Assembly (NCBI GenBank): GCA_002919265.1
Contig: PKEY01000074.1
Location: 2,943 to 66,942, forward strand
Length of the DNA: 64,000 nucleotides
Reading direction: 5' to 3'
DNA from: Hyphomicrobiaceae bacterium
GTDB lineage: Bacteria > Pseudomonadota > Alphaproteobacteria > Rhizobiales > Hyphomicrobiaceae
Positions within the stretch are counted from its first letter, which is position 1. The number at the start of each line of letters is the position of its first letter. The translations under genes were made by a program, and so were the position numbers. The notes under the pieces were generated by a model. The model saw only the letters and a list, made by a program, of their open reading frames with translations. It made no database searches and had not been told where the DNA came from. Positions 1 through 64,000 of the stretch are shown here, piece after piece.

Positions 1-658
1 CGAGAAGAAGGCGGCGAAAGCGCCGGCGGGCGGCAAGGCCGAAAAGGCGAGCAAGGCTGAGAAGCAGACGCAGGCTCAGCCTGCGGAGGCGCGCTCGTTC
101 ACGCGTCCCGAGGGCTACAAGCCGCGCCTGAAAGAGCACTATGAGAAGGTCGTGCGCGACCAGCTCAGGGAGAAGTTCAACTACGAGAACGTGATGCAGG
201 TCCCTCGCATCGAGAAGATCGTGCTCAACATGGGCATCGGCGAGGCGGTGGCTGACCGTAAGAAGGTTGAGAGCGCGGCGAACGACCTTGCTTTGATTGC
301 TGGTCAGAAGCCGATCATCACGCGGGCTCGGAAGTCCATCGCCACCTTCAAGGTGCGCCAGGGCATGCCGATCGGCGCGAAGGTGACGCTGCGTGGCGAC
401 CGGATGTACGAGTTTTTGGACCGTCTGGTTACGATCGCGCTTCCGCGCGTGAAGGACTTCCGCGGTCTCAACCCGAAGAGCTTCGACGGACGCGGCAACT
501 ACGCGCTCGGTTTGAAGGAGCACATCGTGTTCCCCGAGATCGACTATGACAAGGTCGATCAGGTGTGGGGCATGGACGTGATCGTTTGCACGACTGCTAA
601 GACTGACGACGAAGCGCGCGAATTGCTGCGCGGCTTCAATTTCCCGTTCCGTAGCTGA
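1..658 (+). CDS. rplE: 50S ribosomal protein L5. It is 5'-incomplete in the window, because the frame stays open back to nt 2 through a Lys/Ala/Glu-rich tract.
   Basis: Conserved L5 core is present ([44 protein letters not shown] ... FPEIDYDKV). It is first in the L5-S14-S8-L6-L18-S5-L30-L15-SecY order. The ORF-track start at 152 is an internal GTG. Confidence 0.9.
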
Positions 659-699
659 GGGACCTCGGCGAAACAGCCGAAAGGCTCTTAGGAGAAACC

Positions 700-1005
700 A
701 TGGCGAAGAAAAGCGCAGTTGAGAAGAATGACCGCAGGCGCAAGCTGGCCGACCAGTACGCAGAGCGCCGCGCGAAGCTGAAGGCGATCATCAAGGACAA
801 GTCGCGGCCGCTTGCGGAGCGCATGCAAGCCAGCATGAAGCTGGCCGAGCTGCCGCGGAATTCTTCCAAGACGCGGATCCGCAATAGGTGCGAGATCACG
901 GGCCGTCCGCGCGGCTACTACCGGAAGCTCCGGATGTCGCGTAACAAGCTTCGCGAGCTGGCGTCGCAGGGTCTCATCCCTGGCATGATCAAGGCGAGCT
1001 GGTAG
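700..1005 (+). CDS. rpsN: 30S ribosomal protein S14
   Basis: 101-aa basic protein ending [33 protein letters not shown]. It sits between L5 and S8. Confidence 0.95.
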
Positions 1006-1016
1006 GGAGCTGGAAG

Positions 1017-1412
1017 ATGGTCAACGATCCTCTCGGCGATATGCTGACCCGGATCCGCAATGCGCAGATGCGCAAGCTTCCGAAGGTCGTCGTTCCGGCT
1101 TCGAAGCTGCGTGCACGGGTCCTCGAGGTGCTGCTTGAGGAAGGCTATATTCGCGGCTACACGCGGATCGAGCACAAGAACAACAAGGCGGACCTCGAAA
1201 TCGAGCTGAAGTATTCGAACGGCCAGCCGGCCATCAAGCAGATCAGCCGTGTTTCGAAGCCCGGTCGCCGCGTGTATTCGTCCGTCAAGGATCTCAAACC
1301 CGTGGCGAACGGTCTTGGCGTCGCGGTCCTCTCTACGCCGAAGGGCGTCATGTCCGATTGGCGTGCGCGTGAGGAGAACGTCGGCGGCGAGATTCTCTGC
1401 AACGTATTCTAA
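1017..1412 (+). CDS. rpsH: 30S ribosomal protein S8
   Basis: N-terminus [17 protein letters not shown] is the S8 signature. Position fits the spc operon. Confidence 0.95.
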
Positions 1413-1430
1413 GCGGCGGGAGCTGAAGAC

Positions 1431-1973
1431 ATGTCACGCATCGGCAAAAAGCCGGTCCCGGTGCCGCCGAACGTCACTGCGACGGTGACCGGACAAACGG
1501 TGAAGTTTACGGGGCCGAAAGGCGAGCTGCAGTTCACGCTGCCCGATAAGGTTCGAGTCGAGCAGGGCGACGGCCAACTCACCGTCAAGCCGGTCGACGA
1601 CAGCAAGCAAGCGCGTGCCATGTGGGGCATGTCACGCACGACGCTGGCCAACCTGATCAAGGGCGTTACGGAGGGCTACTCGCATACGCTCGAGATTCAG
1701 GGCGTCGGTTACCGCGCACAGCTCAAGGGCAAGGACGAACTACAACTCACGGTCGGCTTCAGCCACGATATCATTCACAAGATCCCGCCTGGGGTCGAAG
1801 TGAAAGTCGGTGGCGCAAGGCAGGAGTTCATTACCGTCTCCGGTATCGACAAGCAGCTGGTCGGGCAGGTGGCGGCGCAGATCCGGGCTTACAAGCCACC
1901 GGAGCCGTACCAGGGCAAGGGTATCCGCTATCAGGGCGAATACGTCTTCCGTAAGGAAGGCAAGAAGAAGTAA
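1431..1973 (+). CDS. rplF: 50S ribosomal protein L6
   Basis: N-terminus MSRIGKKPVPVP, 180 aa, operon position. Confidence 0.95.
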   Translation: MSRIGKKPVPVPPNVTATVTGQTVKFTGPKGELQFTLPDKVRVEQGDGQLTVKPVDDSKQARAMWGMSRTTLANLIKGVTEGYSHTLEIQGVGYRAQLKGKDELQLTVGFSHDIIHKIPPGVEVKVGGARQEFITVSGIDKQLVGQVAAQIRAYKPPEPYQGKGIRYQGEYVFRKEGKKK

Positions 1974-1985
1974 GGACGACGGAAC

Positions 1986-2345
1986 ATGGGCGGTCTTTCA
2001 CAATTCGAACGGCGCAAGCGGCGCGTGCGCAGCACACTGCGCCAGCGCGCGAACGGCCGGCCGCGACTGTCGGTCTTCCGTTCGTCGAAGCACATCTACG
2101 CGCAGATTATCGACGACTCCAAGGGCGAGACGCTGGCTGCGGCCTCGACCCTTGAGAAGGAACTTAGGACGAAGCTCCGCACGGGCGCTGACAAAGCGGC
2201 AGCCGCTGAGGTCGGTCGGCTGGTCGCCGAGCGTGCCATCAAGGCAGGCATCGAAGCCGTGGTCTTCGATCGTGGCGCGTACAAGTACCATGGCCGCATC
2301 AAGGCGCTCGCGGACGCCGCACGTGAGGGCGGACTGAAATTCTGA
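1986..2345 (+). CDS. rplR: 50S ribosomal protein L18
   Basis: [18 protein letters not shown] motif, 119 aa, operon position. Confidence 0.95.
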
Positions 2346-2362
2346 CGAAAGGATAAGGACCC

Positions 2363-2941
2363 GTGGCACGAATTCCGGGACGAGAGCGTGGCCGCGATCG
2401 CGAGGAGCGCGAGAGCGAGTTCTCAGACAAGCTGGTGCACATCAACCGCGTCGCCAAGGTGGTGAAGGGCGGTAAGCGCTTCGGTTTCGCAGCGCTGGTC
2501 GTTGTTGGCGACCAGAAGGGCCGGGTCGGCTTCGGCCATGGCAAGGCGCGCGAGGTGCCGGAGGCGATCCGCAAGGCGAACGAAGCGGCCCGGCGTAACT
2601 TGATGCGCGTGCCGTTGCGCGAGGGCCGGACGCTGCATCACGACAGCGTTGGACACCACGGTTCGGGTCGGGTTGTGCTGCGCTCCGCGCCTCCCGGTAC
2701 CGGCATCATCGCCGGCGGTGCCATGCGTGCGGTTTTCGAGATGCTCGGCGTGCAGGACGTCGTCGCCAAGTCGCTGGGCTCGACGAACCCCTACAACGTG
2801 GTCCGTGCAACTTTCGATGCTCTGCGGGTGCAAGAGAATCCGCGCGCGATCGCGGCGCGTCGCAGCAAGAAGTACGGCGAGATCGTTGCGCGTCGTCGCG
2901 ATGCGAGCTCCGAGGTAGAGGCCCCCGCGAGCGAAGGCTGA
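2363..2941 (+). CDS. rpsE: 30S ribosomal protein S5
   Basis: [31 protein letters not shown] motif. GTG start, Arg/Glu-rich N-terminal tail. Confidence 0.95.
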
Positions 2942-2988
2942 GGATCGAGATTGGTCGCGGCAGCTGCCGCTCCTGTGGATGACGTAAA

Positions 2989-3189
2989 ATGGCAGAAAAA
3001 TCCGGCAAGACGATCACGATCGAACAGATCGGAAGTCCGAGCCGCCGTCCGGAGCGGCAGATGCAGACGCTCATCGGCCTCGGACTGAACAAGCGCCACC
3101 GCCGTCGTACGCTCGAGGACACTCCGGCTGTGCGCGGCATGATCAACAAAGTCCGGCACCTCGTCCGCATCGTCGACGAGCAAGCCTGA
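2989..3189 (+). CDS. rpmD: 50S ribosomal protein L30
   Basis: 66 aa with [27 protein letters not shown]. Position between S5 and L15. Confidence 0.9.
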
Positions 3190-3208
3190 GAGGCTGGGAG
3201 CTAGAACT

Positions 3209-3754
3209 ATGCGACTGAACGAACTCCGGGATAACGCCGGGGCCAGAAAAGTCCGTGTCCGCGTAGGCAGAGGTATCGGCTCCGGCGTCGGCAAGACGGC
3301 CGGCCGAGGCGTCAAGGGTCAGAAAGCCCGCGCGGGTGTGCGGCTTGGTGGCTTCGAAGGCGGCCAGATGCCGCTTTACCGCCGCCTGCCGAAGCGCGGC
3401 TTCAACAAGCCAAACCCGAAGGAGTGGAACGAGCTGACGCTGGCTCGGCTTCAGCAAGCAATCGATTCCGGCAAGCTCGATGCGAGCAAGCCGCTTGACG
3501 TCAACGTGCTGGTGGAAGCTGGCGTGCTACGTCGCGCAAAGGATGGTGTCCGGTTGCTTGGCACGGGCGAGCTCAAGGCGAAGGTCAACATCACTGTCAA
3601 TCACGCAACGCCTTCTGCGCGGGCGGCAGTCGAGAAGGCTGGCGGCTCGGTGACCGTGATCGAGCCCAAGGTGCTGCCGGCCGACGAGGAAAAGCGCAAG
3701 AAGACGGCCGCCAAGAAGGCCGCCGCCGGCAAGGACAAGAAGGGCGGCGAATAG
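3209..3754 (+). CDS. rplO: 50S ribosomal protein L15
   Basis: [14 protein letters not shown] ... [20 protein letters not shown]. Lys-rich C-terminal tail. Confidence 0.95.
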
Positions 3755-3927
3755 ACCCGGTGGTAGCGAGGTCTAACACCTTTCAGGCGAGGCCACTTGC
3801 GCGCTATCTTGGTGTCGACGTGAGCCCCTGTCGGGGTGACGACCCAAGGAGCGCCGGTGGCCCCTTGAATGAAGGCGAAGGCCAAGCGCCATAAAGGCTG
3901 CGTCGAACTTCGGGAGATCTGACGAAC

Positions 3928-5286
3928 ATGGCATCCGCCGCCGAGCAACTGGCAGCTAACTTGAATTTCGGTGCCTTCGCCAAGGCCGAGGAGCTGAAGA
4001 AGCGCATCTGGTTCACGCTCGCTGCCCTGGTCGTCTATCGGCTCGGCACATTCATTCCGATTCCGGGCGTCGACCCACAGGCCTTTGCGCAAGCCTTCCA
4101 GTCGAGCCAGTCCGGCATCCTCGGCATGTTCAACATGTTCGCAGGCGGTGCCGTCGAGCGCATGGCGATCTTTGCGCTCAACATCATGCCGTACATCTCC
4201 GCCTCGATCATCATGCAGCTCATGTCGTCGATTAACCCGACGCTTGAGCAGCTGAAGAAGGAGGGCGAACAGGGCCGCAAGCAGATCAATCAGTACACGC
4301 GCTACCTGACGGTGCTGCTGGCCGCGTTCCAAGCCTACGGCATTGCGATTGGTCTTGAAGGAACTCGGGCTGCGAGCGGGCCTGTCGTCATCGATCCCGG
4401 CTGGTTCTTCCGCCTGACAACCGTCGTCACCCTGGTTGGCGGCACGATGTTCCTGATGTGGCTCGGCGAGCAGATCACCGCTCGCGGCGTCGGCAACGGC
4501 ATCTCGCTCATCATCTTCGCCGGTATTGTGGCGGGTTTGCCGAGTGCATTGGCGGCGTTGTTCGAGCTGGCGCGAACCGGCTCGCTCTCGACGATCATGC
4601 TGCTGCTCCTGCTCGCGCTGATGCTGGCCGTGGTGGCTGTGATCGTCTTCATGGAGCGGGCGCAGCGGCGCATCCCGATCCAGTATCCGAAGCGTCAGGT
4701 CGGCAACCGCATCTTCCAGGGTGACAGCTCGCACCTGCCGCTCAAGCTCAACTCGGCCGGCGTCATTCCGCCGATTTTCGCCTCGTCGCTGCTGCTGCTG
4801 CCCATTACAGCCGCGCAGTTCATGTCGGGCTCTGGGCCAGAGTGGCTGAACACGATCGTGGCTGCGCTTGGTCGCGGGCAGCCCCTGCACCTTGCGATCT
4901 ACGTCGCGCTGATCGTCTTCTTCACGTTCTTCTACACGGCGGTGGTCTTCAACCCGCAGGAGACGGCAGAGAACCTGCGGAAATACGGTGGCTTCATCCT
5001 TGGGTACCGGCCTGGGCAGAAGACGGCCGAGTACATCGACTACGTGTTGACCCGCATTACCGTGGTCGGCGCCATCTACCTCGCTGCAGTCTGCGTGCTG
5101 CCAGAGTTCCTGATCTCCTATGCCGCCGTACCGTTCTACTTCGGCGGTACCTCGCTGCTGATCGTGGTGAGCGTGACCATGGACACGGTTGCGCAGGTGC
5201 AGAGCCATCTGCTGGCGCATCAGTACGAAGGCCTTATCAAGAAGGCGAAACTCCGGGGCGCGACGACGACGAGAGGGCGTAGATGA
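3928..5286 (+). CDS. secY: Preprotein translocase subunit SecY
   Basis: 452 aa, about 10 TM segments. Conserved stretches FTLAALVVYRLGTFIPIPGVD and MFLMWLGEQITARGVGNGISLIIFAGI. Confidence 0.97.
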   Translation: MASAAEQLAANLNFGAFAKAEELKKRIWFTLAALVVYRLGTFIPIPGVDPQAFAQAFQSSQSGILGMFNMFAGGAVERMAIFALNIMPYISASIIMQLMSSINPTLEQLKKEGEQGRKQINQYTRYLTVLLAAFQAYGIAIGLEGTRAASGPVVIDPGWFFRLTTVVTLVGGTMFLMWLGEQITARGVGNGISLIIFAGIVAGLPSALAALFELARTGSLSTIMLLLLLALMLAVVAVIVFMERAQRRIPIQYPKRQVGNRIFQGDSSHLPLKLNSAGVIPPIFASSLLLLPITAAQFMSGSGPEWLNTIVAALGRGQPLHLAIYVALIVFFTFFYTAVVFNPQETAENLRKYGGFILGYRPGQKTAEYIDYVLTRITVVGAIYLAAVCVLPEFLISYAAVPFYFGGTSLLIVVSVTMDTVAQVQSHLLAHQYEGLIKKAKLRGATTTRGRR

Positions 5287-5939
5287 ACTTGATACTGCTT
5301 GGGCCGCCGGGTGCAGGCAAAGGTACGCAGGCGGCGGCGATTGCTGCGTCGCGCGGACTGGTTCAGCTCTCGACCGGGGACATGCTGCGGGCGGCTGTGA
5401 AGGCCGGAACCGAGGTCGGAAAGCAGGCCAAGGCGATTATGGAACGCGGCGATCTCGTGCCGGACGAGATCGTCATCCGGATCATCGATGAGCGCATTGG
5501 TCAGCCGGATTGCGAGAACGGCTTCATACTCGACGGGTTTCCGCGCACGCTGCCCCAGGCCGCCGCTCTGGACAAACTGCTGGCGGACAGGAACAAGCAG
5601 CTCGACCTCGTTATCGAATTCAAGGTGGACGATGCCGCTCTCGTGGAGCGCATCTCCGGACGTTTCGCCTGCGCCAAGTGTGGCGCCGGCTATCACGATA
5701 AGTTCAAGCAGCCGAAGACTCCCGGTGTCTGCGACGCCTGCGGCTCGACGGAATTTTCCCGTCGCGCCGACGACAACGCCGAGACCGTGAAGAACCGGCT
5801 GATGGCGTACTACAAGGAGACCGCGCCGCTGATCGGCTACTACTTCGCCAAAGGCAAGCTGAAGTCGATCGACGGAATGGCTCCCATCGACCAGGTGACG
5901 CACGCAATCGAGCGCCTTCTGGCCGAAGTGGCGGCTTGA
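5283..5939 (+). CDS. adk: Adenylate kinase (Cys4 zinc-lid type)
   Basis: P-loop LLGPPGAGKGTQA. Lid CAKCGAGYH...CDACGS. ATGA start/stop overlap with secY. Confidence 0.97.
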   Translation: MNLILLGPPGAGKGTQAAAIAASRGLVQLSTGDMLRAAVKAGTEVGKQAKAIMERGDLVPDEIVIRIIDERIGQPDCENGFILDGFPRTLPQAAALDKLLADRNKQLDLVIEFKVDDAALVERISGRFACAKCGAGYHDKFKQPKTPGVCDACGSTEFSRRADDNAETVKNRLMAYYKETAPLIGYYFAKGKLKSIDGMAPIDQVTHAIERLLAEVAA

Positions 5940-5954
5940 CGCGGGGGGTGTGGA

Positions 5955-5983
5955 TTGACGCGGCTTACCCGAGAGGGTAAAAC
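5955..5983 (+). promoter_or_regulatory. Candidate sigma-70-type promoter for the rpsM-rpsK-rpoA-rplQ operon
   Basis: TTGACG (5955..5960), a 17-nt spacer, then TAAAAC (5978..5983). It lies about 155 nt upstream of the rpsM start, leaving a structured-looking leader. Confidence 0.35.
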
Positions 5984-6136
5984 GACCGCGATTTCATGCC
6001 GCACCTTGGCGAGATCGGAGCTGGTGTTTCGGGCACCAGGGGCCGGTCTTTGCCGTGTTGGGTTGCCGACCATAATGTCGCCCACCTAGGCGGTTGGGTG
6101 ACACAGCAGAGACCGCAAGCTCGCTAGGAGAGACAC

Positions 6137-6508
6137 GTGGCCCGTATCGCTGGCGTAAATATTCCGACGCAAAAGCGCGTTGTCATCGCGCTCCAGTACA
6201 TTCATGGCATTGGTCCGAAATTCGCGAAGGAAATCTGCGAGAAGGTTGGTATTCCGCCGGAGCGGCGGGTGAATGAGCTCACCGACGCGGAGATCCTGCA
6301 GATCCGCGAGACCATCGACCGTGACTATGTCGTCGAGGGCGACCTGCGCCGCGAAGTGGCGATGAACATCAAGCGCCTCATGGACCTCGGCTGCTATCGC
6401 GGTCTCCGCCATCGCCGCGGTCTGCCGGTTCGCGGCCAGCGCACGCATACGAACGCGCGGACCCGCAAGGGCCCGGCAAAGCCGATCGCCGGCAAGAAGA
6501 AGGCCTGA
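6137..6508 (+). CDS. rpsM: 30S ribosomal protein S13
   Basis: [29 protein letters not shown] start. Confidence 0.95.
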
Positions 6509-6579
6509 TGTGGCGCAACCGCGTGAGGTTGTGACAATCCGCTGAAATTGAAACTCGTATTTCAGGAACTATCTCCTCC

Positions 6580-6975
6580 ATGGCCAAAGACCAACAGCGC
6601 ACCAAAGTGCGCCGCAAAGAGCGCAAGAACATCAGCTCCGGCGTGGCGCACGTGAACGCGACCTTCAACAACACGATGATCACGATCACGGACGCGCAGG
6701 GCAACACGATTGCTTGGTCGTCTGCCGGCGCGGTGGGGTTCAAAGGCTCGCGTAAGTCCACTCCTTATGCGGCTCAGGTCGCGGCCGAGGATGCGGGGCG
6801 GAAGGCGATCGAGCACGGTATGAAGATCCTCGAGGTCGAGGTTTCGGGGCCGGGCGCCGGGCGCGAGTCGGCGTTGCGTGCGCTGCAAGCCATCGGTTTT
6901 CAGGTCACGGCCATTCGTGACGTTACGCCGATCCCGCATAACGGGTGCCGGCCGCGTAAGCGCCGCCGCGTCTGA
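6580..6975 (+). CDS. rpsK: 30S ribosomal protein S11
   Basis: [22 protein letters not shown] ... [14 protein letters not shown]. Confidence 0.95.
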
Positions 6976-7085
6976 GGCTCTTTAGGTCGGAAGGCGCGGG
7001 CTCAGCTGATGCTCTCGCGTTTTCCACGTAAAATCCTGGCGGCGCTTGGCGTGGGCGCCGCGACTTGCTGATAGAGAGGCCTCCA

Positions 7086-8111
7086 GTGGCAAACATTCTG
7101 CAGAAGAACTGGCAAGACCTGATCAAGCCGACCAAGCTGAATGTTCAGCCTGGCCGCGACAAGGCTCGTTTTGCGACGATCATCGCCGAGCCGCTTGAGC
7201 GCGGTTTCGGCTTGACGCTCGGCAACGCCCTGCGCCGTGTGCTGCTTTCGTCCCTCCAGGGCGCTGCGGTCCGCACGGTGCAGATCGACGGCGTTCTGCA
7301 CGAGTTCTCCTCGATCCCGGGTGTCCGCGAGGACGTGACGGACATCATTCTCAACATCAAGGAGATCGCGCTCAAGATCCACTCCGAGGGCATCAAGCGC
7401 ATGGTGCTCAAGAAGGAGGGGCCCGGCCCCGCCAGGGCTGGCGACATTGAGACGAGCTCCGATGTCGAGATCCTCAACCCGGATCTGATCCTGTGCCATC
7501 TCGACGACGGCGCGTCTGTCCGCATGGAGTTTACGGCGGACATCGGCAAGGGCTACGTGCCGGCGGAGCGCAACCGGCCTGAAGATGCGCCGATCGGCCT
7601 CATCCCGGTCGATAGCCTCTACAGCCCGGTGAAGCGCGTCTCCTACAAGGTCGAGAACACCCGTGAGGGGCAGATCCTCGACTACGATAAACTGACGATG
7701 ACCGTCGAGACGGACGGCTCGGTTACGCCGGAAGATGCGGTGGCGTTGGCTGCCCGCATTCTTCAGGACCAGCTTGCAGTGTTCATCAACTTCGAGGAGC
7801 CGAAGAAGCAGGTCGAGGAGCAGCGGCATCCGGAGCTGGCCTTCAACCCGGCGCTGCTCAAGAAGGTCGACGAGCTCGAGCTTTCGGTCCGTTCGGCGAA
7901 CTGCCTCAAGAACGACAATATCGTCTACATTGGCGACCTCATTCAGAAGACGGAGGCGGAGATGCTCCGCACGCCGAACTTCGGCCGGAAGTCGCTCAAC
8001 GAGATCAAGGAGGTGCTGGCCTCTATGGGTCTGCACCTCGGCATGGAGGTCCCGAACTGGCCGCCGGACAACATCGAAGAGCTGGCGAAGCGGTACGAGG
8101 ACCAGTACTGA
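7086..8111 (+). CDS. rpoA: DNA-directed RNA polymerase subunit alpha
   Basis: (V)[19 protein letters not shown] matches the usual RpoA N-terminus. C-terminal domain motif [24 protein letters not shown] at 7086 is preceded by GAGAGG, and the track start at 7065 is probably 7 codons too long. Confidence 0.93.
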
Positions 8112-8250
8112 GAGCGTGTGGTCGTGAACTCGCAAGGTCGTTAGGTCGTCGGAAGCACAGCCTAACGACCGCGCGTTTCATGAGCCCGCAATTTGACTGA
8201 GGCGAGGCCGTAGAACCTCCCCGTAACAACCGTAGAGAAGGAAGACGACG

Positions 8251-8682
8251 ATGCGACATCGCAAGATTGGGCGGAAGTTCAGCCGCGACAGTGGGCACCG
8301 CCAGGCTATGCTCTCCAATATGGCAGCCGCCCTCATTCGCCACGAGCAAATCATTACGACGCTGCCCAAGGCCAAGGACCTGCGGCGCATCGTGGACAAG
8401 TACATCACTCTCGCGAAGCGGGGAGATCTCAATTCGCGGCGTCTCGCAGCGGCTCGGCTGCGCGACGAGGAGATGGTCAAGAAGCTTTTTGACGTCCTAG
8501 GCCCGCGGTACAAGGATCGCAACGGCGGCTATACGCGGGTGCTGAAGGCCGGTTTCCGTTACGGCGACAGCGCTCCGCGCGCTGTCATTGAGCTGGTCGA
8601 TCGCGACCCGAGCGCCAAGGGCAAGGACGATCGGGCCCGTGTTGCGGCCGAGCAGGAACAGCAGACGGAAGCGGCGAGCTGA
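8251..8682 (+). CDS. rplQ: 50S ribosomal protein L17
   Basis: [21 protein letters not shown]... It is the last gene of the alpha operon. Confidence 0.95.
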
Positions 8683-8711
8683 TCGGCTCGCCCCAACTTC
8701 GGGGGTGAAGC

Positions 8712-9734
8712 ATGAGTGGGCTGGTTCTCGTTACTGGCGCCACAGGCTTCATCGCCAAGCACTGCATCGCGGAACTCATCCGACAAGGCTATCGCGTTCG
8801 TGGCACGGCGCGCCAACCCGGCGCGCATGCCGATATTGCTCGTGCCCTTGAGAGGGCAGGGATTGATGCCTCGTGGCTTGAGGTTCAGCGGGCCGATCTC
8901 CTTCACGATGATGGATGGGAGCAGGCTTTGGACGGGTGCTCCCACGTCCTGCACGTTGCCGCTCCGTTTCCCATCAAACCGCCGCGTGATCACGAGCGGC
9001 TTTTGCGACCTGCCGTCGACGGAACCTTGCGCGTCCTGAAAGCCGCGACGCGCGTCGGCGTGCAGCGGGTCGTCCTGACGTCTTCCGTCGTCGCCTGCAT
9101 TTATCCATCGGGAACGGAGCAATCCCGCACCTACACCGAAGCAGACTGGACGGACATCAACCGTCCGGATATCAGCCCTTACGTCGTGGCCAAGACACGG
9201 GCCGAGCAGGCGGCCTGGGAGTTCGTCCGCACGACGCCAAACGCGCCTGAGCTAGCGGTCATCAATCCCGGCTTTGTTTTGGGCCCGGCGTTCGACACCG
9301 ATCTTTCGACCTCCCTTGAGGTCGTGAAGCTGATTGCCCAGGGGAAGTACCCTGCCGCGCCGCGTGCCGGTTGCATTGTCGTGGACGTGCGAGACGTTGC
9401 GGCGGCCCATGTCGCTGCCATGACCAATCCGAACGCTTCCGGAGAACGCTTCCTCGCGACCAGCGGCACAATTTCCTTGCTTGACCTGGCGCGGATGATC
9501 GCACATGCCGTCCCGCACGTCGCCTCCCGCATCCCCCGCCGGGAGGTGCCTGACTTTCTGATCCGCGCCCTGGCGTACTTCGACCGCAGCCTGTTGGCCG
9601 TTCTTCCAGACCTCTCCGTCCACCGCGTCTGCGACAGCTCCAAGGCGCAGACGCGGCTCGGCATCTCGTTCCGTTCTCCTCGCGAAGCCGCCACCGCTGC
9701 GGCGAAGAGTTTGCATGATTTGGGTGTGGTTTAG
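8712..9734 (+). CDS. NAD(P)-dependent epimerase/dehydratase-family SDR (aldehyde/dihydroflavonol-reductase-like)
   Basis: N-terminal Rossmann motif VTGATGFIAKH. Extended-SDR length of 340 aa, with Y-x3-K candidate YVVAK. Confidence 0.8.
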   Translation: MSGLVLVTGATGFIAKHCIAELIRQGYRVRGTARQPGAHADIARALERAGIDASWLEVQRADLLHDDGWEQALDGCSHVLHVAAPFPIKPPRDHERLLRPAVDGTLRVLKAATRVGVQRVVLTSSVVACIYPSGTEQSRTYTEADWTDINRPDISPYVVAKTRAEQAAWEFVRTTPNAPELAVINPGFVLGPAFDTDLSTSLEVVKLIAQGKYPAAPRAGCIVVDVRDVAAAHVAAMTNPNASGERFLATSGTISLLDLARMIAHAVPHVASRIPRREVPDFLIRALAYFDRSLLAVLPDLSVHRVCDSSKAQTRLGISFRSPREAATAAAKSLHDLGVV

Positions 9735-9817
9735 TTTCACGCCTCCCCAAGATCAGTCACAGAACTGACATCTTTTCGGTAACTTGTCGGCCAGGACGAT
9801 TCATCTGGACCAGGCCG

Positions 9818-11653
9818 ATGGGAACGGTCGCACAGGGCTGGGAAACCGATTCCCCCCATGCTGGGCGCATTCCGAGACAAGCCGGTGCGCGGTTCGGTCC
9901 ATTCTTCGTCAGATATGAAGCGTGGGTTGAGCGTGCTCTGGAGTGGGCCACGAAAAGCCCATTTCGCGCAACTTTCCTTCTGATCGTCCTTTGTCTCGCT
10001 TTGTTCAGCCCGGGAGTTTTCTCGCGGCCGCCGGTCGATCGCACGGAAGTGCGCTACGCGATAACAGCCCAGACCATGATCGAGACGGGCGACTGGTTTG
10101 TGGTTCGCGAAGGCACGCGACCCAAATTCGAGCGTCCGGTCGGCATCGTCTGGCTGCAGAGTTTGTCGGCGAAACTTTTCGGGCCTCCTGGTCTGGATGC
10201 CATTTGGGCCTACCGCATTCCGTCGCTCCTCGGAGCAATTTTGTCGGTGGTTTTCCTCTACCTTGGGAGTAGGGCTCTCGTAGGCGAAACCACGGCCTTT
10301 TTTGCATCCGTACTTCTGGCGCACTCCATATTCCTGGCAGTGGAGGCCCGGCTGGCGCTGCCGCAATCTGTGGCGCTGGCCGCGTCCGTCCTTGCACAGA
10401 CGAGCCTCGCACGCCTCTATGTGCTGCGAGAAGCACTCACGAACGCTCAGCGCCGCCGAACCGGGCTCTTGTTCTGGGGGGCAATTGGCGTTGGCGTTCT
10501 CGTCAACTCCTTGATCGTCCCTGTTGTAGCTGTCCTCACGCTTGCCGCGCTCTATGCCAAGGACCGAAATCTGTGCCTGCTGAAGGGGGCGAGCAATGTC
10601 CTTGGGCCGCTTCTGGCATTGGTGCTCGCAGCGCCGTGGGTCGCTTCAGTCGTGCTCACATCCGCTGAGGTTTCTTCGGATCGATATTCGACGCTGCGCT
10701 GGATCTCCCTGCTGATCGACTCGCAGGTGATGCATCACAAAGCCTTCTGGGGCAGCTTTTTGCTGATGGCGTGGCTCGGCATATTGCCCGCGATTTTGCT
10801 TACATTCCCCACTGCCCAGCTGATCTGGCGCGAAAGGCGCGTCCCGCTCGTCGCCTTTCTCATTGCCTGGGCCGTCCCGTATCTCGTGCTTTTCGAGCTC
10901 CTTTCGGACAAGCCGCCGCTCTACATGCTCCAGTATATCGCGCCGGCCATCGCGTTGGCGTTCGCGCTGCTTGTGACCAGGAACCCTGTCACCGGCGATC
11001 CGCCCAACATTCCGCTACCGGGGTGGACTCGCGTCGCTTGGATGTTGCTGGCGGCCTGCATGGCCCTCATTCCGATCGGCTTGCACCTCTGGGTCGGTCA
11101 GCCGGTTGGCTTCCTGATGGTGGCGGCGTCCGCGGCGATCCTCTTGCTCTTTGCAGCGACGATTTGGGCCTGGCCGCATTGCCGGCCGCTCACGTCAACT
11201 ACGTTCTCGCTGGCGGGATGCGCTGTCGCGTACTGGCTGGTGATGGCCATGCTGATGCCCGCCGAGTCGATGGTTTGGCCGAGCGTGCGGCTGGAAGAGG
11301 TAAGGGACGCCTTGCAGCCCTGCTTCCCGCAACCCGTCGCTATCGCAGGTTATTCCGAGCCGAGCGCCACGTTTCTGATGGGAGCCGACATCGTGACCGG
11401 CCGGCCTGCCGTTGTGGCGCAGCACCTCCGGGAAAATCCCCGGTCATTGGCGTTCATCACGCATGATGTCTTGCCGGATTTCGAAAAGGAATTCGAAGGG
11501 AGCAACGCCGCGCCAGCACGGGTTGCCTGCGTGCGCGGATGGAATACCTTCACGTCAAAAGGGGGCCAGTTCTCGGTATTTGCAATGGAGCCGGTCCCTG
11601 CCGAACCGACTTGTGTTGTCCCCGCTCGCTACCGGTGTGCGGCCGAAGACTAG
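9818..11653 (+). CDS. Glycosyltransferase family 39 (ArnT/PMT-like) polytopic membrane protein
   Basis: More than 10 hydrophobic segments. N-terminal loop DRTEVRYAITAQTMIETGDWFVVREGTRPKFERPVGIVWLQ resembles the ArnT/PMT_2 catalytic loop. The true start may be downstream of 9818. Confidence 0.7.
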   Translation: MGTVAQGWETDSPHAGRIPRQAGARFGPFFVRYEAWVERALEWATKSPFRATFLLIVLCLALFSPGVFSRPPVDRTEVRYAITAQTMIETGDWFVVREGTRPKFERPVGIVWLQSLSAKLFGPPGLDAIWAYRIPSLLGAILSVVFLYLGSRALVGETTAFFASVLLAHSIFLAVEARLALPQSVALAASVLAQTSLARLYVLREALTNAQRRRTGLLFWGAIGVGVLVNSLIVPVVAVLTLAALYAKDRNLCLLKGASNVLGPLLALVLAAPWVASVVLTSAEVSSDRYSTLRWISLLIDSQVMHHKAFWGSFLLMAWLGILPAILLTFPTAQLIWRERRVPLVAFLIAWAVPYLVLFELLSDKPPLYMLQYIAPAIALAFALLVTRNPVTGDPPNIPLPGWTRVAWMLLAACMALIPIGLHLWVGQPVGFLMVAASAAILLLFAATIWAWPHCRPLTSTTFSLAGCAVAYWLVMAMLMPAESMVWPSVRLEEVRDALQPCFPQPVAIAGYSEPSATFLMGADIVTGRPAVVAQHLRENPRSLAFITHDVLPDFEKEFEGSNAAPARVACVRGWNTFTSKGGQFSVFAMEPVPAEPTCVVPARYRCAAED

Positions 11654-11687
11654 TGTTTTGTCGGAAGGCGGGTGCCCGCAGTGAACG

Positions 11688-12353
11688 TCACTGCGGGGCG
11701 CCAAGCACGAGCGTCCAGAACGTCTTGAATTCCGTCTTCGGATCCTGGACCAGGGCAATGCCCATATGCCGGGCATCAGCCATGAGGAGGTTCTTGTTGT
11801 GGCTCGGGCTTGCCTTCCAGCCCTGCAAAACTTCCTCGAAGGTGGCCTGGCCCGTGCCCACGTTTTCGGCCGCGAGGCGCGGATTGTAGCCGGCGCGCTT
11901 CACGCGATCCAACGGATTGGAGCCGTCCGAACCATAGTGAGAGATACGATCAAACCGCGCGAGGTCGCGCGAGTGGGCTTTCGCGGCGGCTGTCAGCTCG
12001 GGGCTCAGCTGCAGCGGCTTGAGCCCGTGCTTTTTCCGGTACTCGTTGATCAGCTTGCGCGCATGCTCGACGTCGAGCGTCGTTTGCGAGTAATCGCGGC
12101 CGTCGAGAGCGCCCGGTTTTGGCTTCGCGTAGGAATTGCCGGGAGCGTTGTCCTGCAAAGCGGCGACGCGCTGGCCCTGTTTGTCCGATGTCCCTCGCGA
12201 TGATCCGCTCCCGCCGAAAATGCCGAGAGACGGCGTCTCCAATGAGGAGGCATTCGAGCCAGAGTCACCGAACCCAAACGAGAGAGGCACGGTGCCCAAG
12301 CTGCAGCCTGGCAGCAGCAGAGCAAAGACAATCGGAACAACCACGCGATACAT
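11688..12353 (-). CDS. CAP/SCP (YkwD-like) domain lipoprotein
   Basis: Lipobox LLPGC after the signal peptide. CAP-domain stretch INEYRKKHGLKPLQLSPELTAAAKAHSRDLA ... WKASPSHNKNLL. Confidence 0.8.
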   Translation of the reverse strand: MYRVVVPIVFALLLPGCSLGTVPLSFGFGDSGSNASSLETPSLGIFGGSGSSRGTSDKQGQRVAALQDNAPGNSYAKPKPGALDGRDYSQTTLDVEHARKLINEYRKKHGLKPLQLSPELTAAAKAHSRDLARFDRISHYGSDGSNPLDRVKRAGYNPRLAAENVGTGQATFEEVLQGWKASPSHNKNLLMADARHMGIALVQDPKTEFKTFWTLVLGAPQ

Positions 12354-12750
12354 TCGGATACTCCCGCTCCGAAGCGGACCGCTTCAGGATCTTCGAATCC
12401 GGTTAAGGCAACGTTAAGGCTAACGGCTTGTTAAGATTATCGTGATCGGGCGATTCGCTGGCGCACGCCCGGCCTGCCGCCAGCCAAGTGCAATTGGCAT
12501 CAGGAGATTGTCGGGAGTGGGGCAGCGACACGGCCGGTTGGTGGCGGAGCGCAACCGGAACACATTCCGGGCACCGCCTAATCCCCACAGCGGCCGTTTT
12601 CCACTTGGCACCAGCCTGCCGATCCTGAAAATCGAAAAAGTCCTTTGTGATTCGCGCGTCTGGCACTTGGCAGGCTCTGTTGCCGAGTGGAAAGGTGACA
12701 GTGCGACTTCGCCAGTTGAAGTCTTCAATCCGGCCGGGAGGTCGAGAAGG

Positions 12751-13914
12751 ATGAGCACAGCCGTCTTGGAAGCCCCGCGGGCCGACGCCGTCAATCCGGC
12801 ATTGGGGCTCCTGGTGTTGGCGCGTGCTGCGGCCGAGCACGGTGCAACGCAAAGCGAGATCGTCCGTGATCTGGCGCCGTATGTGGGGCACAAGCTGGCG
12901 CCGGCAGCCTGGCGGGATGCAGCTGCGAAGGCGGTTGCCTCTTTCGCCGCGCAAGGGCTGGCCAGCGTGGTGCGCAATCGCGTGGAGCTTACGGACGCAG
13001 GGCGCGACGTCGTGCAGAAGGAGCTTGGCGGCAGGCAGTTGCCTCGGGCCTGGGGGGAAATCCGCGACGTCCGGCTAATCGCTCGTGCCTTGGGCATGGA
13101 GGGCGAAGCGCTCGCGCGCCTCAAGCGTCTGGCGAAGCCGGATGGTTTGCGTGCCGCCATCCTGCAGCGAGCCTTTGGGCTGAAGATCCGGGGGGCAGCG
13201 AGCGCCGCAAGACTGCGGCAGGCGCTGGCCGTCGTTGCTCTCGAGAGGGCCTTCGGGAATACGCTCAAAGGCTCTGTGGGAACGAGAACCGGACTTTCTG
13301 CGAAGGCGGGACGGCTGCTGGCGGGTCAGCTTTCTCGCAAGCCGCGCGATTTCGGTACGGATAGCCGGCTGGTGGCAGCTCTTGCGGCAGAGCAGGTCGG
13401 CGCCTTCCAGACAGATGCCGATGCGCTGCGCACGGCCATTCTTCGCAACTTCGTCGCGCAATCGTTCGGAACTGTCTCTGAGCCAGTTTCTCGATCGGAA
13501 CTTGAAGCGCGGAGAGAAGCTCAGCGATCGGATGATCGTCAACCCGTCGAGGAGCGGGGCACGGTGGTTGCGATGCCGGGCGCTCAACGTCCGCGTCCCC
13601 TCGCAGCGAACCGTCCGAGCCTTGAAGGTTTTGCGGAAACCGTGCGAAAAGCAGCCAGCTCCTGCGCTGAAGGGTGGCCCGGCAACCGTAAGGCGTTCAT
13701 TTCGCATGTTTGGGACATCATTCGGGAGCAGCATCCCGAGTGGGGAATCACCGATATTGAGTTCAAGGCCATGTTGGCCGAAGCGCATCGCACGGGCCAC
13801 GTCGTCCTCGCCGGTGCGGATCTCAAGGACAAGAAGAACCTGAAGGCGCTGCAAGACTCTGCGGTGGCCTACAAGAATGCTGTTCTGCACTTCGTTCGTG
13901 TCGACAACGAGTGA
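12751..13914 (+). CDS. Hypothetical Ala/Arg/Leu-rich soluble protein (387 aa), the 5' partner of the twin-ATPase gene
   Basis: ATG at 12751 is preceded by GGGAGG-N-GAGAAGG. It is co-directional with the next gene across a 133-nt spacer. I recognise no catalytic motif. The track start at 12442 adds 103 unlikely residues. Confidence 0.6.
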   Translation: MSTAVLEAPRADAVNPALGLLVLARAAAEHGATQSEIVRDLAPYVGHKLAPAAWRDAAAKAVASFAAQGLASVVRNRVELTDAGRDVVQKELGGRQLPRAWGEIRDVRLIARALGMEGEALARLKRLAKPDGLRAAILQRAFGLKIRGAASAARLRQALAVVALERAFGNTLKGSVGTRTGLSAKAGRLLAGQLSRKPRDFGTDSRLVAALAAEQVGAFQTDADALRTAILRNFVAQSFGTVSEPVSRSELEARREAQRSDDRQPVEERGTVVAMPGAQRPRPLAANRPSLEGFAETVRKAASSCAEGWPGNRKAFISHVWDIIREQHPEWGITDIEFKAMLAEAHRTGHVVLAGADLKDKKNLKALQDSAVAYKNAVLHFVRVDNE

Positions 13915-14047
13915 CGTGCGGCTTCGGATCGTACGTTTTGCTAACGGCCGCAAGAGCCGTCGCGGGAGTGGCGTTGGCCGGGAATCGGCCGAGAGCCGCA
14001 CTGCGGAGTAGATACGTAGATCTGTCGCGTTTTGGGGGTTTGGGATA

Positions 14048-17000
14048 ATGCAACCGACCGCGCAAACCGCGCTTTCCGTCGACAGTCTTTCCGCGGCGTT
14101 CGAGCATTCGATCACGTGGGAGGACGATATTTGGCGTGCCGATCCTGTCGACGTGGAGCAGGTGCATGCGAAGGCGCGTCGCAAATTCTACGATCTCCTC
14201 GATGCCGTCACGTCGGGGCGCGGCTCGGGCACGCAGGCACGGATTTTGCTGTTTCACGGCCAGTCCGGTGCCGGCAAGACCCATCTCATCCGTGCGCTGA
14301 GGACAGGCTCGCATCGTCAGGGCAAGGCCTACTTCGGCTACGCCCAGATGACGCCGGACGTCTCAAACTACGCCGACTACTATCTACGGCGGATTATTGC
14401 GTCGCTCGAAAAACCTTACGATCCGGACAATGGCGGCGAGAGCGCCCTGACGCGGCTGACGAACCGGCTCGTCTCGATGGCCGACGTGCTGCCGGAAGAG
14501 GACCTGAAGGAGCTGCGCGAGGCCAATCTGGATGAAAGGGCGCTTGCCCAGCTCATCCTGAGGCTGGCTGATGAGATCATTGCGAGCCCGGCCTTTGCGG
14601 ACCAGGACCTCGACGTCAACGTGGTGCGGGCGCTGCTCTATCTGCAGCGTTGCGATCCGCGTATTGACCAGCGCGTTCGGCAATACCTGCAGGGACGTCA
14701 GCTCAACGAACTCTCTCACGCGGCAGTTGCAGCGCTCGACCCGAACAGCGGAGACGGTCGTGCCTTCGAGATCATCGAGGCGATTGGCAAGCTGATCTGG
14801 ACGGTGGAGCGCGCCGCGCTCGTTTTCTGCATCGACCAGGTTGAAGACCTGCGCTTCTTCGAGGACGCGGAAGACCGCTTCCAGAAGGCCGTCCGTGATC
14901 TCATCCAAATCGCCAATCGCGTACCAACGGCGATCATCATCATCTCGTGTCTGGAAGATTTTTACGGGCAGGTTCGCGGCGTTCTTGCCCAATCCTATAT
15001 CGACCGCATCGAGAAAGCTGGCCCTGTGGCCTTGCTCGAAACGCGCACGCCGGAAGAGGCGCGGCTCATCATCGCCAAGCGCCTCGAGCATGAGGCCTCG
15101 CTCAGGAACGGCGGCCCCACCTTCCCTGATCCTACAGCGTTCTTCGGCCCGCAGTTCTTCGAGGAGTTTGGCGGGCTTTCGACAAGGCGATTGTTGGAGC
15201 ACGCTCAGAATAGGCTGCGCGCCCAGCAGACCAATACGATGGAGGACGAGCCGGAGGTTGAAAGCCCACCGGAGAAAGCCGGCTTCATCTCAACGCTTGC
15301 GGCAGCGCTCGGCTTTGCACCCAACAACGACGAGCCGGCGGCGTCCGAAATTCCTCCGGGCATCGACTATCGCGATCTCTGGCAACGGTTTTCGCAGGCG
15401 TCCGAGGCGGAAATGCCCTCGAATGACTCCGAGCTCATGGACGTGCTCATAGCTGCCTTGGGGCTCGCGCGCGAGGAATGGGGTGAGCAGATCAAATTCC
15501 GGGTCAAGCGCCTCGAAATCGCGGACGATGTGCCTGCCTTCGACCTTTTCGTCACGCACGTTCGCGGCGGGGGTGAGCTGACGTTCGAGTCGCGGGTCTT
15601 CCTCTGCAACAGGCCGACCCAGGGCGGCGGGCTCAAGCGTCAGCTCGAGAAGGTGCTGATGAACATGGGCGGGCGCGCATCGTTCATGCTGCGCGCCAGC
15701 GATTTCCCGCCGAACCGGAAGAACCAGACGGCGCAGGCGTTTCGCAAATTCCGGGACAACGGGGGGCGCTCCCTGCTGGTGCCGATCCCGGATTGGGAGC
15801 GCATGATGATGGTGCGCGAGTTCCACGCCCATCACCGCTACGATCCAGGATTTGATCGTTGGTTCGAGCAGGCAAAGCTGCTCTCGGGCATGATCCCCAT
15901 TGTGCAACTCTTGCGGCTCGACCTTTTGGGGCCGCCTTCGGGCGTCAACGTCATTCCCGTTGGCAGCGGAATGATTCGGCCACGGACGCAACCGACAGAA
16001 ATGTTTCGTGGCCAAACGGACGCGGCTGCATCCTCACACTCATCCGTGCCGGAAGTTCAGCCCTCGGAAGAGCGCGAAACAGCTGGCTCTGCGGCGCAGG
16101 CTGATCCTGTTCCAGTCGATCCGCCAATCGTCGAAAAGCCGTCGCGCTGGGCGTGGGCGGACTGGATCGGTTGGGGCTCGTCCTCTCGCACGGAGCCACT
16201 GCCCGCCAACGACGATCCGCTGCCGATGTCCGTCCTTCTGGACGAGGGCGGCGATGATGAGGACAGCATCCTGGCCGGGCGGGAAAACGGCACGAACCGT
16301 CTGGTCAGACTTAATCGCGATGTGCTGAAGCGCCACGCGGCGGTGCTCGGCGGCTCAGGATCGGGTAAGACGACGCTGGCCCTCAGCATTATCGAGCAGC
16401 TGCTGTTGCGCGGCATCCCGGCGGTGCTGATCGACCGCAAGGGCGATCTCTGCAGCTACGCCAACCCGGAGGTCTGGCGCGCCCACGAACACGAGTTCGA
16501 CGAGCGCCGTGCCGCCGAACGCCGGCGGCTTGCCGAAGCAATCGACGTCGCGGTGTACACGCCGGGACGCGCGTCTGGCCGTCCGATCTCGATCACGCTT
16601 CTGCCGAACGGCATCAGCGAGCTGCCGGAGCATGAGCAGCAACTGCTCGCCAATCTCTCGGCGGCTGCGCTGGGCGACATGCTGCACCTCAAGAATTCGG
16701 CGACACACCAGAAGCAGTCCGGCACGCTATCAGTGGCGCTCAAGATCCTTGGCAGCCGTTCGCGCACGGAAGTCACGCTCAACGACCTGATCTATCTGCT
16801 GGAGAACGAGGATCCGGAGCTGACCGACCTGACGCAGCGGATGGACCCCTCCGGCAAGATCCGGCGGGATCTGGTCGCACAGCTCGACAGCTTGCGGCAC
16901 CGCAATTCAGCCTTGTTTGACGCTGGCGGCGAAAGCCTCCGCATGGAGGCGTTGCTCGGCATCGGGCCCTATGCCCAGCCCGGTCGCACGCGCCTCTCGA

Positions 17001-17551
17001 TCATCTACACGGGCTTCTTGGGCGACAACGAGAACATTCTCTTCTGGGTCGCGCAATTCCTGTCGGAGGCTTTGCGGTTCTGCCAGCGAAACCCGAATGA
17101 CGAGCTTCAAGCCGTCGTCATGTTCGACGAGGCGGACCTTTACATCCCGGCCAATTCCAAGCCGGCAACCGCCGAGCCGCTGCAGAGTTTGCTGAAGCGC
17201 GCCCGTTCGGCCGGCCTGGGCCTGATGCTCGCGACGCAATCGCCGGGTGACCTCGATTACAAGAGCCGTGATCAGATCACGTCGTGGTTCATTGGCCGCG
17301 TGCGCGAGGATACGGCGCTGCGCAAACTCAAGGCTGCCTTCCAGAGCGAGAGTGGTCTGGATCCTGCCGCCGTGCTGCCCGGCCAGACGGTCGGTGAGTT
17401 CCATCTGGTGCAGGAGGGGTTGGTCCGGTCCATCAAGGCGCAGCGCTCGCTCATCAGCGCCGAGCAGGTGCCGTTCGATCGGATCGAGCAGTTGGCCCGC
17501 GAGACGAAGGGGCAGGAGACGAAGCAGCTGCCGCTCTTTGGCTTGCGGTAG
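14048..17551 (+). CDS. 1167-aa twin P-loop NTPase: an N-terminal AAA/ORC-STAND-like module fused to a C-terminal HerA/FtsK-class ATPase module
   Basis: Module 1: Walker A GQSGAGKT (14258..14281) with LVFCIDQVED as Walker B candidate. Module 2: Walker A GGSGSGKT (16349..16372) behind a HerA-type lead-in VRLNRDVLKRHAAVLGG, Walker B VVMFDEAD (17114..17137), and LMLATQSPGDLD. A Pro/Ser/Glu/Asp-rich linker spans about aa 645-740. Confidence 0.8.
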   Translation: MQPTAQTALSVDSLSAAFEHSITWEDDIWRADPVDVEQVHAKARRKFYDLLDAVTSGRGSGTQARILLFHGQSGAGKTHLIRALRTGSHRQGKAYFGYAQMTPDVSNYADYYLRRIIASLEKPYDPDNGGESALTRLTNRLVSMADVLPEEDLKELREANLDERALAQLILRLADEIIASPAFADQDLDVNVVRALLYLQRCDPRIDQRVRQYLQGRQLNELSHAAVAALDPNSGDGRAFEIIEAIGKLIWTVERAALVFCIDQVEDLRFFEDAEDRFQKAVRDLIQIANRVPTAIIIISCLEDFYGQVRGVLAQSYIDRIEKAGPVALLETRTPEEARLIIAKRLEHEASLRNGGPTFPDPTAFFGPQFFEEFGGLSTRRLLEHAQNRLRAQQTNTMEDEPEVESPPEKAGFISTLAAALGFAPNNDEPAASEIPPGIDYRDLWQRFSQASEAEMPSNDSELMDVLIAALGLAREEWGEQIKFRVKRLEIADDVPAFDLFVTHVRGGGELTFESRVFLCNRPTQGGGLKRQLEKVLMNMGGRASFMLRASDFPPNRKNQTAQAFRKFRDNGGRSLLVPIPDWERMMMVREFHAHHRYDPGFDRWFEQAKLLSGMIPIVQLLRLDLLGPPSGVNVIPVGSGMIRPRTQPTEMFRGQTDAAASSHSSVPEVQPSEERETAGSAAQADPVPVDPPIVEKPSRWAWADWIGWGSSSRTEPLPANDDPLPMSVLLDEGGDDEDSILAGRENGTNRLVRLNRDVLKRHAAVLGGSGSGKTTLALSIIEQLLLRGIPAVLIDRKGDLCSYANPEVWRAHEHEFDERRAAERRRLAEAIDVAVYTPGRASGRPISITLLPNGISELPEHEQQLLANLSAAALGDMLHLKNSATHQKQSGTLSVALKILGSRSRTEVTLNDLIYLLENEDPELTDLTQRMDPSGKIRRDLVAQLDSLRHRNSALFDAGGESLRMEALLGIGPYAQPGRTRLSIIYTGFLGDNENILFWVAQFLSEALRFCQRNPNDELQAVVMFDEADLYIPANSKPATAEPLQSLLKRARSAGLGLMLATQSPGDLDYKSRDQITSWFIGRVREDTALRKLKAAFQSESGLDPAAVLPGQTVGEFHLVQEGLVRSIKAQRSLISAEQVPFDRIEQLARETKGQETKQLPLFGLR

Positions 17552-17593
17552 CTGCGCTCGTCCTGAGCCCCTAAAATCCGGGTGCTGATGTTT

Positions 17594-17619
17594 GCGTTGT
17601 GGTGGGCGCGCCACAGCGC
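17594..17619 (+). terminator. Stem-loop 43 nt after the twin-ATPase stop (no U-tract)
   Basis: GCGTTGTGG / CCACAGCGC form 9 bp including one G-U pair, with an 8-nt loop. It is followed by AAATTCG, so it is not a canonical intrinsic terminator. Confidence 0.3.
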
Positions 17620-17951
17620 AAATTCGTCGCACCACGAGACCTTGCTTGCGCGACGCGGTCCCTAATTCGGCGTGTGTCAGGACATGCCGAATGCAAACGA
17701 TTTTTTAAGTGTCCGGAATTTATTATGAATCCACGCCTTCTCCCGTGGAGATTGCGAGTGGACGCGCGTTTGCAGGGAATTGCGTTTCCTCCCTGATGGC
17801 GAATGCAATTTTTAGCTGCAGCGCCTCTTTTTTAGATGTATTCTGAAACCTGCCGTTCCGGAAAGGGGGCCGGTGCGGCCAGTGGCCAGTGGTACACAGC
17901 TCGGTGCCAGGGGGAGTCGGGTATCGAGCGGCGTTTGTGCGGGGTAGTGTC

Positions 17952-18044
17952 ATGACGGCTAAGCCGTTGATTGTGATGTTGCTTGCCACGTTGCTCGGTC
18001 CGGCGATCGGCGTGGGGCTGTTCTTCTTGATGCATACTCTCTAA
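17952..18044 (+). CDS. Possible 30-codon hydrophobic small ORF (MTAKPLIVMLLATLLGPAIGVGLFFLMHTL)
   Basis: Read by eye; it falls below the ORF-track size cutoff. It has a single TM-like segment and a weak RBS (GGGGTAG). It lies in a 630-nt gap upstream of moeA. Confidence 0.2.
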   Translation: MTAKPLIVMLLATLLGPAIGVGLFFLMHTL

Positions 18045-18179
18045 TCGTTTTAGCGTTTGGAACCTGTAGCGGGCACTTTCGGCCGGTGGCGAGATGTTGC
18101 CGCCGATTGTTGGCAGCGTTATTCCATCCAAGGTGAAGCCGCCTAACTCGAATTCAGCCGACCGGCCGCGGCGGATGGA

Positions 18180-19466
18180 ATGACCGGAAAAATCCTCAAC
18201 GACTGCTTCCAGCCTTTTGAGCAGCGTATGCGCCATGCGGAGGCTATTGCGCTGCTTCGCTCCCGTATCGCGCCGATCGCTTCCGTCGAGCAGGTGCCGC
18301 TTGAGCAGGCGCTCGGGCGCATTATTGCGGAGCCTATTGTATCGCCGCGCCCCGTACCTGCGCACACGAATGCTGCCGTCGACGGGTATGCTTTCGCCCA
18401 CGAAAGCTATGATCGTGCCAGTGGCACCACCTTTGTGATCGCCGCACGGGCTGCGGCCGGCCACCCGGTCGGCGAGCCGCCTGCGGGAACGGCGGTGCGC
18501 ATCTTCACCGGTGCCGTGATGCCGGCTGGCTTCGATACCGTCGCGATGCAGGAGGACTGCGAGGTCCTGCCAGCGGAGGCGGGTGCAAAAGTCAGAGTGC
18601 GTATCCCCGGTGGGCTAAAGCAGGGTGCCAACGTTCGGCTTGCTGGCGAGGACGTTGCGGTTGGCGAGACGCTGTTCACGCCCGGGCACATTCTCCGGCC
18701 TCAGGATCTTGCCGCGCTCACCTCTATCGGCCTCGACAAGGTGAGCTGCTTCGCGCCGCTCCGGCTCGCCATCGTTTCAACGGGGGACGAGATCGTCCGT
18801 CCGGGCGCGGGTGAGTTGGGGCCAGGGCAGGTTTTCGATGCCAACGCGCCAATGCTGGTCGGGCTCAGCAAGCTCGCTGGCTGTATCACGGAAGATCTTG
18901 GGATTTGGCCAGACGATGCCGCGGAAGTGCGACGTCGGCTGGCGGAGGCAGCGCAATCCTTCGACGTCGTCCTGACCTCCGGCGGCGCGAGCCGCGGCGA
19001 GGAAGATCACATGGGGGCGGCGCTGGCAGCGCTGGGCACGCGCCATTTCTGGTCGCTCGCCATCAAGCCCGGCCGTCCCATGATGTTCGGGCAGATCGGG
19101 AAAAGCATCGTCGTCGGCCTGCCCGGCAACCCCGTGGCCGTGTTCGTCTGCTTCCTGATGTACGTTTGGCCTATGCTGCGTCGCCTATCGGGTGCGGTCT
19201 GGCCGGAGCCGCGGCGGCTTCCCATGAAGGCTGCCTTTGACTTCCCGAACCGCAAGACCGGACGGCGCGAATTTTGGCGCGGCTTCTTTGTCGAAACTCC
19301 GGAGGGCCTGGCCGTCGACAAATTCAAGCGAGACGGCTCCGGGTTAATCACCGGGCTCAGGCAAGCCGACGGTATTATCGATATCCCGGAGGACGTTGCC
19401 GAGGTGAAACGCGGCGATACGGTGGCCTTCATCCCCTTCACCGAGTTCGGTATTCTCAACCGGTGA
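18180..19466 (+). CDS. moeA: Molybdopterin molybdotransferase MoeA
   Basis: 428 aa. Typical MoeA stretches: VPAHTNAAVDGYAF, RIFTGAVMPAGFDTV, VSTGDEIV, DVVLTSGGASRGEEDH, LAIKPGRPMMFG, GLPGNPVA. Confidence 0.9.
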   Translation: MTGKILNDCFQPFEQRMRHAEAIALLRSRIAPIASVEQVPLEQALGRIIAEPIVSPRPVPAHTNAAVDGYAFAHESYDRASGTTFVIAARAAAGHPVGEPPAGTAVRIFTGAVMPAGFDTVAMQEDCEVLPAEAGAKVRVRIPGGLKQGANVRLAGEDVAVGETLFTPGHILRPQDLAALTSIGLDKVSCFAPLRLAIVSTGDEIVRPGAGELGPGQVFDANAPMLVGLSKLAGCITEDLGIWPDDAAEVRRRLAEAAQSFDVVLTSGGASRGEEDHMGAALAALGTRHFWSLAIKPGRPMMFGQIGKSIVVGLPGNPVAVFVCFLMYVWPMLRRLSGAVWPEPRRLPMKAAFDFPNRKTGRREFWRGFFVETPEGLAVDKFKRDGSGLITGLRQADGIIDIPEDVAEVKRGDTVAFIPFTEFGILNR

Positions 19467-19641
19467 TTGATGACGCCGCAGTGACGTTACTGCGGCAAAC
19501 GTGTGCACCGAGCTAATTCTGATCCACAGGTGAACCACACAATCATCAATCATTAACCGCGATCCTTCTTTAATCGAGGGACAGTCAGCACGTAATCGGC
19601 AGTCCGCTGGCCCTCCGGTGCACGCCAAAAGAGGATCGTCC

Positions 19642-20259
19642 ATGTCTCGCCCATCCGCTCCTCAATTCACATTTGTCAGACGTGAAGAGAAGGAATTCAG
19701 GATCAGAGAACTCGTGGTCCGCCACCTGCAGCGACAGGCTGCGGATAGCTTCCAGGGTGTCGGCGAAAAGACATGCTTGATGATCGCTCGCTCCGCCGAC
19801 AGTCCGATGGCGAAGACGGTGCTATCGCTCGGCGCCTCCGGCGCCCTGAGGGGTTATTCCGTGCGCGCGATTTTCGGCTTCCTTGGTACGGCCGAAACCG
19901 TGAAGATCGCGGAGGCTTGCCGGGCTTCCGCCTGGTCGCTGCAAGTGCGCTGGGCACGTGATTTGCGGCTCCTCGAAGCCCACGAGCAGCTTGTTTTGGG
20001 CACGGAGACGAGCTGGTACGGCGACAGCATGCGCCGGGATCCGTCGATTCGTGATGCCTGCGAGCTGTACGCGCCCGAATGCCCGGTGACGGCCCGCCGT
20101 TCAATCCAGTTCTTCGAGAATTTATGGCGCGCTTCCGAGCCGGTTTTCGAGCGCACGCTCGTGCCGACGAACGAGCTGCCGGACCCGGCGCTCATCCCTT
20201 CAATTACCGAGCTTTCTTCGCGGTTTTCCGCGAAGTGCAGGGTCCGGACATCCGCATGA
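19642..20259 (+). CDS. Hypothetical protein (205 aa from the ATG at 19642)
   Basis: ATG lies 7 nt after AAGAGGA. No motif recognised. Codon composition looks native. Confidence 0.5.
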   Translation: MSRPSAPQFTFVRREEKEFRIRELVVRHLQRQAADSFQGVGEKTCLMIARSADSPMAKTVLSLGASGALRGYSVRAIFGFLGTAETVKIAEACRASAWSLQVRWARDLRLLEAHEQLVLGTETSWYGDSMRRDPSIRDACELYAPECPVTARRSIQFFENLWRASEPVFERTLVPTNELPDPALIPSITELSSRFSAKCRVRTSA

Positions 20260-20417
20260 GGCGTGTTCGCCGGGCAGCGGAAAGCTGACAGGCGCTGCCT
20301 GGCGAATTCCCGGTAAAGACATCAATTCGCCGGCAAGTAGCCTCTATTCCGCAGCACCATTCTGAGCGAGTGTAGAGTGTCGCCTGCCCCCATGGTGTTG
20401 ATGGGGCACTGGCTCGC

Positions 20418-23400
20418 TTGAGGTGTGCCATGTTCGGATGCCTGCGCCTTGCCTTCGCAGCACTCGTCCTCCTCGCTCTCCTGCCTTCCAGCTCATTCGC
20501 TCAAACTTTTTTTGCGCACGCGGGCATTGCTCGCGAAGCCGAGCGCCTGGAGGCGAGCCTTGCCGCCTTGTCACCGAGGCGTCCTGCAGCTGATCTTATG
20601 AATGCCGGGCGCGCGGCTTTGACCACGCAGAACGACCCGAGGACGGCAACGCGGGCCTTCAAGGCAGCAGCGGCAAGAGACGGGCAGAATGCGGAAGCTT
20701 GGCTCCTGCTTGCGCGGTCGCTGCTCGATACGACGCCTGATCCCAACCGTCCGGCTGAGCGGTATGAGTTGCCGGCGCAGGCCAGCGCAGCGGCCTATCT
20801 GGCCTATCAGCGCTCCACCGACAACACCTTGAAAGCGCGTGCGCTTTCCATTCTCGGAGAGGCCCTGGAACGCCGATCTTTCTGGCGTCCGGCAATCGAG
20901 GCCCTGAAAACCAGCCTCGCCCTCGTCGAAGACACATCCGTACGCGAACGCTACGAGAGGTTACGCAGCGAGTACGGTTTCCGCATCCTCGATTACACGG
21001 TCGAACAGGATTCCTCGGTTCCTCGGGCTTGCGTGCAGTTCTCTGAACCGTTGGCGCGCGGCCAGGACCTGACGCAGTTCGTTGCCGTTGACGGCAAGGA
21101 TGCACAAGCGTTGGTCATCGAAAACCAGCAGCTCTGCATTGAAGGTCTCTCCCACGGCAAGAATTACAACCTGCTCATCCGTGCCGGTTTGCCATCCACC
21201 GTCGGAGAGACATTGGAGAAGCCGGCTGAACTTGCCGTCTACGTGCGCGACCGCACACCATCCGTGCGGTTCGTCGGCCGCAGTTACGTTCTGCCGAGCC
21301 GCGGGCAGTCCGGAATTCCTGTCGTTTCGGTCAACACCGAGAAGATCGCGATTGAAATTTTCCGCATTGGCGATCGCAGTTTGGCCCAAACCATAAACAG
21401 CGGCGATCTCCAACGTCAGCTCTGGCCCTATGAAGTCGAGCAAATGCGCCAGACGACGGCGGCGCGCGTCTATGCTGGCGAGCTGGCGGCGAAAATGCGC
21501 CTCAATGAAGAGGTCACCACCGCCATTCCCATCGGCGAGGCGGTGCCGGAGCTGAAGCCCGGTGTGTACGCGATGATCGCGTCGCCCGCGGAAAAGCTGA
21601 ACGACTACAGCGCCTACGCGACGCAATGGTTCATCGTCTCGGACATCGGGCTTGCCACGTTCACGGGTGAGGATGGCGTTCACGTCTTCGCCCGTTCGCT
21701 CGCGACGACGCAGCCGCTTGCGGACGTCACCGTCAAGCTCGTCGCGCGAAACAACGAGGTTCTCGGCGAGGCGCGGACCGATGCAAGCGGCTACGCTCAC
21801 TTCGAGGCCGGTCTGGCGCGTGGCGAAGGCGGCATGGCGCCGGCGCTGGTTTCGGCCGAAAGGGAGACCGATTTCGCCTTCCTGGATCTGACGGCCGCTT
21901 CGTTCGATCTCTCCGATCGCGGTGTGAAGGGTCGGGAATCACCAGGCCCGATCGATGGCTTCCTTTTCACGGAGCGGGGTGTCTACAAGCCCGGTGAGAC
22001 AGTCCACCTGACGGCACTCATCCGCGATCGAGACGCCAAGGCGATGTCGGTTCCGGCCACCTTGATCGTCAGCCGGCCGGATGGCGTCGAGCATACCCGC
22101 ATTGCTCTGACCAATGGTGAGCTGGGCGGCCATACCACGTCACTGCCGCTCGCCACATCGGCCATGACTGGGACGTGGCGCGCCAGGCTTCATACCGACC
22201 CCAAGGCCGATCCGCTCGCGACCGTGGCTTTCCTTGTCGAGGACTTCGTCCCCGAGCGAATGGATCTCGAAATCGAGCCGGGTGCAAAAGCTCTGGCCCC
22301 AGAGGAGACGGCTACCGTGAAGGTCGCCGGTCGGTACCTCTATGGTGCGCCGGCCGCGAACCTAGCCATCGAAGGCGACATCGTCGTCAAGCCGGCAAAG
22401 GATGGCTTGCCCGGTTGGGCGGGCTATTACTTCGGGCTTGCCGACGAGTCCGTGGAGCCCGTCCGTTCCCCGATTGAAAACCTTCCCACCACCGATGCCG
22501 AAGGCCGGGCCGAGCTTAGCGTCGTGCTGCCGCCTATTCCGCGCACGGGCCGTCCACTGGAGGCCGACCTTCTTCTGCGCCTGCGCGAACCCGGCGGCCG
22601 GACGATTGAACGGATCGCAACGCTGCCCGTGGACCTACGCGGCCCGCGGATTGGCCTCAAGCCGATGTTCCGGGACCTGCAGCTCAGCGAGGACAGCACA
22701 GCCGATTTCGAACTCGTCTATCTCGATGCGAATGGCCAGCGGGCATCATTGCTAGGCGCAAAGTGGGAGCTCGTGCGCCTGGAGCAGCGCTGGCAGTGGT
22801 ACAGCCGCGACGGCTACTGGACTTACGAGCCCTTTACGCTCACGCGGAAGGTGGCGAGCGGGACGGTCGACATCGGAGCGGATGCGCCGGCCCGCGTCGC
22901 CGTGAATGTCGAGTGGGGCCGCTATCGGCTGGAAGTAACGAGCCCGGAGCAAGGTGGTCCGGTTTCCAGTGTCGTCTTCTCAGCGGGATGGTATGCCGAT
23001 CGGGACGCCGACAGTCCCGAGATGCTGGAGGTCGCGCTCGACAAGCCGACCTACAACGCGGGCGAGGTGGCCAAGCTCAAGATTGTTGATCGGCTAGGCG
23101 GCCGGGCGCTCGTTGCGGTCCTGCGCGAAGGTTTGCTCACCAGCCAGGAGGTCGAGTTGCCGGCCGGCGGTGGGGAAGTCGCGATCCCTGTCAAGGAAAC
23201 ATGGGGGCCCGGCGCCTATGTGGCTGCCATGCTGTATCGTCCGATGGACGAGCGTGCGAAACGAATGCCGAGCCGGGCGATTGGGCTCAAATGGCTGCCC
23301 ATCGACCAGAGCGCGCGCACGCTGAAGGTCGCAGTGGAAGCTCCGGAGCAGGTTCGCTCGGGTACGCTGTTGACGGTGCCAGTCCAGCTCGATGGCCTCG

Positions 23401-25682
23401 CCGCAGGTGAGGAAGCGCGGGTGACGGTTGCCGCTGTCGACCTCGGCATCCTGAACCTTACGCGGTTCGCGCCGCCGGCGCTCGAGGAGTGGTTTTACGG
23501 TCAGCGCCGGCTTGGGGCTGAGCTGCGCGATTTCTATGGCCGGCTGATCGACGGTATGCGCGCGGAACGGGGCCCCCTCAGGTCTGGCGGCGATGCCGAC
23601 GCCGGCCTGTCCATGCAAGGCAGCCCGCAGAATGAAGCCACTCTTGCGCTGTTCTCCGGCATTGTTCGTGTTGGCGCGGATGGGCGTGCCGTCGTCGAAT
23701 TCGAGCTGCCGGACTTCAATGGCACCGTCCGGCTGATGGCAGTCGCCTGGAGCGGCGACAAGGTCGGGCATGGCTCGGCCGACATCATCATTCGCGATCC
23801 GGTGGCCGTGCTGGCCTCGGCCCCTAGGTTCCTGACGCTTGGCGATGAGACCCGGCTCGAGATCGATCTGCACAACGTCGAGGGCGTGACGGGAACTCTC
23901 AATTTGACGGTGGAGCAGGAGGGTCCGTCCGGGGAGCAGTTATCGGTCCATCAACGCGACCTGACGCTCGCTCCCAACGAACGCAGGGCTGAGCGCATCA
24001 CGATCAAGCCGGATCGGATAGGACGGTTTGCGTATCACATCGCCGTCACCGGTCCCGGCGATCTCGATGTGCGCAGGCGGGTGAGTTTCGAGGTGAAGCC
24101 GCCGGCGACCGACATCCGCCGCGTCACAGTGAGCGAGCTTGCACCGGGCGGCACAATTACGCTCGGGCCGGCGCTTCTGACGGACCTTATCGCGGAAACC
24201 GCGCGGGTTTCGGTCAGCGTAGGGCCGGCTGCCCGCCTAGACGTGCCGGGACTGCTGACACAACTCGATCGCTACCCGTACGGCTGCGCCGAGCAGGTGA
24301 CGAGCCGTGCACTGCCGCTGCTCTACGCCAACGAGCTTGCGGTCAGCGCGGGCCTGCCGCGTGACGCCGAGCTCAGGGAGCGGATCGAGAAGGCGATTGC
24401 CCGCGTGTTCGAGATGCAGGACGCCTCCGGCGCCTTCGGCGCCTGGGGCCCGTTCAGCAGCGGTGACATGTGGCTCACGAGCTATGTTACCGAGTTTCTG
24501 ACCCGCGCCCGCGAACAAGGCTTTGCGGTCAAGCCCGAGGTGTTCTCGCTCGCGCTGGACCGGCTGCAGAACTTCATCAGCTATGCGCAGGATTTCGAAC
24601 GGGGCGGTGAAGCGCAGGCTTATGCGCTCTACGTTCTGGCCCGCAATGGGCGTGCTCCGATCGGAGAGGTTCGCTACTACGCGGACACGCGTCTCGATCG
24701 GTTCGCGACGCCGCTTGCGAAAGCACACCTTGCGGCGGCGCTTGCCATGCTGGGGGACAAGGAGCGCGCCGAGGCAGTGTTCCGCCGGGCGATCGCTTCC
24801 GCGAGCGAGCCCGACAATCCTACGCGCAATGATTACGGCTCAACGCTGAGGGACCAGGCCGCCTTGGTGACGCTCGCTTCAGAAACGAGGACGGCGCAGG
24901 ACCTCGTGCGGCAGCTCGCCGTCAGTCTGCCACCGGCCTATGAGTCGCGTTCGCATACGTCGACCCAGGAGCAGTCCTGGCTGCTGCTCGCCGCGCGGGC
25001 GCTGATGGATCAGGCGCGCGGGACGACGCTAACCGTGAATGGTGCTTCCCATAAGGGCACCTACAACTTGTCTCTGACGGATGCGGATCTCCGGGCAGGC
25101 GATGTCGTCATCCGAAACGATGGCGACGGGCCTGTCGATGCCGTCATCTCCGTCCTCGGAGCCTCTACAACTGCGGAACCGCCGATCGAACGCAACCTGA
25201 AGGTCGAACGTGCGTTCTACACGCTCGAGGGCCAGCCGGTTGCGTTCGACAGCGCCACTGGGGGCACTGGCCAGCTTCAGCAGACGGACCGTCTCGTTGT
25301 CGTGCTCAAGGTTGAGGCGTCCATTGGCGGTCGGCTGTTGTTGGTGGACCGGTTGCCTGCGGGCCTCGAAATCGAAAACCCACGGCTCGTCGAGAGCGGC
25401 GATCTGAGGAATTTCTCGTGGCTGAATACGACCATTCGTCCGGAGCATACGGAGTTCAGGGACGATCGGTTCGTAGCGGCGTTCGACCTGACCGAGAAGG
25501 AAGGTGAAGGTGATGAGAGCGCCCGGAAGGCGGGGTCGAAGACCATGACTGTGGCGTACGTCGTGCGCGCGGTGACGCCGGGCACTTACGTGCATCCGGC
25601 TGCAACAGTTGAGGACATGTACCAGCCCGAGCGGTTCGCACGCACGGCGCAGGGCAAACTGGTGGTTTTGGCAAAACAGTGA
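20418..25682 (+). CDS. yfhM: Bacterial alpha-2-macroglobulin family protein (1754 aa) with a thioester motif
   Basis: Signal peptide ...LLPSSSFA/QT. Thioester-type motif YPYGCAEQ (CAEQ at 24285..24296). Size and the immediately downstream pbpC match the known A2M-PBP1C operon. Confidence 0.9.
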   Translation: MRCAMFGCLRLAFAALVLLALLPSSSFAQTFFAHAGIAREAERLEASLAALSPRRPAADLMNAGRAALTTQNDPRTATRAFKAAAARDGQNAEAWLLLARSLLDTTPDPNRPAERYELPAQASAAAYLAYQRSTDNTLKARALSILGEALERRSFWRPAIEALKTSLALVEDTSVRERYERLRSEYGFRILDYTVEQDSSVPRACVQFSEPLARGQDLTQFVAVDGKDAQALVIENQQLCIEGLSHGKNYNLLIRAGLPSTVGETLEKPAELAVYVRDRTPSVRFVGRSYVLPSRGQSGIPVVSVNTEKIAIEIFRIGDRSLAQTINSGDLQRQLWPYEVEQMRQTTAARVYAGELAAKMRLNEEVTTAIPIGEAVPELKPGVYAMIASPAEKLNDYSAYATQWFIVSDIGLATFTGEDGVHVFARSLATTQPLADVTVKLVARNNEVLGEARTDASGYAHFEAGLARGEGGMAPALVSAERETDFAFLDLTAASFDLSDRGVKGRESPGPIDGFLFTERGVYKPGETVHLTALIRDRDAKAMSVPATLIVSRPDGVEHTRIALTNGELGGHTTSLPLATSAMTGTWRARLHTDPKADPLATVAFLVEDFVPERMDLEIEPGAKALAPEETATVKVAGRYLYGAPAANLAIEGDIVVKPAKDGLPGWAGYYFGLADESVEPVRSPIENLPTTDAEGRAELSVVLPPIPRTGRPLEADLLLRLREPGGRTIERIATLPVDLRGPRIGLKPMFRDLQLSEDSTADFELVYLDANGQRASLLGAKWELVRLEQRWQWYSRDGYWTYEPFTLTRKVASGTVDIGADAPARVAVNVEWGRYRLEVTSPEQGGPVSSVVFSAGWYADRDADSPEMLEVALDKPTYNAGEVAKLKIVDRLGGRALVAVLREGLLTSQEVELPAGGGEVAIPVKETWGPGAYVAAMLYRPMDERAKRMPSRAIGLKWLPIDQSARTLKVAVEAPEQVRSGTLLTVPVQLDGLAAGEEARVTVAAVDLGILNLTRFAPPALEEWFYGQRRLGAELRDFYGRLIDGMRAERGPLRSGGDADAGLSMQGSPQNEATLALFSGIVRVGADGRAVVEFELPDFNGTVRLMAVAWSGDKVGHGSADIIIRDPVAVLASAPRFLTLGDETRLEIDLHNVEGVTGTLNLTVEQEGPSGEQLSVHQRDLTLAPNERRAERITIKPDRIGRFAYHIAVTGPGDLDVRRRVSFEVKPPATDIRRVTVSELAPGGTITLGPALLTDLIAETARVSVSVGPAARLDVPGLLTQLDRYPYGCAEQVTSRALPLLYANELAVSAGLPRDAELRERIEKAIARVFEMQDASGAFGAWGPFSSGDMWLTSYVTEFLTRAREQGFAVKPEVFSLALDRLQNFISYAQDFERGGEAQAYALYVLARNGRAPIGEVRYYADTRLDRFATPLAKAHLAAALAMLGDKERAEAVFRRAIASASEPDNPTRNDYGSTLRDQAALVTLASETRTAQDLVRQLAVSLPPAYESRSHTSTQEQSWLLLAARALMDQARGTTLTVNGASHKGTYNLSLTDADLRAGDVVIRNDGDGPVDAVISVLGASTTAEPPIERNLKVERAFYTLEGQPVAFDSATGGTGQLQQTDRLVVVLKVEASIGGRLLLVDRLPAGLEIENPRLVESGDLRNFSWLNTTIRPEHTEFRDDRFVAAFDLTEKEGEGDESARKAGSKTMTVAYVVRAVTPGTYVHPAATVEDMYQPERFARTAQGKLVVLAKQ

Positions 25683-27802
25683 GCCTCGGGAGCGTAATTC
25701 TCGGGGGGACAAGAAGGCCGGGGCGCTGGCTCATGGCGGCGCTCTGTTTTCCGATTGCGTTGGGGTTTGCCGTCTACGGAGCAGTTCGACTCACGGAAAG
25801 TGCCATCGGGCCGCCACCACTTGAAGTGGCCGAGAAGCTTTCCGTCACCGTTCTCGACCGGAATGGCGATCTTCTGCGGGCGTTCACCACGCCCGAGGGC
25901 CGATGGCGGTTGCCGGTGGACGTGAAGGACGTCGACCCGCGCTATATCTCGATGCTGCTCGCCTACGAGGATCGCCGCTACTACGAGCATGGCGGTATCG
26001 ATCTGTTCGCGGTGCTTCGGGCCAGTTATCAGTTCATCCGCCATGGACGGATCGTCTCGGGCGCGTCGACGATCACCATGCAGGTGGCGCGCTTGCTCGA
26101 TGGCAAGCATGAGCGGACGCTCGCTGGAAAGTGGCGCCAGGCCGTCCGCGCGCTCCAGCTCGAATCGCAGCTCACGAAGGATGAGATCCTGAATTTGTAT
26201 CTCAGGCTAGCGCCCTTCGGAGGGAATCTCGAAGGCGTCCGCGCGGCATCGCTGGCCTATTTTGGCAAGGAGCCGCGGCGGCTTTCGATAGGTGAGGCGG
26301 CTCTGCTGGTTGCGCTGCCGCAGTCACCAGAAACGCGGCGACCGGACCGTCATCCGGATACAGCGCGCTGGGCGCGGGATCGCGTGCTCGACCGGATGGT
26401 GGAGGCCGGCGTCATCACGGAAGCAGAGGCCGGGCGCGCCCGGGCTGAACCGGTGCCGACGGCGCGGCGCGAGTTTCCCCGATTTGCTCCGCACATCTCC
26501 GAAACGGAGGCCCAGCTCTTCCCGTGGCGGTCCATCCATCGGCTGACGATCCTGCGCGATTTGCAGGCACAGCTTGAAACACTAGCGTTTGAGCACGCGC
26601 GGCGACTCGGCCGCAGGCTGTCGGCGGCAATCATCGTCCTGCACAACAGCTCGGGCGAGGTGCTGGCCCACGTGGGTTCGTCGGACTATCTCGACGCCTC
26701 CCGCCAGGGCGCCATCGATATGACTGGCGCGATCCGCTCGCCCGGCTCCACGCTCAAGCCCATCATTTACGGGCTTGCTTTCGAGGCGGGACTCGCCCAT
26801 CCGGAAACCCTCATCGACGACGGCCCGACGCGCTTTGGGCTCTACGCGCCCAAGAATTTCGACGAGGACTATCGCGGTTCGGTGACGATCCGCGAGGCGC
26901 TGCAGCACTCCCTCAACGTTCCGGCGGTAAAGGCGCTTAATGCGGTCGGACCGGCGCGACTGGTCTCGCGGCTTCAACGGGCGGATTTCAGGCCGGAGCT
27001 TCCGGCGCATGAAACACCGGGCCTAGCCATCGCCCTTGGTGGGATCGGGTTGAGCCTGCGGGATTTGGCGAGCCTTTACTCTGCGCTCGCGCGCGGGGGC
27101 GACGTCATTCCCCTGAGGTATCGTTTGGAAAACCATCTGAGAAACACGGCGCAAGGCGCGCAGCCGAAACGACTGCTCTCACCCGTTGCAGCCTGGTATG
27201 TGAGCGATATTCTGAAGGATGCTCCGGCTCCGGAAGGGGCAATCGGTGGCAGGTTCGCCTACAAGACCGGCACGTCCTACGGCTATCGCGACGCGTGGGC
27301 GATTGGCTACGACGGGACGCATACGGTGGCGGTCTGGGTTGGCCGTCCCGACGGCAGCTCGACGCTGGGGCTCACGGGGCGTACAGCTGCAGCGCCGCTG
27401 CTGTTCGATGCCTTCCGCCGACTGGGGCCAGAACGCGCGGCGCTTCCCAAGCCACCGCCCGGCGTGCTGAATGTCCATGGCTCCGCCCTTCCGCCTCCCC
27501 TCAAACGCTTTGCCGAGCCTGGGGAGCAGCAGGCCGAAGCCGGGCCGTACAGAGAACCGCCTGTGCTCATCGCATTTCCACCAGACCGATCTGATCTGGA
27601 TCTTTCTGAAGCCGATGATCTCATTGTGTTAAAAGCGGAGGGCGGCGCGCTGCCTCTGACGTGGATGGTCAACGGCGCGCCGATCCCCTCCGATCCGCAT
27701 CGGCGCGAGGTCGTCTGGCAGCCCGACGGGCGCGGCTTCGTAAAGCTCACCGTGACTGACGCCAAAGGGCGGGTCGACCGCGTGAGCGTCCGCCTCCGCT
27801 GA
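25679..27802 (+). CDS. pbpC: Penicillin-binding protein 1C (bifunctional glycosyltransferase/transpeptidase)
   Basis: GT51 motifs AYEDRRYYEHGGID and GASTITMQVARL. Transpeptidase motifs SPGSTLKP (SxxK), SLN and KTGTS. GTGA start/stop overlap with the A2M gene. Confidence 0.9.
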   Translation: MSLGSVILGGTRRPGRWLMAALCFPIALGFAVYGAVRLTESAIGPPPLEVAEKLSVTVLDRNGDLLRAFTTPEGRWRLPVDVKDVDPRYISMLLAYEDRRYYEHGGIDLFAVLRASYQFIRHGRIVSGASTITMQVARLLDGKHERTLAGKWRQAVRALQLESQLTKDEILNLYLRLAPFGGNLEGVRAASLAYFGKEPRRLSIGEAALLVALPQSPETRRPDRHPDTARWARDRVLDRMVEAGVITEAEAGRARAEPVPTARREFPRFAPHISETEAQLFPWRSIHRLTILRDLQAQLETLAFEHARRLGRRLSAAIIVLHNSSGEVLAHVGSSDYLDASRQGAIDMTGAIRSPGSTLKPIIYGLAFEAGLAHPETLIDDGPTRFGLYAPKNFDEDYRGSVTIREALQHSLNVPAVKALNAVGPARLVSRLQRADFRPELPAHETPGLAIALGGIGLSLRDLASLYSALARGGDVIPLRYRLENHLRNTAQGAQPKRLLSPVAAWYVSDILKDAPAPEGAIGGRFAYKTGTSYGYRDAWAIGYDGTHTVAVWVGRPDGSSTLGLTGRTAAAPLLFDAFRRLGPERAALPKPPPGVLNVHGSALPPPLKRFAEPGEQQAEAGPYREPPVLIAFPPDRSDLDLSEADDLIVLKAEGGALPLTWMVNGAPIPSDPHRREVVWQPDGRGFVKLTVTDAKGRVDRVSVRLR

Positions 27803-27915
27803 TCGGCGAGAAAGGTTGCGTGGAAACACTACCGGGTGAAAACCCGTAGGGCATCTCTGGCCACTTGCGCCCGGCCAAGGTAGGCTCTCGCGCAGGGACG
27901 TTGCGAGAAAGGCCG

Positions 27916-28989
27916 ATGGACCTGGCGCTCCTCACGCGCGCGCTTATCGTGCTGCTTGGTGTCTCTCTGCTCGTCGCCTGTGAGCAGAAGGGCGCAAGCA
28001 GACTTCCAGCGCTTGGCGCCCGCATCGACGAGACCTCCGTTTCGGGCATTTCCGCCGGGGCCTACATGGCGGGGCAGTTTCAGCTGGCCCACGGTCGCGA
28101 CGTGGTCGGAGCAGGAATTGTCGCGGGCGGTCCCTGGGGATGCGCGGAAAGTCTTTATGCTGACCTCATGCCGGGCCCGGGCACGGCGTTCCTCAATCTA
28201 TCCCGGGCGATAAATGGCTGCATGTTGAACGCCCTTGAGCCCTGGGGGATTCCCAACCCCACATGGCTTGCCCACCGTGCCGGGCAGCTCGCCGCGCAGG
28301 ACAAGATCGATCCCATCGCCTCAGTTCGTAACGACCGGATCTACTTGTTCTCCGGCAAGAATGATCGGACGGTCGTTCCGTCCATCGTCGCGGCAGCGCG
28401 CGATTTCTACTCGGCCATCGGCGTCGATCCGAGCAGGATACTGTTTGTCAACGACATATCGGCCGGCCATGCGTTCGTCACCGAGGACAAGGGCGGAGCC
28501 TGCGGCGAGACAGATGCGCCGTATATCGTCGATTGCGACTACGACATGGCCGGCGCGCTCCTCGGCCACATCTACGGCGATTTGAATCCCAAGGCGGCCG
28601 AGCCGGCTGGAGAAATAGTCATTTTCAACCAGTCCGAATTTTTAGAAGACCTCAGCACGCATGGCATGGCTGACGCGGGGGCGGTCTACATTTCTCCCAG
28701 CTGCCGCGATGCAGGGGGCTGCCGGATTCACGTCGTCTTTCATGGCTGTGGGCAGAACATGTCAGTCGTCGGCCAGTCGTTCATCACAGATACCGGCTTT
28801 CTGAATTGGGCCGACACAAACCGTTTGATCGTGCTTTTCCCGCAGGTGAGCAGCACACCTGCCAATCCACAGGCCTGCTGGGATTGGTGGGGTTATACGG
28901 GACGCCAGTTCCTGACGCGCGATGCGCCGCAGATCGTTGCAGTCAGGCGCATGCTGCAGCGATTGGCCGCAACGCCGTCCATGATCTAG
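27916..28989 (+). CDS. PHB-depolymerase-family esterase, predicted lipoprotein
   Basis: ATG at 27916 follows GAGAAAGG. Lipobox LLVAC. Serine-nucleophile motif GISAGAYM. C-terminal ACWDWWGY motif is typical of the esterase/PHB-depolymerase family. Confidence 0.75.
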   Translation: MDLALLTRALIVLLGVSLLVACEQKGASRLPALGARIDETSVSGISAGAYMAGQFQLAHGRDVVGAGIVAGGPWGCAESLYADLMPGPGTAFLNLSRAINGCMLNALEPWGIPNPTWLAHRAGQLAAQDKIDPIASVRNDRIYLFSGKNDRTVVPSIVAAARDFYSAIGVDPSRILFVNDISAGHAFVTEDKGGACGETDAPYIVDCDYDMAGALLGHIYGDLNPKAAEPAGEIVIFNQSEFLEDLSTHGMADAGAVYISPSCRDAGGCRIHVVFHGCGQNMSVVGQSFITDTGFLNWADTNRLIVLFPQVSSTPANPQACWDWWGYTGRQFLTRDAPQIVAVRRMLQRLAATPSMI

Positions 28990-29100
28990 GGCAAAGTACG
29001 CGCTTCATTCTCCTGTACTTGGGCGCGTACCAATGCACGTAGCGAGCCGGGTGAGCCAAGTTCGCCGGCCGAGTGCGAGGGGACTATACGGGGGGTCATC

Positions 29101-30069
29101 ATGGTCGCTGTGCCTGCTGGGCTTTCGCGGGCTGTCAAACTCGGTCGACGGATCAATAGAGATGGCGCCGCTGCGGTTCTGGGATTGACTGCGCTCGTCA
29201 CCTGGATAGCCGTGCCGAGCCCTTTTCCCGTATCGGTTCAGGCCAACACTCAGATGGAGGAGCGTACGGCCGCGACCGAGCCGGCGCAGCCTTCTGAGGC
29301 CGAACGCGGCGTGCGGCGCGAGCACAAGTTCGGTGGCTACGGTGGCGTTTCCTACACGCATCCGAGCACAGTCAGAATTGTTAATCCCGGTGTGACCGAC
29401 CTGACCGTCAGCGATTTCAATTGGATCGGCCGGCCGTTCAAAGCGCCGATCTACTACGGTTTACGCACACAGCATTGGCTGCCGGATGCGTTAACTGGCA
29501 CCATGGTCGACTTCACCCACGCCAAAGCCATTGCGGTGAAGGAGGACGTGGCGACGCTTTCCGGCATTCTGAACGGCGAGCCGGTGCCGCCGAAAGCCAA
29601 GGTGGGCGAAGTCTTTAGGCATCTCGAGTTCAGCCACGGCCACAACATGCTGACTTTGAACGGCATGGTGCGTGCGCCAGCTTCGTGGCTCCCCGTAAGG
29701 CCATATTTCGGAATTGGCGCCGGGGCCTCCTTCCCACACACGGAAGTGGGACTGGTAGCCGAGCAAGGTAAGCGCACCTACGAATACCAATTCGCCGGAT
29801 TTGCTGGGCAGGTGCTGGCCGGCATTGAGATACCCTTGGGCCGGACGTCGCTGTTCTTCGAATACAAGTTCTCCTACGCACCCTACAGTGTGCCGCTCTC
29901 GCACGAACACTACGGCTGGGTGTTCGTCACCGACGTCTGGCGGCAGTTCCGCGCGTGGTGGAATGGCGAGAAGCCACCGGGCGGTACTCTGACCACGACG
30001 CTTGCCACGCATCACGCCATCAGCGGACTGATGGTGCGCACGAACTCTGCGGTGCCGGTAAAGAAGTAG
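29101..30069 (+). CDS. Putative outer-membrane beta-barrel protein (possibly lipid A oxidase LpxQ-like)
   Basis: N-terminal hydrophobic signal-like segment. Alternating aromatic/Gly-rich strands (GGYGGVSYTH, APIYYGLRTQHW, VDFTHAKAIA, SLFFEYKFSYAPY). The LpxQ resemblance is from memory only. Confidence 0.45.
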   Translation: MVAVPAGLSRAVKLGRRINRDGAAAVLGLTALVTWIAVPSPFPVSVQANTQMEERTAATEPAQPSEAERGVRREHKFGGYGGVSYTHPSTVRIVNPGVTDLTVSDFNWIGRPFKAPIYYGLRTQHWLPDALTGTMVDFTHAKAIAVKEDVATLSGILNGEPVPPKAKVGEVFRHLEFSHGHNMLTLNGMVRAPASWLPVRPYFGIGAGASFPHTEVGLVAEQGKRTYEYQFAGFAGQVLAGIEIPLGRTSLFFEYKFSYAPYSVPLSHEHYGWVFVTDVWRQFRAWWNGEKPPGGTLTTTLATHHAISGLMVRTNSAVPVKK

Positions 30070-30080
30070 CGAGGCAGGCC

Positions 30081-30104
30081 GGGTGCCGAAGAGAGCCGGC
30101 ACCC
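30081..30104. terminator. Hairpin between convergent genes (no U-tract)
   Basis: GGGTGCCG / CGGCACCC form 8 bp with an 8-nt loop. It lies between the stop at 30069 and the convergent stop at 30115. Confidence 0.3.
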
Positions 30105-30114
30105 AGCTGAGTGT

Positions 30115-30939
30115 CTAGCCGTCCAGCTTCGGCCGATAGTCCGGTGTGCCCCAGTGACGGATCTGCGGTCGCTCGGGCCGCTCTTCTGCCGGCAGCATCC
30201 CGTAGTGGCGCGCCAGCCGCGTAAGTGCGAGCTGTAGCACCACCTTTCCGGATCGCTGTGGCCAGCCAGCGTCACGCTCCGCTTCCTCCAGCCCTTTGAG
30301 GTGACAGCAGACGTCGATGAGGATGCCGGAGAGCTCCGGCCCGACTGCCTTCAGCGCCAACCGCACACGCTCGCGGGCTGCCACGACGTGGTCCTGCAAC
30401 TCGACACCAGCCCCGGGGGCGGCGCGCCGTTGCCTGCGGCTCGGAACAATAGCGTCCCAGGCGGCCGTCACTCTGGGCGTCATCTGGGCGAAATGGAAGT
30501 CCGCCCGCAGACGTTCGCCAGCATCGAACTGTTCCTGCGAAATGAGCGGGTTTCCATCCTTGTCGCGACGTTTCCGCAGCCAGGCGAGCGGGCTTTCGTT
30601 TTCATTGAAGGCCGGCTTTGCTTGGCTACGGCGCGCAGAGCCCTTTTCGACTTTGGCGCTCGAGCAGGCTGCAGCCTCGGCCTGCTGCGAAATCGCGGCG
30701 CGTACGACGGCGATCCCCTTGCGCGTCGCGCCAAGCTTGTTCTCGCCAAGGTCGCGCAGCCAGCCGGCCTCGATGGCCGCCGCAAGCCGCTCGCGGTCGA
30801 CGGTCCCGACAGGCTTCCTGAAGTGATTACGTGGCGTGAAGGCTTCCGCTCCATCCGGGGTAAGCTTGAGGAACGAGCCTCGACGCGCGAGCACGCGAAG
30901 CCATGCAGGCGCGCCCGTGGTGCGTTCGAGATCACGCAT
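30115..30939 (-). CDS. Conserved hypothetical protein, overlapping partner of the DnaA_C-like HTH gene (DUF6456/GafZ-like?)
   Basis: 274 aa. The start overlaps the upstream stop by 8 nt. The C-terminal half looks helix-turn-helix or sigma-region-4-like. The family assignment is from memory only. Confidence 0.55.
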   Translation of the reverse strand: MRDLERTTGAPAWLRVLARRGSFLKLTPDGAEAFTPRNHFRKPVGTVDRERLAAAIEAGWLRDLGENKLGATRKGIAVVRAAISQQAEAAACSSAKVEKGSARRSQAKPAFNENESPLAWLRKRRDKDGNPLISQEQFDAGERLRADFHFAQMTPRVTAAWDAIVPSRRQRRAAPGAGVELQDHVVAARERVRLALKAVGPELSGILIDVCCHLKGLEEAERDAGWPQRSGKVVLQLALTRLARHYGMLPAEERPERPQIRHWGTPDYRPKLDG

Positions 30940-31414
30940 CCCACAATTCCTCGTCTTCTTCCGGAGCAGGAGCGGCGGGCAGGCAGAAGGTGAGGATTTT
31001 CGTTATGTTTTCGAGCAGCTGCAGCGCCCGATCGAACTCGGGATCCTCGCGCCGGTCTTCGACGACCTGGCAGGCATGCGAAACCGTCGTTCGATCGCGG
31101 CCGAAAAGTTCTCCAGTTTCGGTCAAGCTCAGACCGCAAGATACGTGAGCCAGATACATCGCGACCTGCCGGGCGATGGCCACGCGAGCCCGCCCGCGGG
31201 TCGGCATCCGAATGTGATCGAGTTCAACGTCAAAAACGCGCGTGACAGTTTCTTCAAGCAGCTCCTTGAGGTCTGGAGGAAGTTGTTTCTTGCGCGAGCG
31301 CCGTCGGCAGCAGGTCTTTGAGCGGGTCCGCTGTGATGACGTCTCGATGTACATGGTTATTGCCCCCAATACTGTCGTTTCGTCGGGGTGCGCCCCCGAA
31401 CTTATTGGAGCCAT
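30932..31414 (-). CDS. DnaA C-terminal-domain-like helix-turn-helix protein (GafY-like?)
   Basis: RVAIARQVAMYLAHVSCGLSLTETGELFGRDRTTVSHACQVVEDRRE matches the Bac_DnaA_C pattern. An alternative ATG at 31354 (MYIETSS) sits behind GGGGG. Confidence 0.7.
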   Translation of the reverse strand: MAPISSGAHPDETTVLGAITMYIETSSQRTRSKTCCRRRSRKKQLPPDLKELLEETVTRVFDVELDHIRMPTRGRARVAIARQVAMYLAHVSCGLSLTETGELFGRDRTTVSHACQVVEDRREDPEFDRALQLLENITKILTFCLPAAPAPEEDEELWDA

Positions 31415-31652
31415 GAGAATATTGCTCCGAGCCCGGTGACGACGGGGGCATGTTAGGGTTTAGGTGAACGGCGGGGATAAGTGCGACTGAGGTTAGTTTC
31501 GATCTGTCCAGTGTACCGTTTTGTAACAAATCGTGCGGGCCGGAGTGGCACTCCGCAACCTGTGTAGCTGATGTCCCGAGCATAGGCCGAAGTTATCCCC
31601 ACATGAGCGGCTGGTGCGAAACTTGGCTCTCCTTCAGGTCAGGAGTTCGACG

Positions 31653-32114
31653 ATGGAGAGCGTCGCAGGCAATAATCTCATCCGTGCACGGAAATATAGA
31701 TCGGCTCGGGAACGCGCATCCCGCTCCGCAGGCAAAAACAACAAGCCCGTTTCCCGGCGGGACCTGACTTACGATCGCAAAAGGGATCTTCCAGGGCTGA
31801 TCGCGCTATGGCCGTGGGAGATTGAGGATGAAAGTCTTCAGGGGCATCGAAAGATAGTCGATCTCCTGCAGCGCGCGCTTCGACTCGAACGGAAACGTGG
31901 GATCGGACGACACTGGACCTACGACGTCGCGCGGCATGCTCGTCTGCTCGCCGCCTATCGTGCTGAATCCGCAGCGTTGAATGCCAGGCTGCGGGCTTCA
32001 GCTCGCGAGACGGGGAAGCGCCATGAGCAGACGGGGACGAACGTGCCAGCCGAACTACAGTCCAACTCAGAAAGCATTGGCGGGCTGGGCTGCAATTCCC
32101 GCGCTATGGGCTAA
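31653..32114 (+). CDS. Hypothetical basic protein (153 aa)
   Basis: ATG at 31653 lies 7 nt after AGGAG. It is divergent from the HTH pair. No motif recognised. Confidence 0.5.
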   Translation: MESVAGNNLIRARKYRSARERASRSAGKNNKPVSRRDLTYDRKRDLPGLIALWPWEIEDESLQGHRKIVDLLQRALRLERKRGIGRHWTYDVARHARLLAAYRAESAALNARLRASARETGKRHEQTGTNVPAELQSNSESIGGLGCNSRAMG

Positions 32115-32165
32115 AGAAGAAGGACGGGACCGATTACGCGGTGCAAGGAGCAGATCGATTGGCAC

Positions 32166-32195
32166 GAAAAAGCCCGGAGAAGGGCTCTCCGGGCT
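32166..32195 (-). terminator. Rho-independent terminator of mucR
   Basis: AGCCCGGAGA / TCTCCGGGCT form 10 bp with a 5-nt loop. On the minus strand it is followed by UUUUU, 15 nt after the mucR stop. Confidence 0.8.
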
Positions 32196-32210
32196 TCACC
32201 GCTAGACTGA

Positions 32211-32633
32211 TTATGATGCCTCACGGCGCGTGCCGAGACCCATCTTCTTGGCCAACGCCGAGCGGGCAGCGGCATAGTTGGGTGCTACCATCGGATAATC
32301 CGGCGGCAAACCCCACTTCTCGCGATATTCTTCCGGCGTGAGATTGTAGTGCGTGCGCAGGTGCCGCTTGAGCGACTTGAATTTCTTTCCGTCCTCCAAG
32401 CAAATGATGTAGTCCGGTGTCACCGAACGCTTGATCGGAATCGCAGGCTTCAGCTCTTCACGCTCAGCCGGAGCTGAATTCGAGCTGACGCGGGTAAGTG
32501 CCTGGTGGACGTTCTGTATCAGTCCCGGCAGTTCTGAAGGGTTGATTGTATTGTTACTTACATAGGCAGAAACAATTTCAGCAGTCAGCCCGACGAGTTC
32601 TGTTTTGGCCAGCTCGTCTACTTTCTTTTCCAT
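32211..32633 (-). CDS. mucR: MucR/Ros family zinc-finger transcriptional regulator
   Basis: AEIVSAYVSNN ... RSVTPDYIICLEDGKKFKSLKRHLRTHYNLTPEEYREKWGLPPDYPMVAPNYA is the Ros/MucR signature. ATG at 32633; the track starts 2 codons earlier at a GTG. Confidence 0.92.
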   Translation of the reverse strand: MEKKVDELAKTELVGLTAEIVSAYVSNNTINPSELPGLIQNVHQALTRVSSNSAPAEREELKPAIPIKRSVTPDYIICLEDGKKFKSLKRHLRTHYNLTPEEYREKWGLPPDYPMVAPNYAAARSALAKKMGLGTRREAS

Positions 32634-33200
32634 TCTCACAACCCCCAGAAGTGCTTTTTTGAGAGCGGAAGAGCCGGTTGGAAAGCAAAGCCCTCGGTTG
32701 GCGCAGTTAAGCCGCCCCCAGTCAGCCTACACATGAAAAGAAGAGCAAGTTCTTGGACAACAAAAACGCGTAGCTGTCAATGCTTGCAAGGCTCTAATCA
32801 GACGTTTTGTAATTAAAAAAGTATTGGAATTCGCCTCAAACTCGGTGAGGCAGTAAGTATTACGCGCGCATAAGCTGCAATCAAGACGTAGTTCCACAGT
32901 TTAGAGGTATACGGTTGGGTTTGATAGATCTGCAGAACTCAGAATCTAGCAGGGAGAGAGACTCGGGCCAAAAAAAGGCAAGCGGCTGCATGCCACCTAT
33001 GAGCTAAATGAAGGTTAGAGTTTGGCGGGGAACAAACAATTGCTACCAGGGGCATCGTCAACCCTGTTGGTGACCAGGAAACTGCTGCTCGGTCACGAGA
33101 TGGCTCCTACTAGCCGGAGTGAGTTCATATATGGGACAAGACGGAGCCATCCCGAGCGGAGACCGTAGGGCTCTGCTGCAGCTTAAGCGGGAGCTACATC

Positions 33201-33629
33201 ATGCAGGACAAGTCGACGACCCGGTCTCATCCCCAAATCGTCAAGTCCGATACCGAGTGGCGGCGACAGTTGACGCCGGAGCAGTACTATGTGACCCGGC
33301 AGCATGGCACGGAGCGCGCGTTCACGCACCCGTATTACAAGGAAAAGCGTGCCGGCACGTACCATTGCGTTTGCTGTGGCGCGCCGCTCTTCTCGTCCGA
33401 AGACAAGTTCGATTCGGGAACGGGCTGGCCAAGCTACGCGCGGCCCGTCGACCCTGAAGCCGTCACGGAGCACGAGGACAGGTCATTCTTCATGCGACGC
33501 ACCGAGGTCCGCTGCGCGAGGTGCGATGCTCATTTGGGGCACTTGTTTCCTGATGGCCCGGCACCGACGGGCTTGCGTTACTGCATCAACGGCGTCGCGC
33601 TACAGTTCAGGCCGAAGGAAGGCCCATAG
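33201..33629 (+). CDS. msrB: Peptide-methionine (R)-S-oxide reductase MsrB
   Basis: Two CxxC zinc motifs ([19 protein letters not shown]) and GWPSY ... RYCINGVAL. Confidence 0.95.
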
Positions 33630-33695
33630 CCGGCCCGTTGATGTTGTCCGCTGATCTCGACCTGAAAGCCGATTTCCAACCCGGAGTGACACTCG

Positions 33696-35834
33696 ATGGA
33701 TGCTACTGCCCGTGCCAAGTCCGCTTCTGCCGATACTGTGCTTCCGCCCCGGGCTAAGAAGCAGCCGGTGAAGTCCGTCTGGCACGGCGTAGAGCTCGTT
33801 GACAATTACGCCTGGCTGCGCGCGGAGAACTGGCAGGAGGTGATGCGCGATCCCTCCGTGTTGCCGGCCGACATTCGGGCGCATCTCGAAGCGGAGAATG
33901 CCTACACCGAGGCGGTGATGGCGGACACCCGCGAGCTACAGGAGCAGCTCTTTCAGGAAATGAAGGGCCGGATCAAGGAGGACGACAGCTCGGTTCCCGC
34001 GCCGGACGGCCCGTGGGAGTACTACACGCGCTATGTCACGGGTGGGCAATATCCGTTGGTTTGCCGCCGGCCGCGCGGTGGAGGCCCCGAGCAAGTGCTT
34101 CTCGACGGCAACAAGGAGGCCGAGGGCAAGTCTTATTGGCATCTCGGCGGCGCGTCTCACAGCTTCGACCACAAGCTGCTGGCCTATGCCGTCGACGATA
34201 AAGGCTCGGAGCTTTACACGATCCGCGTGCGCAACCTCGAAACGGGCGAGGACCTGCCCGACGTTATCGTCAACACGCGGGGCGATATGGTGTGGGCGAA
34301 CGATCATCGCTCGCTGTTCTACATTCGCCTCGACGAACATCAGCGCCCGCGCTTCGTCTGCAAGCATCTGGTCGGCAGCCCGAGCGAGCAGGACGCAACG
34401 GTCTACTGCGAGCCGGATGCGGGCTTTTACATCGGGATCGGTTACACGCAGTCGCGCAAGTTCATCATCATCGACGCCCACGATCATCAGACGAACGAGG
34501 TTTACCTCATCGACACGGATGACCCAGATGGGTCGATGCGCCTCATTTCAGCGCGACAGACGGGTCACGAGTACGGCGTCGAGCACCACGACGACGAGCT
34601 CATCATCACCACGAACTCAGGTGGCGCCGAGGATTTCCGCATCTGCACGGCACCGCTCAGTGATCCGCAGATGGCGAACTGGAAGGATCTGGTTCCGCAC
34701 AAACCCGGACGGCTGATCCTGGAAACGGTGGCGTTCAAGGATCATCTCGTGCGCCTGGAGCGCGAAGACGGACTGCCCCGGATCGTCATTCGCCGGTTTG
34801 CGGATGGAGCGGAGCATGCCATTGCCTTCGAGGAGGAGGCTTACTCGCTCGGCATCTCTCCGGGTTACGAATACGACACCACGACCTTGCGCTTTACGTA
34901 CTCGTCGATGACCACGCCGGCGCAGGTTTTCGACTACGATATGGAGACCCGGACGCGGGTGTTACGGAAGATGCAGGAGGTGCCGAGTGGGCACAACCCG
35001 GATGATTATGTGACCAAGCGGCTGTTTGCGCCTGCGCCCGACGGCGAAACCGTACCAATTAGTCTGCTTTATCGAAAGGGCACGCCGATCGACGGCTCGG
35101 CGCCTTTGCTTCTTTACGGCTACGGCAGCTACGGGATTTCAATTCCGGCGAGTTTCTCCATTACGCGGCTTTCGCTAGTGGACCGCGGATTTATTTACGC
35201 TATTGCGCATATTCGCGGTGGCAAGGAAAAGGGCTACCGCTGGTACAAGCAGGGCAAGCACAAGACAAAGCTCAATACGTTCACGGATTTCATCGCGGCT
35301 GGCGAATATTTGGCTGCGAGCGGTTATACGCGCCGGGGACGGATCATCGCTAATGGCGGCTCGGCGGGTGGCATGCTGGTCGGCGCGGCGGTGAACATGG
35401 CGCCCGACCTTTTCCTCGCCGTGATTGCCGACGTGCCGTTCGTGGACGTGCTCAATACGATGCTGGATAAAGACTTGCCGCTCACGCCACCGGAATGGCC
35501 GGAATGGGGCAATCCAATCGAGTCGAAGGAAGATTTCGAACTGATCCGATCCTACAGCCCCTATGACAACGTCGAACGCAAGGTTTACCCGCATATCCTT
35601 GCATTTGCGGGGCTGACCGATCCACGCGTCACCTACTGGGAGCCGGCCAAGTGGGTGGCGAAACTGCGCGAGCTGAAGCAGGGCGATAACCTCTTGCTCC
35701 TCAAGATCAATATGGAGGCTGGGCACGGCGGCGCATCGGGTCGTTTCGAACAATTACGCGAAGTGGCGTTTGACTATGCGTTCGCGCTGAAAGTGGCAGG
35801 ACTCGCAGGCTTTCCCGCCTCGCCAGCAGCATGA
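33696..35834 (+). CDS. ptrB: Oligopeptidase B (S9A prolyl-oligopeptidase family)
   Basis: 712 aa. A beta-propeller N-half followed by a hydrolase domain with the nucleophile motif GGSAGGMLVG. N-terminal HGVELVDNYAWLR. Confidence 0.85.
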   Translation: MDATARAKSASADTVLPPRAKKQPVKSVWHGVELVDNYAWLRAENWQEVMRDPSVLPADIRAHLEAENAYTEAVMADTRELQEQLFQEMKGRIKEDDSSVPAPDGPWEYYTRYVTGGQYPLVCRRPRGGGPEQVLLDGNKEAEGKSYWHLGGASHSFDHKLLAYAVDDKGSELYTIRVRNLETGEDLPDVIVNTRGDMVWANDHRSLFYIRLDEHQRPRFVCKHLVGSPSEQDATVYCEPDAGFYIGIGYTQSRKFIIIDAHDHQTNEVYLIDTDDPDGSMRLISARQTGHEYGVEHHDDELIITTNSGGAEDFRICTAPLSDPQMANWKDLVPHKPGRLILETVAFKDHLVRLEREDGLPRIVIRRFADGAEHAIAFEEEAYSLGISPGYEYDTTTLRFTYSSMTTPAQVFDYDMETRTRVLRKMQEVPSGHNPDDYVTKRLFAPAPDGETVPISLLYRKGTPIDGSAPLLLYGYGSYGISIPASFSITRLSLVDRGFIYAIAHIRGGKEKGYRWYKQGKHKTKLNTFTDFIAAGEYLAASGYTRRGRIIANGGSAGGMLVGAAVNMAPDLFLAVIADVPFVDVLNTMLDKDLPLTPPEWPEWGNPIESKEDFELIRSYSPYDNVERKVYPHILAFAGLTDPRVTYWEPAKWVAKLRELKQGDNLLLLKINMEAGHGGASGRFEQLREVAFDYAFALKVAGLAGFPASPAA

Positions 35835-35914
35835 TGCAGCCGCGGGGCCTTTGTGCGGGCGTGATCGCTCATAATCAGCACCGCTGAAGAAAAGGATGGT
35901 CGAGGTGGTGAAAT

Positions 35915-37786
35915 ATGAAGCGTCCGAATAATCGCCTCGATCGGCCGGTAGATCCGAATTACGATCACGTGCTCGGCCCTCCAGACGCGCCGATTACGCT
36001 GGTCGAATACGGCAGTTACGACTGCCCTTATTGCCGCGCGGCCAACGAAAAGATCGCGCAGATCCGCGATCAATTCGGCGATCGGCTCCGTTATGTGTTC
36101 CGGCATCGGCCGATCACGGGGAGCGAGCTGGCGCGCCGGGCCGCGTATCTCGTCGAACACGCGCGGACTCCCAAGGAGTTTTGGGATGCTCATCTCAAGC
36201 TGATGAGCCGTTCCGCCTCCCTCACGGAGAATGATCTTATCGCGGTGGCGAATGATCTGGGGCTTACGGAAGAAGACCCCATAAAGGCCGAGGAGGCCAT
36301 GAAAGGGGCGATGGCGCGGGTCGAAGCCGATGAGCACAGCGCCCGCGCGAGCGGCGTGATGGTCACGCCCACCTTTTTCATCAATGGCCGCCGTTACGAT
36401 GGTCCGTGGGATGAAAGTTCTCTCACAGATGCCCTGCTGAACCGGCTGGGCCATCGCGTGCGCACGGCGGCACTCGATTTTGTGAGCTGGGGACCATCGG
36501 CTGGCGTGCTTCTTCTCTTGGCGACGATGTTGGCGATCGCGCTTACGAACTCGCCGCTGGAGCAGGTGTTCGATTGGGCATGGGATCAGAAGCTTGGGCT
36601 GGCGGTGGGCAACCTAGGCTTCCAAATGTCGCTGCGCCACTGGGTGAACGATGCCTTGCTGACGATCTTCTTTCTCGTCGTCGGCCTTGAAATCAAACGC
36701 GAGTTCACCGTCGGTCATCTCGCAGGGCCACGTTCGGCAGCGCTGCCGATTGCGGGGGCAATTGGCGGAATGATTGTTCCGGCCGGAATTTATATGACTC
36801 TTATCCCGCAAGGTGGCTGGGCGCATGGGTGGGGCGTGCCCATGGCGACGGACACGGCGTTTGCCCTCGCGCTGATCGCGATGCTGGGTTCGCGCGTGCC
36901 TGTCGAGTTGCGCATTTTTCTGACGGCGGCTGCCATCGTAGATGACATTGGCGCTATCGCTGTCGTCGCGGCTTTTTATTCAGATGACTTGCACCTGGGA
37001 TCTCTCGCTGGCGCCGCAGTAGTGGTCGCCGGCCTTGCGTTGCTCAATCGCGCCCATGTGTATCGCGTGACGCCGTATGCGCTGCTGGGCGTGGTCCTTT
37101 GGGCCTGCGTACACGCCAGCGGCCTGCACGCGACGCTCGCAGGGGTCATTCTGGCCCTATTTATCCCGACACGTCCGCCCGCGGATTTGCGGGGCCTCAT
37201 GATTCAGGCAGACACCATCATCGCGGCCGAGGCGCAGCAGGCCGGCGGCGTCCTGCGGCATGGTCCATCCACCATGGCCATGCGGACGCTCGATGACATT
37301 TTTGATCGCATTGAGTCTCCGGCAGATCGCCTGTTGCGGCACGCCGGCGCGCGATCAAGCTATGCCATTCTTCCATTATTCGCCCTTGCGAATGCGGGCG
37401 TGCCCATCTCCCATGATCTTTGGAGCAGTCACCAGCTGCTCTTTGCGGCGATCATGGCCGGGCTGATGATTGGCAAGCCGCTGGGGCTTGTTTCCGTTGC
37501 GGCACTTGCCGTTGCCTTGCGTATTGCCGTGAAGCCTAATGCCTATTCCTGGCTTCAGCTTGTGGGAGCCGGTGCGCTTGCAGGCATCGGCTTCACCATG
37601 TCCCTGTTCATTGCCGGGCAGGCATTTCCAAATCCTTCGGATTTTGGCGCGGCAAAAATCGCCGTTTTTGCGGCTTCCGCTATTTCGGCGATTGTGGGCA
37701 CAGTCATTCTATTGAGCGCGAAAAACCCGGAGGAGGACTCGGAAGGCGAGCCCAATAATGGGGTCTCTTCGCCCGACGACGAATAG
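35915..37786 (+). CDS. nhaA: Na+/H+ antiporter NhaA fused to an N-terminal DsbA/thioredoxin-like domain
   Basis: Residues 1-175: VEYGSYDCPYCRAANEKI ... TPTFFINGRRYDG, a CPYC thioredoxin fold. The rest has NhaA motifs (LRHWVNDALLTIFFLVVGLEIKRE, AIVDDIGAI). Confidence 0.85.
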   Translation: MKRPNNRLDRPVDPNYDHVLGPPDAPITLVEYGSYDCPYCRAANEKIAQIRDQFGDRLRYVFRHRPITGSELARRAAYLVEHARTPKEFWDAHLKLMSRSASLTENDLIAVANDLGLTEEDPIKAEEAMKGAMARVEADEHSARASGVMVTPTFFINGRRYDGPWDESSLTDALLNRLGHRVRTAALDFVSWGPSAGVLLLLATMLAIALTNSPLEQVFDWAWDQKLGLAVGNLGFQMSLRHWVNDALLTIFFLVVGLEIKREFTVGHLAGPRSAALPIAGAIGGMIVPAGIYMTLIPQGGWAHGWGVPMATDTAFALALIAMLGSRVPVELRIFLTAAAIVDDIGAIAVVAAFYSDDLHLGSLAGAAVVVAGLALLNRAHVYRVTPYALLGVVLWACVHASGLHATLAGVILALFIPTRPPADLRGLMIQADTIIAAEAQQAGGVLRHGPSTMAMRTLDDIFDRIESPADRLLRHAGARSSYAILPLFALANAGVPISHDLWSSHQLLFAAIMAGLMIGKPLGLVSVAALAVALRIAVKPNAYSWLQLVGAGALAGIGFTMSLFIAGQAFPNPSDFGAAKIAVFAASAISAIVGTVILLSAKNPEEDSEGEPNNGVSSPDDE

Positions 37787-37815
37787 TACGTTGGCTTTTT
37801 CTTTTTGCGGGCGGA

Positions 37816-38916
37816 TCAAATGACCCGCCCTGTTTCGTCGTCGATAAGGTGCATCTGACCGAGATTGGCCGCCAACTGCATCGGCGCATTTTCGCGCGCG
37901 CCCGCGTCCGGATTGACGCGCGCACACACCTGGGTGCCGTTGACGGAGAAATAGACCAGCGTCTCCATGCCCATCGGCTCGGTGACTTCGATATGCGCCT
38001 CGAATGGCGCAACATCGGGCCCCAGATGGGGCCGCATCTCCGTGATGTGCTCCGGCCGAAGGCCAAGTAGCAATCGGCCATTGCTCTTGAGCGACTGATA
38101 ACGCGCGCGGCGGGAGTCGGGGATGGGCAGGCTGAGCTCAGGCGTAAGGCGCACGCGAAGCTGCCCGTTTGTTTCCTCCAGCTCGCACGGAATGAAATTC
38201 ATCGCCGGTGAGCCGATGAAGCTCGCGACAAAGCGGGTTGCCGGGTTGTGATAGAGCTCCTGTGGCGTGCCAACTTGCTCGATACGCCCCTGGTTCATGA
38301 CCACAACGCGATCCGCCAGCGTCATAGCCTCGACCTGATCGTGCGTAACGTAAATGGTCGTCGTGCGGACTTTCTGGTGCACCTTCTTGATTTCGGTGCG
38401 CATTTGCACGCGCAGCTTCGCGTCGAGGTTCGACAGCGGTTCGTCGAACAAAAACACCTTCGGATGCCGGACGATGGCACGCCCCATGGCAACGCGCTGG
38501 CGCTGACCGCCCGAAAGCTGCTTGGGTTTGCGGTCTAGCAGATCCGCAATATCGAGAATCCGCGCAGCTTCCTCGACCCGAGCCTTGATTTCCGCTTTCG
38601 GATAGCGCTTCAGCCGCAATCCGAACGACATGTTTTCGGCGACAGTCATATGCGGATAAAGCGCATAATTCTGGAACACCATCGCAATGTCCCGGTCCTT
38701 CGGCGGCACGTCGTTCACCACATCGCCGCCGATGCGGATTTCCCCGTCCGTAATGTCCTCAAGCCCTGCGATCATGCGTAGGGTAGTAGACTTTCCGCAG
38801 CCAGACGGTCCAACGAGCACCACGAATTCCTGGTCGGCGATGTCGAGGTTGATCCCGCGCACAGCCTCGACGTCGTCGTAGCGTTTGACCACGTTGATCA
38901 GGTTCACTTCGGCCAT
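37816..38916 (-). CDS. Sugar ABC transporter ATP-binding protein (MalK/UgpC-like)
   Basis: [13 protein letters not shown]... Walker [10 protein letters not shown], signature [10 protein letters not shown], Walker [13 protein letters not shown]-terminal TOBE-like domain. ATG at 38916. Confidence 0.9.
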
Positions 38917-38923
38917 ATTCGCA

Positions 38924-39841
38924 TTACCCTTTCGTGGCGCCGGCAGTGAGCCCGGCGATGTAGTAGTCCATGAGGAAGGCATAGATGATGAGCGGCGGCG
39001 CGGCCCCAAGCAGCGCGCCCGTCATGATCTGCCCCCAATTGAAAACGTCGCCCTTGATGAGCGTCGTGATGATGCCTGCCGGCAGCACGAGCTGGTCGAC
39101 CGACGTGGTGAAGGCGAGGGGATAAAGGAACTGCGCCCACGAAACCGTGAAGGCGAAGATCGTCGCCGCGATGAGCCCTGGCAGGGCCACGGGAACAAAC
39201 ACCAACAGCAGTGTCTGTAGCCAGCTTGCCCCATCGATGATCGCCGCCTCATCCAATTCCTTCGGAATGGAGGCGAAATAGCCAATCATGATCCAGGTGC
39301 AGAACGGTACTGTCAGCGTTGGATAAATGATCAGCAGCACCCACCAGTTATTGATGAGCTCAATGCCTGTCCAATCCCGGAATGTTGCGAACATCTTGAA
39401 GAGTGGGATGAACAGCAACGTTTCCGGGATCAGGTAGGTCAGAAACACGCCCGTTGCGAGCGTCGTTGATCCCCAGAAACGCATCCGCGACAGGGCAAAG
39501 GCTGCCGGCACGCTGATCAGCATCGTGATGATGACCACGATCACAGAAACCAGCGCAGAATTGCGGAAAAACCGGAGATAAATGTCCTGGGTCAGCAGCT
39601 CCTTGTAGTTATCGAGGGTCGGTTCATAGACCCACCAGGGATTTATCGCCGCCGAAATCTCCGCGCTCGTCTTGAGCGAGGTGATCAACATGTAAATGGG
39701 CGGCAGCAGGAAAAAGATCGCAAATAGGATCAGGAAGAAATAGGACCAGCGCAAAGCCCATGCGCGGTCCCGTTTGATGCTGCCGTACTTCGGCCGGGCA
39801 CGAGCCGGCAGCGTTGCTGTATCGACCGTGCTCGCCATCAC
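38924..39841 (-). CDS. Carbohydrate ABC transporter permease
   Basis: Six TM segments. EAA-loop-like [14 protein letters not shown]. Confidence 0.85.
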
Positions 39842-40767
39842 ACTTCACTCCCCCGGCGGGTAATATCCCGCAGGATGAAAATTGCCGCGATTGTCAGGAT
39901 CGGCACCATGAAGAGCGACACGGCTGCTCCGAGCGGAAGGTCGCCGCCGACGATGCCGAGTTGGAACGCCCATGTTGCGAACACGTGCGTCTGATCGACG
40001 GGCCCGCCGGCTGTCAGAATGCGCACGATGTCGAAGTTCGCGAACGTGACAATGAGCGAGAACAGCGTCGTGATGGCGATGATGTTTCGCATCATCGGCA
40101 ATGTGATGTACCAGATCTTTTGCCACCAGTTGGCGCCATCAATTTCTGCCGCTTCGTAAAGCTGTTCCGGCACGGATTTCAGCGCGGCGAGATACATGAT
40201 CATGAAGAACGGCGCGCCGATCCAGACATTCACAAGAATGACCGACAAACGCGCCCAGAACGGATCGCCTGTCCATGGAATGGGATCAATGCCGAATTTC
40301 GCGAGCACCCAATTGAAAGCGCTATAGGACGGATCGAAAAGCCAAAGCCAGCCAAGGCAACTCATTGCCGGCGGAATGACCCACGGCACCAGTAAAACGC
40401 CGCGCCAGAGCCGTTGCCCTTTCGCTGGAATGTTGTGCACGAAATGGGCGACAACGAAGCCGATGAGGGCCTTCAGGATGACGGCGGTGATGGCGAAAAT
40501 GCAGGACTGCTTCACCACCATCCAGAACGTTTCGCGCTTGAACAGGAAAAAGAAATTCCCGAGGCCAACGAAACGCTGCATCGACTTGTTGAGTGTCGCG
40601 AGGTGCAGCGAATAGAACGCAGGATAAAGCACAAGCACTGCGATCAGCAGGATCAGCGGCAGCGTCATGAAGAACGCGATAGTCGATTTGCGCTGCATGA
40701 CCCTGCGGAGGGAAGTCCGTCGCACGCTGGCTGATGATCGTGTGGTGCTCAATGCGGCTTCCGCCAT
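39838..40767 (-). CDS. Carbohydrate ABC transporter permease
   Basis: Six TM segments. EAA loop PEQLYEAAEIDGAN. 4-nt overlap with the next permease gene. Confidence 0.85.
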   Translation of the reverse strand: MAEAALSTTRSSASVRRTSLRRVMQRKSTIAFFMTLPLILLIAVLVLYPAFYSLHLATLNKSMQRFVGLGNFFFLFKRETFWMVVKQSCIFAITAVILKALIGFVVAHFVHNIPAKGQRLWRGVLLVPWVIPPAMSCLGWLWLFDPSYSAFNWVLAKFGIDPIPWTGDPFWARLSVILVNVWIGAPFFMIMYLAALKSVPEQLYEAAEIDGANWWQKIWYITLPMMRNIIAITTLFSLIVTFANFDIVRILTAGGPVDQTHVFATWAFQLGIVGGDLPLGAAVSLFMVPILTIAAIFILRDITRRGSEV

Positions 40768-40891
40768 GAAGGGAATCCTCCATCCAGAGGGGAACGGCTA
40801 ATGCGCGCACCGCGGTGGTATGCGCGCGATGCGCCAATCCACTGGGGATTTTGGGAGCCGGCCCTTTGGCCGGACCGACTCCCGGCCTTCA

Positions 40892-42232
40892 TCAGGTGCG
40901 CATGAAGCCTTCGAGCTCGCTCTCGGCCCAGGACAGGACGTCCTCCATCTTCTCGCCGCGGGCGTAGCGCACGACCATCTTCGTCATCAGACCCTGGCTG
41001 TAGATCTGGACGGCGATCTTGTGCGGCGTCGGCGCCGCCGCGATGGACAACGTCTGGTGCCGATGCGGATCGGGGTAGTGATAGAGCGTTCCCTTCGGCG
41101 GGCCTTCCTCGGCCCAAATCTTGAACGATGTCAGCTTCGCGTAGGCCGGGAGGTCGTAGCCGGCGCTGGCAACCACGGCGCGTTCGACGGCCTCAGGCTG
41201 CGACAGGTGCACCAACAGACTCTTCGCCGCCGACTTGTTCTGCGAGAAGCTCCAGATGCCCCAGAAGTAGGGCAGGAACGGCGCGTAACGACCCTTCGGC
41301 CCGGCGGGCATGCCGTGCGTCCAGCACTTCTCCGCGATTTGCGGGGCATCGCGCTTGGCCACGGCCCAGGCGCTCGGCGGGTTCATGACGAGCGCGCCAC
41401 GGCCCGAAACCAGCCATTTGTTGTTCGACGAGTCGTCCCACGCAGGCACATCGGGTGGCAGGAACTCCATGAGCTTCTTGTAGAAGTCGAGTGTCTGCCG
41501 GACCTCATCGCTCTTGACGGTGATGTTTTCATTCTGGTCGACCAGCACAGCCCCGAAGGAAGAGAAGATGGCGCCGGCGGTGTCCACCGAGTCCGTCGTG
41601 GTGCCGAGGCCAATGCCGAACGGGTAGCCGGCCTTGTGACAGGCCTCCGCGGCCTTCAGGAAGGTATCCATGGTCCAGTCATCGGCCTTCGGTGCCTCAC
41701 CTGCCGGATACATGGCCTGTACGTCGATACCGGCATGCTCTTTCATCAGGTCGATGCGGGAGCAGGGGCCCTTGATCTGGCTGCCCTGCGCGGAGGGCAC
41801 TGCGACCCATCTGCCGTCGATGTGGCCCAGGTATGTGACGGTATCGTTGACCTCGCCGTTCTGCTTGATGAGCTCGGTCATAATGTCATCGACCGGCTCC
41901 AGAAATTCGGCGTTGTTCGCTGGCTCCCAGGTGGGGAAGGCGAGGATGTCGTGGCCTGATCTTGCTTGGCGCTCAGCAGCGATGGTGAGCAGGTTCTTGT
42001 TGCCCTGGGACGGGATGAAGTCCATCTGGACTTCAACTTTTTCCTTTTCGGCCCACTCGAGAACGATTTTCTTAGTTTCTTCGTTAGCACCCGGGACCCA
42101 GTGATCCCAGAAACCGATGGACAGTTTTCCGGCCGCATGGGCGGTGCGGATGTAGGGGGCGGCGAGGACTGTCGCTGATGCAGCCGCAGTCGCGGTTAAG
42201 AAGCGGCGGCGCGTAAGCCGGGACTTGCGCAT
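40892..42232 (-). CDS. ABC transporter extracellular solute-binding protein (family 1) with a Tat-type signal
   Basis: Signal MRKSRLTRRRFLTATAAASATVLAAPYIRTAHA. 446 aa. First gene of the ABC operon. Confidence 0.85.
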   Translation of the reverse strand: MRKSRLTRRRFLTATAAASATVLAAPYIRTAHAAGKLSIGFWDHWVPGANEETKKIVLEWAEKEKVEVQMDFIPSQGNKNLLTIAAERQARSGHDILAFPTWEPANNAEFLEPVDDIMTELIKQNGEVNDTVTYLGHIDGRWVAVPSAQGSQIKGPCSRIDLMKEHAGIDVQAMYPAGEAPKADDWTMDTFLKAAEACHKAGYPFGIGLGTTTDSVDTAGAIFSSFGAVLVDQNENITVKSDEVRQTLDFYKKLMEFLPPDVPAWDDSSNNKWLVSGRGALVMNPPSAWAVAKRDAPQIAEKCWTHGMPAGPKGRYAPFLPYFWGIWSFSQNKSAAKSLLVHLSQPEAVERAVVASAGYDLPAYAKLTSFKIWAEEGPPKGTLYHYPDPHRHQTLSIAAAPTPHKIAVQIYSQGLMTKMVVRYARGEKMEDVLSWAESELEGFMRT

Positions 42233-42607
42233 GGGGTTTCCTCCAAATCATTGCCAACACCGTGTCTCGACGTGGCGACGCTGTTGAGCCCGACCTAAGG
42301 CCATGCTCTCGCGTCATTCTTGTTTGAGGTGGCTACAACCACCGGATGCTGCTTTATGCAGGCGCGACAAAGGTAGCTGACGGATGCTCCGCAAGGCAAC
42401 AATTGGTTTGCGTCGTCAGCTTGAAAACGGCGTAACTGTGGACACGGTGTTGGCTCACCCTAGCCGCTCAGGCCGGCGGGGCAGTTTCCTTATTCTTTCC
42501 GCCACTTGGATTCCTTCTCGGTTCCGTCTATCACGCCCGCGACGGGTGCCTGGCTCCGCCCGGCGCCGCCAAGTTTGTTGAAGCCCGCGCGATCTGGTGA
42601 GAGCGAT

Positions 42608-43822
42608 ATGAAGAAAATCAAGGTGACTGGAACCGTCGTCGAGCTCGACGGCGACGAGATGACCCGCATCATCTGGAAGCTCATCAAGGAGAAGCTGATC
42701 TACCCCTACCTTGATATCAACCTCGAGTATTACGACCTTGGCATCGAGAACCGCGACCGCACCAACGACCAGGTCACGATCGACGCAGCCTATGCCATCA
42801 AGAAGCACGGCGTCGGTGTGAAGTGCGCCACCATCACGCCCGACGAGGCGCGGGTGAAGGAGTTTGGCCTCAAGGAGATGTGGAAGTCGCCGAACGGCAC
42901 CATCCGCAACATCCTCGGCGGCGTCATCTTCCGCGAGCCCATCATCTGCAAGAACGTGCCGCGGCTGGTACCGGGCTGGACGAAGCCCATCATCATCGGC
43001 CGTCATGCTTTCGGAGATCAGTACCGGGCCACGGACTTCAAATTCCCTGGCAAGGGCAAGCTGACCATCAAGTTCGTCGGTGAGGACGGCACCGTCATCG
43101 AGAAGGAAGTGTTCGACGCGCCGGGGGCAGGTGTCGCGCTGGCGATGTATAACCTGGACGAATCGATCCGGGACTTTGCGCGTGCCTCGTTCAACTACGG
43201 CCTGGCGCGGAACTACCCGGTCTACCTGTCGACCAAGAACACGATCCTCAAGCAGTACGACGGCCGCTTCAAGGACATCTTCCAGGAAATCTACGACAAC
43301 GAGTTCAGGGCGGAGTTCGAGAAGCGCGGCCTCTTCTACGAGCACCGTCTCATCGACGACATGGTGGCCTCGGCGCTGAAGTGGTCGGGCGGCTACGTCT
43401 GGGCCTGCAAAAACTATGACGGTGACGTGCAGTCCGACACGGTCGCCCAGGGCTTCGGCTCGCTTGGCCTCATGACCAGCGTGCTGATGACGCCCGATGG
43501 CAAGACGGTCGAGGCCGAGGCGGCCCACGGTACCGTGACCCGTCACTATCGCGAGCATCAGAAGGGCAAGGAGACCTCGACCAACTCCATCGCCTCGATC
43601 TTCGCCTGGACCCGCGGCCTCGCGCACCGCGCCAAGCTCGACGACAACCCCGAGCTGGCGAACTTCGCGCAGACGCTGGAGCGGGTCTGCATCGAAACCG
43701 TCGAGTCCGGCTACATGACGAAGGACTTGGCACTCCTCGTCGGCGCCGACCAGAAGTGGCTCTCCACCACCGGCTTCCTCGACAAGGTGGACGAGAACCT
43801 GCGCAAGGCGATGGGCGTCTGA
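42608..43822 (+). CDS. icd: NADP-dependent isocitrate dehydrogenase (homodimeric, eukaryote-like type)
   Basis: [23 protein letters not shown] ... [11 protein letters not shown] ... [15 protein letters not shown] at 42608; the track start at 42506 is upstream of any RBS logic. Confidence 0.95.
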
Positions 43823-43845
43823 TTAACGCAATCAACCCTAGAAGA

Positions 43846-43876
43846 GGGGAGTAGGGCACGAATTCGCCCTACTCCC
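43846..43876 (+). terminator. Stem-loop 24 nt after the icd stop (no U-tract)
   Basis: GGGAGTAGGGC / GCCCTACTCCC form 11 bp with an 8-nt loop. Confidence 0.4.
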
Positions 43877-43927
43877 TACCTCCATAATTCACTGGACCGC
43901 CTGGTTTCGTTGGCACGCCCTGCCTTC

Positions 43928-44516
43928 TCAGTTGGCTCGCGCTGAAGTCTTGGTCGGCTCTTCGAGTTCTAGGGCCGAGAGGTTAGCAGGCGCGAACCTC
44001 CCTACAGAAGCAGTTTCTAGGGAGACCTCCTGCATCTGAACTAGGAGGCCTGCCAAGCGCCATTCTCCATTGAAGGTTTCAAAGAGCATGTCGAAATTGA
44101 TTTGCTCAGGGCGCGTTTCGATGAAGCCGGTTAAGCGGAGCCGACCCGGCTCATCGATAGTGGGCTGATTAGTCAAGTTCGGACTGAAAAACAGAATAGG
44201 CGAAAAATCGTATTTCTTGTGTCGAAGGTCCGCGAACGACTCAGCAAGGTCCGAGGCAGAAACACTCGCCTGAAAAGTCGGACCACCTAGACCGCGCAAA
44301 ACAGTATAATTACCTCTCAAATTTCGCTTGGGAGAGTGCGATCAGCGTCGTCCTGATCAGCATGTCTGCTTTGTAATTGTCTCGAATGAAGCTCTGCTGG
44401 CGGAAAGGTTGCGTTGTCGGCCTTAGCTCGTTTTGGGCTAGGCCTTTCCTGGTTGGAGCGCTAATCACAAGAACAATAGCTAAAAATGCTAATAATGGCA
44501 TTCTAAATAAGTTCAT
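43928..44516 (-). pseudogene. Secreted hypothetical protein gene split by a frameshift (ORFs 44310..44516 and 43928..44320)
   Basis: The upstream ORF encodes a signal peptide (MNLFRMPLLAFLAIVLVISAPTRKGLAQ) and ends ...LSQAKFER*. The downstream ORF continues RGNYTVLRGLGGPTFQ... in another frame. Removing one A from the AAA run restores ...LSQANLRGNYTVLRGLGG... Confidence 0.5.
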
Positions 44517-44820
44517 CAATTTTCAAAAACAATCCTGGATCAAGCGTCTTGTTGAATACCTTTCCAAAACACTGATTATGTCAATATAAGAGCTGTGGTT
44601 ATCCGGAGAATGTAAACTCCGCCGGAATTATATCCAGCGGAGCAAGTGCAGACCATATACACGCTAGCGTTCAACCTGTGGGGCGGAGTGAACCTAAACT
44701 GAGGCGAATTTGGGATATCGGTTCTGATGAGCTAGTTCCACATCGGCTCACCACTTCCGATTCTCGCCGAGGTGGCCCTCCTCAGTAAACTGGCGACGGC
44801 CGGCGGGGCTTACAGACTAA

Positions 44821-45993
44821 TCAGCCGTTGGACTGGCGGCGCCTCTCGACAGGCACGGCGATAACTTCGCCCTTGGAGACCGTAAGCGCCACTTCTCCGC
44901 GCTTCAGCTTCAGCGCGTCCTCGCCGAAAAGTTCACGGCGCCAGCCGCGCAGGGCCGGCACATCCGGCTCGTCCTCAACCGCGATACGTTCGAGGTCGCT
45001 CGTATCGGCGATGAGCTTGGGAGCAACCCGGTTGCGGGCGGCGGCTGCCTTCAGCAGCACCCGGAGAAGCTCGACGAGAGCCGTGGCCTCGGCCGGAAGC
45101 ACCTGGGCTGCGGGCATCGGCGGCAGCGTTCGAGGGTCGCGTTCGAGGCCGCGCTTCACTGCTTCGATGATTTCCTTGGCGCGGGCCGAGCGGGAGAAGC
45201 CCTCGCTCAAGGTCCTGAGCTCGGCGAGCTGGGCGGTGTCGGTCGGGGCCTGATTGGCAATATCGTAGAGCGCCTCGTCCCGCAGGATGCGCGAGCGTGG
45301 CACGTCCTGGGCCTGCGCCGCCTGTTCCCGCCACGCCGCCAGCTCAATAAGCACAGCGAGCGACCGGCGGTTCTTCGCCCGCATCTTGAGTCGCTGCCAG
45401 GCATTCTCCGGCTTCGAATCGTACGTGGCCGGGTCGGTGAGGGCGGCCATCTCTTCATCGAGCCAGTGGACCCGCCCCGTGCTTTCGATTTCGGTTTTCA
45501 GCTGCCGATACACGTCACGAAGATGGGTCACATCGGCCAGCGCATAAGCGAGCTGCTTCTGGGTGAGGGGGCGACGGCTCCAGTCCGTGAACCGTGACGT
45601 CTTGTCGACGTCCTTGTTCGTCAGCTTCTTGACGAGGTTGCCGTAGCTTACCGACTCGCCGAAGCCGCAGACCATGGCGGCGATCTGCGTGTCGAATGTG
45701 GGGTGCGGGATGAGCTTCGCCTTGGCGTAGATGATCTCGATGTCCTGCCGGGCCGCGTGGAACACCTTGACCACGCTTTCGTTCGCCATCAGATCGTAGA
45801 AGGGGCGCAGGTCGATGCCCGGGGCGAGGGGATCGACGATGAACTCATCTTCCGGTCCGGCCAGCTGGATGAGGCACAGGACCGGCCAGAACGTCTGCTC
45901 GCGAAGAAACTCGGTATCGACGGCAACGAATGGATGCCGGGCCAACCGGGCGCAAGCTTCAGCAAGGTCTTGGGTTGAAGTGATGACGCGCAT
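44821..45993 (-). CDS. rnd: Ribonuclease D
   Basis: MRVITSTQDLAEAC ... VAVDTEFLREQTFWPVLCLIQL (DEDD exonuclease) plus an HRDC-like region. ATG at 45993. Confidence 0.9.
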   Translation of the reverse strand: MRVITSTQDLAEACARLARHPFVAVDTEFLREQTFWPVLCLIQLAGPEDEFIVDPLAPGIDLRPFYDLMANESVVKVFHAARQDIEIIYAKAKLIPHPTFDTQIAAMVCGFGESVSYGNLVKKLTNKDVDKTSRFTDWSRRPLTQKQLAYALADVTHLRDVYRQLKTEIESTGRVHWLDEEMAALTDPATYDSKPENAWQRLKMRAKNRRSLAVLIELAAWREQAAQAQDVPRSRILRDEALYDIANQAPTDTAQLAELRTLSEGFSRSARAKEIIEAVKRGLERDPRTLPPMPAAQVLPAEATALVELLRVLLKAAAARNRVAPKLIADTSDLERIAVEDEPDVPALRGWRRELFGEDALKLKRGEVALTVSKGEVIAVPVERRRQSNG

Positions 45994-46285
45994 TGATCGG
46001 GCCCTATAACCCAGCAAGGGCCAATTGTCGCCTCCCTTGTGTGCCGCATCCCATGCCGATAAACCGTAGCCGGCACTGAACGGTCGGATCGAAGTTGGAC
46101 GTAACGAGGCGTGTCATCTGGGGTCAGGCGCTCCGCCATGGCCCGAGCTTGACAAGCCTGGGGCCACGTGCGCTTTTCCGGCACTCCTGAAATTTCGTGA
46201 GCGCGGGCAAGACGGTCAAATGGCTGAAGACAAGGTGAGCAGCACTTCGGGCGGAGTCGCTGGCGGAGCTGCCGGTGAGCCCCCG

Positions 46286-48082
46286 ATGCACCGCTATCGT
46301 ACGCACACCTGCGGCGCACTCCGTAAAGGCGACGTGGGGCGGATCGCGCGGCTGTCGGGCTGGGTGCACCGGGTGCGCGACCACGGGGGCGTGTTGTTCA
46401 TCGACCTGCGCGACCACTATGGCATCACCCAGATCGTGGCGGACCCGGACAGCAAGGCCTTCAAGGCGGCCGAGACGGTGCGTGCCGAGTGGGTGATTCG
46501 CGTCGATGGCCTTGTTCGCGAACGGCCGGAGGGCACGGTCAATCCGGATCTGGCGACGGGCGAGATAGAGGTTTACGCGCACGAGATCGAAATTCTCTCC
46601 GAGGCCAAGGAGCTGCCGGTCCCGGTTTTCGGGGAGCCCGACTATCCGGAGGACCTGCGCCTTACCTACCGCTTCCTCGACCTGCGGCGCGAAACGCTGC
46701 ACAATATCATCATGAAGCGGTTGGAGATCACGCGGTCGATCCGCCGTCGGATGCACGAGGCCGGCTTCAACGAGTTCCCGACACCGATTCTTACGGCTTC
46801 GAGCCCCGAGGGGGCGCGCGACTTCCTGGTGCCCAGCCGCCTTCATCCCGGCAAGTTCTACGCGCTGCCGCAGGCGCCGCAGCAGTACAAGCAGCTGCTG
46901 ATGATTTCGGGCTTCGATCGGTACTTCCAGATCGCGCCCTGCTTCCGTGACGAGGACCCACGCGCCGACCGCTTGCCGGGTGAGTTCTACCAGCTCGACG
47001 TGGAGATGAGCTTCGTCGAGCAGGAGGACGTGTTCCAGACCATGGAGCCGATCATCCGCGGCATCTTCGAGGAGTTCGGCGAGGGCAAGCCGGTTACGCC
47101 CGTGTTTCCGCGCATTCCTTACGAGGAGGCGATCCGCAAGTACGGCACGGACAAGCCCGACCTGCGCAACCCCATCGTCATGCAGGACGTGACGGAGCAT
47201 TTCCGCGGATCAGGCTTCAAGGTCTTCGCCAACATGATCGAAAAGGACCCCAAAGTCCGCGTCTGGGCAATTCCGGCGCCGGGCGGCGGCAGCCGAGCCT
47301 TTTGCGACCGCATGAATTCCTGGGCGCAAGGCGAAGGCCAGCCGGGCCTCGGCTACATCTTCTGGCGCGAAGACGAGGAAGGCGGCGCCGGCCCCATCGC
47401 CAAGAACATCGGACCGGAGCGGGCGAGCGGAATCCGCGATCAGCTGGGGCTGAAGGTGGGCGATGCCTGCTTCTTCGTGGCGGGTGATCCTGCACGGTTC
47501 TACAAGTTCGCCGGCCTTGCCCGCGATCGCATCGGGCGCGAGCTGAATCTGATCGACGAGAACCGCTACGAGTTCGCGTGGATCGTCGACTTCCCGTTCT
47601 TCGAGTGGAACGAGGAAGAAAAGTGCATCGAATTCGGGCACAACCCGTTCTCGATGCCTCAAGGCGGCAGCGCGGCTCTCGATGCTGCGACCACTGTCGA
47701 AGAGCAGCTCAAGATCAAGGCTCACCAGTACGATCTCGTCTGCAACGGCTACGAGCTGGCGTCTGGTGGCATCCGTAACCACCGGCTCGATACGATGGTG
47801 AAGGCTTTTGCCATCGTCGGCCTGAGTGAAGAAGAGGTGGAGAAGCGCTTTGGGGCTCTCTATCGCGCCTTCCAGTACGGGGCGCCTCCGCACGGCGGCA
47901 TGGCGGCTGGCCTTGAGCGCATGGTCATGCTGCTGACTGGCGTGAAGACGGTTCGCGACGTGGCTATCTTCCCGATGAATCAGCAGGCCAACGACTTGCT
48001 CATGGGTGCGCCGTCAGAGGTTACGCCGAAGCAGCTGCGCGAACTGCATATTCGTCTCGCGCTGCCGGAGCGGAAGGCGTAA
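46286..48082 (+). CDS. aspS: Aspartate--tRNA ligase
   Basis: [13 protein letters not shown] ... [44 protein letters not shown]. An upstream in-frame ATG at 46220 is a less likely alternative. Confidence 0.95.
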
Positions 48083-48112
48083 GCCTGCGAGGCTTTGGAA
48101 AACACTAGCCGT

Positions 48113-48133
48113 GAAGCCGGAGCCTCCGGTTTC
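48113..48133. terminator. Short palindromic hairpin between convergent aspS and parE
   Basis: GAAGCCGGAGCCTCCGGTTTC is a near-perfect palindrome. There is no clear U-tract on either strand. Confidence 0.25.
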
Positions 48134-48233
48134 ACCGCTTTGCAACATCTGAAATCTGCCCTGTTGATTTGCTGCCCGCGCGGAGGCAATGCAGCCACCG
48201 CCAGACACTACGGCTGCGGCCGAGTTCTCGCGA

Positions 48234-50249
48234 TCAGATATCCAAATCCTTCGCGAACGGAGCGCGCTCCTGGATGAAGCGGAAGCGGGCCTCGGGCTTG
48301 GAGCCCATGAGGGCGTTCACCGCCTCAGCGATTGCGCTGTGGTCGCCGTCGCCCAGCTCAACGCGAAGCAGCGTGCGCCGCCTCGGGTCCATGGTCGTTT
48401 CTTTGAGCTGCTGCGCGTTCATCTCGCCGAGACCCTTGAAGCGGCTGATCTCGACCTTGCCGCGACCATTGAAAACCGTGCGCAGCAACTCTTCCTTGTG
48501 CTGATCGTCGCGCGCGTACGCCGTGACGTTGCCCTGCGTGATCTTGTAGAGCGGCGGCACGGCCAGATAGAGATGTCCGTTCTCGATGAGCTGCGGCATC
48601 TCTTGATAGAAGAAGGTGATGAGTAGCGAGGCGATGTGTGCGCCGTCGACGTCGGCGTCGGTCATCACGATCACGCGCTCGTAGCGCAGATCCTCCTCGC
48701 GATACTTCGACTTGGTCCCGACACCGAGCGCCAGGATCAGATCCGAGAGCAGCTGGTTCTGCGCGAGCTTTGCCGAGGAGGCATTCGCGACGTTGAGGAT
48801 CTTCCCGCGCAGGGGGAGCACAGCCTGCGTCTCCCGCTCGCGCGCGCTCTTCGCGGATCCGCCGGCCGAGTCACCCTCGACGATGAAAATCTCCGTGCCT
48901 TTGGCAGATTGGATGGTGCAGTCGGCGAGCTTGCCGGGCAGCCGGAGCTTGCGAGTGGCGCTCTGACGGCTGACCTCTTTTTCACGGCGGCGCTTCAGCC
49001 GCTCCTCAGCCTGCTCAATCACCCACTCGAGCAGTCTTGTTGCCTGGGCGGGTGAGTCGGCGAGCCAGTGGTCGAAGGCATCGCGAACGGTGTTTTCGAC
49101 GATGCGGGCCGCTTCTTGCGTCGCCAGCTTGTCCTTGGTCTGACCCTGGAACTCCGGCTCGCGAATGAACACGGAGAGCATGGCGGCCGCCGTGCCCATC
49201 ACGTCATCGGCCGTGATCTGCGCCGCACGGCGATTGCCGACGAGCTCGCCGTAGGCGCGAAGGCCTTTCGTCAGCGCCTGACGCAAGCCTTGCTCGTGGG
49301 TACCGCCTTCCGGTGTCGGAATGGTATTGCAGTAGGAGTTGCAGAAACCGTCCTCGTCCGCCAGCCATGCAATGGCCCATTCGACGGAGCCATGCCGCTC
49401 CTTGGTTTCAACAGAGCCCGTGAAGATGTCCTTCGTGACGAGCGTGCGGCCGTTGATCGTAGCGAGCAGGTAATCCTTCAATCCGCCCGGGAAGTGGAAG
49501 ACAGCCTCGGCCGGCGTATCGTCCTTGATGAGGGACGGATCGCACGACCAGCGGATTTCCACCCCGCCGAACAGGTAGGCCTTGGAGCGGGCCATTCGGA
49601 ACAGCCGCGCTGGTTTGAAGGTCGCGCCCTTGCCGAAGATCCGCTCGTCCGGCTTGAAACGCACCTTGGTGCCGCGCCGGTTCATGATCGAGCCGAGCTT
49701 CTGCAACTTGCCCTGCGGCTCCCCGCGGCTGAACACCATGCGATAGAGCTGTTGGCCGCGCGCGACTTCCACCTCGAGCAGCTCAGAAAGGGCGTTCACG
49801 ACAGAGACGCCAACGCCGTGCAGGCCGCCCGAGGTGTTGTAGGCCTTGCCCTCGAATTTGCCGCCCGAGTGCAGGGTGGTCATGATGACCTCGAGGGCGG
49901 ACTTGTTCTTGAACTTGGGGTGCGGGTCGACCGGGATGCCGCGACCGTTGTCGGTCACCGTCAGGAAGCCGTCGGCATCGAGCCGCACCTCGATCCGGTC
50001 CGCATAGCCGGCCACCGCCTCGTCCATCGCGTTGTCGATGACCTCGGCGAAGAGGTGGTGCAGGGCGCGTTCGTCGGTGCCGCCGATGTACATGCCAGGG
50101 CGACGGCGCACCGGCTCAAGGCCTTCGAGCACCTCGATATCTGCCGCCGTATAGCTCTCCGACGCGTCGATGATCCTGCGGGCGCGCCCGGTCTTGTCGT
50201 TCATCTCTTTCTCAAGCTTTGCGAACAGATCGCGTTGAGACTGAGCCAT
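48234..50249 (-). CDS. parE: DNA topoisomerase IV subunit B
   Basis: YTAADIEVLEGLEPVRRRPGMYIGGTDERALHHLFAEVIDNAMDEA, and the Toprim motif EIFIVEGDSAGGSA. The roughly 670-aa length fits ParE rather than GyrB. ATG at 50249. Confidence 0.88.
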   Translation of the reverse strand: MAQSQRDLFAKLEKEMNDKTGRARRIIDASESYTAADIEVLEGLEPVRRRPGMYIGGTDERALHHLFAEVIDNAMDEAVAGYADRIEVRLDADGFLTVTDNGRGIPVDPHPKFKNKSALEVIMTTLHSGGKFEGKAYNTSGGLHGVGVSVVNALSELLEVEVARGQQLYRMVFSRGEPQGKLQKLGSIMNRRGTKVRFKPDERIFGKGATFKPARLFRMARSKAYLFGGVEIRWSCDPSLIKDDTPAEAVFHFPGGLKDYLLATINGRTLVTKDIFTGSVETKERHGSVEWAIAWLADEDGFCNSYCNTIPTPEGGTHEQGLRQALTKGLRAYGELVGNRRAAQITADDVMGTAAAMLSVFIREPEFQGQTKDKLATQEAARIVENTVRDAFDHWLADSPAQATRLLEWVIEQAEERLKRRREKEVSRQSATRKLRLPGKLADCTIQSAKGTEIFIVEGDSAGGSAKSARERETQAVLPLRGKILNVANASSAKLAQNQLLSDLILALGVGTKSKYREEDLRYERVIVMTDADVDGAHIASLLITFFYQEMPQLIENGHLYLAVPPLYKITQGNVTAYARDDQHKEELLRTVFNGRGKVEISRFKGLGEMNAQQLKETTMDPRRRTLLRVELGDGDHSAIAEAVNALMGSKPEARFRFIQERAPFAKDLDI

Positions 50250-50429
50250 GCGCGGTGAACCTCGCGGGTGGACGAGCAGCACATCGGCACGAGCGTCCCC
50301 GGCCTCATGCCGGCGAATCTCACGCTAAATTACCTAGGCGTCCCTCGCACATGGCAGCGAAGCTGACAAGCTGCAGCGGGGTCACGCCGCGCGGGCTTGG
50401 GGCCAGGCGTGGCTTGCCTGCCCTTCGGC

Positions 50430-51293
50430 CTACTCCACGGCGACATTGTCGATGAGACGTGTCTTGCCAAGCCAGGCTGCGGCGAGCACTCGTAGCGGCC
50501 GCTTGGCTACGTCATCGACGACGCTGAGCGTTTCGGCATCCCGCACTTCAAAATAGTCGACCCTGAAACCGGCGGCGGTTAAAGTCTCCCGGCCCCGGCC
50601 GGCAACCGCGGCGATGGGCGAGCCATCGGCAATCTCACGGGCCGCTTTCACAAGTGTCTGATAAATCAGGGGGGCCTGAGACCGCTCTTCCGCAGTCATA
50701 TAGGCGTTGCGGGAGCTCATCGCGAGACCATCCGGCTCCCGGACGGTCGGGTGGCCCACGATTTCTAGCGGCAGATTGAGGTCGCGCACAACCTGGCGGA
50801 TGACGCAGAGCTGCTGGTAGTCCTTCTCGCCAAACACGGCGATATCAGGGGTGACCTGCCCGAAGAGCTTGGTGCACACGGTTGCGACACCGGTAAAGAA
50901 GTGCGGGCGGTGATCTGCCTCGAGGCCAAGCGCCGCCCCCTTGGGGACGATCTCCGTCGCAAAGCCCGGCGGGTACATCTCAGTCACATCAGGGATCCAG
51001 GCCAGATCGCAGTTTACCCCAGCCAGCTTTTCGAGATCGCCCGCTTCATCGCGCGGATAGCTGGCAAAGTCCTCGTTCGGGGCAAACTGTGTGGGGTTCA
51101 CGAAGATCGAGGCGACTGCGCGATCACACTTGGCCCTCGCCATGCGGACGAGCGCGAGGTGACCCTCATGAAGCGCGCCCATGGTCGGCACGAGCCCCAC
51201 GGTTTGCCCTTCACGCCGCCATCCGCGGATGACTTCCCGCAGCTCCACCAGGGAGCGCACCACCTTGACTTTAGTTGGAGACACCAGGTTCAC
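50430..51293 (-). CDS. panC: Pantoate--beta-alanine ligase
   Basis: VPTMGALHEGHLALV (HIGH-like) ... SIFVNPTQF ... FGEKDYQQ. Confidence 0.95.
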   Translation of the reverse strand: MNLVSPTKVKVVRSLVELREVIRGWRREGQTVGLVPTMGALHEGHLALVRMARAKCDRAVASIFVNPTQFAPNEDFASYPRDEAGDLEKLAGVNCDLAWIPDVTEMYPPGFATEIVPKGAALGLEADHRPHFFTGVATVCTKLFGQVTPDIAVFGEKDYQQLCVIRQVVRDLNLPLEIVGHPTVREPDGLAMSSRNAYMTAEERSQAPLIYQTLVKAAREIADGSPIAAVAGRGRETLTAAGFRVDYFEVRDAETLSVVDDVAKRPLRVLAAAWLGKTRLIDNVAVE

Positions 51294-51483
51294 CCCGTAA
51301 CAGTCGCCTTATTTTGCGGTGCGCAAAGTCCTTCGCTACAACCTGCTCGTCAAGGTGGCGATATAGCGTTTCCGGCAGTCAAACGGCGGCCATTTATCGT
51401 GGAGTATTGCCAAGGTTTGCTTCCGACAGGAAAGCCCCGATCTGGTAATAAGGACTCAGTTCATTCTGGCAGGGCGACGCTCC

Positions 51484-54400
51484 ATGTCCAATCCGACCGT
51501 GACCGCTCCACCTCAGGACTCGACACAGGTCATCCCACCGCGAGATGAGATCGCGGCCTACCACCTCATGGAGGAACCACGGCTCGTCGGAGCGCTCATC
51601 GAGCGAGCCATTTTCTCCGAGGACGAGCGGCGGCGCATCGCGGACCTCGCCCGGAGACTGGTCCACGCAGCTCGCGCGGGGCGACACAAGTTTTCCGGCA
51701 TCGACGCCTTCATGCTGGAGTACGGGCTCACCAGCGAGGAAGGCGTCATCCTCATGTGCCTCGCCGAGGCGCTGTTGCGCATTCCGGATGCTGAAACCGC
51801 CGACAAGCTCATCGCGGAGAAGATCGGCGGCGGCCAGTGGGAGAAGCACCTCGGTCATTCCGACAGCCTGTTCGTCAATGCCTCGACCTGGGGGCTGATG
51901 CTCACAGGCCAGATTGTGAAGCTGCGAGATGCCAACAAGGAGCGGCCTTCAAACCTGCTGAAGCGGATGGTGGTGCGGTCCGGCGAACCGGTGATCCGCC
52001 AGGCCCTGCGGCAGGCGATGCGCATTCTGGGCAACCAGTTCGTCCTGGGTCGTACCATCAAGGAAGCGATCGAGCGTGCCGAGCCGATGGAGGCGAAAGG
52101 CTATCGCTTTTCCTACGACATGCTCGGCGAGGCGGCGAAGACCGCCAAGGATGCGGAGCGCTACTTCCAACGATACATGGACGCGCTCGAGGCCGTCGGG
52201 AAGGCGGCTGGGCCGATGGTTTCCCAGCATCCCGATGCCCTCATGGCGCGGCCGAGCCTCTCGGTGAAGCTCTCGGCCATTCATCCGCGCTATGAGCCGG
52301 GAAAGGAGCTTCGGCTCACTCGCGAGCTGCTACCGCGCATCGTGGAGCTTGCCGCGGCAGCCCGCGCCCGTGGCATCGCCATCACTATCGACGCCGAAGA
52401 GCAAGATCGGCTCGATCTGTCACTCGATCTCTTCGCGCGCGCTCTGACCGATCCCAAGCTCGAGGGTTGGCACGGTTTGGGCCTTGCTGTGCAGGCCTAC
52501 GGCAAGCGCGCCATTCCGGTGCTTCGTTGGCTACGACGGCTCGCGCACCGCACGGGCAAGCGGATCCCTGTCCGCCTGGTCAAAGGCGCTTACTGGGACA
52601 GCGAGATCAAGTGGGCGCAGGAACGTGGGTTTGCGGATTATCCGGTCTTCACCCGCAAGCTGCACACGGACGTTTCCTATCTCGCCTGCATGCGCCTGCT
52701 GCTGTCCGACCAGCAGGCGTTCTATCCTCAGTTTGCCACCCATAACGCGCACACGGTTGCCGCTGCCTATGTGGCGGCGGCGGACGCGCCTTACGAGTTC
52801 CAGCGTCTCCACGGCATGGGCGAGGCGCTCTACGAGGAGGTCGTAGGGCCTTCCAAGCTCAACCGTCCGTGCCGCGTCTACGCGCCTGTCGGAGGGCACG
52901 AGGATCTGCTCGCCTATTTGGTCAGACGGCTGCTCGAGAACGGCGCCAACACCTCGTTCGTGAACCGGTTGGCCGACGAGGAGGCTCCCGTTGCCGAGAT
53001 CATCCGCGACCCGGTGGAAGCGGCCGAGCGGGAGCGGGAGATGCCGCGGGATTCAATTCCCAGTATTCCACTGCCGCCTGATATTTACGGACCTAACCGG
53101 CGCAACAGCCTTGGCCTGCCTTTGAGCGAGCCCACCGTCCGCGCGGCCGTGCAGGCCGAAATGGCAGCGGCCCTCGAGCAGAGGTTCGCCGCTGGCCCGA
53201 TCGTCAATGGTGCAACGATCGAGAGCGGCGAGGAGCTGGTGGTTTCCTGCCCGCACGATCACCGGCGCGAGCTCGGCACCGTATGTCTTGCCGATCAGGA
53301 CACGGTCGAAGAGGCCATCGTCAGCGCCACGGCTGCCGCTCACAGCTGGGACAGGCTCGGCGGAGAGGCGCGCGCAAAGATTCTGGAAAAGGCGGCCGAT
53401 TTGCTCGAGCGCGATCGGTCCAAGCTCATGGCGGTGATCGTCGGCGAGGCGGGCAAGACGCTGGAAAACGCGCAAGCCGACCTCCGCGAGGCTATCGACT
53501 TCCTGCGCTATTACGCCAACGAAGCGCGGCGCCTCTTCTCGCATCCCATCGAGCTGCCGGGCCCAACAGGCGAGCGGAACACGCTGGAGCTACGAGGCCG
53601 TGGTCCGTTCGCGTGCATCAGCCCGTGGAATTTCCCCATTGCCATTTTCACCGGGCAGGTTGCGGCGGCACTGGCCGCGGGCAATCCCGTGCTCGCCAAA
53701 CCGGCGGAGCAAACGCCGCTCACTGCCTATCTCACGACGCGCTTGCTCCATGAGGCGGGCGTCCCGCCGAATGTTCTCCACCTGTTGCCGGGCGCAGGTG
53801 ATGTTGGCGCCATGTTGGCCAAGGACCCGCGCATCCAGGGCGTCGCCTTCACCGGTTCGAATGAAACGGCATGGCACATTCAGCGTGCCCTTGCCGATCG
53901 GCGGAGCGCCATCGTGCCGTTCATTGCGGAAACGGGCGGCATGAACGCGATGATCGTCGACTCCAGCGCGTTGCCGGAGCAGGTGGTGCGCGATGCTGTG
54001 CGCTCTGCCTTCGACAGTGCCGGCCAGCGGTGTTCGGCTGCGCGCTTCCTGTTCGTGCAGGAAGATGTCGCCAAGCGCGTGATTGATATGCTCGTCGGCG
54101 CCACCGAAGAACTCGATGTCGGCGATCCGTTCGATTATGCGACCGATGTTGGGCCGGTCATCGACGAGGCCGCGCAGGACATGCTCGATGCCCACAAGGC
54201 CCGCATGTATCGCGAGGCCAAGGTGCTCGTCGATCTCAAGCTTCCCGAGCGCTGCCGGTACGGTACCTTCGTCACGCCGGCGATCTTCGAGATCGACCGG
54301 ATTTCGCGCGTCGAGCGCGAGGTGTTCGGCCCCATCCTGCACGTCATTCGCTACCAGCAGGGCCATCTGGACAAGGTGATCGACGCGATCAACTCGACCG

Positions 54401-54693
54401 GTTACGGCCTGACGTTGGGATTGCACAGCCGCATCAGTGCGGTGGCCGATTTCGTGGCCGAGCGGGCGCGTGTGGGCAACCTCTACGTCAACCGCAACCA
54501 GATTGGCGCTGTGGTCGGCGTGCAGCCGTTTGGCGGCGAGGGACTGTCAGGCACAGGGCCCAAGGCCGGCGGACCGCACTATCTGCTCCGCTTTGCGACG
54601 GAGCGCGTGCGTAGCACGGACATCACGGCGACCGGCGGCAACGTGCAGTTGCTCGGCCTCGGAGTCGATTCCTCGGCGACGGCGAAGGACTAA
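51484..54693 (+). CDS. putA: Bifunctional proline dehydrogenase / L-glutamate-gamma-semialdehyde dehydrogenase PutA (no RHH DNA-binding domain)
   Basis: 1069 aa. PRODH barrel (SVKLSAIHPRY, VRLVKGAYWD) plus ALDH domain (ISPWNFPIAI, FIAETGGMNAMIVD, AGQRCSA). Confidence 0.95.
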   Translation: MSNPTVTAPPQDSTQVIPPRDEIAAYHLMEEPRLVGALIERAIFSEDERRRIADLARRLVHAARAGRHKFSGIDAFMLEYGLTSEEGVILMCLAEALLRIPDAETADKLIAEKIGGGQWEKHLGHSDSLFVNASTWGLMLTGQIVKLRDANKERPSNLLKRMVVRSGEPVIRQALRQAMRILGNQFVLGRTIKEAIERAEPMEAKGYRFSYDMLGEAAKTAKDAERYFQRYMDALEAVGKAAGPMVSQHPDALMARPSLSVKLSAIHPRYEPGKELRLTRELLPRIVELAAAARARGIAITIDAEEQDRLDLSLDLFARALTDPKLEGWHGLGLAVQAYGKRAIPVLRWLRRLAHRTGKRIPVRLVKGAYWDSEIKWAQERGFADYPVFTRKLHTDVSYLACMRLLLSDQQAFYPQFATHNAHTVAAAYVAAADAPYEFQRLHGMGEALYEEVVGPSKLNRPCRVYAPVGGHEDLLAYLVRRLLENGANTSFVNRLADEEAPVAEIIRDPVEAAEREREMPRDSIPSIPLPPDIYGPNRRNSLGLPLSEPTVRAAVQAEMAAALEQRFAAGPIVNGATIESGEELVVSCPHDHRRELGTVCLADQDTVEEAIVSATAAAHSWDRLGGEARAKILEKAADLLERDRSKLMAVIVGEAGKTLENAQADLREAIDFLRYYANEARRLFSHPIELPGPTGERNTLELRGRGPFACISPWNFPIAIFTGQVAAALAAGNPVLAKPAEQTPLTAYLTTRLLHEAGVPPNVLHLLPGAGDVGAMLAKDPRIQGVAFTGSNETAWHIQRALADRRSAIVPFIAETGGMNAMIVDSSALPEQVVRDAVRSAFDSAGQRCSAARFLFVQEDVAKRVIDMLVGATEELDVGDPFDYATDVGPVIDEAAQDMLDAHKARMYREAKVLVDLKLPERCRYGTFVTPAIFEIDRISRVEREVFGPILHVIRYQQGHLDKVIDAINSTGYGLTLGLHSRISAVADFVAERARVGNLYVNRNQIGAVVGVQPFGGEGLSGTGPKAGGPHYLLRFATERVRSTDITATGGNVQLLGLGVDSSATAKD

Positions 54694-54694
54694 A

Positions 54695-55573
54695 TCAGCC
54701 TTCACGAGCGCGGCTGAAGTTGATCGTGATCAGTCCAATGATCACGAGCGCGCCGCCGACGGCGTGGTACCAGGCCAGCTCTTCGCCCACGAGCGCGACG
54801 GCCATGAGCGCTGTGTAAAGCGGGCTCAGGCTTAGCGCGGCCGAGGTGAGGATCGGGCCGGTCCGCCGAATGGCCTCGTTGTAGGAAAGGTTGGCGCCTA
54901 CGCTCGCAATCAGCACCAGTGCTATGATCCACATCAAGGCATGGAAATCGAGCTCGGGAAGGCCGGCCCTCAGCGTTTCAATGCCGGCCACCGGTACGAA
55001 CGCGACTGAGCCAGCGAAGCTCATGACAGTAAAAAGCAGGAGAGGATCGAGCTCGGTCGCGCGACGCTTCATGGCGACCGTGTAGACGGCCCAGGCGCTC
55101 ATGCCGGCAAGAGCCCACAGGTCGCCGACGGCCGGCTTCACGGCTATCAGCTGGGCGAACTCTCCGCGTGTGACGATAACGACGGCGCCGAACAGGCAGA
55201 TAACCACGCCGCCAATGAGGACGAAGCCTGGGCGTACCTGACGGGTAGCAATCTCATACAGAACGACGAGCGCGGCCGTGCACGTGTAGATAAGACTGAC
55301 GTTCGTTGCCGTGCCGACCTTGGAGCTTGCATAGGCCGCGTAGCTGCAAAAGCCCATGCCAAGGGCGCCCAGAAGCGCGACGCGCCACCACTTCTGCCAG
55401 GAAAAGCTTTCCAATCGCTGTAGGCCCATGACGATGGCCACGAGTGCTCCCGCTGCCAGCCAGCGGACAACGGTGAGCTGGCCTGGCTCAAATGCTCCCG
55501 CGAGGGCGCGTCCCACGACCGGGTTGAGGGCCACGGCAGCCGGCATGAGAAGCAAGAGAAGGAATTTGACCAT
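54695..55573 (-). CDS. DMT-superfamily (EamA-like) transporter
   Basis: Ten hydrophobic segments in two EamA-like halves. ATG at 55573 (MVKFLLLLL...). The stop lies 1 nt from the convergent putA stop. Confidence 0.8.
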   Translation of the reverse strand: MVKFLLLLLMPAAVALNPVVGRALAGAFEPGQLTVVRWLAAGALVAIVMGLQRLESFSWQKWWRVALLGALGMGFCSYAAYASSKVGTATNVSLIYTCTAALVVLYEIATRQVRPGFVLIGGVVICLFGAVVIVTRGEFAQLIAVKPAVGDLWALAGMSAWAVYTVAMKRRATELDPLLLFTVMSFAGSVAFVPVAGIETLRAGLPELDFHALMWIIALVLIASVGANLSYNEAIRRTGPILTSAALSLSPLYTALMAVALVGEELAWYHAVGGALVIIGLITINFSRAREG

Positions 55574-55716
55574 CGTGATGCTTTTGTTTGTGGGGAGCGC
55601 GTTGATTGGCAGGTGGTCGGATGCGGCGGGCTGGTTGTTCAGAATTCGGCAAATGGCCACCTATAGCAGAAACTGACAAAATCGAGCGGCCGATTACACA
55701 GCTGGCGAGCAGGATA

Positions 55717-56502
55717 ATGAAGGACCGCAGTTCACCGGCCAAAGACGCGGAACGAACCGAGCTTCCGACCAGTCAGCCCGGCGGAGCAGTAGACGAAGTA
55801 CGTGGCAAGTCAACGCCCCCGGCTCGTTCCTCCGAACGGGAGGTGGCCGAATTCATCGCACGCATGAAGTCTTTGGCGCCTCAGACAATGTCCGGGCGCG
55901 GACGACTCATTTTTGCGATGGACGCAACCATGAGCCGCCAGCCGACCTGGGACATGGCGTTGGGTATCCAGGCCGACATGTTCCGGGCGGTCAAGGAGAT
56001 CGGCGGGCTTGATGTGCAACTCGTCTATTTCCGCGGTGCGGGGGAGTGCCGGGCTTCCAAGTGGGTTTCCGATCCCGAGGCGCTTGCCCGGCTAATGACG
56101 ACCGTGTCGTGCCAGGGTGGGTACACGCAAATCCGCAAAGTCCTGTCCCATGCCCGGCAGGAGGCCGAAAAGAAAAAGGTTAACGCGCTCGTCTACGTCG
56201 GCGACTGCATGGAGGAGAATATCGACGATCTTTGCGGCCGCGCGGGCGAGCTGGCGCTGCTTGGCGTGCCCGTGTTCCTGTTCCAGGAAGGCTACGATGC
56301 GACGGCCGAACGCGCATTTCGCGAGATCGCGCGCCTGACGCGTGGCGCCTACTGTCGCTTCGATGCGGGCTCGGTTGCGCAGCTGCGCGAATTGCTATCG
56401 GCGGTCGCTGTCTACGCGGCGGGAGGCCGGGCTGCTCTGGAGCGGCTCAGCCATCAGAGCGGCGGTGGAGGCGCACGGCTCCTGCTGACGCAGATGAGAT
56501 GA
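55717..56502 (+). CDS. von Willebrand factor A (VWA) domain protein
   Basis: MIDAS-like start [11 protein letters not shown], with alternating beta/alpha pattern ([28 protein letters not shown]). ATG at 55717 follows AGCAGGA. Confidence 0.7.
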
Positions 56503-56515
56503 GAGAACGGGGGGT

Positions 56516-57214
56516 ATGCAGTACTTCCTTCTCGGGCTTGCGGCGCTGTTGCTGGTGATGCTGGCGCTTCGCGGCTTCGCGCAGGCGGACGTGAGGGCAA
56601 TAGCGCGGCAGATCCGCGTCGTCGTTGGCGTCGTCTCGCTCGCGGCGGCTGCGGCGCTGATGTTCCGCGGTCTCGGCAGTTGGGCCGGGCCGCTCGGCGC
56701 CTTTGGGCTATGGATGCTGTTCGGCGGCAGTGGGGCGCCAATTGGCGGCAGGGCTCAGAAGTCGCCTGGACAGACTTCCCGCGTCGTTACCGATTATCTC
56801 GAAATGGAGCTCGACCACGACACGGGCGCGATGTGTGGGCGGGTACTGAAAGGCAGCTTCGCAGGCCGAGCGATAGAGGATCTGAGCCCCGCGGAGTTGG
56901 CTTCGCTCTGGAAGGAGTGCCGGTTCGAGGATCCGCAGTCAGCCCAAATCATCGAGGCTTATCTCGACGCCGCTCATCCTTCCTGGCGGGACGACATGGC
57001 ACAGGGCGAAGGGGAGAGCAAAGCTTCCGCGGCCGGCGGGAAAATGAGCCGCGAGGAAGCTTACCGGATCTTGGGCCTTGCCCCTGGAGCCAGTGAAGAG
57101 GAAATCCGCCGCGCGCACCGAGAGCTGATGCTCAAGTTGCATCCAGATCGCGGCGGCTCAAGCTATCTCGCCGCCAAGATCAACGAGGCAAAGGACGTTC
57201 TGCTCGGCCGCTGA
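56516..57214 (+). CDS. Membrane-anchored J-domain protein (TimB/Tim14-Pam18-like)
   Basis: Two or three N-terminal TM segments. C-terminal J domain [51 protein letters not shown] with an HPD motif. Confidence 0.8.
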
Positions 57215-57226
57215 GAGCGGTTAGCA

Positions 57227-58840
57227 CTACTCAGATTTCGTCACAAAGCAGTCGATCTTCCGGCGCCGTAGCTGCTCACAGGTCGAACGCGCAGCTTGCG
57301 GATCGAAGCCGGCGAACCGGGCCCGGAATATCTGGCGCGAACCGCTCTTGCCAGGAACCGTGATAGGGGACGCCTCCGCCAGCAGGTTGTGCGCCTTCTC
57401 CAGCGTCGCGATCAGCGCCTTTTGTGCTTCCTCTGGCGAGGAATACGCGCCGACCTGGATCTGGTAGCCACTCGCAGTCTCTTGGACGCTTGCGGGCGTG
57501 GACGAGGGAGCCGGTGCCGGCCGCAGCGCTACCGGAACAGGCCGTGGAGGCTGAAATTCGGTTTTCGCCGGGCGGACTGGCTGGCTGATTTCCGGGGCGA
57601 GCGCCGCTGTCATCGTCGCCGGCTCGTTTGTGAGGTCGGCATTTCTCGCGAGCATTTCGGCCTGCGCCTGCAAGGTGGAAGGTGGTCGTCCCAGAATAAT
57701 CCTGCCCTCAGCTTGCTCTTGTTGGATCGCTGGAGCTGGCTGGGCCGATGGCTGGGCAGAGGAAGTGCTTGGCAGGACGTTGATCGGCCGGACCTTCGCT
57801 ATCGAGATCTTCGGCGCCTCCGCCGTGAAAGCTGAAATCGTGGGAGTGACGTGGCGAGCTGGAGCCACGCCCGTAGTCGCAGCATTGGCCGTGGGCGGCG
57901 CTGGAGACTTGTCTGGGGTTGAACGCCGTGTGGCGGGTACCGGCGCCGGCGGCGCCGCGCGGTAGAACGCCACCACCGGCTTGCGAGTCTTTTTCGTCGA
58001 AGCCTTGGGCAGGGTCCGGTCCAAAAGGGCCCGCATCTCCGCATTGCGGCTCGCCGAGCTCCGGCCGCCGAAAACCGCGGCGACCACGTGCTTGCCGCCT
58101 CTGCGGACGGAGCTGACCAAGTTGAAGCCTGACATGCGGATGTAGCCCGTCTTCAGGCCATCCATGCCGGGGTAGGTCCGCAACAGGGCATTATGGTTTC
58201 GGTAAGTCCGGCCGCGGAAGGTGAACTGACGCGTCTTGAAGAAGTGGTAGTGCTTCTCGAAATCATCGTAGAGGCGCAGCGCCAGGGTCAGCATGTCCCG
58301 CGCCGTCGTCACTTGCTCCGGGTGGGGCAAGCCGGAGGCGTTGCGGAACGTCGTTTTGGACATGCCGAGGAGACGGGCCTTCTCGGTCATCCTTCGGGCG
58401 AAAGCTTCTTCAGAGCCGGCAATGTGCTCAGCTACGGCCCGTGCGACGTCATTGGCTGACTTGGTTACCAACGCCAGAATGGCTTCGCGAACCGTGAGCT
58501 CTTCACCCGGCTTCAGCCCAAGCTTCGACGGTGGAGCAGCAGCGCCCCACGGCGTCATCTTGATCTTCGTGTCAAGCGACAGGCGCCCCCGCTCGATTTC
58601 CTCGAACACGAGGTAAAGCGTCATCATCTTGGTAAGCGAGGCGGGGTAACGTGGTTCGTCAGCATTCGACGCGTGGAGCACCGCGCCGGTGTTCGCGTCG
58701 ATAACCATGGAGGCATGCTTCGCGGCATTCGCGTGCGCCGGGGCGCCGGCCAAAGCCATCCATACCGCGACTGCGAAGCAGACCACACGCAGCAACGAGG
58801 TTTGGCACTCAAAGCACTTCAGCCGCATTAACAACACCAC
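57227..58840 (-). CDS. Serine-type D-Ala-D-Ala carboxypeptidase (S11) with a Pro/Ala-rich linker and a C-terminal SPOR domain
   Basis: SLTKMMT (SxxK), NASGL and KTGYI motifs. C-terminal YQIQVGAYSSPEEAQKAL ... FRARFAGFDPQAARSTCEQL is SPOR-like. Alternative ATG at 58828. Confidence 0.85.
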   Translation of the reverse strand: MVLLMRLKCFECQTSLLRVVCFAVAVWMALAGAPAHANAAKHASMVIDANTGAVLHASNADEPRYPASLTKMMTLYLVFEEIERGRLSLDTKIKMTPWGAAAPPSKLGLKPGEELTVREAILALVTKSANDVARAVAEHIAGSEEAFARRMTEKARLLGMSKTTFRNASGLPHPEQVTTARDMLTLALRLYDDFEKHYHFFKTRQFTFRGRTYRNHNALLRTYPGMDGLKTGYIRMSGFNLVSSVRRGGKHVVAAVFGGRSSASRNAEMRALLDRTLPKASTKKTRKPVVAFYRAAPPAPVPATRRSTPDKSPAPPTANAATTGVAPARHVTPTISAFTAEAPKISIAKVRPINVLPSTSSAQPSAQPAPAIQQEQAEGRIILGRPPSTLQAQAEMLARNADLTNEPATMTAALAPEISQPVRPAKTEFQPPRPVPVALRPAPAPSSTPASVQETASGYQIQVGAYSSPEEAQKALIATLEKAHNLLAEASPITVPGKSGSRQIFRARFAGFDPQAARSTCEQLRRRKIDCFVTKSE

Positions 58841-59080
58841 CCGAACTCTTGCGGCCGCAAGACCATTGCTTCCGCTGGCAATGGCGGCGGGATCGCCCGC
58901 TCACCCCCTTGTCTCTTCTTGGACTTTCGGAGGACCGAAACAGCGGTTTTTGACGGCTTTGCGGCGTTCAGACGACCACCGTTTTGGGGCAGATCGACCG
59001 GAGGGAGCCTACGGGCAGGGTTGCTATGATCTGGTTAATGCCGTTGCCAGTACGAGCTGCAACTGACCTGAGTGCTCGAC

Positions 59081-59108
59081 TTGACGTGGAATCGAGCGAG
59101 TTTATGTT
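59081..59108 (+). promoter_or_regulatory. Candidate sigma-70-type promoter of the phasin gene
   Basis: TTGACG (59081..59086), a 16-nt spacer, then TATGTT (59103..59108). Confidence 0.3.
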
Positions 59109-59109
59109 G

Positions 59110-59118
59110 TGCAGTGCA
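59110..59118 (+). promoter_or_regulatory. TGC-N3-GCA palindrome (candidate PhaR-type operator)
   Basis: TGCAGTGCA lies immediately downstream of the candidate -10 element, 44 nt before the phasin ATG. Confidence 0.3.
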
Positions 59119-59161
59119 AATAAGCGAGATTGCTCTCAGGCCCTCCGCACAGGAATGCGAT

Positions 59162-59476
59162 ATGGTCAACAACATGGACGTGCAGAAGCTTAGCCAGGAA
59201 AGCTTGGACCGGGCGATGCGCTGGTTCGGCGACTGGAACAAGAACTGGCAAGCTATCGCCAACGAGATCAGCGACTACAGCAAACGGTCATTCGAGCAGA
59301 GCACCAAGGCGTTCGAGAAGCTCCTATCTGCGAAGAGCATGGAGCAGGCGATCGAAATCCAGACCGACTATGCCCGGCGCGCTTGCGAGGACTACCTTCA
59401 GGAGATGACGAAGTTGGGCAACATGTACGCCAACTTTGCGAAAGAGGTTTACAAGCCCCTTGATACGGGCAACTGA
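59162..59476 (+). CDS. Phasin family protein
   Basis: 104 aa, all-helical. NWQAIANEISDYSKRSFEQSTKAFEKLLSAKSMEQAIEIQTDYARRACEDYLQEMTKLGNMYANFAKEVYKP matches the phasin_2 pattern. ATG at 59162 follows AGGAA. Confidence 0.8.
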   Translation: MVNNMDVQKLSQESLDRAMRWFGDWNKNWQAIANEISDYSKRSFEQSTKAFEKLLSAKSMEQAIEIQTDYARRACEDYLQEMTKLGNMYANFAKEVYKPLDTGN

Positions 59477-59530
59477 CCTCTCCACGTCTAGGAGGAGAAC
59501 CTTCCTCCGCATTGCCGCAAGCCAGTGGTG

Positions 59531-59558
59531 GGCTCGGCGTCGGGGCCGGGCCTTTTTT
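59531..59558 (+). terminator. Rho-independent terminator of the phasin gene
   Basis: GGCTCGGC / GCCGGGCC form 8 bp (one G-U pair) with a 6-nt loop, followed by TTTTTT. Confidence 0.55.
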
Positions 59559-59676
59559 ATGCCATTAGGCAAGCATCATCGTTGGGAGTGGATCAATTCG
59601 CAGCAAGATCGCGTATAATACTTCCCGACCGGGGGTTGCCGCGAAGGATTCGTCACGTAACTTAGACTCCGGAACT

Positions 59677-60090
59677 TTGACTTCATTGACGACTAATGCA
59701 GGCAGGGACGCTTCAGACGCGGAGCGTGTGGAGCAGATGACGAAGTTGATCGCTATGGCAGGTAACGGCGGGCCGGATCGGGGCGGCGACGAGGAAGGTC
59801 GTACGGGCATCGTCACGAAGACCCGGCCAAAGACGAAGCGGCCGCACCTCTACAAGGTGCTGTTGCTCAACGACGATTACACGCCGATGGAGTTCGTGGT
59901 CCACGTGCTCGAAAGGTTCTTCAACAAGCCGCGGGAAGAGGCGACGCGGATCATGCTGCACGTCCACCACAAGGGCGTCGGTATGTGTGGCGTCTACACC
60001 TACGAGGTGGCCGAGACCAAGGTGACGCAGGTCATGGAATTCGCGCGTCAGCATGGCCATCCTCTTCAGTGCACCATGGAGAAGGAGTAG
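59677..60090 (+). CDS. clpS: ATP-dependent Clp protease adaptor ClpS
   Basis: [58 protein letters not shown]. The start is uncertain, with an in-frame ATG also at 59737. Confidence 0.9.
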
Positions 60091-60097
60091 GTTTCCC

Positions 60098-62545
60098 TTG
60101 CCATCGTTCTCACAGAGTCTCGAAGCCGCCCTCCATCGGGCGCTTGAATACGCCAACGAGCGTAAGCACGAGTACGCCACGCTGGAGCATCTTTTGCTCG
60201 CGCTGATCGACGACCGCGACGCCGCCAGTGTCATGCGCGCGTGCAACGTCGATCTCGATGTCCTGCGGAACCGCCTCATTGAATATCTGGACACGGAGCT
60301 TTCGTCTCTGCGCGTGAATGGTCCGTCGGAGGCTCAGCCGACGACGGGCTTCCAGCGGGTTATCCACCGTGCAGTTGTCCACGTCCAGTCGTCGGGCCGC
60401 GAGGAGGTGACCGGCGCGAATGTGCTCGTGGCGATATTCGCCGAGCGTGAGAGCCATGCCGCGTACTTCCTGCAGGAGCAGGAGATGACGCGGTTCGATG
60501 CCGTCCAGTACATCAGCCACGGCATCGCCAAGCGGCCTGGCATGTCGGAGCCGCGGCCGGCCCGCGGTGTGGATGAGGACGCAACGGACAGCGACGGCAA
60601 GAAGCCGGGCGCCGATGCGCTCAACACCTATTGCGTAAACCTCAACAAGAAGGCGCGCGAGGGACGCATCGATCCGCTCATCGGCCGCGAAGCCGAGGTC
60701 CAGCGCACCATCCAGGTGCTTTGCCGCCGGCAGAAGAACAATCCGCTGTTCGTGGGTGATCCAGGCGTCGGCAAGACGGCGATTGCCGAGGGCCTTGCGC
60801 GCAAGATCGTGCGGGGCGAAGTGCCGGACGTCCTCAAGAACGCGACCATTTTCGCGCTCGACATGGGCGCGCTGCTCGCGGGCACCCGGTATCGCGGCGA
60901 CTTCGAGGAGCGGCTCAAGGCCGTGATGAAGGAGATCGAGAACTATCCGGGTGCGATCCTTTTCATCGACGAGATCCACACCGTCATCGGTGCCGGCGCC
61001 ACCTCTGGGGGCGCGATGGATGCCTCGAACTTGCTGAAGCCGGCCCTCCAGTCGGGCACCGTGCGCTGCATCGGCTCCACCACCTACAAGGAGTACCGGC
61101 AGCACTTCGAGAAGGATCGCGCGCTGGTTCGGCGCTTCCAGAAGATCGACGTGAACGAGCCGACAATCGAGGATGCGATCGAGATTCTGAAGGGCCTGAA
61201 GCCGTACTTCGAGGAGTACCACAAGCTCAAGTACACCGACGACGCCATCAAGGCGGCTGTCGAGCTGTCGGCCAAGTACATCCACGACCGGAAGCTGCCC
61301 GACAAGGCGATCGACGTGGTCGACGAGACGGGCGCCTCGCAGATGCTGCTGCCCGAGGGCAAGCGGAAGAAGAAGATTACGGTCAAGGAGATAGAGGCGA
61401 CCGTCGCCACGATGGCACGCATTCCGCCCAAGACCATCACGAAGAGCGACGCTGAGGTTCTGGCCAACCTCGAGCGAGATCTGAAGCGCGTCGTCTTCGG
61501 GCAGGATAAGGCCATCGAAGCTCTGGCCGCCGCCATCAAGCTGGCGCGTGCTGGCCTGAGGGAGCCGGAGAAGCCGATCGGCTGCTACCTGTTCTCAGGA
61601 CCGACAGGCGTCGGCAAGACCGAGGTGGCGAAGCAGCTCGCAAAGCTGCTCGGCGTCGAGCTCCTGCGCTTCGACATGTCAGAGTACATGGAGAAGCACA
61701 CGGTGTCGCGGCTCATCGGTGCGCCTCCGGGCTATGTGGGCTTCGACCAGGGCGGTCTGCTCACCGACGGCGTCGATCAGCATCCGCACTGCGTGCTGTT
61801 GTTGGACGAGATCGAGAAGGCCCACCCCGATCTCTACAACATCCTGCTGCAGGTGATGGACCACGGGAAGCTCACCGACCACAACGGCAAGCAGGTCGAC
61901 TTCCGCAACGTCATCCTGATCATGACGACCAACGCGGGCGCGGCCGATTTGGCGAAGCCGCCCATGGGTTTCAACCGCGCGAAGCGCGAAGGTGACGATC
62001 AGGAGGCGATCAACAGGTTGTTTACGCCGGAGTTCCGCAACCGGCTCGACGCGATCATTCCGTTCGCCGGTCTGCCGCCTGAGGTCATCTACAAGGTGGT
62101 CGAGAAGTTCATCTTCCAGCTCGAGGCGCAGCTCGCGGATCGCGGCGTGACCATCGAGCTCACGGAAGGGGCGACCAAGTGGCTGGCCGAGAAGGGTTAC
62201 GACGACAAGTTCGGCGCCCGTCCGCTGGCCCGTGTGATCCAGGAGTACGTCAAGAAGCCGCTTGCGGATGAACTCCTGTTTGGCAGGCTGCAGCACGGCG
62301 GCACCGTGAAGGTGCTGGTTACCGGCGAAGGCGCTGAGCAGAAGCTCGATTTCGAGATCATCCCCGCCGAGCCGAAGCCTCCCAAGGCCAAGGACGACGA
62401 TGAGGACGATGATCTCGAGGAGGACGAGGAGGAGAAGGCGCTCATCGAAGCGGCGGCGCCACGCAAAGCTCTTCCTGGTCCCAAGGAGAAGCGCGAGCGC
62501 AAGACGACTGGCACCGTCCCGACGGTTCCTCGTAAGCCGGACTAA
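60098..62545 (+). CDS. clpA: ATP-dependent Clp protease ATP-binding subunit ClpA
   Basis: (L)[35 protein letters not shown] is the usual ClpA N-terminus. TTG at 60098 lies 10 nt after GGAGAAGGAG. Two AAA modules ([18 protein letters not shown]). The track start at 60053 overlaps clpS. Confidence 0.95.
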
Positions 62546-62567
62546 ATCGTCCGGATTTCAACAGCAG

Positions 62568-62606
62568 AACGCCCTCTCCCGATGCTCGGGAGAGGGCGTT
62601 TTGTTT
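62568..62606 (+). terminator. Rho-independent terminator of clpA
   Basis: AACGCCCTCTCCCG / CGGGAGAGGGCGTT form a perfect 14-bp stem with a 5-nt loop, followed by TTTTGTTT. Confidence 0.85.
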
Positions 62607-62686
62607 GAAGGTGCGCTGAATCTCGGAGATATGACAGACGCGCGCCGCTACGCGCAGTTGTGTCGTGGCGCGCTAGGTCGCTAGGC

Positions 62687-62720
62687 AAAAAAAGAATGCC
62701 GGCGTTTTGCCGGCATTTTT
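62687..62720. terminator. Bidirectional rho-independent terminator
   Basis: AATGCCGGC / GCCGGCATT form 9 bp with a 5-nt loop, flanked by AAAAAAA upstream and TTTTT downstream. It serves the minus-strand SH3b gene, whose stop is at 62740. Confidence 0.7.
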
Positions 62721-62739
62721 CTCGTCTCTTATCCAGAAC

Positions 62740-64000
62740 TTATAGCCGGTTCGATATTTCCCGGGAGGTGCCGTTGTCTTCCAGGCTGCTGACCTCGAGG
62801 AAGTCCTTGTAGATCCAGCCGCGCTTGCCTTCGTAGACGACCTCGCACCAGCCGTTGCAGGAGATGACTTCGATCGGGCTGCCACCTGATACGATGGTCA
62901 CGACGGGCTCGGACGTGTTTGGGCCGGCGCGCATGTTGACGTCCCGCTTCACCACGGCTTCGCGAGCGGGTTCAGCCGGTGTTGAGGGCTCGACGATCGT
63001 GTCGAACTTGAGCTGGATTTCGTTCGATGGTTTCGGGTTTGCCGTGTTTTGCGGTTCTACGCGGACGGGCGGTGGCGCAGGTTGTGGTTCGACCAATGCG
63101 GCCGTTTCCGTTGCCGGTTCGGTTTCCGGGCTTTCGAAAACCTGGGCGCCCGGAATTACAGGCGCGGGAGCGTCTTGCTCAGGAAGCGTTGTGGACGGAA
63201 GGTTTCCAACACTCTCGTCGACCTTGGCGAGAGTTACGCTCTGATCAGACGTGCTCTCTAAGGGGCTCTCGGTTGAAATGCGCGGTGCCGTCCCCTCGAT
63301 GAGGGTTCCGGCCAATTGCGGTTGAGGCTGAGAAGCTTGCCGAACAACGGCATCGGCCAACCGCGACTGAAGCTTCGTTGGGACCGACACGGGCTCTTCA
63401 TCCGGGGAGGCGATGGTTGGAACGCTGTCTGCCGAGCTCAGATAGCTCGCAACGGCAGTTGGTTCGCTGAAGCCTCCAAACAGGACCATGCCACCGACGG
63501 CGACAGAAGCGCCAAGTCCCGCTGCGAACCCGATGAACCGGCCTGAAAGCAGAGTCGATGGATTGATCAGCGGGAAAGCGGGTTTGTCGAACTCCTTGTC
63601 ATCGTCTTCATCGAACGCGGGGGAGACTGACACGGTCTCTTCTTCGCGGGGCTGAGTGAGCACGTTCGGCAGCGAGCTGTACTCGATGCCCTGCTCGGGA
63701 GAGTCATAATACGAGTATGTCTCGTAAGGATCGGGCTCTTCCGCCGTGGCGTAGGAAGCAGGATCGCAATTGACCGGCTGCTCGAAGCTTGTCTCATCAG
63801 TAACGGGCGGCTCCGCAGGAGCTTCTCCAGCTGTCACAGATTCCGCTTGGGGTGCGGTGCCCGATGCTAAAGCGTGCTCCTGCTCGCCTGAATTTGGTGC
63901 AGCCTCTGTCGCCCGCCTGTGGCTCGTCGCATCGATTGCCTGGATGAGGGCTGCCAGCTGCCTCTGGAAGTCATCACCAGCCTCGGGCCCTGGGGGCGGG
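62740..64000 (-). CDS. Membrane-anchored, acidic/Pro-rich protein with a C-terminal SH3b (SH3_3) domain. It is 5'-incomplete in the window.
   Basis: C-terminus VNMRAGPNTSEPVVTIVSGGSPIEVISCNGWCEVVYEGKRGWIYKDFL is SH3b-like. One TM segment (FIGFAAGLGASVAVGGMVLFGG). I translated 63838..63999 on the minus strand and found no stop, so the track start (a GTG at 63837) is probably internal. Confidence 0.6.
   Translation of the reverse strand, partial: PPPGPEAGDDFQRQLAALIQAIDATSHRRATEAAPNSGEQEHALASGTAPQAESVTAGEAPAEPPVTDETSFEQPVNCDPASYATAEEPDPYETYSYYDSPEQGIEYSSLPNVLTQPREEETVSVSPAFDEDDDKEFDKPAFPLINPSTLLSGRFIGFAAGLGASVAVGGMVLFGGFSEPTAVASYLSSADSVPTIASPDEEPVSVPTKLQSRLADAVVRQASQPQPQLAGTLIEGTAPRISTESPLESTSDQSVTLAKVDESVGNLPSTTLPEQDAPAPVIPGAQVFESPETEPATETAALVEPQPAPPPVRVEPQNTANPKPSNEIQLKFDTIVEPSTPAEPAREAVVKRDVNMRAGPNTSEPVVTIVSGGSPIEVISCNGWCEVVYEGKRGWIYKDFLEVSSLEDNGTSREISNRL

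Follow-up and report, generated by a model that had tools for sequence, protein, structure and literature searches.

Two co-directional genes were located in the window, which is the whole 64-kb stretch of Hyphomicrobiaceae DNA that was analysed (Table 1). Both ORFs exist as the first-pass annotation had described them. The claim that the spacer between them lacked a convincing terminator also stood, as no terminator-like site was found there in a consensus scan. The folding of the spacer was only moderately above that of shuffled sequences (z −2.25). A hairpin had been reported after the second gene, and it was found there. It was strong and lacked a clear U-tract, and the region 17552-17660 gave dG = −51.5 kcal/mol (z −3.5). 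A G-rich, Shine-Dalgarno-like stretch was present 5' of the large-gene ATG at 14048. Translation of the small gene could also begin further upstream, at a GTG at 12442; the homologues were approximately 366-415 aa, and their alignment began at the ATG at 12751. The terminator and promoter scan of the locus gave nothing informative, and Rfam gave no match on 11600-18300.

Table 1. Genes, predicted protein domains and other features of the locus, with nucleotide positions counted in the window
Feature	Position (nt)	Strand	Length or residues	Basis and remarks
CAP/SCP-domain lipoprotein gene	11688..12353	-		Divergent neighbour; signal peptide, LPGC lipobox; Pfam CAP 2.9e-24
Small partner gene	12751..13914	+	387 aa	ORF, homologues, AF2 model
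Small protein, N-terminal winged helix			residues 16-91	AF2 model
Small protein, helical domain			residues 101-239	AF2 model
Small protein, disordered variable linker			residues 240-290	AF2 model
Small protein, C-terminal winged-helix-like domain			residues 291-384	AF2 model; highly conserved
Intergenic spacer	13915..14047	+	133 nt	
Large gene	14048..17551	+	1167 aa	Two ATPase modules fused, nuclease-fold domain between them
Orc/Cdc6-STAND-like AAA+ core and lid	14183..15319	+	residues 46-424	Pfam, motifs
PD-(D/E)xK-like restriction-endonuclease-fold domain, then three short helices	15320..15982	+	residues 425-645	AF2, Foldseek
Linker	15983..16282	+	residues 646-745	Poorly conserved, 29% mean identity
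HerA/FtsK-type P-loop translocase module	16283..17551	+	residues 746-1167	Pfam, PADLOC, PDB
Hairpin	17591..17622	+	14-bp stem, GGCG loop	40 nt past the large-gene stop codon
Micro-ORF, uncalled	17952..18044	+	30 aa	MTAKPLIVMLLATLLGPAIGVGLFFLMHTL, one hydrophobic helix; tblastn, codon entropy

The motifs of the two ATPase modules were compared across the family. In the N-terminal ATPase, Walker A was GQSGAGKT (G71-T78, K77) and Walker B was CIDQVED (D263-Q-V-E266), with a conserved R320. In the C-terminal module, Walker A was GGSGSGKT (G768-T776, K774) and Walker B was VVMFDEAD (D1027-E1028); these were followed by ATQSPGDLDY at residues 1062-1071 (Q1064-SPGDLDY) and a conserved R1074. The motifs that had been read earlier (GQSGAGKT with K77, LVFCIDQVED, K774 and VVMFDEAD) were all at the residues given for them. 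The statistics covered 232 proteins of the family, 120 of them close and 112 distant, in which all four Walker motifs were invariant or nearly so, as was ATQSPGDLDY. Because of this, the motifs were far beyond chance. Judged by these residues, both ATP sites of the large protein are intact.

Profile searches placed the two modules in different classes. Residues 46-345 matched Pfam AAA_22 (45.8 bits), AAA_16 (43.6 bits) and nSTAND1 (33.3 bits), all above the curated cut-offs. BrxD models aligned to residues 47-313 with scores far under their cut-offs, and when a profile of the N-terminal 430 residues was compared with PDB, P-loop-level matches alone were obtained. These general Pfam models and the sub-threshold BrxD matches suggest that the N-terminal ATPase is Orc/Cdc6-like. 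In the C-terminal module, residues 750-1077 matched DUF87 with 44.8 bits (cut-off 23.2) and HerA_C with 37.9 bits (cut-off 22). Together with the motif conservation, this bore out the proposed twin P-loop architecture with a C-terminal half of the HerA/FtsK class. PADLOC gave a mad8 match (E 2.3e-21, residues 755-1124) as well as matches to HerA and to the DndH C-terminus (E 1e-6 for DndH), and the PDB sequence matches were the HerA chains 8wiv and 4d2i and also YjgR. As judged by its family and by the conserved R1074, this module may act as a hexameric ring that translocates DNA. No transmembrane anchor, FtsK gamma domain or HAS-barrel was found in the large protein by profile.

The region between the two modules was modelled by AF2 with a pLDDT of 88 and the topology a-a-b-b-b-a-b-a-b-a. 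In Foldseek, MspJI was the top match (E 7.9e-4, prob 1.0), and AspBHI was also matched (E 1e-3). A restriction-endonuclease (REase) fold is thus predicted at about residues 460-580 with marginal support (E about 1e-3, prob 0.99-1.0, TM about 0.3). It had been claimed that the locus held no recognisable effector. This held for a separate gene; it did not hold for the large protein itself, given this predicted fold. C520-N521 and Q525-G-G-G-L were conserved family-wide in this domain. P496, D499 (117/120), D/E514 (119/120) and R516 (120/120) were specific to the branch of the window, and the putative catalytic positions D499/(D/E)514/R516 were not conserved across the whole family. As read from the alignment, this triad looks like an active site in which Arg has replaced Lys, and a nuclease activity of the large protein is therefore possible. 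The linker that follows (about 100 residues) is presumably disordered or flexible. Two branch-specific motifs were present in it, the Trp-rich WAWADWIGWG (701-710) and the acidic PANDDPLPMSVLLDE (718-732).

The small protein had been described as a partner without readable features. However, its AF2 model had a pLDDT of 88.8 and showed two winged-helix domains, which were joined by a flexible linker and a helical domain. The search for homologues gave more than 1400 clusters, none of which had a Pfam domain. The protein gave no match to Pfam, PADLOC, NCBIfam, PHROGs or PDB sequences, either as a single sequence or as a profile. Its model had no match below E 0.001 in PDB and BFVD by Foldseek; the matches obtained were weak and were generic wHTH regulators. 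MukF and JetA were among the top matches, and these were very weak (E 0.09-1.2, TM <0.2). The idea of a kleisin-like adaptor of the MukF/JetA kind is taken from this structural comparison as a lead only, and the partner ATPase is not SMC-type.

The pairing of the two genes was followed in the genome matches of the large protein. The best 80 of at least 426 matches came from 80 different species-level genomes. Most of these 80 were labelled Hyphomicrobiaceae, Hyphomicrobium or Filomicrobium, and the rest only Alphaproteobacteria, Pseudomonadota or Proteobacteria. Among the matches listed, the small gene was directly 5' of the large gene in 75/75 testable Hyphomicrobiaceae loci. It had the same position in all distant-type or metagenome loci whose upstream DNA was long enough, with the exception of L166, in which the small gene was not detected. 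Adjacency and order were thus kept in all but one of more than 100 loci across two phyla-level groups. In addition, the identities of the small and large proteins co-varied (rho 0.61). These results supported the operon-like pairing that the first-pass annotation had assumed. The spacer of 133 nt is longer than in tightly coupled operons, which would suit two unrelated neighbours or a small ORF that is not a real gene. However, this is very improbable, being contradicted by the synteny, by the many homologue clusters and high-confidence fold of the small protein, and by the 4-nt overlap of the two genes in the distant relatives L085 and L087. In these relatives, the overlap suggests translational coupling.

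The pair had also been regarded as unplaceable in any family. However, it matches the 'Orc/CDC6 + iREase + wHTH + HerA/FtsK + REase' capture systems, which were predicted by comparative genomics (Nucleic Acids Res 2024, PMC10853773), and its relatives have a DUF559 gene upstream. The class was predicted to be defensive (PMC10853773) and was taken up again in PMC12839542. Our literature search found no experimental study of it, and the supplementary text of PMC10853773 has no mention of Hyphomicrobium, Corallococcus or Archangium. Like these systems, the large protein has an AAA+ ATPase, which may be of the Orc/Cdc6-STAND kind, although the clade assignment is sub-threshold. It also has a predicted REase-fold domain after the AAA+ core, in the position of the 'iREase', and a HerA/FtsK module, which here forms part of the same chain. 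Winged-helix domains likewise occur in a second protein according to the AF2 model, and an active-looking REase gene (DUF559) occurs in operons of the relatives. The gene pair is probably a nuclease-less branch of the Orc/CDC6 + iREase + wHTH + HerA/FtsK capture systems, and in its sister branch the DUF559 gene is placed 5' of the corresponding two genes.

The distant relatives showed 33-43% identity, and those with names were Myxococcota. A DUF559 endonuclease gene was usually 5' of the pair, and it was present in 27 distant-type loci. Three-gene operons in the order REase-small-large were observed in L083-L086. The first gene encoded a DUF559/REase_MTES_1575 domain, and the product of the middle gene was homologous to the small protein of the window (E 4e-22, 9e-10). 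The branch of the window differs from the published systems in several respects. It has no REase gene and lies outside any mobile, variable neighbourhood. Its winged-helix partner is not fast-evolving and has no detectable similarity to DndG, SspB or DUF4007, and the pair has branch-specific motifs and a linked micro-ORF.

Other known systems were compared with the pair. The C-terminal module shares the DUF87/HerA_C signature with HerA-NurA, SIR2-HerA and DUF4297-HerA (8wiv, 4d2i, 8xau). Unlike these, the locus has no NurA, SIR2 or DUF4297 partner, and its HerA-like module is fused to a second ATPase. HerA proper was rejected, with 28.9 bits for NCBIfam HerA_antiphage and 16.1 bits for HerA_Thermprot against a cut-off of 800 each. 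BrxD of BREX type 2, which has an Orc/Cdc6-type AAA+ domain, aligned over most of the N-terminal ATPase, and some homologues of the large protein matched Pfam BrxC_BrxD. The BrxD score was 27.8 bits against a cut-off of 350, and no BREX component was found among the neighbouring genes scanned. In the case of DndFGH and MADS, the likeness to DndH and mad8 was confined to the HerA/FtsK-type ATPase module, which matched below the cut-offs, and no dnd or mad gene was found among the neighbours scanned. The MADS preprint does not describe mad8. No PADLOC model spanned the whole large protein. FtsK/SpoIIIE, TraD, TrwB and VirD4 belong to the same ring-translocase P-loop class and gave weak Pfam/NCBIfam matches near the Walker A lead-in; unlike in these translocases and coupling proteins, all such profile matches of the large protein were under cut-off.

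The homologue of the REase gene of the relatives was absent from the 64-kb window, from 82 genome loci and from 30 window-type metagenome loci, where the search covered about 8 kb on each side of the loci and the whole window. The earlier claim that no stand-alone nuclease or NADase accompanies the pair agreed with this result. A neighbour-joining tree showed the window-type clade as monophyletic. Within the Hyphomicrobiaceae branch, the endonuclease gene disappeared in a single loss. The pair kept its position on the chromosome, evolved slowly, and acquired branch-specific motifs and a micro-ORF.

The surroundings of the pair were constant. Among the matches listed, the CAP gene was divergently upstream in 54 loci, and it was also found in L001 and L002; MoeA was downstream in approximately 30. 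The CAP/SCP lipoprotein gene is syntenic with the pair and is probably not a functional part of it. The neighbours in the window (the CAP gene, a glycosyltransferase, MoeA and alpha-2-macroglobulin) were ordinary chromosomal genes and no tRNA was present in the 64 kb, just as the first reading had it. Mean identity was 69% for the large protein, 62% for MoeA and 60% for CAP, and it reached 88.8% for the HerA/FtsK half within the Hyphomicrobiaceae branch. The identities of the large protein and MoeA were correlated (rho 0.64). No full-length copy was found in 72,556 plasmids by tblastn, and 2.9 million viral contigs of IMG/VR gave one partial match only. The strict synteny, these scans and the high conservation support the caveat, raised at the outset, of a lineage-conserved and non-mobile module. 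The proposal of a candidate mobile anti-phage system was weakened by the synteny, the apparently vertical descent, the plasmid and viral scans, and a conservation above that of MoeA.

By tblastn (E<=1e-4), 72 Hyphomicrobiaceae-type loci had the micro-ORF in the orientation of the pair, and no distant-type locus had it. Its usual position was 200-540 nt past the large gene, whichever gene followed. Its codon-position entropies were 1.12, 0.45 and 1.62, which indicated a coding sequence. The product belonged to no Pfam or NCBIfam family. It is possible that the micro-ORF is a third component of the module.

The two genes are one inherited unit, whose products are predicted to be an ATP-driven machine that handles double-stranded DNA. 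On balance, we favour the reading that the pair has a conserved, nuclease-independent host function and is not a mobile restriction-like island. The winged-helix partner and the AAA+/REase-fold half would serve to recognise DNA or to bring the complex onto it. The HerA/FtsK module would form a ring and pump DNA with ATP, so that the host function would consist of DNA binding and translocation without a nuclease. The Hyphomicrobiaceae pair is probably a neofunctionalised variant of the nuclease-bearing systems. A nuclease encoded at another place in the genome could also act in trans.

In a rival reading, which we regard as rather unlikely, the pair continues to act as a capture system against plasmids or phages and simply became fixed in the family. 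The motor would reel in foreign DNA, and the internal REase-fold domain or a nuclease elsewhere would cleave it. The closest relatives have the dedicated DUF559 endonuclease and the class was predicted defensive. One relative, L088, lies in a conflict-gene neighbourhood (a STAND NTPase, an EAD1-trypsin gene and a SAVED gene), and another, L085, has RES and integrase genes nearby. The mad8, HerA and DndH models of PADLOC match the HerA-like half, and P496, D499, D/E514 and R516 became fixed in the very branch from which the separate nuclease was lost. However, Arg stands where the canonical catalytic Lys would be, and the conservation of the triad does not extend to the whole family. No PADLOC model matched the small partner or covered the whole large protein. 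The locus also has no mobility signature, as seen from the plasmid and viral scans, the fixed location and the identities that track MoeA, and a conservation above that of a housekeeping neighbour is the opposite of what is typical for arms-race genes. In certain clades, some defence systems belong to the core genome, and vertical inheritance is therefore compatible with defence.

In a further rival reading, the pair might be a domesticated DNA pump suited to the life style of the Hyphomicrobiaceae. A membrane-associated HerA/FtsK motor with an Orc/Cdc6-like loader and a winged-helix adaptor would help to move or clear chromosomal DNA, either via the narrow hypha into the bud or at the bud septum. 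We consider this improbable. The pair behaves like a core gene, and the nuclease-less branch came from loci labelled Hyphomicrobiaceae, Hyphomicrobium, Filomicrobium or more broadly (best 80 of at least 426). The Trp-rich linker motif and the linked 30-aa transmembrane micro-ORF would fit a membrane association. However, these points are purely circumstantial and the membrane association is deduced from sequence. A canonical FtsK is expected in the same genomes too. As a long shot, a defence-type capture machine may have lost its nuclease at the base of the Hyphomicrobiaceae and been reused as a membrane-associated pump of twin ATPase, winged-helix adaptor and 30-aa transmembrane peptide, which would help the chromosome to be passed or cleared by way of the hypha to the bud.

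Any tractable member of the Orc/Cdc6 + HerA/FtsK capture class would be informative. The Hyphomicrobiaceae branch is a natural experiment, in which the motor and adaptor were kept under very strong purifying selection through the history of the family and the nuclease was discarded. The motor is therefore useful without cutting DNA in cis. This bears on the mechanism of the class, that is, on capture, exclusion or translocation versus restriction. The branch is also a possible case of domestication, in which a conflict system was perhaps adopted for a role in the host. The cultured Hyphomicrobium species H. facile DSM 1565, H. sulfonivorans S1 and Hyphomicrobium sp. CS1GBMeth3 carry the pair, so that deletion, localisation and K77A/K774A tests are feasible. 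Such tests in Hyphomicrobium would bear on how DNA moves through the hypha or stalk in budding bacteria.

ORF coordinates, a consensus scan and folding bore out the layout that the first-pass annotation had described for the small gene and the large twin-ATPase gene: two co-directional ORFs, a 133-nt gap without a terminator-like site, and a hairpin only past the second gene. The 109 nt around the hairpin gave a z of -3.5 against shuffles. The ATG at 12751 was favoured over the GTG at 12442 as the start of the small gene because the small-protein homologues measured approximately 366-415 aa and the alignments began at this ATG. The GC content was flat over the locus, no tRNA gene was found in the 64-kb window, and the chromosomal neighbours were ordinary (glycosyltransferase, MoeA, an alpha-2-macroglobulin/PBP1C pair, prolyl oligopeptidase, ABC transporter and RNase D), all of which agreed with the earlier description of native GC and core neighbours. 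The alpha-2-macroglobulin (1754 aa) was followed by the PBP1C-type penicillin-binding protein (20418-27802, +), a pairing that has already been described. At 35915-37786 (+), an NhaA Na+/H+ antiporter carried a DsbA/thioredoxin-like domain at its N-terminus. A 213-aa ORF after moeA (19618-20259, +) had no Pfam domain, and several Hyphomicrobium loci contained weakly similar ORFs 6-7 kb 3' of the pair.

Features of the gene pair and its products (window positions for DNA features, residues for protein features)
Feature	Position	Strand	Description
Small gene	12751..13914	+	ORF, 387 aa
Large gene	14048..17551	+	ORF, 1167 aa, co-directional with the small gene
Hairpin	17591..17622		Strong, 14-bp stem, just 3' of the large gene
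Micro-ORF	17952..18044	+	30 aa, MTAKPLIVMLLATLLGPAIGVGLFFLMHTL, single hydrophobic helix, conserved
Small protein, N-terminal winged helix	residues 16-91		Three-helix plus beta-hairpin (AlphaFold2 model)
Small protein, helical domain	residues 101-239		AlphaFold2 model
Small protein, linker	residues 240-290		Disordered, variable (AlphaFold2 model)
Small protein, C-terminal winged-helix-like domain	residues 291-384		Very conserved (AlphaFold2 model)
Large protein, lid of AAA+ module	residues 346-424		Assigned by position
Large protein, linker	residues 646-745		Poorly conserved, 29% mean identity

Both ATP sites of the large protein are intact. Each of the motifs quoted previously was found at the residues claimed, and K77, D263 and E266 in module 1 and K774, D1027 and E1028 in module 2 were invariant or nearly so among 120 close homologues (Hyphomicrobiaceae, the window-type branch) and 112 distant ones. 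The QSPGDLDY block and R1074 were as conserved as the Walker residues in the same set. Residues 46-345 matched AAA_22, AAA_16 and nSTAND1 in Pfam, all above the curated cut-offs, and a BrxD match at residues 47-313 was far below the cut-off in PADLOC and NCBIfam. The assignment of the N-terminal ATPase to Orc/Cdc6 is tentative, since it relies on general AAA+ models. Residues 750-1077 matched DUF87 and HerA_C above the Pfam cut-offs. This half was also matched by mad8 (2.3e-21), HerA and the DndH C-terminus in PADLOC, and its PDB sequence matches were HerA chains and YjgR. The region between the two modules, residues 425-665, was modelled from an alignment covering both family branches (pLDDT 88). 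The topology was a-a-b-b-b-a-b-a-b-a, followed by short helices. The best Foldseek matches in the PDB were MspJI (E 7.9e-4, prob 1.0) and AspBHI (E 1e-3), both PD-(D/E)xK enzymes, with Avs3 lower in the list and a TM-score of about 0.3. The topology would thus be that of a restriction-endonuclease fold, an assignment that draws on a single model and on Foldseek scores that are marginal but consistent.

The small protein had no match in Pfam, PADLOC, NCBIfam, PHROGs or PDB sequences. Its AlphaFold2 model reached a pLDDT of 88.8 but had no significant counterpart in Foldseek, where the matches were confined to generic wHTH regulators and, at E 0.09-1.2, the MukF/JetA kleisins.

Based on these domains, the pair was compared with named systems. 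BREX, MADS, DndFGH and a HerA-nuclease pair were rejected as identities because only single modules matched, below the family cut-offs. The pair resembles the "Orc/CDC6 + iREase + wHTH + HerA/FtsK + REase" capture class, which was delineated by comparative genomics (PMC10853773) and taken up again in PMC12839542. In the proposed mechanism of this class, the HTH and Orc/Cdc6 parts direct the complex to DNA of the invader, which is pumped by HerA/FtsK and cut by the REase (PMC10853773). No experimental work on the class was found in the literature. The window pair shares its ATPase, iREase-like, HerA/FtsK and wHTH features, so that the earlier statement that the pair fits no named family did not hold, and we place it in this family with high confidence. 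However, the window pair differs from the class in having neither an active REase in its neighbourhood nor a mobile context. It is a nuclease-less and apparently neofunctionalised form of a computationally predicted class. It does not represent a categorically new kind of system.

A word-indexed search with clusters at 90% identity gave at least 962 clusters for the large protein and at least 1490 for the small protein, and an exhaustive search gave 598 representatives (50% identity) at E<=1e-30. When one genome per species was scanned, at least 426 relatives were found, and the gene-order counts for the close branch rest on the best 80 of these, which came from 80 different genomes. Their labels were mostly Hyphomicrobiaceae, Hyphomicrobium and Filomicrobium, the remainder being given only as Alphaproteobacteria, Pseudomonadota or Proteobacteria; the cluster holding the window's protein bears the name 'Hyphomicrobiaceae bacterium'. 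Among the best 80, the small gene was directly 5' of the large gene in 75/75 close loci having upstream DNA. The idea that the two genes are unrelated neighbours deserves practically no credence, because this synteny excludes it. Full-length distant relatives (33-43% identity; Archangium, Corallococcus, Citreicoccus and Kofleriaceae among those named) usually had a three-gene operon coding for an endonuclease, a 330-355-aa protein and the large ATPase, in this order. The middle protein is a homologue of the small protein encoded in the window (E 4e-22 over the full length, 9e-10 for the C-terminal domain). The first gene coded for 410-445 aa with a C-terminal DUF559/REase_MTES_1575 endonuclease domain.

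This DUF559 gene was present in 23 distant-type loci in a sample of 80 further metagenome loci, or 27 including four genome examples, and approximately 8 distant-type loci were without it despite enough upstream DNA. It was found in 0 of 30 window-type metagenome loci, in none of 82 genome loci and nowhere in the 64-kb window, in line with the earlier remark that a nuclease partner is missing here. Neighbour joining of the large-protein sequences recovered the window-type branch as monophyletic and entirely nuclease-less, and in the rest of the tree nuclease-less loci were interspersed with nuclease-bearing ones. The endonuclease gene was lost in the Hyphomicrobiaceae branch. A CAP/SCP-domain lipoprotein gene (11688-12353, -), on the side where relatives have the endonuclease gene, was kept in divergent orientation 5' of the pair in 54 loci, although the outer flanks varied; moeA was 3' of the pair in approximately 30 loci.

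Several features of the distant loci were also recorded. The endonuclease proteins at L083:5757-6983, L084:5658-6941, L085:5648-6943 and L086:4831-6165 had an N-terminal region of approximately 300 aa before DUF559, opening with a Walker-A-like stretch without Lys (e.g. TLSVLAGPLGSGA, TVSVLSGPAGHS); this region is possibly an inactive P-loop domain. The large proteins P0266, P0283, P0301, P0333, P0343 and P0375 (1240-1370 aa), and likewise L086:7193-7813, had approximately 200 additional residues at the N-terminus, without a Pfam match. At L088:11356-19285, the pair was followed by NPHP3_N-WD40 STAND NTPase, EAD1-trypsin and SAVED-domain genes, a conflict-system neighbourhood; RES-domain and integrase genes were close by at L085.

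The large proteins of the close branch carried residues of their own. In the REase-like domain (window 15533-15595), P496, D499 (117/120), D/E514 (119/120) and R516 (120/120) were fixed, whereas positions 496-516 had variable key residues in the 112 distant proteins, with a hydrophobic residue at 516. The fixation occurred in exactly the branch without a separate endonuclease. The model puts D499 in strand 2 and (D/E)514-x-R516 in strand 3, an arrangement that recalls PD...(D/E)xK with Arg replacing Lys. One alternative is that the pair is still a defence system, which would cut by this internal domain or by a nuclease acting in trans. We consider it rather unlikely, and the mode of inheritance of the locus, described below, is not that of a mobile defence island. 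The otherwise poorly conserved linker also held a Trp-rich motif, WAWADWIGWG (residues 701-710, window 16148-16177), and an acidic motif, PANDDxLPLSVILDE = PANDDPLPMSVLLDE (residues 718-732, window 16199-16243). Under strict patterns they were found in 69/120 and 87/120 close proteins, respectively, and each in 0/112 distant ones.

The micro-ORF lay approximately 330 nt past the large gene with the strong hairpin between, and is a candidate member of the module. Copies in the orientation of the large gene were found in 72 window-type loci, mostly 200-540 nt past that gene and irrespective of whether moeA, NUDIX or PBP came next, and in 0 distant-type loci. Its codon-position entropies of 1.12, 0.45 and 1.62 indicated that it is protein-coding. 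It belonged to no Pfam or NCBIfam family and was left uncalled in two public assemblies.

The pair evolved slowly. Inside the close branch, mean identity was 88.8% for the HerA/FtsK module, 77.7% for the AAA+ core and 67% for the REase-like domain. Over the loci, mean identity to the window was 69% for the large protein, 62% for MoeA, 60% for CAP and 47% for the small protein, and large-protein identity correlated with that of MoeA (rho 0.64, n=23) and of the small protein (rho 0.61, n=64). No full-length homologue was found among 72,556 plasmids, and 2.9 million viral contigs gave only one match, a partial one to the HerA half. Together with the flat GC and chromosomal neighbours, these results form the pattern expected of vertical inheritance under strong purifying selection, not that of a defence island that is mobile and evolves fast. 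More specifically, the pair could be a domesticated DNA pump that passes the chromosome along the hypha to the bud; the case for this is circumstantial and we consider it improbable. On balance, we favour the broader reading, a DNA-binding and translocating machine. DNA binding, or loading of the machine onto DNA, would fall to the winged-helix partner together with the half that carries the AAA+ and REase-fold domains, and the C-terminal module would form a ring that translocates dsDNA. In the close branch, the machine would probably serve a conserved host function without cutting DNA in cis.

Follow-up and report, generated by a model that had tools for sequence, protein, structure and literature searches.

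Can a single polypeptide genuinely join an ORC/STAND-type ATPase to a HerA/FtsK-type ATPase and, if so, to what kind of machine does it belong? This question is raised by an open reading frame at 14048..17551 on the forward strand of the window (the whole 64-kb stretch of Hyphomicrobiaceae DNA analysed here; all coordinates below likewise refer to the forward strand), which translates into 1167 amino acids with zero internal stops. The original prediction had divided this protein into four parts within one uninterrupted frame, and both statements are borne out, with Walker A and B motifs intact in both ATPase halves. With refined boundaries, an AAA+ domain (residues 1-392; 15223 being its last position, i.e., 14048..15223) is followed by an acidic spacer (393-436; 15224..15355), a folded middle domain (437-628; 15356..15931), a disordered linker (629-739; 15932..16264), and a HerA-like domain (740-1167 plus stop; 16265..17551).

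The Fusion Across Its Family

The best 120 database homologues are all full length (1105-1185 aa), and at least 80 species-level Hyphomicrobiaceae genomes, complete chromosomes included, encode the full-length protein with 67-83 % identity. Matches at E<1e-30 comprise 598 cluster representatives (50 % identity clusters), including Planctomycetota, Myxococcota, and Nitrosomonas, although the distribution of the family across phyla is patchy and some relatives are labelled BrxD/DUF2791 by their sources. All short matches inspected were truncated or contig-edge fragments or frameshifted calls. Nothing speaks for the alternative that assembly or annotation artificially united two genes into the long ORF, and we reject it on these comparative data, its probability being close to nil: the same unbroken architecture recurs in the best 120 database matches, in the 80 listed genome loci, and in distant phyla. 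The two-ATPase protein genuinely belongs to a large family whose members combine an ORC/BrxD-like switch ATPase with a nuclease-like domain and a DNA pump of the HerA/FtsK type. The fusion had been called unusual, a view that has to be given up, as it is the sole state seen across the 598 representatives and the coupling of Orc/Cdc6 with HerA/FtsK domains has already been published (PMC10853773). For this known predicted class, the fusion is therefore the rule.

Two ATPases and Their Tether

The N-terminal half matches Pfam AAA_22 (E=9e-12) and AAA_16 (6e-11) over residues 46-290, both above cut-off, as well as nSTAND1 (5e-8), and contains Walker A (GQSGAGKT, residues 71-78; 14258-14281) and Walker B (LVFCIDQVED, residues 258-267; 14819-14848) motifs that are invariant in an alignment of 20 relatives. 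Identity of this domain among relatives is 76 %. It also aligns over about 260 residues to BrxD profiles (PADLOC 6e-7, residues 47-313; NCBIfam 1e-6), the latter match (NF033438), however, reaching 27.8 bits where the cut-off lies at 350. In type 2 and 6 BREX, BrxD is an ORC/Cdc6-type ATPase of about 430 aa that stands alone and is paired with the BrxHI helicase; PglZ, PglX, and BrxHI genes are absent among the neighbours. The spacer that follows is acidic, shares 43 % identity among relatives, and in the AF2 model (pLDDT 48-63) shows a single short helix, corresponding to a conserved hydrophobic segment (FISTLAAALGFA, residues 413-424).

In the C-terminal half, Pfam DUF87 (2e-11) and HerA_C (1e-9) match residues 750-1077, both above the gathering score. 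Its Walker A (GGSGSGKT, residues 768-775; 16349-16372) and Walker B (AVVMFDEAD, residues 1022-1030; 17111-17137) are invariant among the relatives aligned, and an ATQSP motif (LATQSPGD, residues 1061-1068; 17228-17251) follows. Together with a PADLOC mad8 match (2e-21, residues 755-1124), the best in that collection, and PDB sequence matches to HerA (8wiv, 4d2i) and YjgR (11kk), these features assign this half to the HerA/FtsK superfamily, more precisely to the DUF853/YjgR/Mad8-like kind, so that the predicted presence of two different P-loop classes (AAA_16/AAA_22 ORC/STAND-type, BrxD-like in the N-half; HerA/FtsK-type in the C-half) was correct. Judging from motif spacing, residues 858-958 (about 100 residues) probably form a helical insert. 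A HAS-barrel has no Pfam match here, the ATPase core being preceded by the disordered linker, and no hydrophobic segment suited to a membrane helix is present (the maximum Kyte-Doolittle 19-residue window scores 1.81 and lies inside the RecA core).

The acidic, proline-rich tether proposed between the ATPases is confirmed by its composition (65 % P/S/A/E/D/T/G, net charge -12). It is disordered and hypervariable, with 22 % identity among relatives versus 76 % for the N-terminal ATPase and 88 % for the HerA half, and in 284 homologues the CN motif and the HerA Walker A lie between 158 and 317 aa apart. Near its end, two short motifs are conserved, WAWADWIGWG (16148-16177) and PANDDxLPxSVxLDE (16202-16246).

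Weak matches to TrwB_AAD_bind, FtsK_SpoIIIE, EccCb, TraD, CedB, and BrxD profiles could be taken as signs of a secretion or conjugation coupling ATPase (EccC, VirD4/TraD, or TraB-like) or of a BREX component (BrxD/BrxC). All of them, however, span mostly the P-loop and fall far under the curated cut-offs (for example, besides BrxD, EccCb with 18.8 versus 346.55 and TraD with 21.9 versus 366), the protein has no transmembrane segment, and neither the window nor the related loci contain genes for secretion or conjugation, for an integrase, or for PglZ or PglX. Such an identity, including membership in the BrxC/PglY or EccC families, is highly improbable and effectively refuted by the sub-cut-off scores, the missing membrane segment, and the missing partner genes.

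A Winged-Helix Partner and a Third Gene

Directly upstream of the ATPase gene lies a partner gene of 387 aa (12751..13914), the ATG of which (12751) is preceded by GGGAGG/GAGAAGG. It adjoins the ATPase gene upstream in 78 of the 80 listed Hyphomicrobiaceae loci with 37-63 % identity, and the 133-nt gap between both genes contains no terminator-like site; the ATPase gene closes a conserved operon that it shares with this partner. According to the AF2 model (pLDDT 87.6), the partner would consist of an N-terminal winged helix (residues 16-80, modelled confidently), a helical middle (82-263), a disordered stretch (264-283), and a C-terminal alpha/beta winged-helix-like part (284-384). Pfam, PADLOC, and PDB sequence searches gave no matches, and a Foldseek search with the model gave no significant PDB match and none to DndG, SspB, or FokI. 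Homologues measure 366-390 aa and extend to other phyla, the equivalent Archangium gene still being recognizable (32 % identity, E=3e-34), and the partner evolves faster than the ATPase (47 % versus 70 % identity).

In seven of eight distant-relative loci (Archangium, Singulisphaera, Nitrosomonas eutropha C91, and four MAG genomes), a DUF559/Vsr-type nuclease gene lies further upstream, with a DUF559 match above the Pfam cut-off. The resulting order is a protein ending in the DUF559/Vsr-type nuclease, the winged-helix partner, and the AAA+/REase-like/linker/HerA-FtsK fusion, with genes that overlap or lie at most about 80 nt apart. Searches by tblastn with three DUF559 proteins of these relatives found no such nuclease in the 64-kb window or in any of the 80 listed Hyphomicrobiaceae loci.

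The Middle Domain

The region of residues 390-640 had been described as lacking any recognized motif. At the level of profiles this stands, as no Pfam match is obtained even at E<=10, but a fold had been overlooked. In the AF2 model of residues 390-651, the core reaches pLDDT >90 and shows the topology a-a-b-b-b-a-b-a-b-a, and its top five Foldseek matches in the PDB are PD-(D/E)xK restriction endonucleases (E=1.5e-4 to 3.5e-3), namely EcoT38I (1.5e-4), AspBHI (7.7e-4), and MspJI (1.6e-3; three chains). With these modest scores (TM 0.26-0.32), the model assigns residues 437-628 to the restriction-endonuclease-fold (PD-(D/E)xK-like) domains. A canonical catalytic triad D...(D/E)xK is not conserved family-wide; invariant are instead E477, C520, N521, G526-G527, Q532, R549, G572-G573-R574, W583, F592, and W605. 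Towards residue 628, the model gives only three short helices (602-609, 616-622, and 624-627) ahead of a disordered stretch and lacks a beta wing; a C-terminal winged helix is not evident.

Could the domain nevertheless cut DNA in Hyphomicrobiaceae? A clade-specific acidic insertion, IADD(V/L) (residues 491-495; 15518-15532), might together with the motif [E/D]514-x-R516 (15584-15598) and E477 recreate an E...D...(D/E)xK-like site that substitutes for the lost DUF559 nuclease. Across 61 sequences from Hyphomicrobiaceae, conservation reaches 100 % for E477 and R516, and an acidic residue (D/E) occupies the position of D493 in 98 %, that of D494 in 100 %, and position 514 in 99 %. By contrast, 94-98 % of 120 distant relatives lack both the insertion and these residues, and relatives of this group carry a separate nuclease in seven of the eight loci with context examined. 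In the model, moreover, the acidic pair would sit at the turn before strand 2 and E-x-R in mid-strand 3, both canonical positions. However, an Arg replaces the catalytic Lys, which is not known to be an active configuration, the family-wide invariants (C520, N521, GGG, Q532, R549, GGR) resemble a binding site rather than a metal-nuclease site, and the clade-specific residues could equally be structural salt bridges. We regard putative catalysis by this domain as improbable.

Comparison with Known Systems

Kaur et al. (NAR 2024; PMC10853773) predicted capture systems in which an Orc/Cdc6 ATPase is coupled with a HerA/FtsK domain, be it on a single polypeptide or on several; PMC12839542 echoes them. 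These systems are comparative-genomic predictions, their defence or 'capture' role being a contextual inference there as well as here. Their core domains are Orc/CDC6, an inactive REase after the AAA+ core, an active REase, HerA/FtsK with a helical insert, and a wHTH; further features are two families of active REase and a separate, faster-evolving winged-helix protein that is DndG/SspB/FokI-like (PMC10853773). At the level of domain inventory, the present system matches these capture systems. Common to both are an ORC/Cdc6-type AAA+ with intact nucleotide-binding motifs, a non-canonical, here modelled, nuclease-fold domain that comes immediately behind the AAA+ core, a HerA/FtsK ATPase on the same polypeptide that lacks FtsK-alpha and likely bears a helical insert, and a separate protein with predicted winged helices. 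An active REase-superfamily gene is shared by the distant relatives only, where it is of the DUF559/Vsr type and comparable at superfamily level. The Hyphomicrobiaceae system differs in having no active REase gene (in the window and in all 80 listed loci), in its housekeeping, syntenic context instead of a mobile or defence island, and in showing no clear C-terminal winged helix after the nuclease-fold domain.

With the HerA family (archaeal HerA-NurA, the Sir2-HerA and DUF4297-HerA defence systems, YjgR/DUF853 of E. coli, Mad8 of MADS, and the C-terminal HerA/FtsK domain of DndH), the C-half shares the RecA-type core, Walker A/B, and ATQxP. However, it has no HAS-barrel match, an AAA+ module, a nuclease-fold domain, and a long tether precede it on the same chain, and its partner is a winged-helix protein (plus DUF559 in relatives), not NurA, Sir2, or DUF4297. 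HerA proper was rejected as an identity (NCBIfam HerA_antiphage 28.9 and HerA_Thermprot 16.1, each versus a cut-off of 800), and so was MADS: despite the mad8 match, no other PADLOC model matches any neighbour, and no other MADS or Dnd genes lie nearby. FtsK/SpoIIIE and actinomycete TraB belong to the same ATPase superfamily and likewise combine a ring DNA pump with winged-helix DNA recognition, but profile matches are marginal (FtsK_SpoIIIE E=0.004), the membrane anchor and gamma domain are absent here, and recognition would sit in a separate protein.

Genomic Setting and Possible Function

The window contains MoeA, alpha-2-macroglobulin/PBP1C, AspRS, PutA, ClpA, and similar housekeeping genes, and no mobile or defence genes. 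The position of the cassette is syntenic in 61-78 of the 80 listed Hyphomicrobiaceae loci, conservation of the ATPase exceeds that of MoeA in 27 of 27 genomes compared, and searches of 72,556 plasmids and 50,697 phages turned up no full-length copy. The Hyphomicrobiaceae form is set apart by these traits (housekeeping synteny, conservation above MoeA, and absence from the plasmid and phage collections searched), by the missing nuclease gene, and by the acidic insertion. Neighbours in several distant loci include IS elements, toxin-antitoxin genes, and an AAA_21+HNH pair of the Septu-like kind. Distant relatives also show lineage-level synteny, including planctomycete-like and myxobacterial loci: three loci (L083, L085, and L086) have adh_short and cytochrome c2 in common, and two (L081 and L087) glutathione synthetase.

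The protein is the larger subunit encoded by a chromosomal cassette of two genes (partner 12751..13914 plus ATPase 14048..17551), and this cassette represents, for Hyphomicrobiaceae, one branch of a three-gene system that is widespread. The explanation that we favour, with a moderate degree of confidence, is a machine of the DNA-capture type with the following predicted mechanism. The winged-helix partner and the ORC/BrxD-like AAA+ with its nuclease-fold domain would constitute an ATP-dependent switch for DNA recognition or loading, and the C-terminal HerA/FtsK module, by virtue of its family, would form a ring that pumps double-stranded DNA, around which the 110-residue flexible tether may leave the switch modules free to work. 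In this sense, the sensor-gated translocase of the original prediction is a reasonable, if putative, description. In the three-gene form, captured DNA would be handed to the DUF559 nuclease. In Hyphomicrobiaceae, the nuclease gene has been lost and the cassette is passed on vertically among housekeeping genes under strong purifying selection; the machine may translocate or capture DNA without cutting, or it may rely on a different nuclease, which could be its own modified nuclease-fold domain.

Septu-like, toxin-antitoxin, and IS neighbours in distant loci, the patchy phyla, and the faster-evolving partner lend this explanation a conflict-system flavour. Counting against it are the pure housekeeping window, conservation of the ATPase above MoeA, the lack of plasmid and phage copies, and the lineage-level synteny of relatives, as well as the modest Foldseek scores and an expected winged helix after the REase that is not evident.

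Alternatively, the system may be a housekeeping machine for DNA maintenance or repair and not directed against invaders, the ORC-like module and partner recognizing a DNA structure that HerA then processes, by analogy with HerA-NurA end resection; this would be a core function in Hyphomicrobiaceae, conceivably linked to DNA handling in hyphal budding. The fixed chromosomal position among housekeeping genes, the 67-83 % identity over at least 80 species, above that of MoeA in every genome compared, the synteny reaching planctomycete-like and myxobacterial loci, and the absence from the plasmids and phages searched all agree with such a role, and DUF559 has the fold of Vsr, a repair enzyme. However, no SOS-type box was found near the operon, a conserved intergenic CtrA-type box upstream travels with the neighbouring lipoprotein gene and not with the operon, non-budding Myxococcota and Nitrosomonas also carry the system, and the patchy distribution, together with the Septu-like, toxin-antitoxin, and IS genes near several distant loci, does not fit easily. 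We consider this role rather doubtful. Unlikely, too, is a course of events in which a conflict-type capture system was domesticated in Hyphomicrobiaceae into a core, vertically inherited machine without a stand-alone nuclease, serving non-destructive DNA pumping or capture for housekeeping (e.g., in hypha-forming, budding cells) or having its own nuclease-fold domain re-armed by IADD and [E/D]-x-R.

Implications

The fusion belongs to a known predicted class; the Hyphomicrobiaceae variant is new and its function putative. Couplings of ORC/Cdc6 and HerA/FtsK have so far been genome-comparison predictions only, and the compact three-gene version in culturable Nitrosomonas eutropha C91, Archangium, and Singulisphaera is suited to defence assays. 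Across a whole bacterial family, by comparison, a natural variant free of the nuclease gene shows stronger conservation than a housekeeping enzyme. Comparing both forms could reveal what the ATPase pair does alone and whether defence machinery has been put to cellular use.

Architecture and Distribution of the Fusion Protein

The fusion protein is encoded by a single ORF (14048..17551, + strand), whose 1167 codons are translated without interruption. Its proposed four-part layout proved to be real, as judged from the Pfam domains, the intact motifs, and the composition and low identity of the linker, and its boundaries could be refined to residues 1–392, 393–436 (an acidic spacer), 437–628, 629–739, and 740–1167. 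AAA_22 and AAA_16 (ORC/STAND-type P-loop, residues 46–290) as well as DUF87 and HerA_C (residues 750–1077) all scored above their Pfam gathering thresholds, and a sequence profile of the N-terminal half retrieved nothing significant from the PDB. Both nucleotide sites are intact, comprising GQSGAGKT (71–78) and LVFCIDQVED (258–267) in the N-terminal half and GGSGSGKT (768–775), AVVMFDEAD (1022–1030), and LATQSPGD (1061–1068) in the C-terminal half, with no variation of these motifs in an alignment of 20 relatives. One chain thus indeed carries two ATPases of different classes. The linker (629–739) consists to 65 % of P, S, A, E, D, T, and G, has a net charge of −12, and shows 22 % identity among close relatives, as compared to 70 % for the middle domain, 76 % for the N-terminal ATPase, and 88 % for the HerA half. 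In 284 homologues, the spacing between the CN motif of the nuclease fold (see below) and the HerA Walker A motif ranges from 158 to 317 residues; the tether between the modules is flexible and widely variable in length.

Three short motifs are conserved within these otherwise disordered and hypervariable segments, namely FISTLAAALGFA in the first spacer (15284–15319), the Trp-rich W-x-D-W-x-G-W-G (16148–16177, residues 701–710), and the acidic/hydrophobic PANDDxLPxSVxLDE directly ahead of the HerA core (16202–16246, residues 719–733). All three are missing in the distant relatives inspected and are candidate docking sites for the partner (the winged-helix protein encoded upstream) or for neighboring subunits.

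The uninterrupted frame had been taken to argue against an artefactual fusion, and this is borne out by full-length proteins and genome loci alike. The best 120 matches in a collection of 5.8 billion proteins are all 1105–1185 aa long (query coverage 99–100 %, identity 70–100 %) and, where a source is named, stem from Hyphomicrobiaceae. When a single genome of each GTDB species was scanned, 399 of 599 pattern-matched stretches were confirmed as relatives; the best 80 of these loci are 68–83 % identical along virtually the entire protein, and almost all carry the label Hyphomicrobiaceae, Hyphomicrobium, or Filomicrobium. An exhaustive search of 50 %-identity representatives retrieved 3214 matches (598 at E<1e-30), those outside the close family mostly being 1030–1300 aa long and 33–43 % identical, with both halves matched. 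Distant members occur in Planctomycetota (Singulisphaera, Tautonia, Isosphaeraceae), Myxococcota (Archangium, Myxococcus, Vitiosangium), and Nitrosomonas eutropha. A search for homologues with separate halves revealed no genuine two-gene form among the 150 best representatives, since the shorter ones all start inside a domain (N-terminal truncation) or are frameshifted calls and thus represent fragments. An artefact is effectively excluded, and the fusion, originally deemed unusual, is the normal state of a large family, the class of which had already been predicted in the literature.

Four loci carry the cassette of partner and fusion genes (71–79 % identity) under other organism labels: L001 (JBNOAI010000009.1, Leptospira interrogans) as well as L008, L013, and L014 (Devosia sp. 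or Devosia equisanguinis). L001, L008, and L013 exhibit Hyphomicrobiaceae-type synteny, while L014 is too short to show any; contamination or mis-binning probably accounts for these labels.

A Probable Nuclease Fold in the Middle Domain

The original prediction recognized no motif in the middle region. This holds for sequence searches, as residues 390–640 have no Pfam match even at E≤10, but not for structure, where modeling and Foldseek point to a nuclease fold. An AlphaFold2 model of residues 390–651, built with 60 diverse relatives as input, reached a mean pLDDT of 84 (core >90) with the topology a-a-b-b-b-a-b-a-b-a. The five top-ranking Foldseek matches in the PDB are all PD-(D/E)xK restriction enzymes (probability ≥0.97), that is, EcoT38I (E=1.5e-4), AspBHI (7.7e-4), and three MspJI chains (1.6e-3 to 3.5e-3), followed at lower ranks by the nuclease-containing Cap4 and Avs3; a viral structure library yielded matches to uncharacterized proteins only. 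Because the TM-scores of the restriction-enzyme matches are low (0.26–0.32), the assignment of residues 437–628 as a nuclease-fold domain is moderately supported.

Conservation across the fusion family does not extend to the canonical D...(D/E)xK residues. Instead, E477, C520, N521, G526-G527, L529, Q532, R549, G572-G573-R574, W583, F592, and W605 are invariant or nearly so. This pattern is consistent with a nuclease fold that is inactive or has taken on another role, possibly that of a binding or sensor module; an active internal nuclease appears quite improbable. Two features are exclusive to Hyphomicrobiaceae, an I-A-D-D-L/V insertion at the turn before strand 2 (residues 491–495) and, on strand 3, the motif [E/D]514-x-R516. 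In 61 Hyphomicrobiaceae sequences, the conservation of both amounts to 98–100 %, and the insertion is missing in 94–98 % of 120 distant relatives.

The Partner and the Three-Gene System

The fusion gene is in an operon with its winged-helix partner, which lies directly upstream in 78 of the best 80 loci; in the two exceptions (L004 and L057), the sequence ends just 54 and 245 nt ahead of the ATPase gene. The 133-nt gap between both genes contains no terminator-like site. The partner ORF is listed as 12442..13914, but the mechanical GTG start at 12442 adds 103 codons too many (12442–12750). The true start is the ATG at 12751 (thus 12751..13914, + strand), as indicated by the preceding Shine–Dalgarno-like sequence (GGGAGG/GAGAAGG) and the length of the homologues (366–390 aa). 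A similarly over-called start is found in the database cluster P0389 (465 aa). The partner has no sequence match in Pfam, PADLOC, NCBIfam, or the PDB. In its model (pLDDT 87.6), an N-terminal winged helix (16–80) is followed by a helical middle, a disordered stretch (264–283), and a C-terminal alpha/beta winged-helix-like domain, and Foldseek returned no significant structural match. MukF and four JetA entries topped the Foldseek ranking, but with E-values of 0.04–0.95 and rmsd >29 Å, and aligning the partner profile to E. coli MukF with hhalign yielded a probability of 0.3 %, leaving a kleisin reading unsupported.

An equivalent partner gene lies directly upstream of the fusion gene in all eight distant loci examined, the Archangium protein being 32 % identical to that of the window (E=3e-34). 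In seven of the eight, a third gene, overlapping or closely spaced, directly precedes the partner gene (L081:5632–6939, L082:4531–5847, L084:4622–5890, L085:3684–4886, L086:3645–4940, L087:3884–5005, and L089:4701–6011). It encodes a protein of 373–438 aa with a C-terminal DUF559/Vsr-type REase domain preceded by an N-terminal region of ∼340 aa, which in Archangium contains a degenerate P-loop-like GPPGLASS. Three-gene operons of this kind are present, for example, in N. eutropha C91 (CP000450.1, region 1102327–1119512) and Archangium violaceum (CP069396.1). tblastn searches with three DUF559 proteins found no such nuclease gene in the 64-kb window or in the 80 Hyphomicrobiaceae loci.

Lineage-level synteny exists to some extent among the distant relatives as well, and several of their loci adjoin IS elements, toxin–antitoxin genes, or a Septu-like AAA_21+HNH pair. 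AAA_15/AAA_21 ATPase genes lie a few kb from the three-gene system in L081 (Archangium; 1184–3195, paired with an HNH nuclease in Septu-like fashion), L084 (an uncharacterized metagenome-assembled genome; 10328–11509), and L087 (a related locus sharing a glutathione synthetase neighbor with L081; 11182–12396), which may reflect a defense-island context or a recurrent association.

The Hyphomicrobiaceae Locus

The position of the cassette is fixed, with a divergent CAP-domain lipoprotein gene in 61 and a downstream MoeA gene in 27 of the 80 loci. The lipoprotein weakly resembles the NCBIfam entry "divisome-associated lipoprotein DalA". The wider window represents ordinary core chromosome (alpha-2-macroglobulin with PBP1C, AspRS, a GyrB/ParE-type subunit, PutA, and ClpA). 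The alpha-2-macroglobulin gene (1754 aa) and the gene of a PBP1C-type penicillin-binding protein that follows and overlaps it (20418–27802) form the usual pairing, which is unrelated to the cassette. No full-length homologue was detected on 72,556 plasmids or among 50,697 phage records. When proteins of one genome are compared with each other, the fusion protein (median identity 70 %) is more conserved than MoeA (27/27), the lipoprotein (60/61), and the partner (78/78); this paired comparison stays valid even with loci picked by similarity to the fusion protein. A housekeeping role in DNA maintenance would suit this conserved chromosomal setting; set against the mobile elements and defense genes flanking several distant loci, we consider it rather unlikely.

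Neither an SOS box (GTTC-N7-GTTC) near the operon nor any RNA family within 9000–21000 was found. The sole perfect CtrA-type box (TTAA-N7-TTAA) of the window (expected 0.03) is located at 12403–12417, between the genes at 11688–12353 (−) and 12751–13914 (+). Exactly one such box occurs in 57 of the 61 related loci retaining the lipoprotein gene, usually ∼50–60 nt upstream of the latter and with invariant half-sites but variable spacers. Loci without an adjacent lipoprotein gene lack it; the box therefore belongs to the lipoprotein gene, and cell-cycle control of the ATPase operon by CtrA was rejected.

Relation to Predicted Capture Systems

Gene neighborhoods coupling HerA/FtsK domains, one version of which bears a four-helix insert, with one particular form of Orc/CDC6 AAA+ ATPase have been described by Kaur and co-workers (PMC10853773). 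Their core domains (Orc/CDC6, an inactive REase inserted after the AAA+ core, an active REase, HerA/FtsK, and a winged helix) are distributed over single or multiple polypeptides, sometimes with an extra fast-evolving multi-winged-helix protein, and the ORC-like part was proposed to place the apparatus on DNA and HerA/FtsK to intercept the invading element (PMC10853773). By domain inventory, the three-gene system found here fits closely, whereas the Hyphomicrobiaceae cassette lacks the nuclease gene. Among defense profiles, the one closest to the N-terminal half is BrxD, classed as an ORC/Cdc6 AAA+ ATPase in a later paper of the same school; a characterized secretion-ATPase or BREX family, considered as an alternative identity, is effectively excluded. 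Literature searches on MADS/Mad8 and on DUF559 with HerA were unproductive.

In this system, two ATPase sites, both intact but different in kind, occur together with a nuclease-fold domain that lacks the canonical triad, with a flexible tether, and with an obligatory winged-helix partner; most versions outside Hyphomicrobiaceae add a Vsr-type nuclease. In a plausible division of labor, the partner and the AAA+/nuclease-fold module would mediate ATP-dependent recognition of, or loading onto, DNA, the HerA/FtsK module would form a ring and pump DNA, the tether would allow both activities to act on the same molecule, and the nuclease, where encoded, would degrade the captured material. We slightly favor a capture system working in this manner. 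The output in Hyphomicrobiaceae must differ from that of the three-gene form and could consist in non-destructive capture or translocation, in recruitment of another nuclease, or in an activity of the internal domain in its modified form. While the class coupling Orc/CDC6 with HerA/FtsK is already known as a prediction (PMC10853773), the Hyphomicrobiaceae variant is new: it has no nuclease gene, is inherited vertically and strongly conserved, and carries in its nuclease-fold domain a charged insertion specific to this lineage.
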